Shown: positions 1 to 60,420, counted from the first letter of the stretch. The stretch: 60,420 bases of DNA from Dendrobates tinctorius (GCF_039654945.1 NW_027361881.1:1922001-1982420), one strand, 5' to 3'. The notes: generated by a model from the letters alone, not told the origin. Program-made: numbers and translations.

Positions 1-3000
1 CTCCCCCATCACCTCCTGCAGGTTCAGTGTCTGCAGACACATAAGGGGGATGTGCTGGATCTCCCCCATCACCTCCTGCAGGTTCAGTGTCTGCACACAC
101 GAGGGATGTGCTGGATCTCCTCCATCACCTCCTGCAGGTTCAGTGTCTGCACACACATAAGGGGGATGTGATGGATCTCCTCCATCACCTCCTGCAGGTT
201 CAGTGTCTGCACACACGAGGGATGTGCTGGATCTCCTCCATCACCTCCTGCAGGTTCAGTGTCTGCACACACAAGGGGGATGTGATGGATCTCCTCCATC
301 ACCTCCTGCAGGTTCAGTGTCTGCACACACATAAGGGGGATGTGCTGGATCTCCTTCATCACCTCCTGCAGGTTCAGTGTCTGCACACACATAAGGGGGA
401 TGTGCTGGATCTCCCCCATCACCTCCTGCAGGTTCAGTGTCTGCAGACACATGAGAGGGATGTGCTGGATCTCCTCCTTCACCTCCTGCAGGTTCAGTGT
501 CTGCACACATATGGGGGAGATCCAGCACATACCCTCTCATCTCCTGCAGGTTCAGTGTCTGCACACACATAAGAGGGATGTGCTGGGATCTCCTCCACCA
601 CCTCCTGCAGGTTCAGTGTCTGCACACACATAAGGGGGATGTGCTGGATCTCCTCCATCACCTCCTGCAGGTTCAGTGTCTGCAGACACATAAGGGGGAT
701 GTGCTGGATCTCCCCCATCACCTCCTGCAGGTTCAGTGTCTGCAGACACATAAGGGGGATGTGCTGGATCTCCTCCATCACCTCCTGCAGGTTCAGTGTC
801 TGCACACACATAAGAGCGATGTGCTGGATCTCCCCCATCACCTCCTGCAGGTTCAGTGTCTGCAGACACATAAGGGGGATGTGCTGGATCTCCCCCATCA
901 CCTCCTGCGGGTTCAGTGTCTGCAGACACATAAGGGGGATGTGCTGGATCTCCTCCATCACCTCCTGCGGGTTCAGTGTCTGCACACACATAAGGGGGAT
1001 GTGCTGGATCTCCTCCATCACCTCCTGCGAGTTCAGTGTCTGCACACACATAAGGGGGATGTGATGGATCTCCTCCATCACCTCCTGTAGGTTCAGTGTC
1101 TGCAGACACAAAAGGGGGATGTGCTGGATCTCCTCCATCACCTCCAGCAGGTGAGGGATGTGCTGGATCTCCCCCATCACCTCCTGCAGGTTCAGTGTCT
1201 GCACACACATAAGAGGGATGTGCTGGATCTCCTCCATCACCTCCTGCAGGTTCAATGTCTGCAGACACATAAGGGGGATGTGCTGGATCTCACCCATCAC
1301 CTCCTGCGGGTTCAGTGTCTGCACACACATAAGAGGGATGTGCTGGATCTCCTCCATCACCTCCTGTAGGTTCAGTGTCTGCAGACACATAAGGGGGATG
1401 TGCTGGATCTCCTCCATCACCTCCAGCAGGTTCAGTGTCGGCAGACACATAAGAGGGATGTGCTGGATCTCCCCCATCACCTCCTGCAGGATCAGTGTCT
1501 GCAGACATATAAGGGGGATGTGCTGGATCTCCCCCATCACCTCCTGCAGGTTCAGTGTCTGCAGACACATAAGGGGGATGTGCTAGATCTCCCCCATCAC
1601 CTCCTGCAGGTTCAGTGTCTGCAGACACATAAGAGGGATGTGCTGGATCTCCCCCATTACCTCCTGCAGGTTCAGTGTCTGCAGACACATAAGGGGGATG
1701 TGCTGGATCTCCCCCATCACCTCCTGCAGGTTCAGTGTCTGCACACACATAAGGGGGATGTGCTGGATCTCCTCCATCACCTCCTGCAGGTGAGGGATGT
1801 GCTGGATCTCCCCCATCACCTCCTGCAGGTTCAGTGTCTGCACACACATAAGAGGGATGTGCTGGATCTCCTCCATCACCTCCTGCAGGTTCAGTGTCTG
1901 CAGACACGTAAGGCGGATGTGCTGGATCTCCCCCATCACCTCTTGCAGGTTCAGTGTCTGCAGACACATAAGGGGGATGTGCTGGATCTCCCCCATCACC
2001 TCCTGCAGGTTCAGTGTCTGCACACACGAGGGATGTGCTGGATCTCCTCCATCACCTCCTGCAGGTTCAGTGTCTGCACACACATAAGGGGGATGTGATG
2101 GATCTCCTCCATCACCTTCTGCAGGTTCAGTGTCTGCACACACGAGGGATGTGCTGGATCTCCTCCATCACCTCCTGCAGGTTCAGTGTCTGCAGACACA
2201 TGAGAGGGATGTGCTGGATCTCCTCCTTCACCTCCTGCAGGTTCAGTGTCTGCACACATATGGGGGAGATCCAGCACATACCCTCTCATCTCCTGCAGGT
2301 TCAGTGTCTGCACACACATAAGGGGGATGTGCTGGATCTTCTCCATCACCTCCAGCAGGTTCAGTGTCTGCAGACACATGAGAGGGATGTGCTGGATCTC
2401 CTCCATCACCTCCTGCAGGTTCAGTGTCTGCAGACACATAAGAGGGATGTGCTGGATCTCCCCCATCACCTCCTGCAGGTTCAGTGACTGCAGACACATA
2501 AGAGCGATGTGCTGGATCTCCCCCATCACCTCCTGCGGGTTCAGTGTCTGCACACACATAAGGGGGATGTGCTGGATCTCCTCCATCACCTCCTGCGGGT
2601 TCAGTGTCTGCACACACATAAGGGGGATGTGCTGGATCTCCTCCATCACTTCCAGCAGGTGAGGGATGTGCTGGATCTCCCCCATCACCTCCTGCAGGTT
2701 CAGTGTCTGCACACACATAAGAGGGATGTGCTGGATCTCCTCCATCACCTCCTGCAGGTTCAGTGTCTGCACACACATAAGAGGGATGTGCTGGATCTCC
2801 TCCATCACCTCCTGCAGGTTCAGTGTCTGCACACATATGGGGAGATCAGCACATACCCCCTCATCTCCTGCAGGTTCAGTGTCTGCACACACATAAGAGG
2901 GATGTGCTGGGATCTCCTCCACCACCTCCTGCAGGTTCAGTGTCTGCAGACACATAAGGGGGATGTGCTGGATCTCCCCCATCACCTCCTGCAGGTTCAG

Positions 3001-3856
3001 TGTCTGCACACACATAAGGGGGATGTGCTGGATCTCCCCCATCACCTCCTGCAGGTTCAGTGTCTGCACACACATAAGGGGGATGTGCTGGATCTCCCCC
3101 ATCACCTCCTGCAGGTTGTGTCTGCACACACATAAGGGGGATGTGCTGGATCTCTTCCATCACCTCCTGCAGGTTCAGTGTCTGCACACACATAAGGGGG
3201 ATGTGCTGGATCTCCCCCATCACCTCCTGCAGGTTTAGTGTCTGCACACACATAAGGGGGATGTGCTGGATCTCCCCCATCACCTCCTGCAGGTTGTGTC
3301 TGCACACACATAAGGGGGATGTGCTGGATCTCTTCCATCACCTCCTGCAGGTTCAGTGTCTGCACACACATAAGGGGGATGTGCTGGATCTCCCCCATCA
3401 CCTCCTGCAGGTTGTGTCTGCACACACATAAGGGGGATGTGCTGGATCTCTTCCATCACCTCCTGCAGGTTCAGTGTCTGCACACACATAAGGGGGATGT
3501 GCTGGATCTCTTCCATCACCTCCTGCAGGTTCAGTGTCTGCACACACATAAGGGGGATGTGCTGGATCTCCTCCATCACCTCCTGCAGGTTCAGTGTCTG
3601 CAGACACATAAGTGGGATGTGCTGGATCTCCCCCATCACCTCCTGCAGGTTCAGTGTCTGCACACACATATGGGTGAGATCCAGCACATACCCCCTCATC
3701 TCCTGCAGGTTCAGTGTCTGCACACACATAAGAGGGATGTGTTGGGATCTCCTCCACCACCTCCTGCAGGTTCAGTGTCTGCACACACATAAGGGGGATG
3801 TGCTGGATCTCTTCCATCTCCTCCTGCAGGCTCATTATCTGCACAGACATAAGGGG
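1..3856. repeat. 60-bp minisatellite, ~64 units, truncated by window start
   Basis: Unit CTCCYCCATCACCTCCTGCAGGTTCAGTGTCTGCASACACATAAGRGGGATGTGCTGGAT; exact 60-nt line periodicity at 601-1140, with occasional 56-, 58- and 39-bp deletion units. Confidence 0.97.
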
Positions 3857-5198
3857 TCGCGACTGATGGCCGTAGATTATACTAATTGTGCTTTGGTCAC
3901 AGTATGATTCTATCGACGATGAGGAACTGATGAATAAATGTCTCCAGTGGGACTCGTGCTGCACTCAGATGTCCTCAGAGTGCAGCCCGATATTTGTCAC
4001 GGACGCATTGACGTTCACAGCCGAGTGCCATCCAAATATCAAATCAATGTCAGACGTGCAGCGACTTTCTTATTCCTTAGACCGGTTCTGTCTGAGGAAA
4101 ATATGAGACGTGCAAGGCACCATAGAGTAACATTGGTCCGACTGACATCAAATGGATCCAACTGGGACTGAAGCGCAGGTCTGCACCCGCCCCAATGGAG
4201 CAATACTAGACGGCCATTATTGGAAGATTCCGGGTCATCTCCATATTGTTGTGTGTTCAGGATATTTGTGGTGTGACTGTATATAACCGTCCTGGGGAGA
4301 GGTCACTGCCTCAATAATCAGTGCAATGCTTCCGGAGAATGACGCTCCTCTCTTGGGTTTCCTGTCCTTACTGAATAAATAAATGGGAATTGTGCAATTA
4401 CATCTCCAAGACTCATGATTCAACCGGAGACCGGAGGGGGGTGCAAACGTCCTAAATCGCCCTACAGTATAAGGGCTTCTGCATGGTAGATCCCCTCACT
4501 ATCCAGGAGACATGATAACTTGCTGATCGGTGGGGGGCGACTGCCGGGAGCCCTCCAATCCTGAAAATGGGCCTTGGAAAAGCCTTATTTATGGGACACA
4601 CTATACACTGTATCTGCAGCAGCCCCACAGACATGGTATATAGCAGAGTCGTCCATGTGCGGCCACTACTTCATTCTAAAAGGCCATATCGGAACCTCGT
4701 CTCTGGGATCGGTGTGGTCCGGTGGTTGGATATCTGACAACCTGCATCGTGCGGAATATTTTTTTCCCAATTATTATAAAGTCCTTCCTTTGTGACTTGA
4801 TGTCTCTGGAGTCAGACGAGGCCATGTTACTGCTGTGATTGACATATAGCCGATGTCACCTCCCAGCCGCACTGCACCCGGAGGAAATTGCTGAATGTTT
4901 GTAGGTGACATGTTCATGAGTCACATCAGATTTCTGCCAAACGGAGTGGAAGGAAACGCTTTGATCAGTTGACTGTTTCCTACCAATCTCCATTCACAAA
5001 GGTCAAAGTTTTTCTCTAGAGAAAGAAAAGCTTTTACCTTTGATTAGATGAGAGCTGATAACAGAGAGCTGCAGAGAATCTCCCCATAGAATGGATTGGA
5101 GGAGTAATAATAATCTTCAGCTACAGAAATTAGATTTTTCATTTGTTCATAAATATTGAGAGAAATTATAACAACATCTCTGGAGTCCGCGTAGTCAG

Positions 5199-5292
5199 TG
5201 ATTCCATCATCCAAGAGCAGATCAACTTGTAACATTGTATCCGTCAGCGATTCCATCATCCAAGAGCAGGACAACTTGTAACATTGTATCCA
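5199..5292. repeat. ~50-bp tandem duplication (2 copies)
   Basis: GATTCCATCATCCAAGAGCAG..CAACTTGTAACATTGTATCC occurs twice in a row. Confidence 0.8.
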
Positions 5293-5688
5293 AATTAATA
5301 GTTATGTTGCTTTGTAAATGCTTTATTGTCATTTCTCATCTTTTCCTAAACCGTTTTCTGAGCTGGTTTCCAAATATTGCTGGTTACAATTGGAAACAGT
5401 CCGCGGTGTAAAGACCCCCTCGTTGTCAGAATTTGTCATCTGCTCTGGTTAAAGGAAACCCCCTGAATTCTGTGTGCAGCTTTCCATCAAAAAAAGAGCA
5501 AAATATTTACAACGCTGCTCACAATTTTCGCTTGTATCAGTTGTGCAGAGGCGGTGTTTTTGGGGGGAGAACACCGACTTTAGGGTGTTTTCTGATTTAC
5601 TTTAAAGTTTTTCTCACGGTCACCAAGTCTGATAAAAAAATCTTTTTTTAAAATCTATCCAACTCCCAGGTTCCCAACCAGTCCTCCC

Positions 5689-5840
5689 TTACCTTGCAGT
5701 GATGACATCTCACACACCCCATGTGACCGCTGCAGCCAATCACTGGCCTGAGTGCTACACAGTATCACACCACTGAGGCCAAGTCATTGGCTGCAGAGAT
5801 CACATGGGGAGGACGCGAGGTCATCACTGCAGCCAGGTAA
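5689..5840. mobile_element. Palindromic MITE-like element
   Basis: Left arm TGCAGTGATGAC..CCCCATGTGA..TGCAGCCAAT..TGGCCT pairs with right arm AGGCCA..ATTGGCTGCA..TCACATGGGG..GTCATCACTGCA; no ORF. Confidence 0.6.
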
Positions 5841-7109
5841 ACGCTCAGAACAGCAGACATTAAATAAGTGATCACTTACCGATGTCATCAGTATTGGATG
5901 CGGCACAGAAGCTTTAAAAAAAAAAAACCAACAACCTGCAGCAGCATTAATGGACGATGCCATCCTGCGGGAAATATCGGCGAGGTCATGCTAATGACTG
6001 CCATCCTATATGGTCCTGCATAGCCTTTCTTTACCGTCCGTCCAGGAGGATCAGATGGCTGCGCTGGGAAGTTTCTTCCTTAATATTTTGGTGCACACGG
6101 ATGGGGATATTAATTATTATTGCATTTCTTGATGTATGACATTCTTATATATTTCTTTATTTATATCTTCTTTTATAGGAAACCTTCTGTTATCTTCATC
6201 TTTTTAGTGATATGGGATTATGTAGTTGTTGGATCCCATGACAGCAGCCGACAGTGGAGTAGGGGCAGTGGAGTAGGGGCAGTGGAGTGGAGCAGTGGCC
6301 CATATGTCCTTGACAGGACCGAACGCTCTGTCTGCCATGGAGAAGCTCCTACCTTCCATAATTGAAGAGGCTGCAGTCTGGAGAGCTCTTCTATCCTTCC
6401 AGGACAGAACGGTAATGTCAGGAGTAAGGACTAAGCTCTTATACTATATCGTCCTGGGAATGTCTTGTTTTATCCAGGTTTACAGTAAAGTTTTTGCACA
6501 TTTTTTAGCCGTACACATCTGGATTCTTCCTACTTTGTACTGAATTGTTACCACCGAGCCAGAGTATTTTTTATCCGAGGATGGGCAGGATCGTTTTTGC
6601 AGTCAAGATCATGTCTGGCAATGTGATGACCGTGTCCTATACAAATCATCTCAGAGACTCAAAACCCAAACCTTGTAAGCAATCTCAGATAATGCAGCAT
6701 TTACAGACAAAAGCGACATCTCATCATGTATCACTGAGAGTGGGGGACTATTGCACGCAGCCGACCAGCGGCCCCGGGATCAGTGCAACTGGTGGCCCCT
6801 TATTGCCTAATGTCGTCCTTTTCCAATATAAACTGATGGAGCTTCCAGTATTCCGCCCCGATCCGTCTTCTGAAGAAGAGAGAAGATCCATGTTGGCAGA
6901 ACCACCAAGGAATGTTGGAAGCAGGAGCATGTCTGCCTTACCTTTCTGGGAAGTACAAGCATCAGAACTAGTGATGCTCGGATAAGGTGTTATTGGAGCA
7001 TGCTCATGTGCTAGCCGGGGGTCTTCGGCATGCTCAAATATGATTGAGTCCCTGCTGCTGCATCTCTCACGGTTGTTCGACAGCCACAACACATGCAGAG
7101 ATTGCCTGT

Positions 7110-7305
7110 TTGAACAATGCACAGTGACTAATAGAATATTTAACAGGGAGAAATGCAAGATTCTACACCTGCGCAAGAAAAAACTAAAGTTACGGTACAT
7201 CTAAATAATGGGAGGAATAGAACTAAGCAACAGCACGTGTAAAAAAGACTTGGGTATACTAATAGATCACAGACTGCACATGAGTCAACAAACAGTGTGA
7301 TGCAG
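7110..7305 (+). mobile_element. Degenerate CR1 LINE ORF2 fragment, part 1 (interrupted by L2)
   Basis: Translates with frameshifts to FNREKCKILHL..GGIELSNSTC.KDLGILIDHRLHMSQ.QCDA, typical of the CR1 region just after the RT domain. Confidence 0.85.
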
Positions 7306-8264
7306 TGTGGACAAAACAGAATTCATCATCTTTCCCCCATCTCACGTGACCCCCCCTACGAACCTATCAATTACAGTAAATGACTGCCCACTCTCCCCAG
7401 TCCCACAAGCTCGCTGCCTCGGAGTAATCCTTGATGCTGATCTCTCCTTCAAACCACATATCCAAACCCTTTCCACTTCCTGCCGACTTCAACTCAAAAA
7501 TATTTCACGCATCCGTTCATTCCTCACCCAAGAATCTGCAAAAACCCTAGTCCATGCCCTCATCATCTCTCGCCTTGACTACTGCAACCTCATGCTCTGC
7601 GGCCTCCCCTCAAACACTCTCGCACCCCTCCAATCTATTCTAAACTCTGCTGCCCGACTAATCCACCTGTCCCCCCGCTATTCCCCAGCTTCTCCCCTCT
7701 GTCAATCCCTTCACTGGCTCCCAATTGCCCAGAGACTCCATTACAAAACCCTAACCATGACATACAAAGCCATCCACAACCTGTCTCCTCCATACATCTG
7801 TGACCTCGTCTCCCGGTACTTTCCTGCACGCAACCTCCGATCCTCACAAGATCTCCTTCTCTGCTCCCCTCTTATCTCCTCTTCCCACAATCGCATACAA
7901 GATTTCTCTCGCGCATCCCCCCTACTCTGGAACTCTCTACCACAACATATCAGACTCTCACCTACCATCGAAACCTTCAAAAAGAGCCTGAAGACCCACC
8001 TCTTCCGACAAGCCTACAACCTGCAGTAACCACCGATCCACCAAACCGCTGCACGACCAGCTCTACCCTCGCCTACTGTATTATCACCCATCCCTTGAAG
8101 ATTGTGAGCCCTCGCGGGCAGGGTCCTCTCTCCTCCTGTACCAGTTATGACTTGTATTGTTTAAGATTATTGTACTTGTTTTTATGTATACCCCCCTCAC
8201 ATGTAAAGCGCCATGGAATAAATGGCGCTATAACAATAAATAATAATAATAATAATAAATAATA
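7306..8264 (+). mobile_element. Young 5'-truncated L2 LINE (ORF2 C-terminus, 3' UTR, (TAA)n tail)
   Basis: Uninterrupted 240-aa ORF 7307-8029 (DKTEFIIFPP..ARCLGVILD..LVHALIISRLDYCN..LHWLPI..FKKSLKTHLFRQAY); 3' stem-loop GCGCCAT-GGAATAA-ATGGCGC; TAA tail; ATGCAG duplicated at 7300-7305 and 8265-8270. Confidence 0.93.
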
Positions 8265-8860
8265 ATGCAGCAGCAATAAAGGCAAAATGCAATTCTGGGA
8301 TGTATTGCCCTCTACTCCTCTTTGGTCAGACCTCATCTGGAATACTGTGTCCAGTTTTGGGCGCCACATTTAAAAAAAAAAAGACATCAGAAAAGTGGAG
8401 CAAGTTCTGAGAAGAGTGACCAGAATGGTGACCGGTCTGCAAACCATGTCCTATGAGGAACGGTTACAGGATTTGGAAATCCTTAGCTGCCAAATTTTAG
8501 GCTAAGAGGAGACTTAATAGCTGTCTACAAATATCTAAAGGGCTGTCACATTGTAGAAGGATCAACTTTATTCTCATTTGCACAAGGAAAGACTAGAAGC
8601 AATGGGATGAAACTGAATGGGAGGAGACACAGATTAGATATTAGAAAAAACTTTCTGACAGAGTGATCAATGAGTGGAACAGGCTGCCACGAGAAGTGGT
8701 GAGTTCTCCTTCAATGGAAGTCTTCACACAGAGGCTGGACAGACATCTGACTGGGATGATTTATTGACTTCTGCATTGAGCAGGGGGTTTTACACGATGA
8801 CCCTGGAGGTCCTGAGGACCATGGAGTTCGCCTCCAACTCTAACATCCTAGAATTCCATG
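8265..8860 (+). mobile_element. Degenerate CR1 LINE, part 2 (ORF2 end and 3' UTR)
   Basis: Reads [61 protein letters not shown] and joins part 1 once the L2 is removed. Confidence 0.9.
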
Positions 8861-9231
8861 TTCCAGGGGACTGGAACATATTTTTCGAGCACGCCGACGA
8901 CACTCTGTTAGCACACGATTACCTTCCAGCGTCACGGCGTGGCTTTTGATTACTTAGGGCAGGTTCAATGTTATCTGTGGGACATGAAGCAAATGACAAA
9001 TCAAACCGCGCCTGAGACATCGGAATATAAAAGATTCAGCGTCCTCATCTATCCGCCAGGTACCCCTGACCCGGACTGGAGTCCCGCGCAAGGATCCGCT
9101 CCTCTCTAATGTCTTACCTCCTCGGCAGGGAAGGCAGATGGAACAGGTCTGTGATAGCTGAGGTTTCCGGAAAGCAGCCAAAAATCGGCCACTTGCTAAA
9201 TCCCCATTGGAGCTGCGGCTGCAGGATGAAA

Positions 9232-10930
9232 AGCACGGTGTCTCACTGGTTAGCACAGTACGGTGTCTCACTGGTTAGCACAGTACGGTGTCTCACTGGT
9301 TAGCACGGTACGGTGTCTCACTGGTTAGCACGGTACGGTGTCTCACTGGTTAGCACAGTACGGTGTCTCACTGGTTAGCACGGTACGGTGTCTCACTGGT
9401 TAGCACGGTACGGTGTCTCACTGGTTAGCACAGTACGGTGTCTCACTGGTTAGCACTGTACGGTGTCTCACTGGTTAGCACTGTACGGTGGCTCAGTGGT
9501 TAGCACAGTACGGTGTCTCACTGGTTAGCACTGTACGGTGTCTCACTGGTTAGCACAGTACGGTGTCTCACTGGTTAGCACAGTACGGTGTCTCACTGGT
9601 TAGCACGGTACGGTGTCTCACTGGTTAGCACGGTACGGTGTCTCACTGGTTAGCACAGTACGGTGTCTCACTGGTTAGCACAGTACGGTGTCTCACTGGT
9701 TAGCACTGTACGGTGTCTCACTGGTTAGCACTGTACGGTGGCTCAGTGGTTAGCACAGTACGGTGTCTCACTGGTTAGCACTGTACGGTGTCTCACTGGT
9801 TAGCACAGTACGGTGTCTCACTGGTTAGCACAGTACGGTGTCTCACTGGTTAGCACTGTACGGTGTCTCACTGGTTAGCACTGTACGGTGGCTCAGTGGT
9901 TAGCACAGTACGGTGTCTCACTGGTTAGCACTGTACGGTGTCTCACTGGTTAGCACTGTACGGTGTCTCACTGGTTAGCACTGTACGGTGGCTCAGTGGT
10001 TAGCACAGTACGGTGTCTCACTGGTTAGCACAGTACGGTGTCTCACTGGTTAGCACAGTACGGTGTCTCACTGGTTAGCACTGTACGGTGTCTCACTGGT
10101 TAGCACTGTACGGTGTCTCACTGGTTAGCACTGTACGGTGGCTCAGTGGTTAGCACAGTACGGTGTCTCACTGGTTAGCACTGTACGGTGTCTCACTGGT
10201 TAGCACTGTACGGTGTCTCACTGGTTAGCACTGTATGGTGGCTCAGTGGTTAGCACAGTACGGTGTCTCACTGGTTAGCACTGTACGGTGTCTCACTGGT
10301 TAGCACTGTACGGTGGCTCAGTGGTTAGCACAGTACGGTGTCTCACTGGTTAGCACTGTACGGTGTCTCACTGGTTAGCACTGTATGGTGGCTCAGTGGT
10401 TAGCACAGTACGGTGTCTCACTGGTTAGCACTGTACGGTGTCTCACTGGTTAGCACTGTACGGTGTCTCACTGGTTAGCACTGTACGGTGGCTCACTGGT
10501 TAGCACTGTACGGTGGCTCACTGGTTAGCACTGTACGGTGGCTCAGTGGTTAGCACAGTACGGTGTCTCACTGGTTAGCACAGTACGGTGTCTCACTGGT
10601 TAGCACAGTACGGTGGCTCACTGGTTAGCACTGTACGGTGTCTCACTGGTTAGCACTGTACGGTGGCTCAGTGGTTAGCACTGTACGGTGGCTCAGTGGT
10701 TAGCACAGTACGGTGGCTCAGTGGTTAGCACTGTACGGTGTCTCACTGGTTAGCACTGTACGGTGTCTCACTGGTTAGCACTGTACGGTGTCTCACTGGT
10801 TAGCACTGTACGGTGTCTCACTGGTTAGCACAGTACGGTGGCTCAGTGGTTAGCACTGTACGGTGGCTCAGTGGTTAGCACAGTACGGTGGCTCAGTGGT
10901 TAGCACTGTATGGTGGCTCAGTGGTTAGAA
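9232..10930 (+). repeat. 25-bp minisatellite (~68 units) made from the tRNA-like head (A box) of a SINE
   Basis: Unit ACGGTGKCTCASTGGTTAGCACWGT; matches the 5' end of the intact SINE at 56317-56600 (GCACGGTGGCTCAGTGGTTAGCACTG). Confidence 0.95.
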
Positions 10931-11128
10931 CTGCAGCCTTGTAGCACTGGGGTCCTGGTTTCAAGTCCCACCAACATCTGCAAGGAGTTTGCGTGGGTTC
11001 CTCCGGGTCCTCTGGTTTCCTCCCACTCATGGGGAACCTAGATTGCGAGCCCCGATGGGGACAGTGATAATAATGTCTGTAAAGCCGTGGAATTATTGGG
11101 GCTATATAAGTGAGTAAAATAAATAAAT
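10905..11128 (+). mobile_element. Body of the tRNA-derived SINE whose head was amplified
   Basis: TGGCTCAGTGG A box, degenerate B box GGTTTCAAGTCCC, GGTTTCCTCCCAC core, L2-like tail and AAAT end; collinear with the 56317-56600 copy. Confidence 0.9.
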
Positions 11129-11704
11129 GCCATCACAGCCATCATTACATAAAGGTGCAGAATTGGAGCATGAGAAAATGTATAAAAACAAATCAAAATT
11201 GGGGAAAACCAAAAGGGGAAGTTACCAGAGAGCAAAATACATGGAATTTACTCTGCAGAAAAATAAGAAAAGAGCTGAGACGAGGCGGCACGCAGGCGGG
11301 GGTCTGCCAACTTCCCTATACCGAGCTCGAAAATATCAGCACGGTTTCATTTCACTACCTGTATATCCCTTTACCGTGACCACATCGAAACTTAGTTTGG
11401 GTGCGCAGCTCCTCGGCGCAGATACTTTTTGGAAGTTCATCTCCTCCTCGCTTCCATCAGAGCTAATTTTGCTCTGAAAGTGTGAAGGAGAAGCCTGCGG
11501 GGTCTTCGGATCCCTTTTTTTGCAGTTTCTTTATGATGGGTCTAAAAGCCACAAAAGCCAATTTTACCTTGGCAGATGATGGGGACAGGTGTGAACAACG
11601 GCAAAGGCGAAAGGAAAGGACGCGGCTCTGGTGGGGGGCACAGGCGCAGGAGTCACCTCTCCACATCACAGGAGGGAACCACCAGGTGCCATCTACAGCA
11701 CCTG

Positions 11705-12645
11705 GAAGACGAGAGCCACCACACACAGACGTCTCCAGGACCTGGCTACAAGTGTCACATTCCTTGTGTCAGCCACTCATGACCAATAGACAACGCCAGA
11801 AGTGTCTTACCTGGGCCAAGGAGAAGAAGAACCGGACTGTGGTCAATGGTCCCAGAGTCTGGAGGAAGAGAGGAGGCCACAATCCAAGCTGCTGGAGGTC
11901 TAGTGTGAGGTCTCCACCATCATTGATGGTTTGGGGAGCCATGTCATCTGCTGGTGTAGGTCCACTGTGTTTTATCAACACCAAAGTCAGTGCAGCCGTC
12001 TACAGGGACATGTTAGAGCTCTTCATGCTTCCCTCTGCCGACAAGCTTTATGGAGATGGCAATGTCATTCTCCAGCAGGACTTGGCCCCTGTCCACACTG
12101 CCAAAAGTACCAATACCTGGTGTAAAGACAACAGTATCACTGGGCCTGATTGGCAGCAAACTCGCCTGACCTTAACCCTATAGAGAATCTATGGAGTATT
12201 GTCAAGAGGAAGATGAGAGACACCAGACCCAACAATGCAGACGAGCTGAAGGCTGCTATCAAAGCGACCTGGGCTTCCATAACCCCTCAGCAGTGCCACA
12301 GGCTGATCACCTCCATGCCACGCCGCATTGATGCAGTAATTGATGCAGAAGGAGCCCGACCAAGTACTGAGGGCATTTACTGATCATACATTTCAGGAGG
12401 ACAACATTTCAGATTTTACAATCATTTTTCAGGCTGGTGTTATAAAGTATTCTAATCTACTGAGATAATGACTTTTGGGTTCTCATTGGCTGTAAGCCAT
12501 AATCATCACCATTACCAGAAATAATCCCGTGACATAGATCACTCTGTGTAATGACTCTATAGGATAGAGGAGAGGCACTGTCTGTATTGGAGAACTGAAA
12601 TATTCACTTTTCCATGATATTCTCAGTTTGGGAGAAGCTCCTGTA
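11705..12645 (+). mobile_element. Degenerate Tc1/mariner element (transposase 3' half and right end)
   Basis: LMVWGAMSSAGVGPLCF..LQQDLAPVHTAK then, after a frameshift, NSPDLNPIENLW..SMPRRIDAVI; ends in a TIR-like ..CCTG followed by TA at 12644-12645. Confidence 0.9.
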
Positions 12646-13084
12646 TCTGCCAAATATCAAAAAACATCAGGTAGAAACCCTGAGAAATACTGGACGGAAA
12701 ATCAGCTTTATCATCAATGTCAGGCAGCAGCTGCCAAAGCAAATGCCGGAGCCAAGGGGGGGGGGCAGGACAAGTCACCAGGCCGGGCCGCACCAGGAAC
12801 CCTGTGTATGAAGGCAGGAGGCAGCCCAGGTTATTACGGGAATGGGCGTCTTGCAGAACCCGGGGGGCGTCCAGTGCAGAGAAAATACATCATAGGGGCG
12901 ATGTTATCACAGTGTGCGGACCGTACAGACATCTGTATAATGACGTGTCTACTCCTGGGCCTGTACCAGGGACAAGGGGGCATCCGCTACAACTAGGGGA
13001 AAGGTGTCACCGTAACCACAGATGATTCTGTACTGTACAAGCTATGATACCATGGGTTCTTTGTCATACAAGCAGTCATACTAT

Positions 13085-13606
13085 GGATTCTTTACTATCC
13101 GAGCTGTGATTATGGATTATTTACTGTTCAAGTATTAAGACTGTGGATTCTTTCCTGTAAGAGCAGCGAGACTGTGGATTCTTTCCTGTAAGAGCGGTGA
13201 GAGTGTGGATTCTTCACTGTAAGAGCAGTAAAACCGTGGATTCTTTATAGTAAGAGTAGTGAGACTGTGGATTCTTTATAGTAAGAGCGGTGAGAGTGTG
13301 GATTCTTTATTGTAAGAGTAGTGAGACTGTGGATTCTTTATAGTAAGAGCGGCGAGACCGTGGATTCTTCACTGTAAGAGCGGTGAGACTGTGGATTCTT
13401 TATAGTAAGAGCGGCGAGACCGTGGATTCTTCACTGTAAGAGCGGCGAGACCGTGGATTCTTTATAGTAAGAGCGGCGAGACCGTGGATTCTTTATAGTA
13501 AGAGCGGCGAGACCGTGGATTCTTTATAGTAAGAGTGGCGAGACTGTGGATTCTTTATTGTAAGAGCGGCGAGACTGTGGATTCTTTCCTGTAAGAGCGG
13601 CGAGGC
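13085..13606. repeat. 31-bp minisatellite, ~17 units
   Basis: Unit GAGACYGTGGATTCTTTATAGTAAGAGCGGC, decaying toward the left edge. Confidence 0.92.
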
Positions 13607-13963
13607 TATAGCACTCTCTGTCACATGATGGCTATTTCACTAAACAAGTTCTAGAAGGACCTCGATGCCTTTCTGGAAAGTATAATATTACAGTTTATGG
13701 GACCTGGATTGTGGCGATCGGGATGTTGATCCCGTCAGTTATTCTGATTGCCAGATTCAGTGCTGGGAGGCGATGTGCCCATGAATACGGGGTAATAAGC
13801 TCCCGCCTGGAGGCTTTGCCTGCCTCTGGATCCATCCCATAATAAAGTGCTGGGGCGCTGCTGGACAAGACAAAAACCTGCGCAGAAGAGAAGCGTCCGC
13901 CCAGTTCTATCCTTCACGAGTAAGACGACTGAAAGTAAAAGAATTGTGGGAATAACGTAACAT

Positions 13964-13969
13964 TTTATT
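13964..13969 (-). terminator. Candidate polyadenylation signal of the dusp22a-like gene
   Basis: AATAAA on the minus strand ~260 nt after the stop codon. Confidence 0.6.
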
Positions 13970-14225
13970 CCCACTTCATAGAATTTCTAAGAAAAGAGAA
14001 GTAGAATGCGGAGAATTAATATTCAGGGCACAGAGGTGGGTCCGTGGCCCCGTATGAAGTGTCCAGATATTAGCCCTTGCGGGGGCGCACGTCTCCTCCT
14101 GGGGGGTTGATGAAGCTTGGGGGACTTTGGCAGTCAGCCTTCATAGCTGTAGACTCCCATGGTGGGCAGTGCAGCACACAAGCCCCCCTGGCACACTGCA
14201 CGCTCCTCCACACGCCCCCGTTGTC

Positions 14226-14420
14226 CTACACGTCGCCCCACCTGTGTTTGGAGCCGTAGGCTTTGTACGGGAGCGAGTAGTCTGTCTCCGGCCGGTTCAC
14301 CCAGTGCTTCTGCGTTTGCCTCAGCTGCTCCTGCTGTTCCTGTTCGGACAGTAATCTGAGGACTCGCTCCTGATCTGTGTAGGGGCTTCGTCCATATTCC
14401 TGCAGCAGCCGCAGTCTGTA
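14226..14420 (-). CDS. dusp22a: DUSP22-family phosphatase (dusp22a-like), coding exon 7 (last)
   Basis: AG acceptor at 14421-14422; YRLRLLQEYGRSPYTDQERVLRLLSEQ..WGDV*; the seven exons total 630 nt = 209 aa + stop. Confidence 0.9.
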   Translation of the reverse strand, partial: YRLRLLQEYGRSPYTDQERVLRLLSEQEQQEQLRQTQKHWVNRPETDYSLPYKAYGSKHRWGDV

Positions 14421-14890
14421 CTGTAGGGGCGAAAACAGGGACAGGATCATCAGAAAAGAAGGAAAGCTTTACAAATGTCACAAAATACTAAAGACACTAA
14501 AAAAGCTGCAAATTACTCCAGAAAAGCGGAGACACTGCGGTGACGAATCCGGGCCCAAGTGTTAATGAGCAGCAGATGCTTACGTCATCACTATGCTCTT
14601 CAGATAAGAGCCATCCTCAATGGTTTCCCTGCTTGCTGATGGTTTCCCGGTAGCAGAAAGAGTTTATTATACATTACCAAAGTTATACACAATGGGGAGC
14701 CGTCCTGCGATACACAGCATCTCACTGATGTGAGTGGAGACTGTGTAATGCTTAGTTTCCCCTGTGGTGGCGCTGTGGGGAGGCTGAATACTTTCTGACA
14801 TGTCCCCCTACAGCAGATCACTGGGGGTCACGGCAGGAGGAAAATTATCAACCAACTTATTGTTATCAGATTGTCCAAAGCTGAGAACCC

Positions 14891-15220
14891 TTTAAAAGGA
14901 AACAGTCAGCAGGATTTCTCCCCCAAACTCTCTATATCCGCATGAATATCTCTCAATATCTTTACACGGCCAATCCGTTCCTCCGTTACTGAGAAATCAG
15001 CGTTTGATTTGCTATGCAAATGAAGCTGAAGAGCTATGGTAGATCTGAAGCCTGTGTCACTCCAGCTCTATTCCCTGCCCAGCAACGCCTCCTTCTACTG
15101 AAGTCTCACAGTATAGGGTGGTCAGGAGGTGGCGCTGGGCAGGGAATAGAGCTGGAGTGACACAGGCTTCACATCTAGTCAGATGCTGATTTCTCAGTTA
15201 CGGACCGGCCATGTAACGGT
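14891..15220. mobile_element. Palindromic MITE (TTAA-flanked, T2/Kolobok-like)
   Basis: Begins TTTAAAAGG; near-perfect ~50-bp inverted arms at ~15040-15092 and ~15126-15176, with outer arms ACTGAGAAATCAGC / GCTGATTTCTCAGT; family call is inference. Confidence 0.65.
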
Positions 15221-15630
15221 GTGGGACTTGTCTATGGCAGAGCTATAACTGCACAGGATGGTCTCTCACATGAAATGTCACCCAATGGGGTCAGAAGATG
15301 AGCGACAGACCCGCGGCTACAAGTGGGGTCATCACATGAGTATAAAGGCATCAGGTAGAGGCGGAAAACAAAAGCCACACAGCGGAAAGTCTCCAGCCCT
15401 GTCCCCTGCGAGGAGCCTTGTCTTCAGCTCCCGGAACGGGTCTGCTGCCGGCGCGCCTCGCGCTCCACCATTGCTGTCATCTACCGGCTTCCTTTTCTTC
15501 ACAATGAGGTTTCCTCGGCTCGGCCATTTTGCTGGTGTTCAGGTCGACCATAGACTTGGTTTTGGTTAATGTCTCTGCTCATGGCTGGAGGCCCTGACAC
15601 ACGATGTGTCCCCGTGCCCCCTCACTACTG

Positions 15631-16377
15631 TGACCCTTCAGACCCCTCTGTCCCTCTCCAGACCCTTCTGTCCCCCTCCAGACCCTTCTGTCCCCCTCCA
15701 GACCCCTCTGTCCCCCTCCAGACCCCTCTGTCCCCCTCCAGACCCCTCTGTCCCTCTCCAGACCCTTCTGTCCCCCTCCAGACCCCTCTGTCCCCCTCCA
15801 GACCCCTCTGTCCCCCTCCAGACCCCTCTGTCCCCCTCCAGACCCTTCTGTCCCCCTCCAGACCCTTCTGTCCCCCTCCAGACCCTTCTGTCCCCCTCCA
15901 GACCCCTCTGTCCCCCTCCAGACCCTTCTGTCCCCCTCCAGACCCTTCTGTCCCCCTCCAGACCCTTCTGTCCCCCTCCAGACCCCTCTGTCCCCCTCCA
16001 GACCCCTCTGTCCCCCTCCAGACCCCTCTGTCCCTCTCCAGACCCTTCTGTCCCCCTCCAGACCCCTCTGTCCCCCTCCAGACCCCTCTGTCCCTCTCCA
16101 GACCCCTCTGTCCCCCTCCAGACCCTTCTGTCCCCCTCCAGACCCTTCTGTCCCCCTCCAGACCCCTCTGTCCCCCTCCAGACCCCTCTGTCCCCCTCCA
16201 GACCCCTCTGTCCCCCTCCAGACCCTTCTGTCCCCCTCCAGACCCCTCTGTCCCTCTCCAGACCCCCTCCAGACCCCTCTGTCCCCCTCCAGACCCTTCT
16301 GTCCCCCTCCAGACCCTTCTGTCCCCCTCCAGACCCCTCTGTCCCCCTCCAGACCCCTCTGTCCCCCTCCAGACCCT
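15631..16377. repeat. 20-bp C-rich minisatellite, ~37 units (dusp intron 6)
   Basis: Unit GACCCYTCTGTCCCYCTCCA. Confidence 0.97.
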
Positions 16378-17169
16378 TTTATTCACTCTGGACTTCTGTG
16401 GCAGCAGCTTATTTTTCCGATATGAGGCAGTTGATGGCCGATGTTGGGAGCGCTCAGACCCTCATACACATTAGATGATTGGCCCTGTAGACATTGGTGG
16501 ACATACATGTGCACGGCCCGGCGGTAGCCTGGAAGGATCTGTTAATCACGGACTTGCTGCAGACGATCACTGCGGCTGATGACCGGATGGCGTTATGCTA
16601 TCATTAAACTGGCGGCATCTCTAGCTTTCGAGCACTGGCCGGCAGAACAGGACGGAGGTATAAAGTGGGCACAGACCCTGGGTGTCCATGGTCATTGGCA
16701 CAGAGTGCAGTTATCGCTGGCTGCTGTCTAACAGGAGACAATCCTGGGGACCCCTATGACCACGGCTGCACGACCCAGCCCCGTCACATCGGAGGGTCCA
16801 ATCACTACTAACCAATGTGACGGTGTCCTAAGTGAGGGAGCCACAAGTGTCACAATAACGGGAAGGGTTAATCTACACGGTGTTGCAATCGACATCAGCA
16901 GTTTCTTGTACATGTGATGAACGGATCGTGACCCGGGAGAATTTCTAAATGATGTGAAAACCCTGAAGAGGAGAAACGTCAGGACCCTGTGACCCACCGG
17001 CCGCTCTGGGATTGTAATATGACGGCGACACAACAACATAAACACAATGACTAATATTAGTCAGCGCACAACGTACACTGGCAGAGCCCCCCCATACATG
17101 ATGGCGATACTGGGACTAGCAGTATATAGTATCAGCCCCCATAAGAGCTACTGTACAGCCAAATAAGAT

Positions 17170-17664
17170 CACCTCTATAGCCCCCTCTATATCTTCTCTA
17201 TAACCCCCTCTATGATATCTCCTCTATAGCCCCCTGTTTAATATATCCTCTATAGCCCCCATCGTAGCCCCCTGTATATCTCCTCTATAGCCCCCATTGT
17301 AGCCCCCTCTATTATTGCTCCTCTATAGCCCCTTCTATAATATCTCCTTTATAGCCCCCTCTATAATATCTCCTTTATAGCCCCCTCTATTATTGCTCCT
17401 CTATAGCCCCCTGTATAATATCTCTATAGCCCCATTGCTCCTCTATTGCCCCTATCATAGCACCCTGTATAATAACTCTATAGCCCCCTCTATAATATCT
17501 CCTCTATAGCCCCCTCTATTATTGCTCCTCTATAGCCCCCTCTATAATATCTCCTTTATAGCCCCCTCTATAATATCTCCTCTATAGCCCCCTCTATAAT
17601 ATCTCCTTTATAGCCCCCTCTATAATATCTCCTCTATAGCCCCCTGTATAATATCTCCTCTATA
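17170..17664. repeat. ~26-28-bp minisatellite next to the exon 6 donor
   Basis: Unit CTCCTCTATAGCCCCCTCTATAATAT with indels. Confidence 0.9.
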
Positions 17665-17697
17665 GGGGTCTCCGCTGTCCTTTTCCCGCCCCTTTAC

Positions 17698-17869
17698 CTC
17701 TTTCGCCGTCGTCTTTTCATATTCCTGCAGCTGCTGCTGAAATCCGATGTTGGGCCCCACGTACGACCTCACGGCCCGCACCGCCGACAGACAATCTTCC
17801 CATCCACAGGACGTCACCGTCATCAGATAGGCGACCACGATGGTGGTGCTGCGCGACACACCGGCCAAG
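17698..17869 (-). CDS. dusp22a: dusp22a-like coding exon 6 (catalytic loop)
   Basis: 172 nt, AG/GT bounded; (C)LAGVSRSTTIVVAYLMTVT..VRSYVGPNIGFQQQLQEYEKTTAKE. Confidence 0.96.
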
Positions 17870-17989
17870 CTGTGCACACAGGAGACACCAGCAGTCAGCC
17901 ATCATCCCCTGCCCGGGGCCCTGGGGGCCACAGAGACCCTGTCATTACCTGCTTGCTGTAGGTATATGGGAAGATTCTTGCATTTCCCC

Positions 17990-18048
17990 TTTTCACATGT
18001 AAAGCGCCATGGAATAAATGGCGCTATATAAATGCATAATAATAATAG
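17990..18048 (+). mobile_element. Very short L2 3'-end insertion
   Basis: TCACATGTAAAGCGCCATGGAATAAATGGCGCTATA is identical to 8197-8232 and is followed by TAA repeats. Confidence 0.8.
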
Positions 18049-18300
18049 TATGGCCGCTGTGTCCCGCACAGAGCATTGTCTACACTGATGCAACTGTAAC
18101 AAACTCCCAGAAGTGACAAATATTCATCATGTCCGGGGCCGAGTCCCCTGTTACCATTCACCGACAGCAAGCGGAGATCTTAAAGTGAAACGGTGGCGAT
18201 TATAAAGTTACAGAAATGTTATATATTATAGATGATAAAACCTCCAATAATTCAGAAATCTGCTAATCCGTAACACGCGCCTCCTGCGTGCGGCACTGAC

Positions 18301-18375
18301 CAGTGGACGAGGCAGCGGCCGCCGCTCACACGACACTCGTGGATGAACCGGACGCTCTCCTGAAAGTGCTGAATC
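18301..18375 (-). CDS. dusp22a: dusp22a-like coding exon 5
   Basis: 75 nt, AG/GT bounded; IQHFQESVRFIHECRVSGGRCLVH(C). Confidence 0.96.
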
Positions 18376-20579
18376 CTAGAAGAGAAAGAACGAAGAAGCG
18401 TCAGAATGTGCGACTGCTGACAACCGGGCGTCCCGTGTCACAGGCTGTCGGACACCCTGCTCAGTCTCACGGCCAGAAATGTTCTGCCAATCTCTCTTCA
18501 ATGTGTTTTCCTTTCCAACCCTCTGCTTGCTGTCAGTGGACAGAAGTATAGTCTACTCCCGGGTATATAAACCTGAGCTTGTCCTGCTCACACAGCTGCG
18601 GTGCTTGTTACAATGTGTCAGTGCAGGATAGGAGAGGGCTCACAGAGCATGGCGTCGGCTCCAGCAGCTGTGTGAGGAGCACTAGCACCGGACTCATCCC
18701 CTGCAGCCACTGTGTGCAATGTGCCCGCTGTCACGATTCCCCGTGGCCGACTACATTCTCATCCGACCTCTCTCAGTAGATCGCCGCTTCCATTCGCCTA
18801 CACAGATCTGAAAAGTGCTGAAGAAATTGTAACGAAACCCTGCTGAAAAACGAAGGCCGCCTTCTATTGCTCTCTGGTGTCAGGATGGCGTCTTGGCTTT
18901 TTCTCGCGTATTTTGCGGTTTTGGATCATATGACGGCGATGAGAAATGCTGAATGTAACGTGTGTACGCGCTGACATTTCAGATCTGCAGCCGAGATGAT
19001 TCATGCTGACATTTCTGCAGGACTGAGAAGAACATGTGTAATCCCCCCCCCCCCCCCCCGAGGCAGGAAACCACTGGGGGACGAGCGTGGAGCAGCCGAT
19101 AAGCTCTACCCGTATAGTACACGGGCACATATGGCTCCAACACGCGCAGAGGCGCAGTACAGAGATCGCCATATGTGCAGACAAATCCCCAATGAGGGTC
19201 TATTATAGGATAGCCCCCCCCCGGGCCAGCCCTACAGAAAACAGGCCAAGTACCGCCACCTAAAGGGGGCGCCCATGCACTGACGCCTTCCTCCAGAGGC
19301 TGGAGTCCCACCGGGACCCAGCACATAACTCTCAGCATAACCTGCACGGACAGACAATGGAGCAACATTACAGACCGCAGCCTCATCTTCTATCTGCACA
19401 GACCGCCATCAGCTCACAGCAAGCAGAAGTATGGAAAAAGGTGAAGAACTTATCATTACACGGTGATTGATAGAAAACCGAAGGACGTCACGTGGCTCAG
19501 TGGGTAAGACTAGATTATAAATACTCATTCCTGTAGGACCCCCACCCATTATCAGTGTATACCGGGGTATGGCGGCCCACCACGCATTACACTGCACATA
19601 GAGGAAGGCGTCTTCTCACAAGGTGAGAAACCCACATCCTCCACAGGGGTCAGCAGGCTGGACTCTAAGAAACACCACCACAAAGAGCAGAATGTGAAGG
19701 AGGCACAAGGTGGAAACGAGAGCGAGGCAGAAAATGGGGCAAAATGACCCGAGAACTGCAGCGAGAGGCTTCAGATGCCCCCCAACCTCCAAGAAACTCT
19801 TCCCTGCACGCTCCACCTCGCACGCTGCGTCCTATCGGTGCAATATTGAGAGTGTACTGATCACGGGCCGCAGCCTGCACTGACACACTGTAACGAACCA
19901 TCAGCACAGGCGATGTGTTTAGTGTGGCAGGGGATGGTCACACTGGATGCAAGTGTAGCAAACCCCCAGCTATAGGAACGTGTGTGCTTCTATGGGATCT
20001 CAGTCTCTCCATGATCTTTTTACCATAACTGACAGCAAGCAGAGATCTTAGAAATGGAAGCACAAAGTCTAGAACATTTCACCGTACAGAGATTTCGCTC
20101 CATTTACAGTTTTAGGTTCATCAGGAAACGGCAAAAATGGGATAATATCGTGGCCTCATCTCCCCAACACCGATCCCAATAATCAACGGCGCCCCCTACA
20201 GGCGGCAAAATCCGGAAACGCCAGAGCGAAGGCGACAAAAGTGTGTTTCAGAATTAGACGTTTCACAAATCAATATTTCTTTTTTTGCAGAAATGATTGT
20301 AAACCCTGAACTTGAGACGGCTCCGAGGACGGCAGCAGCGATTGCATCACACGCCGGGGGCGAAGAAAGAGCGAGCAGATGAATGAGCGAGCCGCCCCTT
20401 CCTGCGGGCAGCAACGTGGGCAGGAGAGCGAAGGCCGAGACACGCGGCACGAAAAACAGCGATGTTCTGCAGATCACCGAGGCCAGAGGTGTAATAACCT
20501 GCAGGCTAGAAAGGGCTTGAAAAAGTCTTCACGCCCCGTGAACTTTTCCACATTTTCATGTTACACCACAAACGTAAAT

Positions 20580-20697
20580 AATAATCTTTATTTTCATATA
20601 GCGCTAACATATTCCGCAGCGCTGTACACACATCATCATCGCTGTCCCCGATAGGGAATCTAGATTGTGAGCCCCAGCAGTCTGTCTTTGGAGTGTG
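20580..20697 (-). mobile_element. SINE 3' fragment inserted in the left Tc1 terminal repeat
   Basis: Matches 56325-56452 (ATAATCTTTATTT..AGCGCTAACATATTCCGCAGCGCT); the TIR resumes at 20698 after an AAT duplication. Confidence 0.85.
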
Positions 20698-20863
20698 AAT
20701 GCATTTTCTTCGGATTTTATGTCAAACATAAAGTAACAAGTATTCGTGACGTGTAAAGGAAATTATACGGGGTGTACTAATTATTATAATAATATACATC
20801 TGACAATTGGGCCGTGCAAAAGTATTAAGCCCCAGAGTCAGCACTTTGTAGGATCACCAATGA

Positions 20864-23331
20864 CTGCTGCAGTCTTTTGGGGTCTGTCTCTTCAGCTTTC
20901 TATGTGGCCTTTTGGGGTCTGTCTCTTCAGCTTTCTCTGCGGCCTTTTGGGGTCTGTCTCTTCACCTTTCTCTGCAGTCTTTTGGGGTCTGTCTCTCCCA
21001 CCTTTCTCTGCAGTCATTTGGGGTCTGTCTCTCCCACCTTTCTCTGCAGTCATTTGGGGTCTGTCTCTCCCACCTTTCTCTGCAGTCATTTGGGGTCTGT
21101 CTCTCCCACCTTTCTCTGCAGTCATTTGGGGTCTGTCTCTCCATCTTTCTCTGCAGTCTTTTGGGGTCTGTCTCTTCCACCTTTCTCTGCAGTATTTTGG
21201 GGTCTGTCTCTCCCACCTTTCTCTGCAGTCTTTTGGGGTCTGTCTCTTCCACCTTTCTCTGCAGTCTTTTGGGGTCTGTCTCTCCCACCTTTCTCTGCAG
21301 TCATTTGGGGTCTGTCTCTCCATCTTTCTCTGCAGTCTTTTGGGGTCTGTCTCTTCCACCTTTCTCTGCAGTCATTTGGGGTCTGTCTCTCCATCTTTCT
21401 CTGCAGTCTTTTGGGGTCTGTCTCTTCCACCTTTCTCTGCAGTCTTTTGGGGTCTGTCTCTCCCACCTTTCTCTGCAGTCATTTGGGGTCTGTCTCTCCA
21501 TCTTTCTCTGCAGTCTTTTGGGGTCTGTCTCTTCCACCTTTCTCTGCAGTCTTTTGGGGTCTGTCTCTCCCACCTTTCTCTGCAGTCTTTTGGGGTCTGT
21601 CTCTTCCACCTTTCTCTGCAGTCTTTTGGGGTCTGTCTCTTCCACCTTTCTCTGCAGTCTTTTGGGGTCTGTCTCTCCCACCTTTCTCTGCAGTCTTTTG
21701 GGGTCTGTCTCTTCCACCTTTCTCTGCAGTCTTTTGGGGTCTGTCTCTCCCACCTTTCTCTGCAGTCTTTTGGGGTCTGTCTCTCCATCTTTCTCTGCAG
21801 TCTTTTGGGGTCTGTCTCTTCACCTTTCTCTGCAGTCTTTTGGGGTCTGTCTCTCCCACCTTTCTCTGCAGTCTTTTGGGGTCTGTCTCTCCCACCTTTC
21901 TCTGCAGTCATTTGGGGTCTGTCTCTCCCACCTTTCTCTGCAGTCATTTGGGGTCTGTCTCTCCCACCTTTCTCTGCAGTCATTTGGGGTCTGTCTCTCC
22001 ATCTTTCTCTGCAGTCTTTTGGGGTCTGTCTCTTCCACCTTTCTCTGCAGTATTTTGGGGTCTGTCTCTCCCACCTTTCTCTGCAGTCTTTTGGGGTCTG
22101 TCTCTTCCACCTTTCTCTGCAGTCTTTTGGGGTCTGTCTCTCCCACCTTTCTCTGCAGTCATTTGGGGTCTGTCTCTCCATCTTTCTCTGCAGTCTTTTG
22201 GGGTCTGTCTCTTCCACCTTTCTCTGCAGTCATTTGGGGTCTGTCTCTCCATCTTTCTCTGCAGTCTTTTGGGGTCTGTCTCTCCCACCTTTCTCTGCAG
22301 TCTTTTGGGGTCTGTCTCTCCCACCTTTCTCTGCAGTCATTTGGGGTCTGTCTCTCCATCTTTCTCTGCAGTCTTTTGGGGTCTGTCTCTTCCACCTTTC
22401 TCTGCAGTCTTTTGGGGTCTGTCTCTCCCACCTTTCTCTGCAGTCTTTTGGGGTCTGTCTCTTCCACCTTTCTCTGCAGTCTTTTGGGGTCTGTCTCTCC
22501 CACCTTTCTCTGCAGTCATTTGGGGTCTGTCTTTCCATCTTTCTCTGCAGTCTTTTGGGGTCTGTCTCTTCACCTTTCTCTGCAGTCTTTTGGGGTCTGT
22601 CTCTCCCACCTTTCTCTGCAGTCTTTTGGGGTCTGTCTCTCCCACCTTTCTCTGCAGTCATTTGGGGTCTGTCTCTCCCACCTTTCTCTGCAGTCATTTG
22701 GGGTCTGTCTCTCCATCTTTCTCTGCAGTCTTTTGGGGTCTGTCTCTTCCACCTTTCTCTGCAGTCATTTGGGGTCTGTCTCTCCCACCTTTCTCTGCAG
22801 TCTTTTGGGGTCTGTCTCTCCCACCTTTCTCTGCAGTCATTTGGGGTCTGTCTCTCCCACCTTTCTCTGCAGTCATTTGGGGTCTGTCTCTCCCACCTTT
22901 CTCTGCAGTCATTTGGGGTCTGTCTCTCCCACCTTTCTCTGCAGTCATTTGGGGTCTGTCTCTCCATCTTTCTCTGCAGTCTTTTGGGGACTGTCTCTCC
23001 CACCTTTCTCTGCAGTCATTTGGGGTCTGTCTCTCCATCTTTCTCTGCAGTCTATTGGGGTCTGTCTCTCCCACCTTTCTCTGCAGTCTTTTGGGGTCTG
23101 TCTCTCCCACCTTTCTCTGCAGTTATTTGGGATCTGTCTCTTCAGCTTTCTCTGCAGTCTTTTGGGGTCTGTCTCTCCACCTTTCTCTGCAGTTTTTTGT
23201 GGTCTGTCTCTCCCACCTTTCTCTGGAGTCTTTTAGGGTCTGTCTCTGCAGTCTTTTGGGGTCTGTCTCTCCACCTTCCTCTGCAGTCTTTTGGGGTCTG
23301 TCTCTTCACCTTTCTCTGCAGTCTTTTGGGG
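20864..23331. repeat. 35/36-bp minisatellite, ~69 units, inside the Tc1-like element
   Basis: Unit CTTTCTCTGCAGTCWTTTGGGGTCTGTCTCTYCCAC; the rare AGTATTTT variant recurs 858 bp apart. Confidence 0.97.
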
Positions 23332-24103
23332 CTATTTTTTCTAACCTAACCCGGCTTTCCTCTTTTCCACAACTTTATCCCTGACCTGTCTGGTGGGCTC
23401 CTTGGTTTTCATGATGTTGTTTGGTTTCTAATGTTCTCACATAAACCTCTGAGAAGAAATCACACCCAGGAGGACCAATGTAATAACTTTGTGACTTCCT
23501 TTACACGTAACAAATACTCGCTACATTGTGTTTTGTCACAGAAAATCCCAATAAAATACATTTACGTTGGTAGATGTTACGTGAAAAATGTGGAAAAAGT
23601 CACAGGGCGTGAAGACTTTTCCAAGGCAGTGTATTACTATGTATCTGTGAGGAGCGATGCTCTACAGCAGTCAGTGGTGTAATACTCTGCAGGATACACT
23701 CACACATGTGAAGCCACCCCTCTCAGGCACCCGTGCCATGGGTCGCCCAGATCTGCAGACTGCAGGGGTGGCTGTTCTTGGAGAAGGGGAAGTGGTCGGA
23801 GGGGTCAGACAGAGAGGCTGGAGAGCAGCAGATTCGGGGGAAAGGCGAGGAAGTGTTTTTTTTTTCACAGTAAAAGTTCTTGGAAGAAGTGACACTTATT
23901 GGGCAAGTTGTTTATCAGCTGCCACCGTCCTGCGGCCCCCACTGAGCTGGAGATCTCAGGAGACACAACTGTGTGGGGGTCCCAGAGGTGTTTGGGGGGT
24001 GTCCGGATAATATGTTCCCACCATATATGTCCTAATAGAGGGGAGGATGCCCACATGTCATCAGTGCTATCACTACTGGGGGTCACGACATACTGTGCGG
24101 GGG

Positions 24104-24558
24104 GGGACAGGAGGGGACGTGTGGAGGTACATGAGGGGCCATGTGAAGGGACACGAGGGGCCGTCCAGAGGGACACGAGGGGCCGTCCAGAGGGACACGA
24201 GGGGACGTGTGGAGGTACATGAGGGGCTGTACGAAGGTACACGAGGGGCCTTGCAGAGGGACACAAGGGGCCTTGCAGAGGGACACGAGGGGTTATGTGA
24301 AGGGACACAAGAGGCCTTGCAGAGGGACACGAGGGGATGTGTGAAGGGACATGAGGGGCCTTGCAGAGGGACATAAGGGGACGTGTGGAGGTACATGAGT
24401 GGCTGTGCGAAGGGACACGCGGGGCCTTGCAGAGGGACAAGAGGGGCCTTGCAGAGGGACATGAGGGGATATGTGAAGGGACATGAGGGGCCTTGCAGAG
24501 GGACATAAGGGGACGTGTGGAGGTACATGAGTGGCTGTGCGAAGGGACATGAGGGGCC
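24104..24558. repeat. ~20-21-bp G-rich composite minisatellite
   Basis: Units such as GGGACACGAGGGGCCTTGCAGA and GGGACATGAGGGGATATGTGAA. Confidence 0.88.
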
Positions 24559-24891
24559 CTGTGGAGGAGTTGTCAGAGTAAAGTTTTTCTACATCAGGTC
24601 CTGAAGTCGCTCAGAGCCTAATAATACAATTTATACAAATCCGCTCGTCACGTCTGTGTTTGTGTGCGGCGTCACAGTTACATTAGAGTGCGAGCTCCTA
24701 TGACGAGAAACTCCCCGGCCGTCATACCGAGACTCCACAAAGGGTGAGAAAATGTAATAATGAGAGAAACCTCCGACTGCGGAGGAAACAGACGCTCAGG
24801 TTTCCACTGACAATGGCAGCGACTGAGGAGAGAAGTGCAAGAGATGAAACTTGTCTGCGACATGACACGAGATAAATCCGGAGATTCTTAC

Positions 24892-24941
24892 AGGTTCTGC
24901 CGCTCAGAGTCACAGGCCGCGATACACAGATAGGTCATTTC
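24892..24941 (-). CDS. dusp22a: dusp22a-like coding exon 4 (general-acid Asp)
   Basis: 50 nt, CT-rich acceptor and GTAAGA donor; EMTYLCIAACDSERQN(L). Confidence 0.95.
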
Positions 24942-25620
24942 CTACAAGAGAGAGAGAGAGCAGAAATCATGGCCATGAATGTAGGGAGCCCCCGGCAACA
25001 GTAATACACGACATGTACAGCCACATTAATCAAACACTCCAGATTATAAAGAGCCTCACAGTGTGAACAATCAGGGTTCAGCCTCATTGACTTCATTGTG
25101 TGTTTGGGGGAAGCATGAGAGGGTCCCAGAGGGGTCCTAGGAGCATCTGCTGGGTGGTATAATGTTTGCTGGGCGGATCAGCAGATATTTATAATGGTTG
25201 GTATTGAGCTGTGCACCTGTGCCTCCTTCTCACACCGTGCAGCAGGACTCCCAGCACTGAGCAGTCCGTCAGTCCGCTAATATTGTGCCCCTGCGTGACC
25301 AGGGCATACTGCAGAGCGGACAGCGCACAGGTTTATTTTTGCGCAGAGGAGACAGAACATGGCAGCGATTCATCCTCAGCCCCAGAGATCGCTGCAGAAA
25401 TAAAAATAACCTGCGCAGTGCTGCAGCAGAGCCACGTCGCACGCCATGTCCCCTGTGTGTGGCAGGAAGAAATAGGAACAGGAAAGGGGTGACCGGTTGA
25501 GTAACACATCGAGCAGAGATTGAGGGCAGGGACCGCAACGTCGGGAGGATGGGACTCTGCATCCTCCACAGATGTCTCTGCTCCTTCTGCTTCTCCCAGA
25601 GACAAGAGCAAAGGAAACAG

Positions 25621-26391
25621 CTGCAGGGGGCTCAGAGCACAAGAGAGGCTCCCGGGAAACCACAGGACACCGCCTGTCACCGCTCATGATCAATGGTGAC
25701 AATCACTAAGTCCTGAGCAGGGGAGCAGCGCATCAGACCCCTCAGAGTCCCGCAGCGTCCCCCCAACAACAGCACCGGACACCGCAGAGGCAAAGTCACA
25801 CTCCAGTGCTGCAGGGGGCTCAGAGCACAAGAGACGCTCCCGGGAAACCAAAGGACACTGCCTGTCACCGCTCATGATCAACGGTGGCAATCACAACGTC
25901 CTGAGCAGGGGAGCAGCGCATCAGGCCCCCCAGAGTCCCGCAGCATCCCCCCAACAACAGCACCGGACACCGCAGAGGCAAAGTCACACTCCAGTGCTGC
26001 AGGGGGCTCAGAGCACAAGAGACGCTCCCGGGAAACTAAAGGACACTGCCTGTCACCGCTCATGATCAATGGTGGCAATCACAACGTCCTGAGCAGGGGA
26101 GCAGCGCATCAGGCCCCCCAGAGTCCCGCAGCGTCCCCCCAACAACAGCACCGGACACCGCAGAGGCAAAGTCACACTCCAGTGCTGCAGGGGGCTCAGG
26201 GCACAAGAGACGCTCCCGGGAAACCAAAGGACACTGCCTGTCACCGCTCATGATCAATGGTGGCAATCACAACGTCCTGAGCAGGGGAGCAGCGCTTCAG
26301 GCCCCCCAGAGTCTTGCAGCGTCCCCCCAACAACAGCACCGGACACCGCAGAGGCAGAGCACGCAGCTCAGTCACACTCCAGTACTGCAGG
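25621..26391. repeat. 188-bp tandem repeat, ~4 units
   Basis: Near-identical ORFs recur at 25690, 25878 and 26066 (188-bp spacing). Confidence 0.93.
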
Positions 26392-26645
26392 ACCTGTAAA
26401 TCAGCATCCAATCACTACAACCTCACTAATGACTGATACTGATAATGGGGGGAAAAATGCTGCAATCAATGACTGATACTGATAATGGGGGGAGAGATGC
26501 CGCATTCACTACTGACTGATTTTGCTCATTGACCCCTAATAATAATTGTCATAGGTAATAAAGCATTAGATACAGATCACCATTATGGAACAGTTCTAAA
26601 ACTAAATTGTGATTATCAAATAGCAAGTGTCTTACAGACACCACG

Positions 26646-29600
26646 CTGCAGTAACGGCAATGCAATACTGCCCTCTGGTGCACAGATAATACTCTGCAGT
26701 AATATACTGTAATGCTGCCCTCTGGTGCACAGACAATACTCTGCAGTAATATTATACTGTAATACTGCCCTCTGGTGCACAGACAACACTCTGCAGTAAT
26801 ATTATACTGTAATACTGCCCTCTGGTGCACAGATAATACTCTGCAGTAATATACTGCAATGCTGCCCTCTGGTGCACAGATAATACTCTGCAGTAATATA
26901 CTGCAATGCTGCCCTCTGGTGCACAGACAATACTCTGCAGTAATATTATACTGTAATACTGCCCTCTGGTGCACAGACAACACTCTGCAGTAATATTATA
27001 CTGTAATACTGCCCTCTGGTGCACAGATAATACTCTGCAGTAATATTATACTGTAATACTGCCCTCTGGTGCACAGACAATACTCTGCAGTAATATTATA
27101 CTGTAATACTGCCCTCTGGTGCACAGACAACACTCTGCAGTAATATTATACTGTAATACTGCCCTCTGGTGCACAGATAATACTCTGCAGTAATATACTG
27201 CAATGCTGCCCTCTGGTGCACAGATAATACTCTGCAGTAATATACTGCAATGCTGCCCTCTGGTGCACAGATAATACTCTGCAGTAATATTATACTGTAA
27301 TACTGCCCTCTGGTGCACAGACAATACTCTGCAGTAATATTATACTGTAATACAGCCCTCTGGTGCACAGACAAAACTCTGCAGTAATATTATACTGTAA
27401 TACCGCCCTCTGGTGCACAGATAATACTCTGCAGTAATATTATACTGTAATACTGCCCTCTGGTGCACAGACAAAACTCTGCAGTAATATACTGCAATAC
27501 TGCCCTCTGGTGCACAGATAATACTCTGCAGTAATATACTGCAAAACTGCCCTCTGGTGCACAGATAATACTCTGCAGTAATATACTGCAAAACTGCCCT
27601 CTGGTGCACAGATAATACTCTGCAGTAATATTATACTGTAATACTGCCCTCTGGTGCACAGATAATAGTCTGCAGTAATATTATACTGTAATACTGCCCT
27701 CTGGTGCACAGATAATACTCTGCAGTAATATTATACTGTAATACTGCCCTCTGGTGCACAGATAATAGTCTGCAGTAATATTATACTGTAATACAGCCCT
27801 CTGGTGCACAGACAAAACTCTGCAGTAATATTATACTGTAATACCGCCCTCTGGTGCACAGATAATACTCTGCAGTAATATTATACTGTAATACTGCCCT
27901 CTGGTGCACAGACAAAACTCTGCAGTAATATACTGCAATACTGCCCTCTGGTGCACAGATAATACTCTGCAGTAATATACTGCAAAACTGCCCTCTGGTG
28001 CACAGATAATACTCTGCAGTAATATTATACTGTAATACTGCCCTCTGGTGCACAGACAATACTCTGCAGTAATATTATACTGTAATACTGCCCTCTGGTG
28101 CACAGATAATACTCTGCAGTAATATACTGCAATGCTGCCCTCTGGTGCACAGATAATACTCTGCAGTAATATTATACTGTAATACTGCCCTCTGGTGCAC
28201 AGATAATACTCTGCAGTAATATTATACTGCAATGCTGCCCTCTGGTGCACAGACAATACTCTGCAGTAATATTATACTGTAATACTGCCCTCTGGTGCAC
28301 AGATAATACTCTGCAGTAATATTATACTGTAATACTGCCCTCTGGTGCACAGACAAAACTCTGCAGTAATATACTGCAATACTGCCCTCTGGTGCACAGA
28401 TAATACTCTGCAGTAATATACTGCAAAACTGCCCTCTGGTGCACAGATAATACTCTGCAGTAATATACTGCAAAACTGCCCTCTGGTGCACAGATAATAC
28501 TCTGCAGTAATATTATACTGTAATACTGCCCTCTGGTGCACAGATAATAGTCTGCAGTAATATTACACTGTAATACAGCCCTCTGGTGCACAGAAAATAC
28601 TCTGCAGTAATATTATACTGTAATACTGCCCTCTGGTGCACAGATAATACTCTGCAGTAATATACTGCAATACTGCCCTCTGGTGCACAGATAATACTCT
28701 GCAGTAATATTATACTGTGATACTGCCCTCTGGTGCACAGATAATAGTCTGCAGTAATATTATACTGTAATACTGCCCTCTGGTGCACAGATAATAGTCT
28801 GCTGTAATATTATACTATAATACAGCCCTCTGGTGCACAGAAAATACTCTGCAGTAATATTATACTGTAATACTGCCCTCTGGTGCACAGATAATACTCT
28901 GCAGTAATATACTGCAATACTGCCCTCTGGTGCACAGATAATACTCTGCAGTAATATTATACTGTGATACTGCCCTCTGGTGCACAGATAATAGTCTGCA
29001 GTAATATTATACTGTAATACTGCCCTCTGGTGCACAGATAATAGTCTGCTGTAATATTATACTATAATACAGCCCTCTGGTGCACAGAAAATACTCTGCA
29101 GTAATATTATACTGTGATACTGCCCTCTGGTGCACAGATAATAGTCTGCAGTAATATTATACTGTAATACTGCCCTCTGGTGCACAGATAATAGTCTGCA
29201 GTAATATTATACTGTAATACAGCCCTCTGGTGCACAGAAAATACTCTGCAGTAATATTATACTGTAATACTGCCCTCTGGTGCACAGATAATACTCTGCA
29301 GTAATATACTGCAATACTGCCCTCTGGTGCACAGATAATACTCTGCAGTAATATACTGCAAAACTGCCCTCTGGTGCACAGATAATACTCTGCAGTAATA
29401 TTATACTGTAATACTGCCCTCTGGTGCACAGATAATAGTCTGCAGTAATATTATACTGCAATACTGCCCTCTGGTGCACAGATAATAGTCTGCAGTAATA
29501 TTATACTGTAATACTGCCCTCTGGTGCACAGATAATAGTCTGCAGTAATATTATACTGTAATACTGCCCTCTGGTGCACAGATAATAGTCTGCAGTAATA

Positions 29601-32600
29601 TTATACTGTAATACTGCCCTCTGGTGCACAGATAATACTCTGCAGTAATATACTGCAATACTGCCCTCTGGTGCACAGATAATACTCTGCAGTAACACAC
29701 TGCAATACTGCCCTCTGGTGCACAGATAATACTCTGCAGTAATATTATACTGCAATACTGCCCTCTGGTGCACAGACAATACTCTGCAGTAATATAGTGC
29801 AATACTGCCCTCTGGTGCACAGATAATACTCTGCAGTAATATTATACTGTAATACTGCCCTCTGGTGCACACATAATAGTCTGCAGTAATATTATACTGT
29901 AATACTGCCCTCTGGTGCACAGATAATAATCTGCAGTAATATTATACTGTAATACTGCCCTCTGGTGCACAGATAATACTCTGCAGTAATATACTGCAAT
30001 ACTGCCCTCTGGTGCACAGATAATATTCTACAGTAATATACTGCAATACTGCCATCTGGTGGACAGGTAATAGTCTGCAGTAATATTATACTGCAATACT
30101 GCCCTCTGGTGCACATTTAATATTCTGCAGTAATATTATACTGTAATACTGCCCTCTAGTGCACAGATAATACTCTGCAGTAATATTATTCTGTAATACT
30201 GCCCTCTGGTGCACAGATAATATTCTGCAGTAATAAACTGCAATACTGCTCTCTGGTGAACAGATAATACTCTGCAGTAATATTATACTGTAATACTGCC
30301 CTCTGGTGCACAGATAATACTCTGCAGTAATATTATACAGTAATACCGCCCTCTGGTGTCCAGATAATACTCTGCAGTAATATTATACTGTAATACTGCC
30401 CTCTAGTGTCCAGATAATACTCTGCAGTAATATACTGCAATACTGTCCTCTGGTGCACAGATAATATTCTGCAGTAATATACTGCAATACTGCCCTCTGG
30501 TGCACAGATAATACTCTGCAGTAATATACTGTAATACTGCCCTCTGGTGCACAGAAAATAGTCTGCAGTAATATTATACTGCAATGCTGCCCTCTGGTGC
30601 ACAGATAATACTCTGCAGTAATATTATACTGCAATACTGCCCTCTGGTGCACAGATAATACTCTGCAGTAATATTATACAGCAATACTGCCCTCTGGTGC
30701 ACAGATAATATTCTACAGTAATATACTGCAATAATGCCATCTGGTGGACAGGTAATAGTCTGCAGTAATATTATACTGCAATACTGCCCTCTGGTGCACA
30801 TTTAATATTCTGCAGTAATATTATACTGTAATACTGCCCTCTAGTGCACAGATAATACTCTGCAGTAATATTATTCTGTAATACTACCCTCTGGTGCACA
30901 GATAATATTCTGCAGTAATAAACTGCAATGCTGCCCTCTGGTGCACAGATAATACCCTGCAGCAATATACTGCAATACTGCCCTCTGGTGCACAGATAAT
31001 ACTCTGCAGTAATATTATACTGTAATACCGCCCTCTAGTGTCCAGATAATTGTCTGCAGTAATATTATACTGTAATACCGCCCTCTAGTGTCCAGATAAT
31101 AGTCTGCAGTAATATTATACTGTAATACCGCCCTCTAGTGTCCAGATAATACTCTGCAGTAATATTATACTGTAATACCGCCCTCTAGTGTCCAGATAAT
31201 ACTCTGCAGTAATATTATACTGTAATACCGCCCTCTGATGTCCAGATAATAGTCTGCAGTAATATTATACTGTAATACCGTCCTCTAGTGTCGAGATAAT
31301 ACTCTGCAGTAATATTATACTGTAATACCGCCCTCTGATGTCCAGATAATACTCTGCAGTAATATTATACTGTAATACCGCCCTCTGATGTCCAGATAAT
31401 AGTCTGCAGTAATATTATACTGTAATACTGCCTTCTGATGTCCAGATAATACTCTGCAGTAATATTATACTGTAATACCGCCCTCTAGTGTCCAGATAAT
31501 ACTCTGCAGTAATATTATACTGTAATACTGCCCTCTGATGTCCAGATAATACTCTGCAGTAATATTATACTGTAATACCGCCCTCTGATGTCCAGATAAG
31601 TCTGCAGTAATATTATACTGTAATACCGCCCTCTAGTGTCCAGATAATACTCTGCAGTAATATTATACTGTAATACCGCCCTCTGATGTCCAGATAATAC
31701 TCTGCAGTAATATTATACTGTAATACCGCCCTCTGATGTCCAGATAATACTCTGCAGTAATATTATACTGTAATACCGCCCTCTAGTGTCCAGATAATAC
31801 TCTGCAGTAATATTATACTGTAATACCGCCCTCTAGTGTCCAGATAATAGTCTGCAGTAATATTATACTGTAATACCGCCCTCTAGTGTCCAGATAATAC
31901 TCTGCAGTAATATTATACTGTAATACTGCCTTCTGATGTCCAGATAATACTCTGCAGTAATATTATACTGTAATACCGCCCTCTAGTGTCCAGATAATAC
32001 TCTGCAGTAATATTATACTGTAATACCGCCCTCTAGTGTCCAGATAATAGTCTGCAGTAATATTATACTGTAATACCGCCCTCTAGTGTCCAGATAATAC
32101 TCTGCAGTAATATTATACTGTAATACTGCCTTCTGATGTCCAGAAAATACTCTGCAGTAATATTATACTGTAATACCGCCCTCTAGTGTCCAGATAATAC
32201 TCTGCAGAAATATTATACTGTAATACCGCCCTCTAGTGTCCAGATAATACTCTGCAGTAATATTATACTGTAATACCGCCCTCTGATGTCCAGATAATAC
32301 TCTGCAGTAATATTATACTGTAATACTGCCCTCTAGTGTCCAGATAATACTCTGCAGTAATATTATGCTGTAATACCGCCCTCTGGTGTCCAGATAATAC
32401 TCTGCAGAAATATTATACTGTAATACCGCCCTCTAGTGTCCAGATAATACTCTGCAGAAATATTATACTGTAATACCGCCCTCTAGTGTCCAGATAATAC
32501 TCTGCAGTAATATTATACTGTAATACTGCCCTCTAGTGTCCAGATAATACTCTGCAGTAATATTACACTGTAATACCGCCTTCTGATGTCCAGATAATAC

Positions 32601-35600
32601 TCTGCAGTAATATTATACTGTAATACTGCCCTCTAGTGTCCAGATAATACTCTGCAGTAATATTATGCTGTAATACCGCCCTCTGGTGTCCAGATAATAC
32701 TCTGCAGTAATATACTGCAATACTGCCCTCTGGTGCACAGATAATACTCTGCAGTAATATACTGTAATACTGCCCTCTGGTGCACAGATAATAGTCTGCA
32801 GTAATATTATACTGCAATGCTGCCCTCTGGTGCACAGATAAAACTCTGCAGTAATATTATACTGCAATACTGCCCTCTGGTGCACAGATAATACTCTGCA
32901 GTAATATTATACTGCAATACTGCCCTCTGGTGCACAGATAATACTCTGCAGTAATATTATTCTGTAATACTGCCCTCTGGTGAACAGATAATACTCTGCA
33001 GTAACATACTGCAATACTGCCCTCTGGTGCACAGATAATATTCTGCAGTAATATTATACTGTAATACTGCCCTGTGGTGCACAGATAATAGTCTGCAGCA
33101 ATATACTGCAATACTGCCCTCTGGTGCACAGATAATACTCTGCAGTAATATTATACTGTAATACCGCCCTCTAGTGTCCAGATAATTGTCTGCAGTAATA
33201 TTATACTGTAATACCGCCCTCTAGTGTCCAGATAATAGTCTGCAGTAATATTGTACTGTAATACCGCCCTCTAGTGTCCAGATAATACTCTGCAGTAATA
33301 TTATACTGTAATACCGCCCTCTAGTGTCCAGATAATACTCTGCAGTAATATTATACTGTAATACCGCCCTCTAGTGTCGAGATAATACTCTGCAGTAATA
33401 TTATACTGTAATACCGCCCTCTGATGTCCAGATAATACTCTACAGTAATATTATACTGTAATACCGCCCTCTAGTGTCGAGATAATACTCTGCAGTAATA
33501 TTATACTGTAATACCGCCCTCTGATGTCCAGATAATAGTCTGCAGTAATATTATACTGTAATACCGCCCTCTGATGTCCAGATAATAGTCTGCAGTAATA
33601 TTATACTGTAATACCGCCCTCTAGTGTCGAGATAATACTCTGCAGTAATATTATACTGTAATACCGCCCTCTGATGTCCAGATAATACTCTACAGTAATA
33701 TTATACTGTAATACCGCCCTCTAGTGTCGAGATAATACTCTGCAGTAATATTATACTGTAATACCGCCCTCTGATGTCCAGATAATAGTCTGCAGTAATA
33801 TTATACTGTAATACCGCCCTCTGATGTCCAGATAATACTCTGCAGTAATATTATACTGTAATACCGCCCTCTAGTGTTGAGATAATACTCTGCAGTAATA
33901 TTATACTGTAATACCGCCCTCTAGTGTCGAGATAATACTCTGCAGTAATATTATACTGTAATACCGCCCTCTGATGTCCAGATAATAGTCTGCAGTAATA
34001 TTATACTGTAATACCGCCCTCTAGTGTCGAGATAATACTCTGCAGTAATATTATACTGTAATACCGCCCTCTGATGTCCAGATAATACTCTGCAGTAATA
34101 TTATACTGTAATACCGCCCTCTAGTGTTGAGATAATACTCTGCAGTAATATTATACTGTAATACCGCCCTCTAGTGTTGAGATAATACTCTGCAGTAATA
34201 TTATACTGTAATACCGCCCTCTAGTGTCGAGATAATACTCTGCAGTAATATTATACTGTAATACCGCCCTCTAGTGTCGAGATAATACTCTGCAGTAATA
34301 TTATACTGTAATACCGCCCTCTGATGTCCAGATAATACTCTGCAGTAATATTATACTGTAATACCGCCCTCTGATGTCCAGATAATACTCTGCAGTAATA
34401 TTATACTGTAATACCGCCCTCTGATGTCCAGATAATACTCTGCAGTAATATTACACTGTAATACCGCCCTCTGATGTCCAGATAATAGTCTGCAGTAATA
34501 TTATACTGTAATACCGCCCTCTAGTGTCCAGATAATACTCTGCAGTAATATTATACTGTAATACCGCCCTCTGATGTCCAAATAATACTCTGCAGTAATA
34601 TTATACTGTAATACCGCCCTCTGATGTCCAGATAATAGTCTGCAGTAATATTATACTGTAATACTGCCTTCTGATGTCCAGATAACACTCTGCAGTAATA
34701 TTATACTGTAATACCGCCCTCTAGTGTCCAGATAATACTCTGCAGTAATATTATACTGTAATACCGCCCTCTGATGTCCAGATAATACTCTGCAGAAATA
34801 TTATACTGTAATACCGCCCTCTAGTGTCCAGATAATAGTCTGCAGTAATATTATACTGTAATACCGCCCTCTAGTGTCCAGATAATACTCTGCAGTAATA
34901 TACTGTAATACTGCCTTCTGATGTCCAGATAATACTCTGCAGTAATATTATACTGTAATACCGCCCTCTGATGTCCAGATAATACTCTGCAGTAATATTA
35001 TACTGTAATACCGCCCTCTAGTGTCCAGATAATACTCTGCAGAAATATTATACTGTAATACCGCCCTCTAGTGTCCAGATAATACTCTGCAGTAATATTA
35101 TACTGTAATACTGCCTTCTGATGTCCAGATAATACTCTGCAGTAATATTATACTGTAATACCGCCCTCTAGTGTCCAGATAATACTCTGCAGAAATATTA
35201 TACTGTAATACCGCCCTCTAGTGTCCAGATAATACTCTGCAGTAATATTATACTGTAATACTGCCCTCTAGTGTCCAGATAATACTCTGCAGTAATATTA
35301 CACTGTAATACTGCCTTCTGATGTCCAGATAATACTCTGCAGTAATATTATACTGTAATACTGCCCTCTAGTGTCCAGATAATACTCTGCAGTAATATTA
35401 TACTGTAATACCGCCCTCTGGTGTCTAGATAATACTCTGCAGTAATATACTGCAATACTGCCCTCTGGTGCACAGATAATACTCTGCAGTAATATACAGT
35501 AATACTGCCCTCTGGTGCACAGATAATACTCTGCAGTAATATTATACTGCAATGCTGCCCTCTGATGCACAGATAATACTCTGCAGTAATATTACACTCT

Positions 35601-38600
35601 AATACTGCCTTCTGATGTCCAGATAATACTCTGCAGTAATATTATACTGTAATACTGCCCTCTAGTGTCCAGATAATACTCTGCAGTAATATTATACTGT
35701 AATACCGCCCTCTGGTGTCCAGATAATACTCTGCAGTAATATACTGCAATACTGCCCTCTGGTGCACAGATAATACTCTGCAGTAATATACAGTAATACT
35801 GCCCTCTGGTGCACAGATAATACTCTGCAGTAATATTATACTGCAATACTGCCCTCTGATGCACAGATAATACTCTGCAGTAATATTATACTGCAATACT
35901 ACCCTCTGGTGCACAGATAATACTCTGCAGTAATATTATTCTGTAATACTGCCCTCTGGTGCACAGATAATATTCTGCAGTAATATTATACTGTAATACT
36001 GCCCTCTGGTGCACAGATAATAGTCTGCAGTAATATTATACTGTAATACTGCCCTCTGGTGCACAGATAATAGTCTGCAGTAATATTATACTGCAATGCT
36101 GTCCTCTGGTGCACAGATAATAGTCTGCAGTAATATTATACTGTAATACTGCCCTCTGGTGCACAGATAATAGTCTGCAGTAATATTATACTGTAATACT
36201 GCCCTGTGGTGCACAGATAATACTCTGCAGTAATATTATACTGTAATACCGCCCTCTGATGTCCAGATAATACTCTGCAGCAATATACTGCAATACTGCC
36301 CTCTGGTGCACAGATAATACTCTGCAGTAATATTATACTGTAATACCGCCCTCTAGTGTCCAAATAATACTCTGCAGTAATATTATACTGTAATACCGCC
36401 CTCTGATGTCCAGATAATAGTCTGCAGTAATATTATACTGTAATACCGCCCTCTAGTGTCGAGATAATACTCTGCAGTAATATTATACTGTAATACCGCC
36501 CTCTGATGTCCAGATAATACTCTACAGTAATATTATACTGTAATACCGCCCTCTAGTGTCGAGATAATACTCTGCAGTAATATTATACTGTAATACCGCC
36601 CTCTGATGTCCAGATAATAGTCTGCAGTAATATTATACTGTAATACCGCCCTCTAGTGTCGAGATAATACTCTGCAGTAATATTATACTGTAATACCGCC
36701 CTCTGATGTCCAGATAATACTCTGCAGTAATATTATACAGTAATACCGCCCTCTAGTGTTGAGATAATACTCTGCAGTAATATTATACTGTAATACCGCC
36801 CTCTAGTGTCGAGATAATACTCTGCAGTAATATTATACTGTAATACCGCCCTCTGATGTCCAGATAATAGTCTGCAGTAATATTATACTGTAATACCGCC
36901 CTCTAGTGTCGAGATAATACTCTGCAGTAATATTATACTGTAATACCGTCCTCTGATGTCCAGATAATACTCTGCAGTAATATTATACTGTAATACCGCC
37001 CTCTAGTGTTGAGATAATACTCTGCAGTAATATTATACTGTAATACCGCCCTCTAGTGTTGAGATAATACTCTGCAGTAATATTATACTGTAATACCGCC
37101 CTCTAGTGTTGAGATAATACTCTGCAGTAATATTATACTGTAATACCGCCCTCTAGTGTCGAGATAATACTCTGCAGTAATATTATACTGTAATACCGCC
37201 CTCTAGTGTCCAGATAATACTCTGCAGTAATATTATACTGTAATACCGCCCTCTGATGTCCAGATAATACTCTGCAGTAATATTATACTGTAATACCGCC
37301 CTCTGATGTCCAGATAATACTCTGCAGTAATATTATACTGTAATATCGCCCTCTGATGTCCAGATAATACTCTGCAGTAATATTATACTGTAATACCGCC
37401 CTCTGATGTCCAGATAATACTCTGCAGTAATATTATACTGTAATACCGCCCTCTGATGTCCAGATAATAGTCTGCAGTAATATTATACTGTAATATCGCC
37501 CTCTGATGTCCAGATAATACTCTGCAGTAATATTATACTGTAATACTGCCCTCTAGTGTCGAGATAATACTCTGCAGTAATATTATACTGTAATACCGCC
37601 CTCTGATGTCCAGATAATACTCTACAGTAATATTATACTGTAATACCGCCCTCTAGTGTCGAGATAATACTCTGCAGTAATATTATACTGTAATACCGCC
37701 CTCTGATGTCCAGATAATAGTCTGCAGTAATATTATACTGTAATACCGCCCTCTAGTGTCGAGATAATACTCTGCAGTAATATTATACTGTAATACCGCC
37801 CTCTGATGTCCAGATAATACTCTGCAGTAATATTATACAGTAATACCGCCCTCTAGTGTTGAGATAATACTCTGCAGTAATATTATACTGTAATACCGCC
37901 CTCTAGTGTCGAGATAATACTCTGCAGTAATATTATACTGTAATACCGCCCTCTGATGTCCAGATAATAGTCTGCAGTAATATTATACTGTAATACCGCC
38001 CTCTAGTGTCGAGATAATACTCTGCAGTAATATTATACTGTAATACCGTCCTCTGATGTCCAGATAATACTCTGCAGTAATATTATACTGTAATACCGCC
38101 CTCTAGTGTTGAGATAATACTCTGCAGTAATATTATACTGTAATACCGCCCTCTAGTGTTGAGATAATACTCTGCAGTAATATTATACTGTAATACCGCC
38201 CTCTAGTGTTGAGATAATACTCTGCAGTAATATTATACTGTAATACCGCCCTCTAGTGTCGAGATAATACTCTGCAGTAATATTATACTGTAATACCGCC
38301 CTCTAGTGTCCAGATAATACTCTGCAGTAATATTATACTGTAATACCGCCCTCTGATGTCCAGATAATACTCTGCAGTAATATTATACTGTAATACCGCC
38401 CTCTGATGTCCAGATAATACTCTGCAGTAATATTATACTGTAATATCGCCCTCTGATGTCCAGATAATACTCTGCAGTAATATTATACTGTAATACCGCC
38501 CTCTGATGTCCAGATAATACTCTGCAGTAATATTATACTGTAATACCGCCCTCTGATGTCCAGATAATAGTCTGCAGTAATATTATACTGTAATACTGCC

Positions 38601-41600
38601 TTCTGATGTCCAGATAATAGTCTGCAGTAATATTATACTGTAATACCGCCCTCTAGTGTCCAGATAATACTCTGCAGTAATATTATACTGTAATACCGCC
38701 CTCTGATGTCCAGATAATAGTCTGCAGTAATATTATACTGTAATACCGCCCTCTAGTGTCCAGATAATACTCTGCAGTAATATTATACTGTAATACCGCC
38801 CTCTGATGTCCAGATAATACTCTGCAGTAATATTATACTGTAATACCGCCCTCTGATGTCCAGATAATAGTCTGCAGTAATATTATACTGTAATACTGCC
38901 TTCTGATGTCCAGATAACACTCTGCAGTAATATTATACTGTAATACCGCCCTCTAGTGTCCAGATAATACTCTGCAGTAATATTATACTGTAATACCGCC
39001 CTCTGATGTCCACATAATACTCTGCAGAAATATTATACTGTAATACCGCCCTCTAGTGTCCAGATAATAGTCTGCAGTAATATTATACTGTAATACCGCC
39101 CTCTAGTGTCCAGATAATACTCTGCAGTAATATACTGTAATACTGCCTTCTGATGTCCAGATAATACTCTGCAGTAATATTATACTGTAATACCGCCCTC
39201 TAGTGTCCAGATAATACTCTGCAGAAATATTATACTGTAATACCGCCCTCTAGTGTCCAGATAATACTCTGTAGTAATATTATACTGTAATACTGCCCTC
39301 TAGTGTCCAGATAATACTCTGCAGTAATATTACACTGTAATACTGCCTTCTGATGTCCAGATAATACTCTGCAGTAATATTATACTGTAATACTGCCTTC
39401 TAGTGTCCAGATAATACTCTGCAGTAATATTATACTGTAATACCGCCCTCTGGTGTCTAGATAATACTCTGCAGTAATATACTGTAATACTGCCCTCTGG
39501 TGCACAGATAATACTCTGCAGTAATATTATACTGCAATGCTGCCCTCTGATGCACAGATAATACTCTGCAGTAATATTATACTGTAATACTGCCCTCTAG
39601 TGTTCAGATAATACTCTGCAGTAATATTATACTGTAATACCGCCCTCTGGTGTCCAGATAATACTCTGCAGTAATATACTGCAATACTGCCCTCTGGTGC
39701 ACAGATAATACTCTGCAGTAATATACAGTAATACTGCCCTCTGGTGCACAGATAATACTCTGCAGTAATATTATACTGCAATACTGCCCTCTGATGCACA
39801 GATAATACTCTGCAGTAATATTATACTGCAATACTGCCCTCTGGTGCACAGATAATACTCTGCAGTAATATTATTCTGTAATACTGCCCTCTGGTGCACA
39901 GATAATATTCTGCAGTAATATTATACTGTAATACTGCCCTCTGGTGCACAGATAATAGTCTGCAGTAATATTATACTGTAATACTGCCCTCTGGTGCACA
40001 GATAATAGTCTGCAGTAATATTATACTGCAATGCTGCCCTCTGGTGCACAGATAATAGTCTGCAGTAATATTATACTGTAATACTGCCCTGTGGTGCACA
40101 GATAATACTCTGCAGTAATATTATACTGTAATACCGCCCTCTGATGTCCAGATAATACTCTGCAGCAATATACTGCAATACTGCCCTCTGGTGCACAGAT
40201 AATACTCTGCAGTAATATTATACTGTAATACCGCCCTCTAGTGTCCAGATAATTGTCTGCAGTAATATTATACTGTAATACCGCCCTCTAGTGTCCAGAT
40301 AATAGTCTGCAGTAATATTATACTGTAATACCGCCCTCTAGTGTCCAGATAATACTCTGCAGTAATATTATACTGTAATACCGCCCTCTAGTGTCCAGAT
40401 AATACTCTGCAGTAATATTATACTGTAATACGGCCCTCTGATGTCCAGATAATAGTCTGCAGTAATATTATACTGTAATACCGCCCTCTAGTGTCGAGAT
40501 AATACTCTGCAGTAATATTATACTGTAATACCGCCCTCTGATGTCCAGATAATACTCTGCAGTAATATTATACTGTAATACCGCCCTCTGATGTCCAGAT
40601 AATAGTCTGCAGTAATATTATACTGTAATACCGCCCTCTAGTGTCGAGAAAATACTCTGCAGTAATATTATACTGTAATACCGCCCTCTGATGTCCAGAT
40701 AATACTCTGCAGTAATATTATACTGTAATACCGCCCTCTGATGTCCAGATAATACTCTGCAGTAATATTATACTGTAATACCGCCCTCTAGTGTCGAGAT
40801 AATACTCTGCAGTAATATTATACTGTAATACCGCCCTCTGATGTCCAGATAATACTCTGCAGTAATATTATACTGTAATACCGCCCTCTAGTGTCGAGAA
40901 AATACTCTGCAGTAATATTATACTGTAATACCGCCCTCTGATGTCCAGATAATACTCTGCAGTAATATTATACTGTAATACCGCCCTCTGATGTCCAGAT
41001 AATACTCTGCAGTAATATTATACTGTAATACCGCCCTCTAGTGTCGAGATAATACTCTGCAGTAATATTATACTGTAATACCGCCCTCTGATGTCCAGAT
41101 AATACTCTGCAGTAATATTATACTGTAATACCGCCCTCTGATGTCCAGATAATAGTCTGCAGTAATATTATACTGTAATACCGCCCTCTAGTGTCGAGAT
41201 AATACTCTGCAGTAATATTATACTGTAATACCGCCCTCTGATGTCCAGATAATTTTCCGCAGTAATATTATACTGTAATACCGCCCTCTGATGTCCAGAT
41301 AATAGTCTGCAGTAATATTATACTGTAATACCGCCCTCTGATGTCCAGATAATACTCTGCAGTAATATTATACTGTAATACCGCCCTCTGATGTCCAGAT
41401 AATACTCTGCAGTAATATTATACTGTAATACCGCCCTCTGATGTCCAGATAAAAGTCTGCAGTAATATTATACTGTAATACCGCCCTCTGATGTCCAGAT
41501 AATACTCTGCAGTAATATTATACTGTAATACCGCCCTCTGATGTCCAGATAATTTTCCGCAGTAATATTATACTGTAATACCGCCCTCTGATGTCCAGAT

Positions 41601-43603
41601 AATAGTCTGCAGTAATATTATACTGTAATACCGCCCTCTAGTGTCGAGAAAATACTCTGCAGTAATATTATACTGTAATACCGCCCTCTGATGTCCAGAT
41701 AATACTCTGCAGTAATATTATACTGTAATACCGCCCTCTGATGTCCAGATAATACTCTGCAGTAATATTATACTGTAATACCGCCCTCTAGTGTCGAGAT
41801 AATACTCTGCAGTAATATTATACTGTAATACCGCCCTCTGATGTCCAGATAATACTCTGCAGTAATATTATACTGTAATACCGCCCTCTAGTGTCGAGAA
41901 AATACTCTGCAGTAATATTATACTGTAATACCGCCCTCTGATGTCCAGATAATACTCTGCAGTAATATTATACTGTAATACCGCCCTCTGATGTCCAGAT
42001 AATACTCTGCAGTAATATTATACTGTAATACCGCCCTCTAGTGTCGAGATAATACTCTGCAGTAATATTATACTGTAATACCGCCCTCTGATGTCCAGAT
42101 AATACTCTGCAGTAATATTATACTGTAATACCGCCCTCTGATGTCCAGATAATAGTCTGCAGTAATATTATACTGTAATACCGCCCTCTAGTGTCGAGAT
42201 AATACTCTGCAGTAATATTATACTGTAATACCGCCCTCTGATGTCCAGATAATTTTCCGCAGTAATATTATACTGTAATACCGCCCTCTGATGTCCAGAT
42301 AATAGTCTGCAGTAATATTATACTGTAATACCGCCCTCTGATGTCCAGATAATACTCTGCAGTAATATTATACTGTAATACCGCCCTCTGATGTCCAGAT
42401 AATACTCTGCAGTAATATTATACTGTAATACCGCCCTCTGATGTCCAGATAAAAGTCTGCAGTAATATTATACTGTAATACCGCACTCTAGTGTCCAGAT
42501 AATACTCTGCAGTAATATTATACTGTAATACCACCCTCTGATGTCCAGATAATAGTCTGCAGTAATATACTGTAATACCGCCCTCTGATGTCCCGATAAT
42601 ACTCTGCAGTAATATTATACTGTAATACCGCCCTCTGATGTCCAGATAATACTCTGCAGTAATATTATACTGTAATACTGCCCTCTAGTGTCCAGATAAT
42701 AGTCTGCAGTAATACTATACTGTAATACTGCCTTCTGATGTCCAGATAATACTCTGCAGTAATATTATACTGTAATACTGCCTTCTGATGTCCAGATAAT
42801 ACTCTGCAGTAATATTATACTGTAATACTGCCTTCTGATGTCCAGATAACACTCTGCAGTAATATTATACTGTAATATCGCCCTCTAGTGTCCAGATAAT
42901 ACTCTGCAGAAATATTATACTGTAATACTGCCCTCTAGTGTCCAGATAATAGTCTGCAGTAATACTATACTGTAATACTGCCTTCTGATGTCCAGATAAT
43001 ACTCTGCAGTAATACTATACTGTAATACTGCCTTCTGATGTCCAGATAATACTCTGCAGTAATATTATACTGTAATACTGCCTTCTGATGTCCAGATAAC
43101 ACTCTGCAGTAATATTATACTGTAATATCGCCCTCTAGTGTCCAGATAATACTCTGCAGAAATATTATACTGTAATACCGCCCTCTAGTGTCCAGATAAT
43201 ACTCTGCCGTAATATTATACTGTAATACTGGCCTCTAGTGTCCAGATAACACTCTGCAGTAATATTATACTGTAATACTGCCCTCTAGTGTCCAGATAAC
43301 ACTTTGCAGTATTATACTGTAATACCGCCCTCTAGTGTCCAGATAATACTCTGCAGTAATATTATACTGTAACACTGCCCTCTAGTGTCCAGATAACACT
43401 CTGCAGTAATATTATTCTGTAATTCTGCCCTCTATTGTTCAGATAATACTCTGCAGTAATATTATACTGCAATACTGCCCTCTAATTTCCAGATAATACT
43501 CTGTAATAATATTATACTGTAATACCGCCCTCTAGTGTCCAGATAATACTCTGTAGTAATATTATACTGTAATACTGCCCTCTAGTGTCCAGATAATACT
43601 CTG
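26646..43603. repeat. ~17-kb satellite of 50-bp units (some 47-bp), ~340 copies, in dusp intron 3; units carry a CTCF-like motif on the minus strand
   Basis: Type A unit AATACTGCCCTCTGGTGCACAGATAATACTCTGCAGTAATATTATACTGT; type B unit AATACCGCCCTCT(AG/GA)TGTCCAGATAATACTCTGCAGTAATATTATACTGT. Confidence 0.98.
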
Positions 43604-43938
43604 TGACCAAGCATCATAATTACAAAAATGTATTGTAAGAGGGAACTTTCCTCCCTGTGTAGAGCACCAGGTCGGTGTAAGGAGACTTATAGGCCGTGTT
43701 ATGCTCCACTGGGAATGTAAATATGCAAACAGCTATTAATAGAGGAAAAGGACTGACGCTCTAGCGCCCCCTATTGTGGCAGCAATCATAGAAGCTAAAA
43801 GCCAATATCAACCCTGTAACGAGTCAGAGGCCAAATCAGACCTCAAGCTTTGCACTTATGAGAGGCAACAATCCTGGTTAAATAGGATGATGGGATTGAT
43901 GACAGAGACTGACACAAATATTCTCACTAGATTCTCAC

Positions 43939-44021
43939 CGGCAGCAGCGGCTTGGCGTTGTTATGAACGGACACGATGTGGGTGATTCCATGATTGCTCA
44001 GAGACGCCGTATCCTCAGCAT
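43939..44021 (-). CDS. dusp22a: dusp22a-like coding exon 3
   Basis: 83 nt, AG/GT bounded; DAEDTASLSNHGITHIVSVHNNAKPLLP. Confidence 0.95.
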
Positions 44022-44056
44022 CTGCAATGAGAAATGAGTGCAGAAATCATGTATTA

Positions 44057-45078
44057 CACCATCACAGCGCCCATAATCACTACAGAGCACCATGACAGTG
44101 CCCATAATCATTGCAGAGCTCCATGACAGTGCCCATAATCACTACAGAGCTCCATGACAGTACCCATAATCACTACAGAGCTCCATGACAGCGCCCATAA
44201 TCACTACAGAGCACCATGACAGTACCCATAATCACTACAGAGCTCCATGACAGTACCCATAATCACTACAGAGCTCCATGACAGTACCCATAATCACTAC
44301 AGAGCTCCATGACAGTACCCATAATCACTACAGAGCTCCATGACAGTACCCATAATCACTACAGAGCTCCATGACAGCGCCCATAATCACTACAGAGCAC
44401 CATGACAGCGCCCATAATCACTACAGAGCTCCATGACAGTACCCATAATCACTACAGAGCTCCATGACAGCGCCCATAATCACTACAGAGCACCATGACA
44501 CCTCCCAGAATCACTACAGAGCACCATGACAGCTCCCAGAATCACAACAGAGCACCAAGACAGTGCCCATAATCACTACAGAGCTCCATGACAGTGCCCA
44601 TAATCACTACAGAGCACCATCACAGCGCCCATAATCACTACAGAGCACCAAGACAGTGCCCATAATCACTACAGAGCTCCATGACAGCGCCCATCATCAC
44701 TACAGAGCACCATGACAGTGCCCATAATCACTACAGAGCTCCATGACAGTACCCAAAATCACTACAGAGCTCCATGACAGCGCCCATCATCACTACAGAG
44801 CACCATGACAGCGCCCATCATCACTACAGAGCACCATGACAGCGCCCATCATCACTACAGAGCACCATGGCAGCACCCAGAATCACTACAGAGCCTAATG
44901 ACAGCGCCCAGAATCACTACAGAGCACCATGACAGCGCCCAGAATCACTACAGAGCACCATCACAGCGCCCAGAATCACTACAGAGCACCATGACAGCGC
45001 CCAGAATCACTACAGAGCACCATGACAGTGCCCAGAATCACTACAGAGCACCATGACCGCGCCCAGAATCACTACAGA
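44057..45078. repeat. 31-bp minisatellite, ~33 units, filling dusp intron 2
   Basis: Unit ACAGYRCCCATAATCACTACAGAGCWCCATG. Confidence 0.96.
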
Positions 45079-45176
45079 GGACACTCCTGCTGGCTCTGGC
45101 GCAGACTGCCTTCGGTGCAGGTGAGCGGCGCAGTCTCGGTGTCTCAGCCTCTTCTGATGCTTCGGCTCGTACTCAC

Positions 45177-45210
45177 CTCGTATGTTCCCCAGATATAACC
45201 CATCCAGAAC
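45177..45210 (-). CDS. dusp22a: dusp22a-like coding exon 2
   Basis: 34 nt, TTGCAG acceptor and GTGAGT donor; VLDGLYLGNIR. Confidence 0.95.
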
Positions 45211-45637
45211 CTGCAACATAAAACATGGGATGATCTGACAACATGGAAATACTGACACTCCGATAATCCAGAATCTGATAATCCAGAAACAATCAAGACC
45301 AAAGAACAGATCACCCCAAATATATCACTCCCATCAGCTGTCACCGCTGGTGCCTTCATGTGAGCGGTCCGCGGGTATTACTAATACTGTATACGGGGTG
45401 ACTGTCAGCAGCGGCTCAGGCACACAGTGTCAGGCCACAGCACCTGGACCACCCAGACCCCAAACCCCGCACACCCTCCTGTCTAATCCGTGCAGAGCTG
45501 ACACTCAGCGCTTACCGCAGCTATTTATATGTCTTGTTTACCCCATAGAGACGCTAATAATAAAACTCCACAGCTGAGACTCATCGCACCAGAAGGCGTC
45601 CCCCAGGGGGCGCAGCACTCATCAACCTGGTGAAGCA

Positions 45638-46875
45638 ACTGCACCAGCAGAATAGTGAGTGCAGCTCTGGAGTATAATACAGGAGGCAACTCAGGATCAG
45701 TAATGTAATGTATGTACACAGTGACTGCACCAGCAGAATAGTGAGTGCAGCTCTGGAGTATAATACAGGAGGCAACTCAGGATCAGTAATGTAATGTATG
45801 TACACAGTGACTGCACCAGCAGAATAGTGAGTGCAGCTCTGGGGTATAATACAGGATGTAACTCAGGATCAGTAATGTAGTGTATGTACACAGTGACTGC
45901 ACCAGCAGAATAGTGAGTGCAGCTCTGGAGTATAATACAGGATGTAACTCAGGATCAGTAATGTAATGTATGTACACAGTGACTGCACCAGCAGAATAGT
46001 GAGTGCAGCTCTGGGGTATAATACAGGATGTAACTCAGGATCAGTAATGTAATGTATGTACACAGTGACTGCACCAGCAGAATAGTGACTGCAGCTCTGG
46101 AGTATAATACAGGATGTAACTCAGGATCAGTAATGTATGTATGTACACAGTGACTGCACCAGCAGAATAGTGAGTGCAGCTCTGGAGTATAATACAGGAT
46201 GTAACTCAGGATCAGTAATGTAGTGTATGTACACAGTGACTGCACCAGCAGAATAGTGAGTGCAGCTCTGGAGTATAATACAGGATGTAACTCAGGATCA
46301 GTAATGTAATGTATGTACACAGTGACTGCACCAGTAGAATAGTGAGTGCAGCTCTGGGGTATAATACAGGATGTAACTCAGGATCAGTAATGTAGTGTAT
46401 GTACACAGTGACTGCACCAGCAGAATAGTGAGTGCAGCTCTGGAGTATAATACAGGATGTAACTCAGGATCAGTAATGTAATGTATGTACACAGTGACTG
46501 CACCAGCAGAATAGTGAGTGCAGCTCTGGGGTATAATACAGGATGTAACTCAGGATCAGTAATGTAATGTATGTACACAGTGACTGCACCAGAAGAATAG
46601 TGAGTGCAGCTCTGGAGTATAATACAGGATGTAACTCAGGATCAGTAATGTATGTACACAGTGACTGCACCAGCAGAATAGTGAGTGCAGCTCTGGGGTA
46701 TAATACAGTAGGTAACTCAAGATCAGTAATGTATGTACACAGTGACTGCACCAGCAGAATAGTGAGTGCAGCTCTGGGGTATAATACAGGATGTAACTCA
46801 GGATCAGTAATGTAATGTATGTACACAGTGACTGCACCAGCAGAATAGTGAGTGCAGCTCTGGAGTATAATACAG
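45638..46875. repeat. 86-bp tandem repeat, ~14 units (dusp intron 1)
   Basis: Unit ACTGCACCAGCAGAATAGTGAGTGCAGCTCTGGRGTATAATACAGGATGTAACTCAGGATCAGTAATGTAATGTATGTACACAGTG; ORF track shows 86-nt spacing. Confidence 0.96.
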
Positions 46876-47161
46876 CAGTGTGAGTTTTATCCAATGTTTT
46901 TTCGTTACAAGTTCCTTTGGAAATTAATTCACCGCCCTCTACCACTGAGCTCCTGCTAATCCAAAACATCCCTCCTCCATCACTTCTCTCATGCTGCACC
47001 GGTTAGGTGGAATGCTCTACCCAGTCTGGTTCACCTCCAGGCTTCGGCAGAGCAAATCTGTACATGAGAAAGTGTCAGGACTTACAACAAAGTAGTCTGC
47101 TGTACACGGAGCAGCCGCGCAGCCTGGGGCCATGTTGTCGCCTCTCCACCTCCGCACGTAC

Positions 47162-47182
47162 CTGGCTCATCCCTCCTCCCAT
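47162..47182 (-). CDS. dusp22a: dusp22a-like coding exon 1 (MGGGMSQ, predicted N-myristoylation motif)
   Basis: 21 coding nt then CAG|GTACGT donor; equivalent to DUSP22/DUSP15 MGNGMxK; exon sizes 21/34/83/50/75/172 splice in frame. Confidence 0.9.
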
Positions 47183-47650
47183 TACGCTGGTCAGGATCTG
47201 TAAACACAGGACAGGGGGCGACAGAGGAAAGGTGCAGCGTGAGCACAGGAGACGGACGGGGTCCGTAGGAAGAGAATAGAGGTCGTCACCGACCAGGGAG
47301 AAGTCGCTGCAGAGCAACACGGTTGTCACAAACAGCGCTGGACTCATCACCAGGGCGGAGGCATCAGGTTACCCCGAGCCGCCCTCTGCGCGGTGACAGG
47401 TTACAGCAGGCGGCACAGCCCCAGCCCTCGTCTGGAAGACGACACTTCTACAATAGATGCGCCCTGTGCTTCCAAAACCGTTTATTTTCTGAGAGTAACT
47501 TTTTACTCCTGATTCTGCACAGGGTGGGGAGGGCGGCCTCTCCCAGCGTTTAGAGATTGGCTTCAGAGCAGCTACATGGGCCAGAGAGAGCAAAGGAGTT
47601 GCAAAAAATTCACAGGTTTCTATGGGATAGTGTTGAAGGGAGGGTGAGGA

Positions 47651-50600
47651 GGTGAGCTGTGACATCAGCTATTGATTCCTATGGTTGAGTGTTGTGGGCA
47701 TGGTCATCATGCAGCGGTGAGCTGTGACATCAGCTATTGATTCCGATGGTTGAGTGTTGTGGGCATGGTCAGCATGCAGCGGTGAGCTGTGACATCAGCT
47801 ATTGATTCCTATGGTTGAGTGTTGTGGGCATGGTCATCATGCAGCGGTGAGCTGTGACATCAGCTATTGATTCCTATGGTTGAGTGTTGTGGGCATGGTC
47901 ATCAAGCAGCGGTGAGCTGTGACATCAGCTATTGATTCCTATGGTTGAGTGTTGTGGGCATGGTCATCAAGCAGCGGTGAGCTGTGACATCAGCTATTGA
48001 TTCCTATGGTTGAGTGTTGTGGGCATGGTTAGCATGCAGCGGTGAGCTGTGACATCAGCTATTGATTCCTATGGTTGAGTGTGGTGGGCATGGTCATCAA
48101 GCAGCGGTGAGCTGTGACATCAGCTATTGATTCCTATGGTTGAGTGTTGTGGGCATGGTCATCATGCAGCGGTGAGCTGTGACATCAGCTATTGATTCCG
48201 ATGGTTGAGTGTTGTAGGCATGGTCAGCATGCAGCGGTGAGCTGTGACATCAGCTATTGATTCCTATGGTTGAGTGTTGTGGGCATGGTCATCATGCAGC
48301 GGTGAGCTGTGACATCAGCTATTGATTCCTATGGTTGAGTGTTGTGGGCATGGTCATCAAGCAGCGGTGAGCTGTGACATCAGCTATTGATTCCTATGGT
48401 TGAGTGTTGTGGGCATGGTCATCATGCAGCGGTGAGCTGTGACATCAGCTATTGATTCCTATGGTTGAGTGTGGTGGGCATGGTCATCAAACAGCGGTGA
48501 GCTGTGACATCAGCTATTGATTCCTATGGTTGAGTGTTGTGGGCATGGTCATCAAGCAGCGGTGAGCTGTGACATCAGCTATTGATTCCTATGGTTGAGT
48601 GTTGTGGGCATGGTCATCATGCAGCGGTGAGCTGTGACATCAGCTATTGATTCCTATGGTTGAGTGTGGTGGGCATGGTCATCAGTGCAGTGGTGAGCTG
48701 TGACATCAGCTATTGATTCCTATGGTTGAGTGTTGTGGGCATGGTCATCAGTGCAGTGGTGAGCTGTGACATCAGCTATTGATTCCTATGGTTGAGTGTT
48801 GTGGGCATGGTCATCAAGCAGCGGTGAGCTGTGACATCAGCTATTGATTCCTATGGTTGAGTGTTGTGGGCATGGTCATCATGCAGCGGTGAGCTGTGAC
48901 ATCAGCTATTGATTCCTATGGTTGAGTGTGGTGGGCATGGTCATCAGTGCAGTGGTGAGCTGTGACATCAGCTATTGATTCCTATGGTTGAGTGTTGTGG
49001 GCATGGTCATCAAGCAGCGGTGAGCTGTGACATCAGCTATTGATTCCTATGGTTGAGTGTTGTGGGCATGGTCATCATGCAGCGGTGAGCTGTGACATCA
49101 GCTATTGATTCCTATGGTTGAGTGTTGTGGGCATGGTCATCAGTGCAGTGGTGAGCTGTGACATCAGCTATTGATTCCTATGGTTGAGTGTTGTGGGCAT
49201 GGTCATCAAGCAGCGGTGAGCTGTGACATCAGCTATTGATTCCTATGGTTGAGTGTTGTGGGCATGGTCATCATGCAGCGGTGAGCTGTGACATCAGCTA
49301 TTGATTCCTATGGTTGAGTGTGGTGGGCATGGTCATCAGTGCAGTGGTGAGCTGTGACATCAGCTATTGATTCCTATGGTTGAGTGTTGTGGGCATGGTC
49401 ATCAAGCAGCGGTGAGCTGTGACATCAGCTATTGATTCCTATGGTTGAGTGTTGTGGGCATGGTCATCATGCAGCGGTGAGCTGTGACATCAGCTATTGA
49501 TTCCTATGGTTGAGTGTTGTGGGCATGGTCATCAGTGCAGTGGTGAGCTGTGACATCAGCTATTGATTCCTATGGTTGAGTGTTGTGGGCATGGTCATCA
49601 AGCAGCGGTGAGCTGTGACATCAGCTATTGATTCCTATGGTTGAGTGTTGTGGGCATGGTCATCATGCAGCGGTGAGCTGTGACATCAGCTATTGATTCC
49701 TATGGTTGAGTGTGGTGGGCATGGTCATCAGTGCAGTGGTGAGCTGTGACATCAGCTATTGATTCCTATGGTTGAGTGTTGTGGGCATGGTTAGCATGCA
49801 GCGGTGAGCTGTGACATCAGCTATTGATTCCTATGGTTGAGTCTTGTGGGCATGGTCATCATGCAGCGGTGAGCTGTGACATCAGCTATTGATTCCTATG
49901 GTTGAGTGTGGTGGGCATGGTCATCAGTGCAGCGGTGAGCTGTGACATCAGCTATTGATTCCTATGGTTGAGTCTTGTGGGCATGGTCATCAGTGCAGCG
50001 GTGAGCTGTGACATCAGCTATTGATTCCTATGGTTATGTGTTGTGGGCATGGTCATCATGCAGCGGTGAGCTGTGACATCAGCTATTGATTCCTATGATT
50101 GAGTGTTGTGGGCATGGTCATCATGCAGCGGTGAGCTGTGACATCAGCTATTGATTCCTATGGTTGAGTGTGGTGGGCATGGTCATCATGCAGCGGTGAG
50201 CTGTGACATCAGCTATTGATTCCTATGGTTGAGTGTGGTGGGCATGGTCATCAAGCAGCGGTGAGCTGTGACATCAGCTATTGATTCCTATGGTTGAGTC
50301 TTGTGGGCATGGTCATCAGTGCAGCAGTGAGCTGTGACATCGGCTATTGATTCCTATGGTTGAGTGTTGTGGGCATGGTCATCATGCAGCGGTGAGCTGT
50401 GACATCAGCTATTGATTCCTATGGTTGAGTGTGGTGGGCATGGTCATCATGCAGCGGTGAGCTGTGACATCAGCTATTGATTCCTATGGTTGAGTGTGGT
50501 GGGCATGGTCATCAAACAGCGGTGAGCTGTGACATCAGCTATTGATTCCTATGGTTGAGTCTTGTGGGCATGGTCATCAGTGCAGCCGTGACATCAGCTA

Positions 50601-52046
50601 TTGATTCCTATGGTTGAGTGTTGTGGGCATGGTCATCATGCAGCGGTGAGCTGTGACATCAGCTATTGATTCCTATGGTTGAGTGTGGTGGGCATGGTCA
50701 TCAAGCAGCGGTGAGCTGTGACATCAGCTATTGATTCCTATGGTTGAGTGTTGTGGGCATGGTCATCATGCAGCGGTGAGCTGTGACATCAGCTATTGAT
50801 TCCTATGGTTGAGTGTTGTGGGCATGGTCAGCATGCAGCGGTGAGCTGTGACATCAGCTATTGATTCCTATGGTTATGTGTTGTGGGCATGGTCATCATG
50901 CAGCGGTGAGCTGTGACATCAGCTATTGATTCCTATGGTTGAGTGTTGTGGGCATGGTCATCAGTGCAGCGGTGAGCTGTGACATCAGCTATTGATTCCT
51001 ATGGTTGATTGTGGTGGGCATGGTCATCAGTGCAGCGGTGAGCTGTGACATCAGCTATTGATTCCTATGGTTGAGTGTTGTGGGCATGGTCATCATGCAG
51101 CGGTGAGCTGTGACATCATAATTCCTATGGTTGAGTGTTGTGGGCATGGTCATCATGCAGCGGTGAACTGTGACATCAGCTATTGATTCCTATGGTTGAG
51201 TGTTGTGGGCATGGTCATCATGCAGCGGTGAGCTGTGACATCAGCTATTGATTCCTATGGTTGAGTGTGGTGGGCATGGTCATCATGCAGCGGTGAGCTG
51301 TGACATCAGCTATTGATTCCTATGGTTGAGTGTTGTGGGCATGCTCATCAAGCAGCGGTGAGCTGTGACATCAGCTATTGTTTCCTATGGTTGAGTGTTG
51401 TGGGCATGGTCATCATGCAGCGGTGAGCTGTGACATCAGCTATTAATTCCTATGGTTGAGTTTTGTGGGCATGGTCATCAGTGCAGCGGTGAGCTGTGAC
51501 ATCAGCTATTGATTCCTATGGTTGAGTGTTGTGGGCATGGTCATCAAGCAGCGGTGAGCTGTGACATCAGCTATTGATTCCTATGGTTGAGTGTTGTGGG
51601 CATGGTCATCATGCAGCGGTGAGCTGTGACATCAGCTATTGATTCCTATGGTTGAGTGTTGTGGGCATGGTCAGCATGCAGCAGTGACATCAGCTATTGA
51701 TTCCTATGGTTATGTGTTGTGGGCATGGTCATCATGCAGCGGTGAGCTGTGACATCAGCTATTGATTCCTATGGTTGAGTGTTGTGGGCATGGTCAGCAT
51801 GCAGCAGTGACATCAGCTATTGATTCCTATGGTTATGTGTTGTGGGCATGGTCATCATGCAGCGGTGAGCTGTGAAATCAGCTATTGATTCCTATGGTTG
51901 AGTGTTGTGGGCATGGTCATCATTCAGCGGTGAGCTGTGACATCAGCTATTGATTCCTATGATTGAGTGTTGTGGGCATGGTCATCATGCAGCGGTGAGC
52001 TGTGACATCAGCTATTGATTTCTATGGGTGAGTGTTGTGGGCATGC
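47651..52046. repeat. 65/66-bp minisatellite, ~67 units, between COX4I1 and the dusp gene
   Basis: Unit GGTGAGCTGTGACATCAGCTATTGATTCCTATGGTTGAGTGTTGTGGGCATGGTCATCATGCAGC. Confidence 0.97.
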
Positions 52047-52474
52047 TCTGTGACCCGTCACACACTGCATTTCCATGTGTCGGGTGCAGTAGTAGGGGGC
52101 CGGCACTACAGGGTAGTGCTGAAGACTTGCTTTAGACTGCACTACTGCTCAGCTACACTCCCCGACACAGAGTACATCACCAGGTACTAGGTGGACACCT
52201 CGCACAGTGGCTCTATAGAGATGCTGCAGAGCACACACCCCGAGTCTCAGCTGCTAGTATGTGATGTCGCCATGAGACCACATGGGGGGCTTCCGAGTAG
52301 TGACCACCATTATACTCAGATTTACAGGTGGTCACTGGTCAGAGGTGGCTGCTGCGTTGTGCAGGGGGTCCGGCCCGACCATCACTGGTATAAACATCAC
52401 TAAACAAGACCCACGTTCATCTCATCATCAGGATGGAAGAAACAACAGAACGGCAGCGTCAAGTAAACCAGCAT

Positions 52475-52480
52475 TTTATT
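52475..52480 (-). terminator. COX4I1 polyadenylation signal
   Basis: AATAAA on the minus strand ~85 nt after the stop, with a U/GU-rich stretch downstream. Confidence 0.75.
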
Positions 52481-52565
52481 TGTAACAGGAAATGTTCCAG
52501 CAATTAAGTGATGAGGTATTGTTGTGAATGGACCACAGCAGATCACGAGGTTCCGGACGGACGCC

Positions 52566-52702
52566 TCATTTCTTCCACTCATTCTTGTCGTAGTCCCATT
52601 TGGCGGAGAAGCCTTCCACCGGGTTGATCCTCATGTCCAGCATCCTCTTGGTCTGCATGGCGACCCATTCATCAGACAGAGTGTGTGGGATCTCCCCGAA
52701 GA
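52566..52702 (-). CDS. COX4I1: Cytochrome c oxidase subunit 4 isoform 1, last coding exon
   Basis: 137 nt; VFGEIPHTLSDEWVAMQTKRMLDMRINPVEGFSAKWDYDKNEWKK*; the four coding exons total 507 nt = 168 aa + stop. Confidence 0.96.
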
Positions 52703-53781
52703 CTAGAACAGACGGGAAGAGGTCAATTACCTGCTGCTTCCCAAGGCACACGTCCATCACATTCTATACACACAGTACTCAAGAAAAAAAAAATCTTACA
52801 ACTTTCTAACAAGTTTTTTAACCCACAGGATCTCTGCTTCCTGTCAATGAATGGGAACATTAAAGAAAACCGTGCCAAGAGCCAATACTACCCACAGCTG
52901 AAGGTTTGTCACAATTGCACGGAGTCTCACTCACTGCAAGCTGACAATTATCACACGGCAATGAATCTGAGGCCGTCCTGAGTATCAGGTCTATACCTGG
53001 CTCATATGCAGTCACGTCTCTGTCCTCCCAGATCTGTCGCTTTATTCTCTAGCCTCCAGAGAAAGAGCCGCCGGCACCTAGGAGTGGTCACTGGCGAGAT
53101 ATCCCCCAGCTTGGACTGACATAAGTGACAGTAGTACGCCGGATACCGGCAATGTTTTACAAAGGGGGACCTGGACCCACAAAAGAAAGCAGAGGCAATG
53201 GCTGACGATGCATCATTGTGTAATACTACAGGGAAATCCTATACAAAGAATGGAGGCCGCTTGCAGGGGATAAAGGAGGCCAGATACCGACACTGTAAAC
53301 AGTTCACAGGGACACCCATTCTCCGTACCTCATTGCCATGTAAGGGCCGGGAGAGTACAGCGAGGCCCTAGATCTCAGATACAGTAAGAAGGGGCGGAAA
53401 ACTGGGAGTCGAAGGAGCCGGGTGCCATCGGGGAATGTAATCCTACATGTTTAAGTAGGTGCAAAAAAATGTGGATAATCTGGCATCTAAGGTTCAGAAT
53501 CCTCAGAAAATCTGTAGTATGAGGCCCCCTTTATCACCACATGGTCACAGCATCCACATTCACACCCTCAGCCTGCACAAGGGGAAATCGTGTGCCGCCC
53601 CCCCCAGATCCTTACATAATTAATTCAGTAATACCCCACTAATGCTGCATGGGAATAGTTGTGCTGCAGAGCGTCCCTCCAGGCCAAATCTGACAGATTG
53701 GGTGGGTGACACGAAGTTAGACAGCAGGGACCTGTGCAGCAACATGTAAGGACAAGCATCACCTGCTTTTGTATCACTTAC

Positions 53782-53913
53782 CATATTCCCTCTGCCACAC
53801 GATAATGAGGGCAGTGAGGCCGATGAAGATGAGCGTGCCACCCAGAACAGTCTTCCACTCGTTTGATCCCTTGTTCATATCAGCGTAGCTCTGGTTGAAC
53901 TTGATGCGGTACA
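53782..53913 (-). CDS. COX4I1: COX4I1 coding exon 3 (transmembrane helix)
   Basis: 132 nt, AG and GTAAGT bounded; [44 protein letters not shown]. Confidence 0.96.
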
Positions 53914-53988
53914 CTGGCAGAAGGTATCAACTATTACAATCCTTCAATAAGCAGCTCAGAAATTGCACGAATATGTGCTCAATGAAAT

Positions 53989-54457
53989 GCTGGCCGCCTC
54001 CAAGCGACCCCCCCCCCCCCCCACAAACCGCCGGCAGCGTCCAAGCAATCCCCCCCCCCCCACAAACCGCCGGCCGCCTCCAAGCGATCCCCCCCACAAA
54101 CCGCCGGCCGCCTCCAAGCGACCCCCCCCCCCCCCACAAACCGCCGGCCGCCTCCAAGCGACCCCCCCCCCCCCCACAAACCGCCGGCCGCCTCCAAGCG
54201 ATCCCCCCCCCACAAACCGCCGGCCGCCTCCAAGCGACCCCCCCCCCCCCCACAAACCGCCGGCCGCCTCCAAGCGACCCCCCCCCCCCCCCACAAACCG
54301 CCGGCCGCCTCCAAGCGATCCCCCCCCCACAAACCGCCGGCCGTCTCCAAGCGATCCCCCCCCCACAAACCGCTGGCCGCCTCCAAGCGATCCCCCCCAC
54401 AAACCACCGGCCGCCTCCAAGCGATCCCCCCCACAAACTGCCGGCCGCCTCCAAGCG
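53989..54457. repeat. ~36-42-bp repeat with variable poly-C tract, ~12 units
   Basis: ACAAACCGCCGGCCGCCTCCAAGCGA(T) followed by C runs of variable length. Confidence 0.93.
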
Positions 54458-54681
54458 GCACCCATCTTCTCATGTGTGACAATAGGTGATGTAAATATAA
54501 GTTTACATGGGAGTCCCCAATTCAGCCTAGCCACCTAGAATAAATACGGACCCTCCCGAATGTGGGGCCGCCAGTATGCACGAAATATGGCCGCTCAGCA
54601 CTTCCAGACTCTACTGTTTAGACGCGCCCCTTCTTCTAATCAGAAACTCCTCCGAGAGACATAATAGCTGCAGCTACTCAC

Positions 54682-54846
54682 ACTGCACCTTCTCCTGAGC
54701 GCTGAGAGACACCCACGCTCCCTTCTCTTTGTCTTTTAGAGCCTTCAGTTCCGGTGTGAGGTTTTCCAGGAAAGAGACTTCAGGCAGAGGAACGCCGCGG
54801 TGGTCGTGATATTTGGGGAGGGTGTATTCAGGAAGAGTAACACTGG
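54682..54846 (-). CDS. COX4I1: COX4I1 coding exon 2
   Basis: 165 nt, AG and GTGAGT bounded; ASVTLPEYTLPKYHDHRGVPLPEVSF..LKALKDKEKGAWVSLSAQEKVQ. Confidence 0.95.
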
Positions 54847-55669
54847 CTGCAGAGACAAGAAACACAGTGACATTAGTCGTAGCGCTTAGACAACGCGGCG
54901 ACTTACCGGCCCGAATATCTGCTGCATATACTGCAGCGAGGATCACAGCACCGGCTGAAGTTCTGTCTCACACTCCGGTGTCACCGTACAGGTCTGGATT
55001 ACAGCCTTGTTTTATGAACACTACACCTGGGTTCATGGGTGGGAGGATAGCGCAGAGCTGAACCTGACGCAGCTGCCGCATTACTGCAGGATACATTCAC
55101 TACGTTATTCCCGGAGGACAATGGGGGTCTTTTCTGACCCCTAATTTACATCTACTACAGGCAAAGCCTGTCACTTTCCATAAATAAGTCTGGTAATTTA
55201 CTTTACCTGGTGGAAATGTCGCTGTTCTCCCTGAATCCGGCATTGCTTTTGTTTCTGCTCCTCTCCACTGGTCTCTGTATGCAAATCTAGTCTGTTCACC
55301 AACTGGGTGTGGTGCTAAAAAGACACCTAGAGAAGGGCTAAACACCACGCCCTTTTGACTTAAAAAAATACTAGCTTTGCATGCAGGGAGCCACATCACA
55401 AAAATGGAGAGGAGAAAGAATAAGAAAAAAACAACCCTGGATCCCGGGGATCAGCACCTTTCACTCCAGGCGCAGAGATTACCTATTTATGGCAACAGGT
55501 CTTACTTAAGGGTCACTTTTGTCTTGTGACAATGCAGAGTTACCAGCTGACATTCCCCCACATACGTGGTGATCAGAGACGAGCCACCGGCCTTCGGGCA
55601 CATCAGCGCTACCCATGACGTTACCAGACGGGCAATGAATAACCGCGGACTGTGACGGACAGCACGTAC

Positions 55670-55742
55670 CATGACCCTGCAGGCAAGTGGAGGTAGACAG
55701 GGCCCTCCTCCCAACCAGGCTGAGCACTCGTGAAGACAGCAT
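55670..55742 (-). CDS. COX4I1: COX4I1 coding exon 1 (mitochondrial presequence)
   Basis: Acceptor AG|A-ATG; 73 coding nt MLSSRVLSLVGRRALSTSTCLQGH, close to the COX4I1 presequence MLATRVFSLVGKRAISTSVC; GTACGT donor. Confidence 0.95.
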
Positions 55743-56059
55743 TCTAGAGGAGCAAGAGAGATAACCAGTTATTACATGTGCTGGACGGAGACATGATCAC
55801 ACTCAGACATATCATGCGGCATCGCCCAAACTGCTGACCTATCAGATGTGCAGATTGCTGACCACCACCCAGGGACTTCAGATCCTCAGGAGCTGCCAAG
55901 TGCTGAACTAGCAGGAGAATCCGTGGCCCTCTCACTGAGGACTATTGACCAACGACTAAAGCTGCACTCTAGAGCATGCAAATATTAAATATGTGAAATA
56001 TGAATTTATTAACTTTCTAGAACAGTAATGCAATTTATATTTCATGCTTGCATGTCATA

Positions 56060-56268
56060 GCAGCCTTGCAGTGCTGGGGTCCTGGGCTCAAATCCCACCA
56101 AGGACATCTGCCAGGAGTTTGCGTGAGTTCCTCCGGGGTCTCCGGTTTCCTCCCACAATCCAAACACATACTGATAGGTAATGTATATTGTGAACCCCGA
56201 TGGGGAGAGTGATAATGTCTATAAAGCGCTGTGGAATTAATGGTGCTATGTAATGAGCAAAATAAATA
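56060..56268 (+). mobile_element. 5'-truncated, diverged tRNA-derived SINE
   Basis: GCAGCCTTGCAGTGCTGGGGTCCTGGGCTCAAATCCCACCAAGGAC..TAAAGCGCTGTGGAATTAATGGTGCTAT..AAATAAATA. Confidence 0.88.
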
Positions 56269-56316
56269 GCGCTACAGAGTGCAGCTTTGTTAGTTACATA
56301 TGGCTATGCTTAGTAA

Positions 56317-56600
56317 TAATAATAATAATAATCTTTATTTTTATATAGCGCTAACATATTCCGCAGCGCTTTACAGTTTTGCACACATCATCATCACTGT
56401 CCCCGATGGGGCTCACAATCTAAATTCCCTATTAGTATGTCTTTAGAATGTGGGAGGAAACCGGAGTACCCGGAGGAAACCCACGCAAACACAGGGAGAA
56501 CATACAAACTCCTTGCAGATGTTGTCCTTGGTGGGATTCGAACCCAAGACCCCAGCGCTGCAAGGCTGCAGTGCTAACCACTGAGCCACCGTGCTGCCCA
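56317..56600 (-). mobile_element. Full-length tRNA-derived SINE with L2-type tail
   Basis: A box TGGCTCAGTGG, B box GGTTCGAATCCC, stem-loop AGCGCTGCGGAATATGTTAGCGCT, (ATT)n tail; TAGTAA duplicated at 56311 and 56601. Confidence 0.93.
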
Positions 56601-57149
56601 TAGTAAGCACCTGTACACACCTGGCTTCTATTTGGATGCGCTGGTCAGCCGTTTCACATCACTCAGGACTATGGTCACATTCTAGGACCCCCGACCCTCA
56701 TGCTGCAGAGCGGTGAGCGGAGTCACGTCTCTGCACACAAAGCTCCATCATAAGGACGATGTGCAGAAGCTCCAGACTGCAGCATCCACCATGAAGGTCA
56801 CCTTATCTACAAGGTCGCGGTGCCTTTCACAGGTCAGAATGCAGAGCAGAGCCCAAGCAGGATCAGGAGGTCCCCAAGTAATACAGGCCCCCGTATACTC
56901 AGCTCATCACTAGATCAGAGGGGAGCGGTCACTGCGTCTTTAAGGCTACACAGTAACACGCTTATTACTCAACCACATGAGATGTAACCACAGGGAGGAG
57001 AGGAGGAAGTGACCGCGGCATCGGCAGCCACCGGCGCGGCATCATTTCTCCTTTACAGACTTCACATTCTGCTGCAGGATTCACCTGAGGACCTCTCAGC
57101 GAGCTCACACTGAATGACTCCCATCCGTACTCCTGTCTACACCCCCACA

Positions 57150-59104
57150 TGCTCCCGCGCTCTCGTCCGTACCCCCGTCCACGCCCCCGCGCTCTCATCC
57201 GTACCCCCGTCCACGCCCCCGCACTCTCGTCCACACCCCCGCGCTCTCGTCCGTACCCCCGTCCACGCCCCCGCACTCTCGTCCGTACCCCCGTCCACAC
57301 CCCCGCGCTCCCGTCTGTACCCCCGCGCTCTCGTCCGTACCCCCATCCATGCCCCCGCGCTCCCGTCTGTACCCCCGCGCTCTCGTCCGTACCCCCGTCC
57401 ACACCCCCGCGCTCCCGTCCGTACCCCCGTCCACACCCCCATCTGTACCCCCGAGCTCCCGTCTGTACCCCCGCGCTCTCGTCCGTACCCCCGCGCTCTC
57501 GTCCGTACCCCCGTCCACGCCCCCGCGCTCCCGTCTGTACCCCCGCGCTCTCGTCCGTACCCCCGTCCACACCCCCGCGCTCCCATCTGTACCCCCGAGC
57601 TCCCGTCTGTACCCCCGCGCTCTCGTCCGTACCCCCGTCCACGCCCCCGCACTCTCGTCCACACCCCCGCGCTCTCGTCCGTACCCCCGTCCACGCCCCT
57701 GCACTCTCGTCCACACCCCCGCGCTCTCGTCCGTACCCCCGTCCACGCCCCCGCACTCTCGTCCACACCCCCGCGCTCTCGTCCACACCCCCGTCCACGC
57801 CCCTGCACTCTCGTCCACACCCCCGCGCTCTCGTCCGTACCCCCGTCCACGCCCCCGCACTCTCGCCCACACCCCCGCGCTCTCGTCCGTACCCCCGTCC
57901 ACGCCCCTGCACTCTCGTCCACACCCCCGCGCTCTCGTCCGTACCCCCGTCCACGCCCCTGCACTCTCGTCCACACCCCCGCGCTCCCGTCTGTACCCCC
58001 GCGCTCCCGTCTGTACCCCCGCGCTCCCGTCCGTACCCCCATCCACGCCCCCGCGCTCCCGTCTGTACCCCCGCGCTCTCGTCCGTACCCCCGTCCACGC
58101 CCCCGCGCTCCCGTCTGTACCCCCGCGCTCTCGTCCGTACCCCCGTCCACGCCCCCGCACTCTCGTCCGTACCCCCGTCCACGCCCCCGCACTCTCGCCC
58201 ACACCCCCGCGCTCTCGTCCGTACCCCCGTCCACGCCCCTGCACTCTCGTCCACACCCCCGCGCTCTCGTCCGTACCCCCGTCCACGCCCCTGCACTCTC
58301 GTCCACACCCCCGCGCTCCCGTCTGTACCCCCGCGCTCCCGTCTGTACCCCCGCGCTCCCGTCCGTACCCCCATCCACGCCCCCGCGCTCCCGTCTGTAC
58401 CCCCGCGCTCTCGTCCGTACCCCCATCCACGCCCCCGCGCTCCCGTCTGTACCCCCGCGCTCTCGTCCGTACCCCCGTCCACGCCCCCGCACTCTCGTCC
58501 GTACCCCCGTCCACACCCCTGCACTCTCGTCCACACCCCCGCGCTCTCGTCCGTACCCCCGTCCACGCCCCCGCACTCTCGTCCGTACCCCCGTCCACAC
58601 CCCTGCACTCTCGTCCACACCCCCGCGCTCCCGTCTGTACCCCCGTCCACGCCCCCGCGCTCTCGTCCGTACCCCCGTCCACGCCCCCGCACTCTCGTCC
58701 GTACCCCCGTCCACGCCCCCGCACTCTCGTCCGTACCCCCGTCCACGCCCCCGCACTCTCGTCCGTACCCCCGTCCACGCCCCCGCACTCTCGTCCGTAC
58801 CCCCGTCCACGCCCCCGCACTCTCGTCCGTACCCCCGTCCACGCCCCCGCACTCTCGTCCGTACCCCCGTCCACGCCCCCGCACTCTCGTCCGTACCCCC
58901 GTCCACGCCCCCGCACTCTCGTCCGTACCCCCGTCCACACCCCTGCACTCTCGTCCACACCCCCGCGCTCTCGTCCGTACCCCCGTCCACGCCCCCGCAC
59001 TCTCGTCCGTACCCCCGTCCACACCCCTGCACTCTCGTCCACACCCCCGCGCTCTCGTCCGTACCCCCGTCCACGCCCCCGCACTCTCGTCCACACCCCC
59101 GCGC
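57150..59104. repeat. CpG-rich, strongly C-skewed composite minisatellite in COX4I1 intron 1
   Basis: Modules GCRCTCTCGTCCGTACCCCC, GTCCACGCCCCC and GCGCTCCCGTCTGTACCCCC in shuffled order. Confidence 0.96.
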
Positions 59105-59347
59105 TGATTTATGGCCACACAGTGACATTAGTCAACACAATTGCAAAAAAATAAAAAATCTAAACATTTTTAGCCACAAATACAAAACATTAATGTCCCC
59201 CGAGGCCAAGGTCTTTAGTGCAGCAGGGGCACCACAGCTCCCAGCATGTCCGGCCAGCCGTGAGTGCTGGGAGCTGTAGTTCTCCAGTAATGGGGCCTAC
59301 AGGGAGCTGCCGGCACACCGCGGCCCCTCCGCCCGCTCCCTACTCAC

Positions 59348-59415
59348 CTCACCGCCTGTGCCAAGAACAGAGAGGACACCGGAACCAGCGAGACGGCAGT
59401 GAGGACACAGAGGAG
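59348..59415 (-). other. COX4I1: Probable non-coding exon 1 of COX4I1 (5' end approximate)
   Basis: Consensus donor GAG|GTGAGT at 59342-59347 inside the CpG island; exon 2 has only 1 nt of UTR, so an upstream exon is required. Confidence 0.7.
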
Positions 59416-59664
59416 GCGGCGCCCACCGCCGCACTGCACGCCGGGACGTCCTGGAGGACTCCACACGTAGCCCCGCCCCTCGGCCGCACACCGCCTGTAT
59501 CCGGCCGTCGGCGGGTGACGGGGGGCGCGGCGTCACGTGACTGGCAGCGGCGCTGTTCTCGGGGGTCACCGGCACCTGTACCGCGCTGCCCACACACCAG
59601 AGTCATCACCCTGCCCGCAGTAACAATGGCGGCCGCATGCCGCCTCGCTACCACGTGATCGGAA

Positions 59665-59778
59665 TCACTTTACGGCAGTGCTCCGCGCGCGACCGCCGGC
59701 TTCTCGCTTTCCGGCTGTGTGCTTCTCGCGGTGACAGACTGTGCAGAGCCGGCGGAGAGGACCGGGAGCAGCCTGGAG
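59665..59778 (+). other. Putative non-coding first exon of the head-to-head gene (EMC8 by synteny)
   Basis: Donor GAG|GTGAGG at 59779; human COX4I1 is head-to-head with EMC8; no EMC8 coding sequence seen in the window. Confidence 0.45.
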
Positions 59779-60314
59779 GTGAGGAGGCGCCGTGCGGGGC
59801 CCCGGGGAGTACCGCTGCTGCCGGTCATCTCCCATTCTCCAGCAACACGTCCTCCCTGAGCGGCCACTTACCGGCCTCAGTGCTCCGGAGCCGCACAGGA
59901 CCCGGGGCTGACACTCTCTGGGCGGCTGCTGTAGGGTTATCAGCAGGAGATGATCACTGGAGCACCAGTAACCTGCTGCCGGGTCTAGCCCGCCCCCTCT
60001 GACTGCCTGCACTGTGCATAGGCAGGAAGCTGTCAGTCACTGGTGGAGGCAGGATAATAATACAGAGTCCGGTAGTGATAAACTGCAGCCAGCAGCCCAG
60101 TAAGTGACGCATCGCTGGAATCAGCGTCTCTGCAGAGAAATCCTGCAGCTCTCTGGTGGGGAGCACAGGGCGACATTCTCCTGTTAGATACCAGTCCTGG
60201 CAGCCCATGGCTGAGTGCATGCTGGGAGTTGTAGTTCTGCCCAGCCTGATACATATTGTCCTGTCACACAATGTAACACGGTGCGGACCACGATAACCAG
60301 GGAAACACCGTCAT

Positions 60315-60420
60315 CATCTGTCCTCCGTCTCTCTCCTCCTCCTTCCCAGCTTCTGTCTCTCTCTTTCATCCTTCTTCCATCCTTCTTCTTCCATTCTTCT
60401 TCTTCCTCTTTCCTCCTTCT
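60315..60420. repeat. Low-complexity polypyrimidine tract
   Basis: CTT/CCT-rich run to the window end. Confidence 0.7.

What the first reader, a model, noticed from the sequence alone, without database searches (positions are those of the whole stretch)
26646..43603. 17-kb intronic satellite built from ~340 co-oriented bipartite CTCF-like sites
Seen: on the minus strand the 50-bp unit reads CTGCAG-AGTATTATCTGT-GCACCAGAGGGCAG (type A) or CTGCAG-AGTATTATCTGG-ACACTAGAGGGCGG (type B). Both cores match the CTCF consensus CCASYAGRKGGCRS at 13/14 positions; the ACATCAG variant matches 12/14. A TGCAG lies 12 nt upstream of the core. Known: TGCAG at about this spacing is the upstream module read by CTCF zinc fingers 9-11, and CTCF-bound tandem repeats such as mammalian DXZ4 and Firre act as chromatin boundaries. 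Most variation between units leaves AGAGGGC and TGCAG intact, and 47-bp deletions fall outside the site. All sites point toward lower coordinates. Type B adds a CpG in the core (GGCG), so it could be methylation-tunable. Inference: a copy-number-variable polar insulator or loop-extrusion barrier between the COX4I1 housekeeping promoter and the domain to the left (IRF8 side in human synteny). Caveat: the first consensus C is replaced in nearly all units.
Basis: partly seen in the sequence, partly recalled or inferred. Interest (0 to 1): 0.85.

Follow-up and report, generated by a model that had tools for sequence, protein, structure and literature searches.

The report
Ancient CTCF-type site amplified 342-fold
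A 17-kb repeat in a frog intron consists of 342 head-to-tail copies of a 50-bp piece carrying a CTCF-type site that four other frogs keep as a single copy at the same spot, so it is a natural, very dense bank of potential chromatin-boundary sites; whether it is bound is untested.

Summary
Window 26664-43606 is a 50-bp minisatellite of 342 units. 338 units carry a strong CTCF-matrix match, all on the minus strand (about 20 sites per kb). Shuffled units almost never reach these scores, and none of the 12 other array units tested in the window does.

The array is not in COX4I1. It fills intron 3 of dusp22a, the gene between cox4i1 and irf8.

Four other frogs (Xenopus tropicalis, Spea, Engystomops, Leptodactylus) have one strong CTCF-type motif at the collinear place. 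It lies after the same exon, before the same conserved non-coding element, on the gene strand. The Leptodactylus copy matches the array unit at 17 of 17 bases. None of these loci has an array there. So the array is a lineage-specific, in-situ amplification of an old, orientation-conserved CTCF-type site.

Binding and insulation remain untested. Selection on individual units is at best marginal. The upstream TGCAG module is in the right register but incomplete and not conserved. The CpG of types B and C is derived and sits at core position 12, which is not the methylation-sensitive position.

Verdict: a new variant of a known kind (CTCF-site tandem arrays). Origin well supported; function inferred.

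The parts
26664..43606 (-). 50-bp minisatellite: 342 units, each with one CTCF-type core in the orientation of the dusp22a gene
   Evidence: TRF; segmentation; matrix scan gives 338 hits at p<1e-4, all on the minus strand
26664..31009 (-). 3' domain of the array, almost purely type A (GCACCAGAGGGCAG); most of the 47-bp units lie here
   Evidence: Unit-type map
31010..43606 (-). 5' domain: a mosaic of types B, C and D. It shows 250-bp, 1-kb and roughly 3.9-kb higher-order periodicities, each large block carrying a short type-A insert. Ancestral-type cores (ACACTAGAGGGCAG) cluster at the 5' edge (units 0, 4, 6, 13, 18)
43942..44028 (-). dusp22a exon 3 (residues about 17-46, ...THIVSVHNNAKPLLP), which ends 335 bp upstream of the array
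   Evidence: tblastn with frog dusp22a proteins; orthologous exon found in L001-L004
24891..24950 (-). dusp22a exon 4 (residues about 46-63). Intron 3 therefore runs 24951-43941, about 19.0 kb, of which about 16.9 kb is the array
   Evidence: tblastn
25479..25680 (-). Conserved non-coding element just downstream of the array in the same intron. It serves as the collinearity marker: the order is exon 3, then site or array, then this element
   Evidence: 81% identity to Engystomops over 210 bp, E=2e-49; four-frog alignment A1
25620..26356 (.). 188-bp tandem array (3.9 copies) that re-amplifies the first roughly 51 bp of the conserved element
   Evidence: TRF; periodic BLAST hits at 25680, 25868, 26056 and 26244
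43762..43780 (-). Weak single CTCF-like match (10.9 bits) between exon 3 and the array, in the same orientation
52569..55742 (-). COX4I1 coding exons (55659-55742, 54683-54859, 53783-53914, 52569-52751). The gene lies wholly to the right of the array
   Evidence: Pfam COX4; tblastn with frog COX4I1
14229..47182 (-). dusp22a gene body. Exon 1 is at 47159-47182, exon 2 at 45178-45219, exon 5 at 18301-18374, exon 6 at about 17692-17871 and exon 7 at 14229-14423
   Evidence: tblastn; Pfam DSPc; split Cys codon checked

Best explanation
The array is a lineage-specific, in-situ tandem amplification of a roughly 50-bp stretch. That stretch contains an old, orientation-conserved CTCF-type site in intron 3 of dusp22a, the gene between cox4i1 and irf8.

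Birth was most likely by slippage between short direct repeats. In Leptodactylus, GCAGTA flanks the single-copy homologue 42 bp apart. Growth then came by unequal exchange and segmental duplication, in a genome region where 61% of the DNA is minisatellite.

Every copy keeps the core in the ancestral orientation. The locus is therefore now a bank of about 340 potential CTCF sites at 50-bp pitch. Their cohesin-blocking (N-terminal, ZF3) side faces lower coordinates, towards the conserved non-coding element, the rest of dusp22a and irf8.

Most likely at least part of the array still does the ancestral job of a polar loop-extrusion barrier, the upstream border of the irf8-side domain. The 342-fold amplification itself need not have been selected.

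Shown: array anatomy, motif strength, orientation, intron position, and single-copy homologues in four frogs. Inferred: CTCF occupancy, barrier function and the mechanism of birth.
For: Motif strength and specificity:
- Scores are 15-20 bits, and 338 of 342 units are co-oriented.
- Shuffles reach the observed score in 0-2 of 5000 trials, and the 12 other array units tested score 8 bits or less.

Orthology. On the gene strand, between the orthologous exon 3 and the conserved element (to the locus end in Leptodactylus), each outgroup frog has one strong hit:
- X. tropicalis, L003 10535-10553, 16.2 bits.
- Spea, L004 3473-3491, 17.4 bits.
- Engystomops, L001 23632-23650, 19.6 bits.
- Leptodactylus, L002 25425-25443, 18.7 bits.
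The number of chance hits this good expected per interval is 0.0004-0.002.

Similarity beyond the core. The Leptodactylus site matches the unit at 17/17 bases. A further 10 of 15 (Leptodactylus) and 9 of 15 (Engystomops) bases upstream of the matrix span also match. BLAST gives 81% over 32 bp and 73% over 71 bp.

Collinearity. The order exon 3, site or array, conserved element holds in Xenopus, Spea, Engystomops and the window; the Leptodactylus locus ends before the element.

Lineage-specificity. The other frog loci have no such array.

Ancestral units. Ancestral-type units cluster at the array's 5' edge.

Orientation. The conserved element is inverted between frog lineages while the CTCF-type site keeps its orientation.

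Frog CTCF biology. X. tropicalis TAD borders show convergent CTCF motifs with CTCF and Rad21 binding (PMC8270788). The N-terminal side lies downstream of the core (PMC12885311).
Against: - There are no occupancy, methylation or Hi-C data for this species.
- Rare variants are not depleted at contact bases (P=0.18-0.25).
- Re-placing variant columns at random lowers the mean score only non-significantly (P=0.20).
- About 100 units carry T at core position 4, which the matrix disfavours.
- CpG observed/expected in the array is 0.37, typical of methylated DNA.
- The upstream module is incomplete.
- Flanks strictly outside the unit do not align with the other frogs (P=0.05-0.55), so orthology rests on position, strand and about 35-40 bp of similarity.
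- Human alpha-satellite arrays enriched in CTCF motifs showed no significant binding signal by DiMeLo-seq (bioRxiv 10.64898/2026.07.18.739380).
Confidence: 0.6

Rival explanations
1. The array is a neutral by-product that is now silent. The conserved site merely happened to lie in a stretch that slipped and expanded, as many other stretches in this region did. The array is methylated, nucleosomal and essentially unbound. The ancestral boundary is either lost or carried by a few units.
For: - 61% of the window lies in 14 unrelated arrays.
- A neighbouring 188-bp array amplifies part of the conserved element, and a 25-bp array matches a stretch of a repeat shared with Leptodactylus. So this genome appears to amplify whatever sequence is present.
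- Rare variants are not depleted at contact positions.
- CpG observed/expected is 0.37.
- Frog minisatellite expansion by unequal crossing-over is documented (PMC10794172).
- Human alpha-satellite arrays enriched in CTCF motifs showed no significant binding signal (10.64898/2026.07.18.739380).
Against: - 97% of units keep at least 11.6 bits, against a mean of 76% when variant columns are re-placed at random (P=0.046).
- Common variants avoid the nine contact positions (P=0.038).
- A site conserved for a very long time is unlikely to become dispensable.
- The core has no CpG at the methylation-sensitive C2, so methylation alone need not evict CTCF (PMC6222495).
Confidence: 0.28
2. The array is a selected, copy-number-variable and methylation-tunable super-insulator. 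On this view amplification was favoured because more sites give stronger or adjustable insulation between COX4I1 and the irf8 domain.
For: - Insulation rises with the number of tandem CTCF sites (PMC12885311, PMC11417384).
- The DXZ4 bank of co-oriented motifs directs contacts according to its orientation (PMC5899087).
- TAD borders gain young CTCF sites next to old ones (PMC6945661).
- All units are co-oriented.
Against: - Four other frogs manage with one site (Spea has a partial second copy).
- The CpG is at C12, not C2, and is derived.
- There is no evidence of per-unit selection.
- Only one haplotype is available, so copy-number variation is unknown.
- The surrounding arrays expanded without any CTCF motif.
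Confidence: 0.08
3. The match is a chance resemblance, or the motif is read by another factor. It would then be a coincidence in an AT-rich minisatellite, or be bound by something else such as CTCFL/BORIS, and have nothing to do with CTCF boundaries.
For: - One 19-bp match amplified 342 times is a single event, not 342.
- A genome with very many minisatellite families would be expected to hold a few chance matches at p around 1e-6 (my estimate).
- Core position 1 is not C.
Against: - Independent strong matches lie at the collinear position and on the same strand in four other frogs, with 0.0004-0.002 chance hits expected in each.
- Shuffles reach the observed score in 0-2 of 5000 trials.
- Position 1 is A or G in all five frogs, and it is A in the mouse alpha-globin HS-94 CTCF element (PMC11417384).
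Confidence: 0.04

Closest known systems
DXZ4/Dxz4 macrosatellite (also ICCE and the Firre repeats) on the mammalian X chromosome
   Same: These are tandem arrays in which every unit carries a CTCF motif, and the DXZ4 motifs are all co-oriented. Across species only the short CTCF element (34-57 bp) is conserved. In Dxz4, orientation dictates the direction of long-range contacts (PMC5899087, PMC6125249, PMC3491370).
   Different: Their units are 3-5 kb with 10-100 copies. Here the unit is 50 bp with 342 copies and consists of little more than the site itself. DXZ4 is an array in many mammals, whereas this array is absent from four other frogs, which have a single site. DXZ4 binding is specific to the inactive X and depends on hypomethylation; nothing is known here.
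Clustered CTCF sites at TAD borders (young sites gained next to conserved ones)
   Same: New species-specific sites arise next to an old conserved site and are thought to stabilise cohesin and the border (PMC6945661).
   Different: Those clusters hold a few sites over kilobases and often arose from SINEs or point mutations. Here there are 342 copies produced by tandem amplification of the old site itself.
Frog minisatellite expansions driven by unequal crossing-over
   Same: Tandem arrays of tens-of-bp units are amplified from local or transposon-derived sequence, and 10.7% of X. tropicalis chromosomes are covered by such arrays (PMC10794172). This window is 61% arrays.
   Different: Those are described as concentrated in the terminal 20-30 Mb. 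The orthologous loci lie mid-chromosome in Xenopus, Engystomops and Leptodactylus, and about 6 Mb from a chromosome end in Spea. The seed here is a conserved regulatory-type site, not a transposon tail.
Human tRNA VNTR at 1q23.3 and gamma-satellite or 'teucer' CTCF-motif-rich repeats
   Same: These are copy-number-variable tandem repeats whose units bind CTCF or carry its motif, and they have been proposed as boundaries (PMC4041453; 10.64898/2026.07.18.739380).
   Different: Their units are 7.3 kb or about 215 bp. The densest human class reported has about 5,000 motifs per Mb, against about 20,000 per Mb here.

Membership tests
CTCF binding site | 15-19-bp core that matches the CTCF matrix or consensus (contacts of ZF3-7) | tested here: met
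   Scores of 15-20 bits for the three main types. 338 of 342 units pass p<1e-4 and 13/14 bases match the IUPAC consensus. The matrix was recalled from memory. Sanity check: the mouse alpha-globin CTCF element HS-94 scores 14.8 bits.
CTCF binding site | Upstream module TGCAGTNCC at -17..-9 (ZF9-11), present in about 13-15% of sites | tested here: inconclusive
   TGCAG is in the exact register. However -12 is A, -10 is T and -9 is A, where T, C and C are expected. The module is not conserved: Leptodactylus has TGCAATGTT, Engystomops TACAAAATA and Xenopus TGTAAAACT.
CTCF binding site | Evolutionary conservation of motif and orientation at the orthologous position | tested here: met
   Single strong hits on the gene strand after exon 3 in X. 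tropicalis, Spea, Engystomops and Leptodactylus, upstream of the conserved element wherever the element is captured (not Leptodactylus).
CTCF binding site | Occupancy by CTCF and cohesin in chromatin | not testable with these tools
   This needs ChIP, CUT&RUN or DiMeLo-seq.
CTCF-bound tandem arrays (DXZ4 / ICCE / Firre type) | Tandem array with a CTCF motif in every unit, co-oriented | tested here: met
   342 units with 338 hits, all on the minus strand.
CTCF-bound tandem arrays (DXZ4 / ICCE / Firre type) | Kilobase-sized unit (macrosatellite) | tested here: not met
   The unit is 50 or 47 bp.
CTCF-bound tandem arrays (DXZ4 / ICCE / Firre type) | The array itself present in related species | tested here: not met
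   No array at the collinear place in four other frogs. Close dendrobatoid relatives could not be read because their files are too large.
Frog recombination-driven minisatellites | Short-unit array amplified from local sequence, with higher-order duplication | tested here: met
   Single-copy homologue in other frogs. Periodicities of 250 bp, 1 kb and about 3.9 kb. 13 further arrays in the window.
Frog recombination-driven minisatellites | Location in the extended subtelomere (terminal 20-30 Mb) | tested here: inconclusive
   The chromosomal position of the window is unknown. Orthologues lie at 64.7 of 154 Mb (Xenopus), 80.5 of 184.5 Mb (Engystomops), 75.4 of 156 Mb (Leptodactylus) and 35.5 of 41.8 Mb (Spea).

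The most novel reading that the evidence does not exclude
The array is really occupied. That would mean hundreds of co-oriented CTCF molecules at 50-bp pitch, with footprints of about 40 bp and so nearly back to back. It would be the densest natural CTCF platform described, grown out of a boundary site conserved across distantly related frog families. A linked possibility is that breakage or recombination at the CTCF/cohesin anchor itself seeded the minisatellite. Amphibians lack PRDM9, so crossovers would concentrate at open functional elements. That would tie loop anchors to minisatellite birth. The neighbouring conserved element is also partly amplified.
Probability: 0.2. Interest if true: 0.85.

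Novelty: new variant of a known kind. Interest (0 to 1): 0.62.

Why it matters
If the array is bound, it is a natural dose series for loop-extrusion barriers. The same ancestral site is present once in four frogs and 342 times in this one, with fixed orientation and known flanking genes: housekeeping cox4i1/emc8 on one side, and dusp22a and irf8 with a deeply conserved non-coding element on the other. It would show how far CTCF packing can go and whether more sites give a harder border.

If the array is unbound, it shows that a conserved architectural site can be swamped by minisatellite expansion without breaking the host gene. It would also warn against reading motif-rich satellites as insulators.

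Either way, the comparative result identifies a candidate ancient border of the irf8 regulatory domain in anurans. That candidate can be checked at once in existing X. tropicalis ChIP-seq and Hi-C data.

Tried and rejected
1. Public-collection scans. An exact scan for the unit (29-nt IUPAC pattern) in metagenome contigs and genome contigs found 0 hits. These collections hold little or no frog DNA, so the result is uninformative.

2. Closest relatives. I tried to fetch the orthologous locus from Ranitomeya variabilis and R. imitator, Dendrobates tinctorius, Phyllobates terribilis, Anomaloglossus and Bufo gargarizans. Gene tables came back (EMC8, COX4I1, then a DSPc gene except in the two Ranitomeya, where none is listed) but no DNA, because the files are too large. 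The Pyxicephalus and Eleutherodactylus dusp22a isoforms were not on record.

3. Array flanks. Alignment of sequence strictly outside the unit with Engystomops and Leptodactylus is not better than shuffles (P=0.05-0.55). Orthology therefore rests on position, strand and about 35-40 bp of similarity.

4. CpG decay. I first thought the GGCAG form (type A) was a CpG-decay product of GGCGG. The outgroups all have CAG, so the CpG form is the derived one.

5. Catalytic cysteine. I first read dusp22a as having lost its catalytic Cys (VHSLAG). That was an artefact of translating through the intron. The Cys codon is split TG|C across the exon 5/6 junction.

6. Subtelomeric region. This explanation for the many arrays is not supported by the mid-chromosome positions of three of the four orthologues.

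7. Other checks. Rfam finds nothing in the window. There is no other copy of the unit in the window. The core shares only GCACCA with the REST/NRSE consensus as I recall it, and then diverges; this was done by eye with no tool run.
Full report
**1. The observation**

Tandem Repeats Finder reports one array at 26664-43603 with period 50, 341.7 copies and 93% matches. The window contains no N.

I anchored on the core and cut the minus strand into 342 units: 293 of 50 bp, 47 of 47 bp and one of 48 bp. The 14-nt cores are:
- GCACCAGAGGGCAG, 97 units (type A)
- ACACTAGAGGGCGG, 86 units (type B)
- ACATCAGAGGGCGG, 77 units (type C)
- ACATCAGAAGGCAG, 18 units (type D)
- ACACTAGAGGGCAG, 15 units
- 25 rarer forms

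Its column sums of 908-913 look right, but it should be re-checked. Types A, B, C and D score 17.3, 20.4, 15.3 and 11.6 bits, with exact p-values of 8e-7, 7e-8, 3e-6 and 2e-5. HS-94, a mouse alpha-globin-locus CTCF element printed in PMC11417384, scores 14.8 bits. 338 of 342 units pass p<1e-4, all on the minus strand, which is 19.9 sites per kb.

Two controls support specificity. Dinucleotide-preserving shuffles of the unit reach the observed score in 0/5000, 0/5000 and 2/5000 trials. The units of the 12 other arrays tested score 8.0 bits or less. The match is real and specific to this array. One caveat remains: a motif amplified 342 times is one event, not 342.

**2. Where it lies**

The COX4I1 coding exons are on the minus strand between 55742 and 52569 (Pfam COX4; tblastn). 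The array is therefore downstream of COX4I1, not inside it.

It does lie inside another gene. tblastn with frog proteins places all seven coding exons of dusp22a ('dual specificity protein phosphatase 22-A') on the minus strand:
- exon 1 at 47182-47159
- exon 2 at 45219-45178
- exon 3 at 44028-43942
- exon 4 at 24950-24891
- exon 5 at 18374-18301
- exon 6 at about 17871-17692
- exon 7 at 14423-14229

The array starts 335 bp after exon 3. It fills about 16.9 kb of the 19.0-kb intron 3.

Gene tables of relatives show EMC8 on the opposite strand, then COX4I1, then (in all but the two Ranitomeya, where no downstream gene is listed) a DSPc gene on the COX4I1 strand. In Anomaloglossus the DSPc model is fused to IRF domains, which puts irf8 next. 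So 'intronic' and 'between the COX4I1 promoter and the irf8 side' are both correct, but the host gene is dusp22a.

The species is not identified. Its COX4I1 exons are about 72-98% identical (tblastn, per exon) to those of Ranitomeya, Dendrobates and Phyllobates, and identical to none of them.

**3. Anatomy of the array**

The 3' quarter (26.7-31.0 kb) is almost purely type A and holds most of the 47-bp units. The rest is a mosaic of B, C and D. It shows periodicities of 5 units, 20 units and about 79-81 units (roughly 3.9 kb). Each large block carries a short type-A insert. This is the signature of growth by unequal exchange and segmental duplication.

There is no other copy of the unit in the window. 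None was found in the metagenome or prokaryote genome collections either.

Fourteen arrays cover 61% of the window.

**4. Does the variation spare the site?**

Thirteen columns carry a minor allele in at least 10 units. None of them is one of the nine base-contact positions of the core (positions 2, 3, 6, 7, 8, 10, 11, 12, 14); the hypergeometric P is 0.038. The six variable columns inside the 15-bp core are exactly positions 1, 4, 5, 9, 13 and 15. That coincidence has odds of 1/5005, but the test is post hoc, and the position classes (nine contact, six degenerate) are my recollection of the structure-based consensus.

Other tests are weaker:
- Rare variants, which better reflect independent mutations, are not depleted at contact positions (P=0.18-0.25).
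- Moving each variant column to a random column with the same consensus base gives a mean score of 14.9 +/- 2.1 against the observed 16.8 (P=0.20).
- The fraction of units keeping at least 11.6 bits is 97% against a mean of 76% in those permutations (P=0.046).
- Information content and minor-allele frequency correlate at rho=-0.45 (P=0.056).
- The core region is, if anything, more polymorphic than the flanks.
- About 100 units carry T at core position 4, which the matrix disfavours.

This is what one expects for any young, homogenised array.

**5. The two-part motif and methylation**

In the ZF3-11 co-crystal structure, the core occupies positions 1-15 and ZF8 spans about -1 to -8. ZF9-11 read -9 to -18. 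The base-specific or cross-strand contacts named there are T:A at -12, C:G at -10 (with a cross-strand G at -9) and the G's at -15/-16 (PMC10484683). The mouse HS-94 element shows the same layout: TGCATTACC, then 8 bp, then the core (PMC11417384).

In the unit, TGCAG occupies -17..-13, the canonical register. However -12, -10 and -9 are A, T and A. Half of the module is therefore present.

The CpG of types B and C is at C12-G13. Methylation there hardly changes binding in vitro, while methylation of C2 blocks it (PMC6222495). In vivo occupancy correlates with methylation at both positions (PMC10484683). Here C2 is followed by A. The 'methylation-tunable' idea is therefore weak.

**6. Related loci: the decisive comparison**

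Exact-protein look-ups returned DNA for four frogs.

Engystomops pustulosus (L001):
- The orthologous exon 3 is at 22518-22622.
- 1.0 kb further on, on the gene strand, there is one hit of 19.6 bits, TTGACACTAGGGGGCAGTA.

Leptodactylus fuscus (L002):
- Exon 3 is at 22020-22124.
- The hit is at 25425-25443, TAGACACTAGAGGGCAGTA, 18.7 bits.
- Its last 17 bases are identical to the array unit.

Xenopus tropicalis (L003):
- Exon 3 is at 9785-9868.
- The hit is at 10535-10553, TGAGCACTAGAGGGCAGAA, 16.2 bits.

Spea bombifrons (L004):
- Exon 3 is at 2866-2949.
- The hit is at 3473-3491, TGAACACAAGAGGGCAGCA, 17.4 bits.
- A 16-nt direct duplicate lies 74 bp downstream.

The number of chance hits this good expected on the gene strand in the interval searched (exon 3 to the conserved element; to the locus end in Leptodactylus) is 0.0004-0.002 per species. 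In that interval the opposite strand has nothing above 6.5 bits.

Similarity to the unit extends beyond the matrix span. 10 of 15 (Leptodactylus) and 9 of 15 (Engystomops) upstream bases are identical. BLAST gives 81% over 32 bp and 73% over 71 bp.

A roughly 240-bp conserved non-coding element follows the site in Xenopus, Spea and Engystomops, and it follows the array in the window (25479-25680). It is 81% identical to Engystomops (E=2e-49), and the four-frog alignment A1 has 67% mean column identity. The L002 locus ends 388 bp past the Leptodactylus site, before the element could be reached.

Where DNA could be read, the other frogs have no array there. Tandem Repeats Finder found only trivial rows in L001 and L002, and none at score 200 or more in L003.

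Three further points follow:
- The CAG form, not the CpG form, is ancestral.
- Ancestral-type units sit preferentially at the 5' edge of the array.

One detail bears on polarity. The conserved element is inverted relative to the gene in Xenopus and Spea compared with Engystomops and the window. The CTCF-type site keeps the gene-strand orientation in all five.

Limits of this comparison:
- Flanks strictly outside the unit do not align better than shuffles.
- The closest relatives could not be read.

**7. How it most likely works**

The sequence shows an old single CTCF-type site that was amplified in place.

In Leptodactylus the homologous stretch is bracketed by GCAGTA 42 bp apart. That is a plausible substrate for the first slippage duplication. 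Later growth by unequal exchange fits the higher-order structure, and it fits what is known of frog minisatellites (PMC10794172).

By the usual rule, the N-terminal (ZF3) side of CTCF lies downstream of the core and stalls cohesin arriving from that side (PMC12885311; PMC5899087). The site would then be the upstream anchor of a domain that extends over the conserved element, the rest of dusp22a and irf8. It would separate that domain from the cox4i1/emc8 promoters. [quoted passage not shown]

A full CTCF footprint spans roughly -18 to +21. Neighbouring units at 50-bp pitch could in principle be occupied together; this is my inference. Whether they are occupied is unknown. CpG observed/expected of 0.37 suggests ordinary germline methylation. 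Motif-rich human satellites are not always bound (10.64898/2026.07.18.739380).

**8. Comparison with what is known, and verdict**

Tandem arrays that carry a CTCF site in every unit are known: DXZ4, ICCE, Firre and the 1q23.3 tRNA VNTR. So is the gain of young CTCF sites next to old ones at TAD borders (PMC6945661).

This case shares the co-oriented bank of motifs and the pattern that only the short site is conserved. It differs in three ways:
- The unit is little more than the site itself (50 bp, against 3-7 kb).
- The density is about four times that of the densest human class reported.
- It has a clear single-copy ancestor in other species.

I file it as a new variant of a known kind. My confidence in the origin is about 0.85-0.9. 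My confidence that at least part of the array still works as a polar barrier is about 0.4. Overall confidence in the combined statement is 0.6.

Noticed in passing
window 25479-25680 (also L001 25091-25299, L003 11041-11251, L004 3915-4115): A deeply conserved non-coding element of about 240 bp lies in dusp22a intron 3. It is 81% identical between Xenopus and Spea, and between the window and Engystomops. It has long invariant runs, including the E-box-like CAGCTG and CATCTG. It is inverted relative to the gene in Xenopus and Spea compared with Engystomops and the window. There is no Rfam match. It is possibly an enhancer of irf8 or dusp22a.
   Followed up: partly
window 25620-26356: A 188-bp tandem array (3.9 copies) re-amplifies the first roughly 51 bp of that conserved element. 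A second functional-looking sequence in the same intron has therefore been caught up in tandem amplification.
   Followed up: partly
window 9235-10933; 10910-10991; 56060-56181; 56472-56599: The 25-bp array at 9235-10933 matches a 20-22-bp stretch of an interspersed repeat, probably a SINE (not classified here). Longer copies lie at 56472-56599 (93% identical to Leptodactylus L002 24879-25006), 56060-56181 and 10910-10991. This resembles the SINE-tail minisatellites reported in Xenopus (PMC10794172).
   Followed up: partly
whole window: 61% of the 60 kb is tandem arrays: 14 arrays with periods of 20-188 bp. The orthologous loci of Engystomops, Leptodactylus and Xenopus have almost none. Three of the four orthologues lie mid-chromosome, so a subtelomeric position is not an obvious explanation.
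   Followed up: partly
window 20187-20205 (-), 15119-15137 (+), 45597-45615 (+), 19256-19274 (+): Further single strong CTCF-matrix hits (18.9, 16.7, 15.5 and 13.1 bits) lie in other dusp22a introns. That is four at p of 1e-5 or less, where about 0.5 is expected in the non-array sequence (my estimate). The hit at 20187 is co-oriented with the array.
   Followed up: no
window 18301-18303 / 17871: The catalytic Cys codon of dusp22a is split across the exon 5/6 junction (TG|C). Translating straight through the intron gives a false 'VHSLAGVSRS' that looks like a dead phosphatase. The gene appears intact.
   Followed up: yes
L004 3470-3485 and 3544-3559: In Spea the CTCF-type site has a 16-nt direct duplicate 74 bp downstream (15/16 identical; the second copy scores 11.5 bits). 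The site has therefore also been locally duplicated in a second lineage.
   Followed up: partly
window 11467-12380 (+): Remnant of a DDE-type transposase ORF, probably Tc1/mariner-like. Pfam DDE_3 matches at 12150-12380, scoring exactly at its cut-off.
   Followed up: no
window 47651-52045: A 4.4-kb array of 65-bp units fills most of the interval between the COX4I1 stop codon (52569) and dusp22a exon 1 (47182). That interval is the presumed dusp22a promoter region.
   Followed up: no
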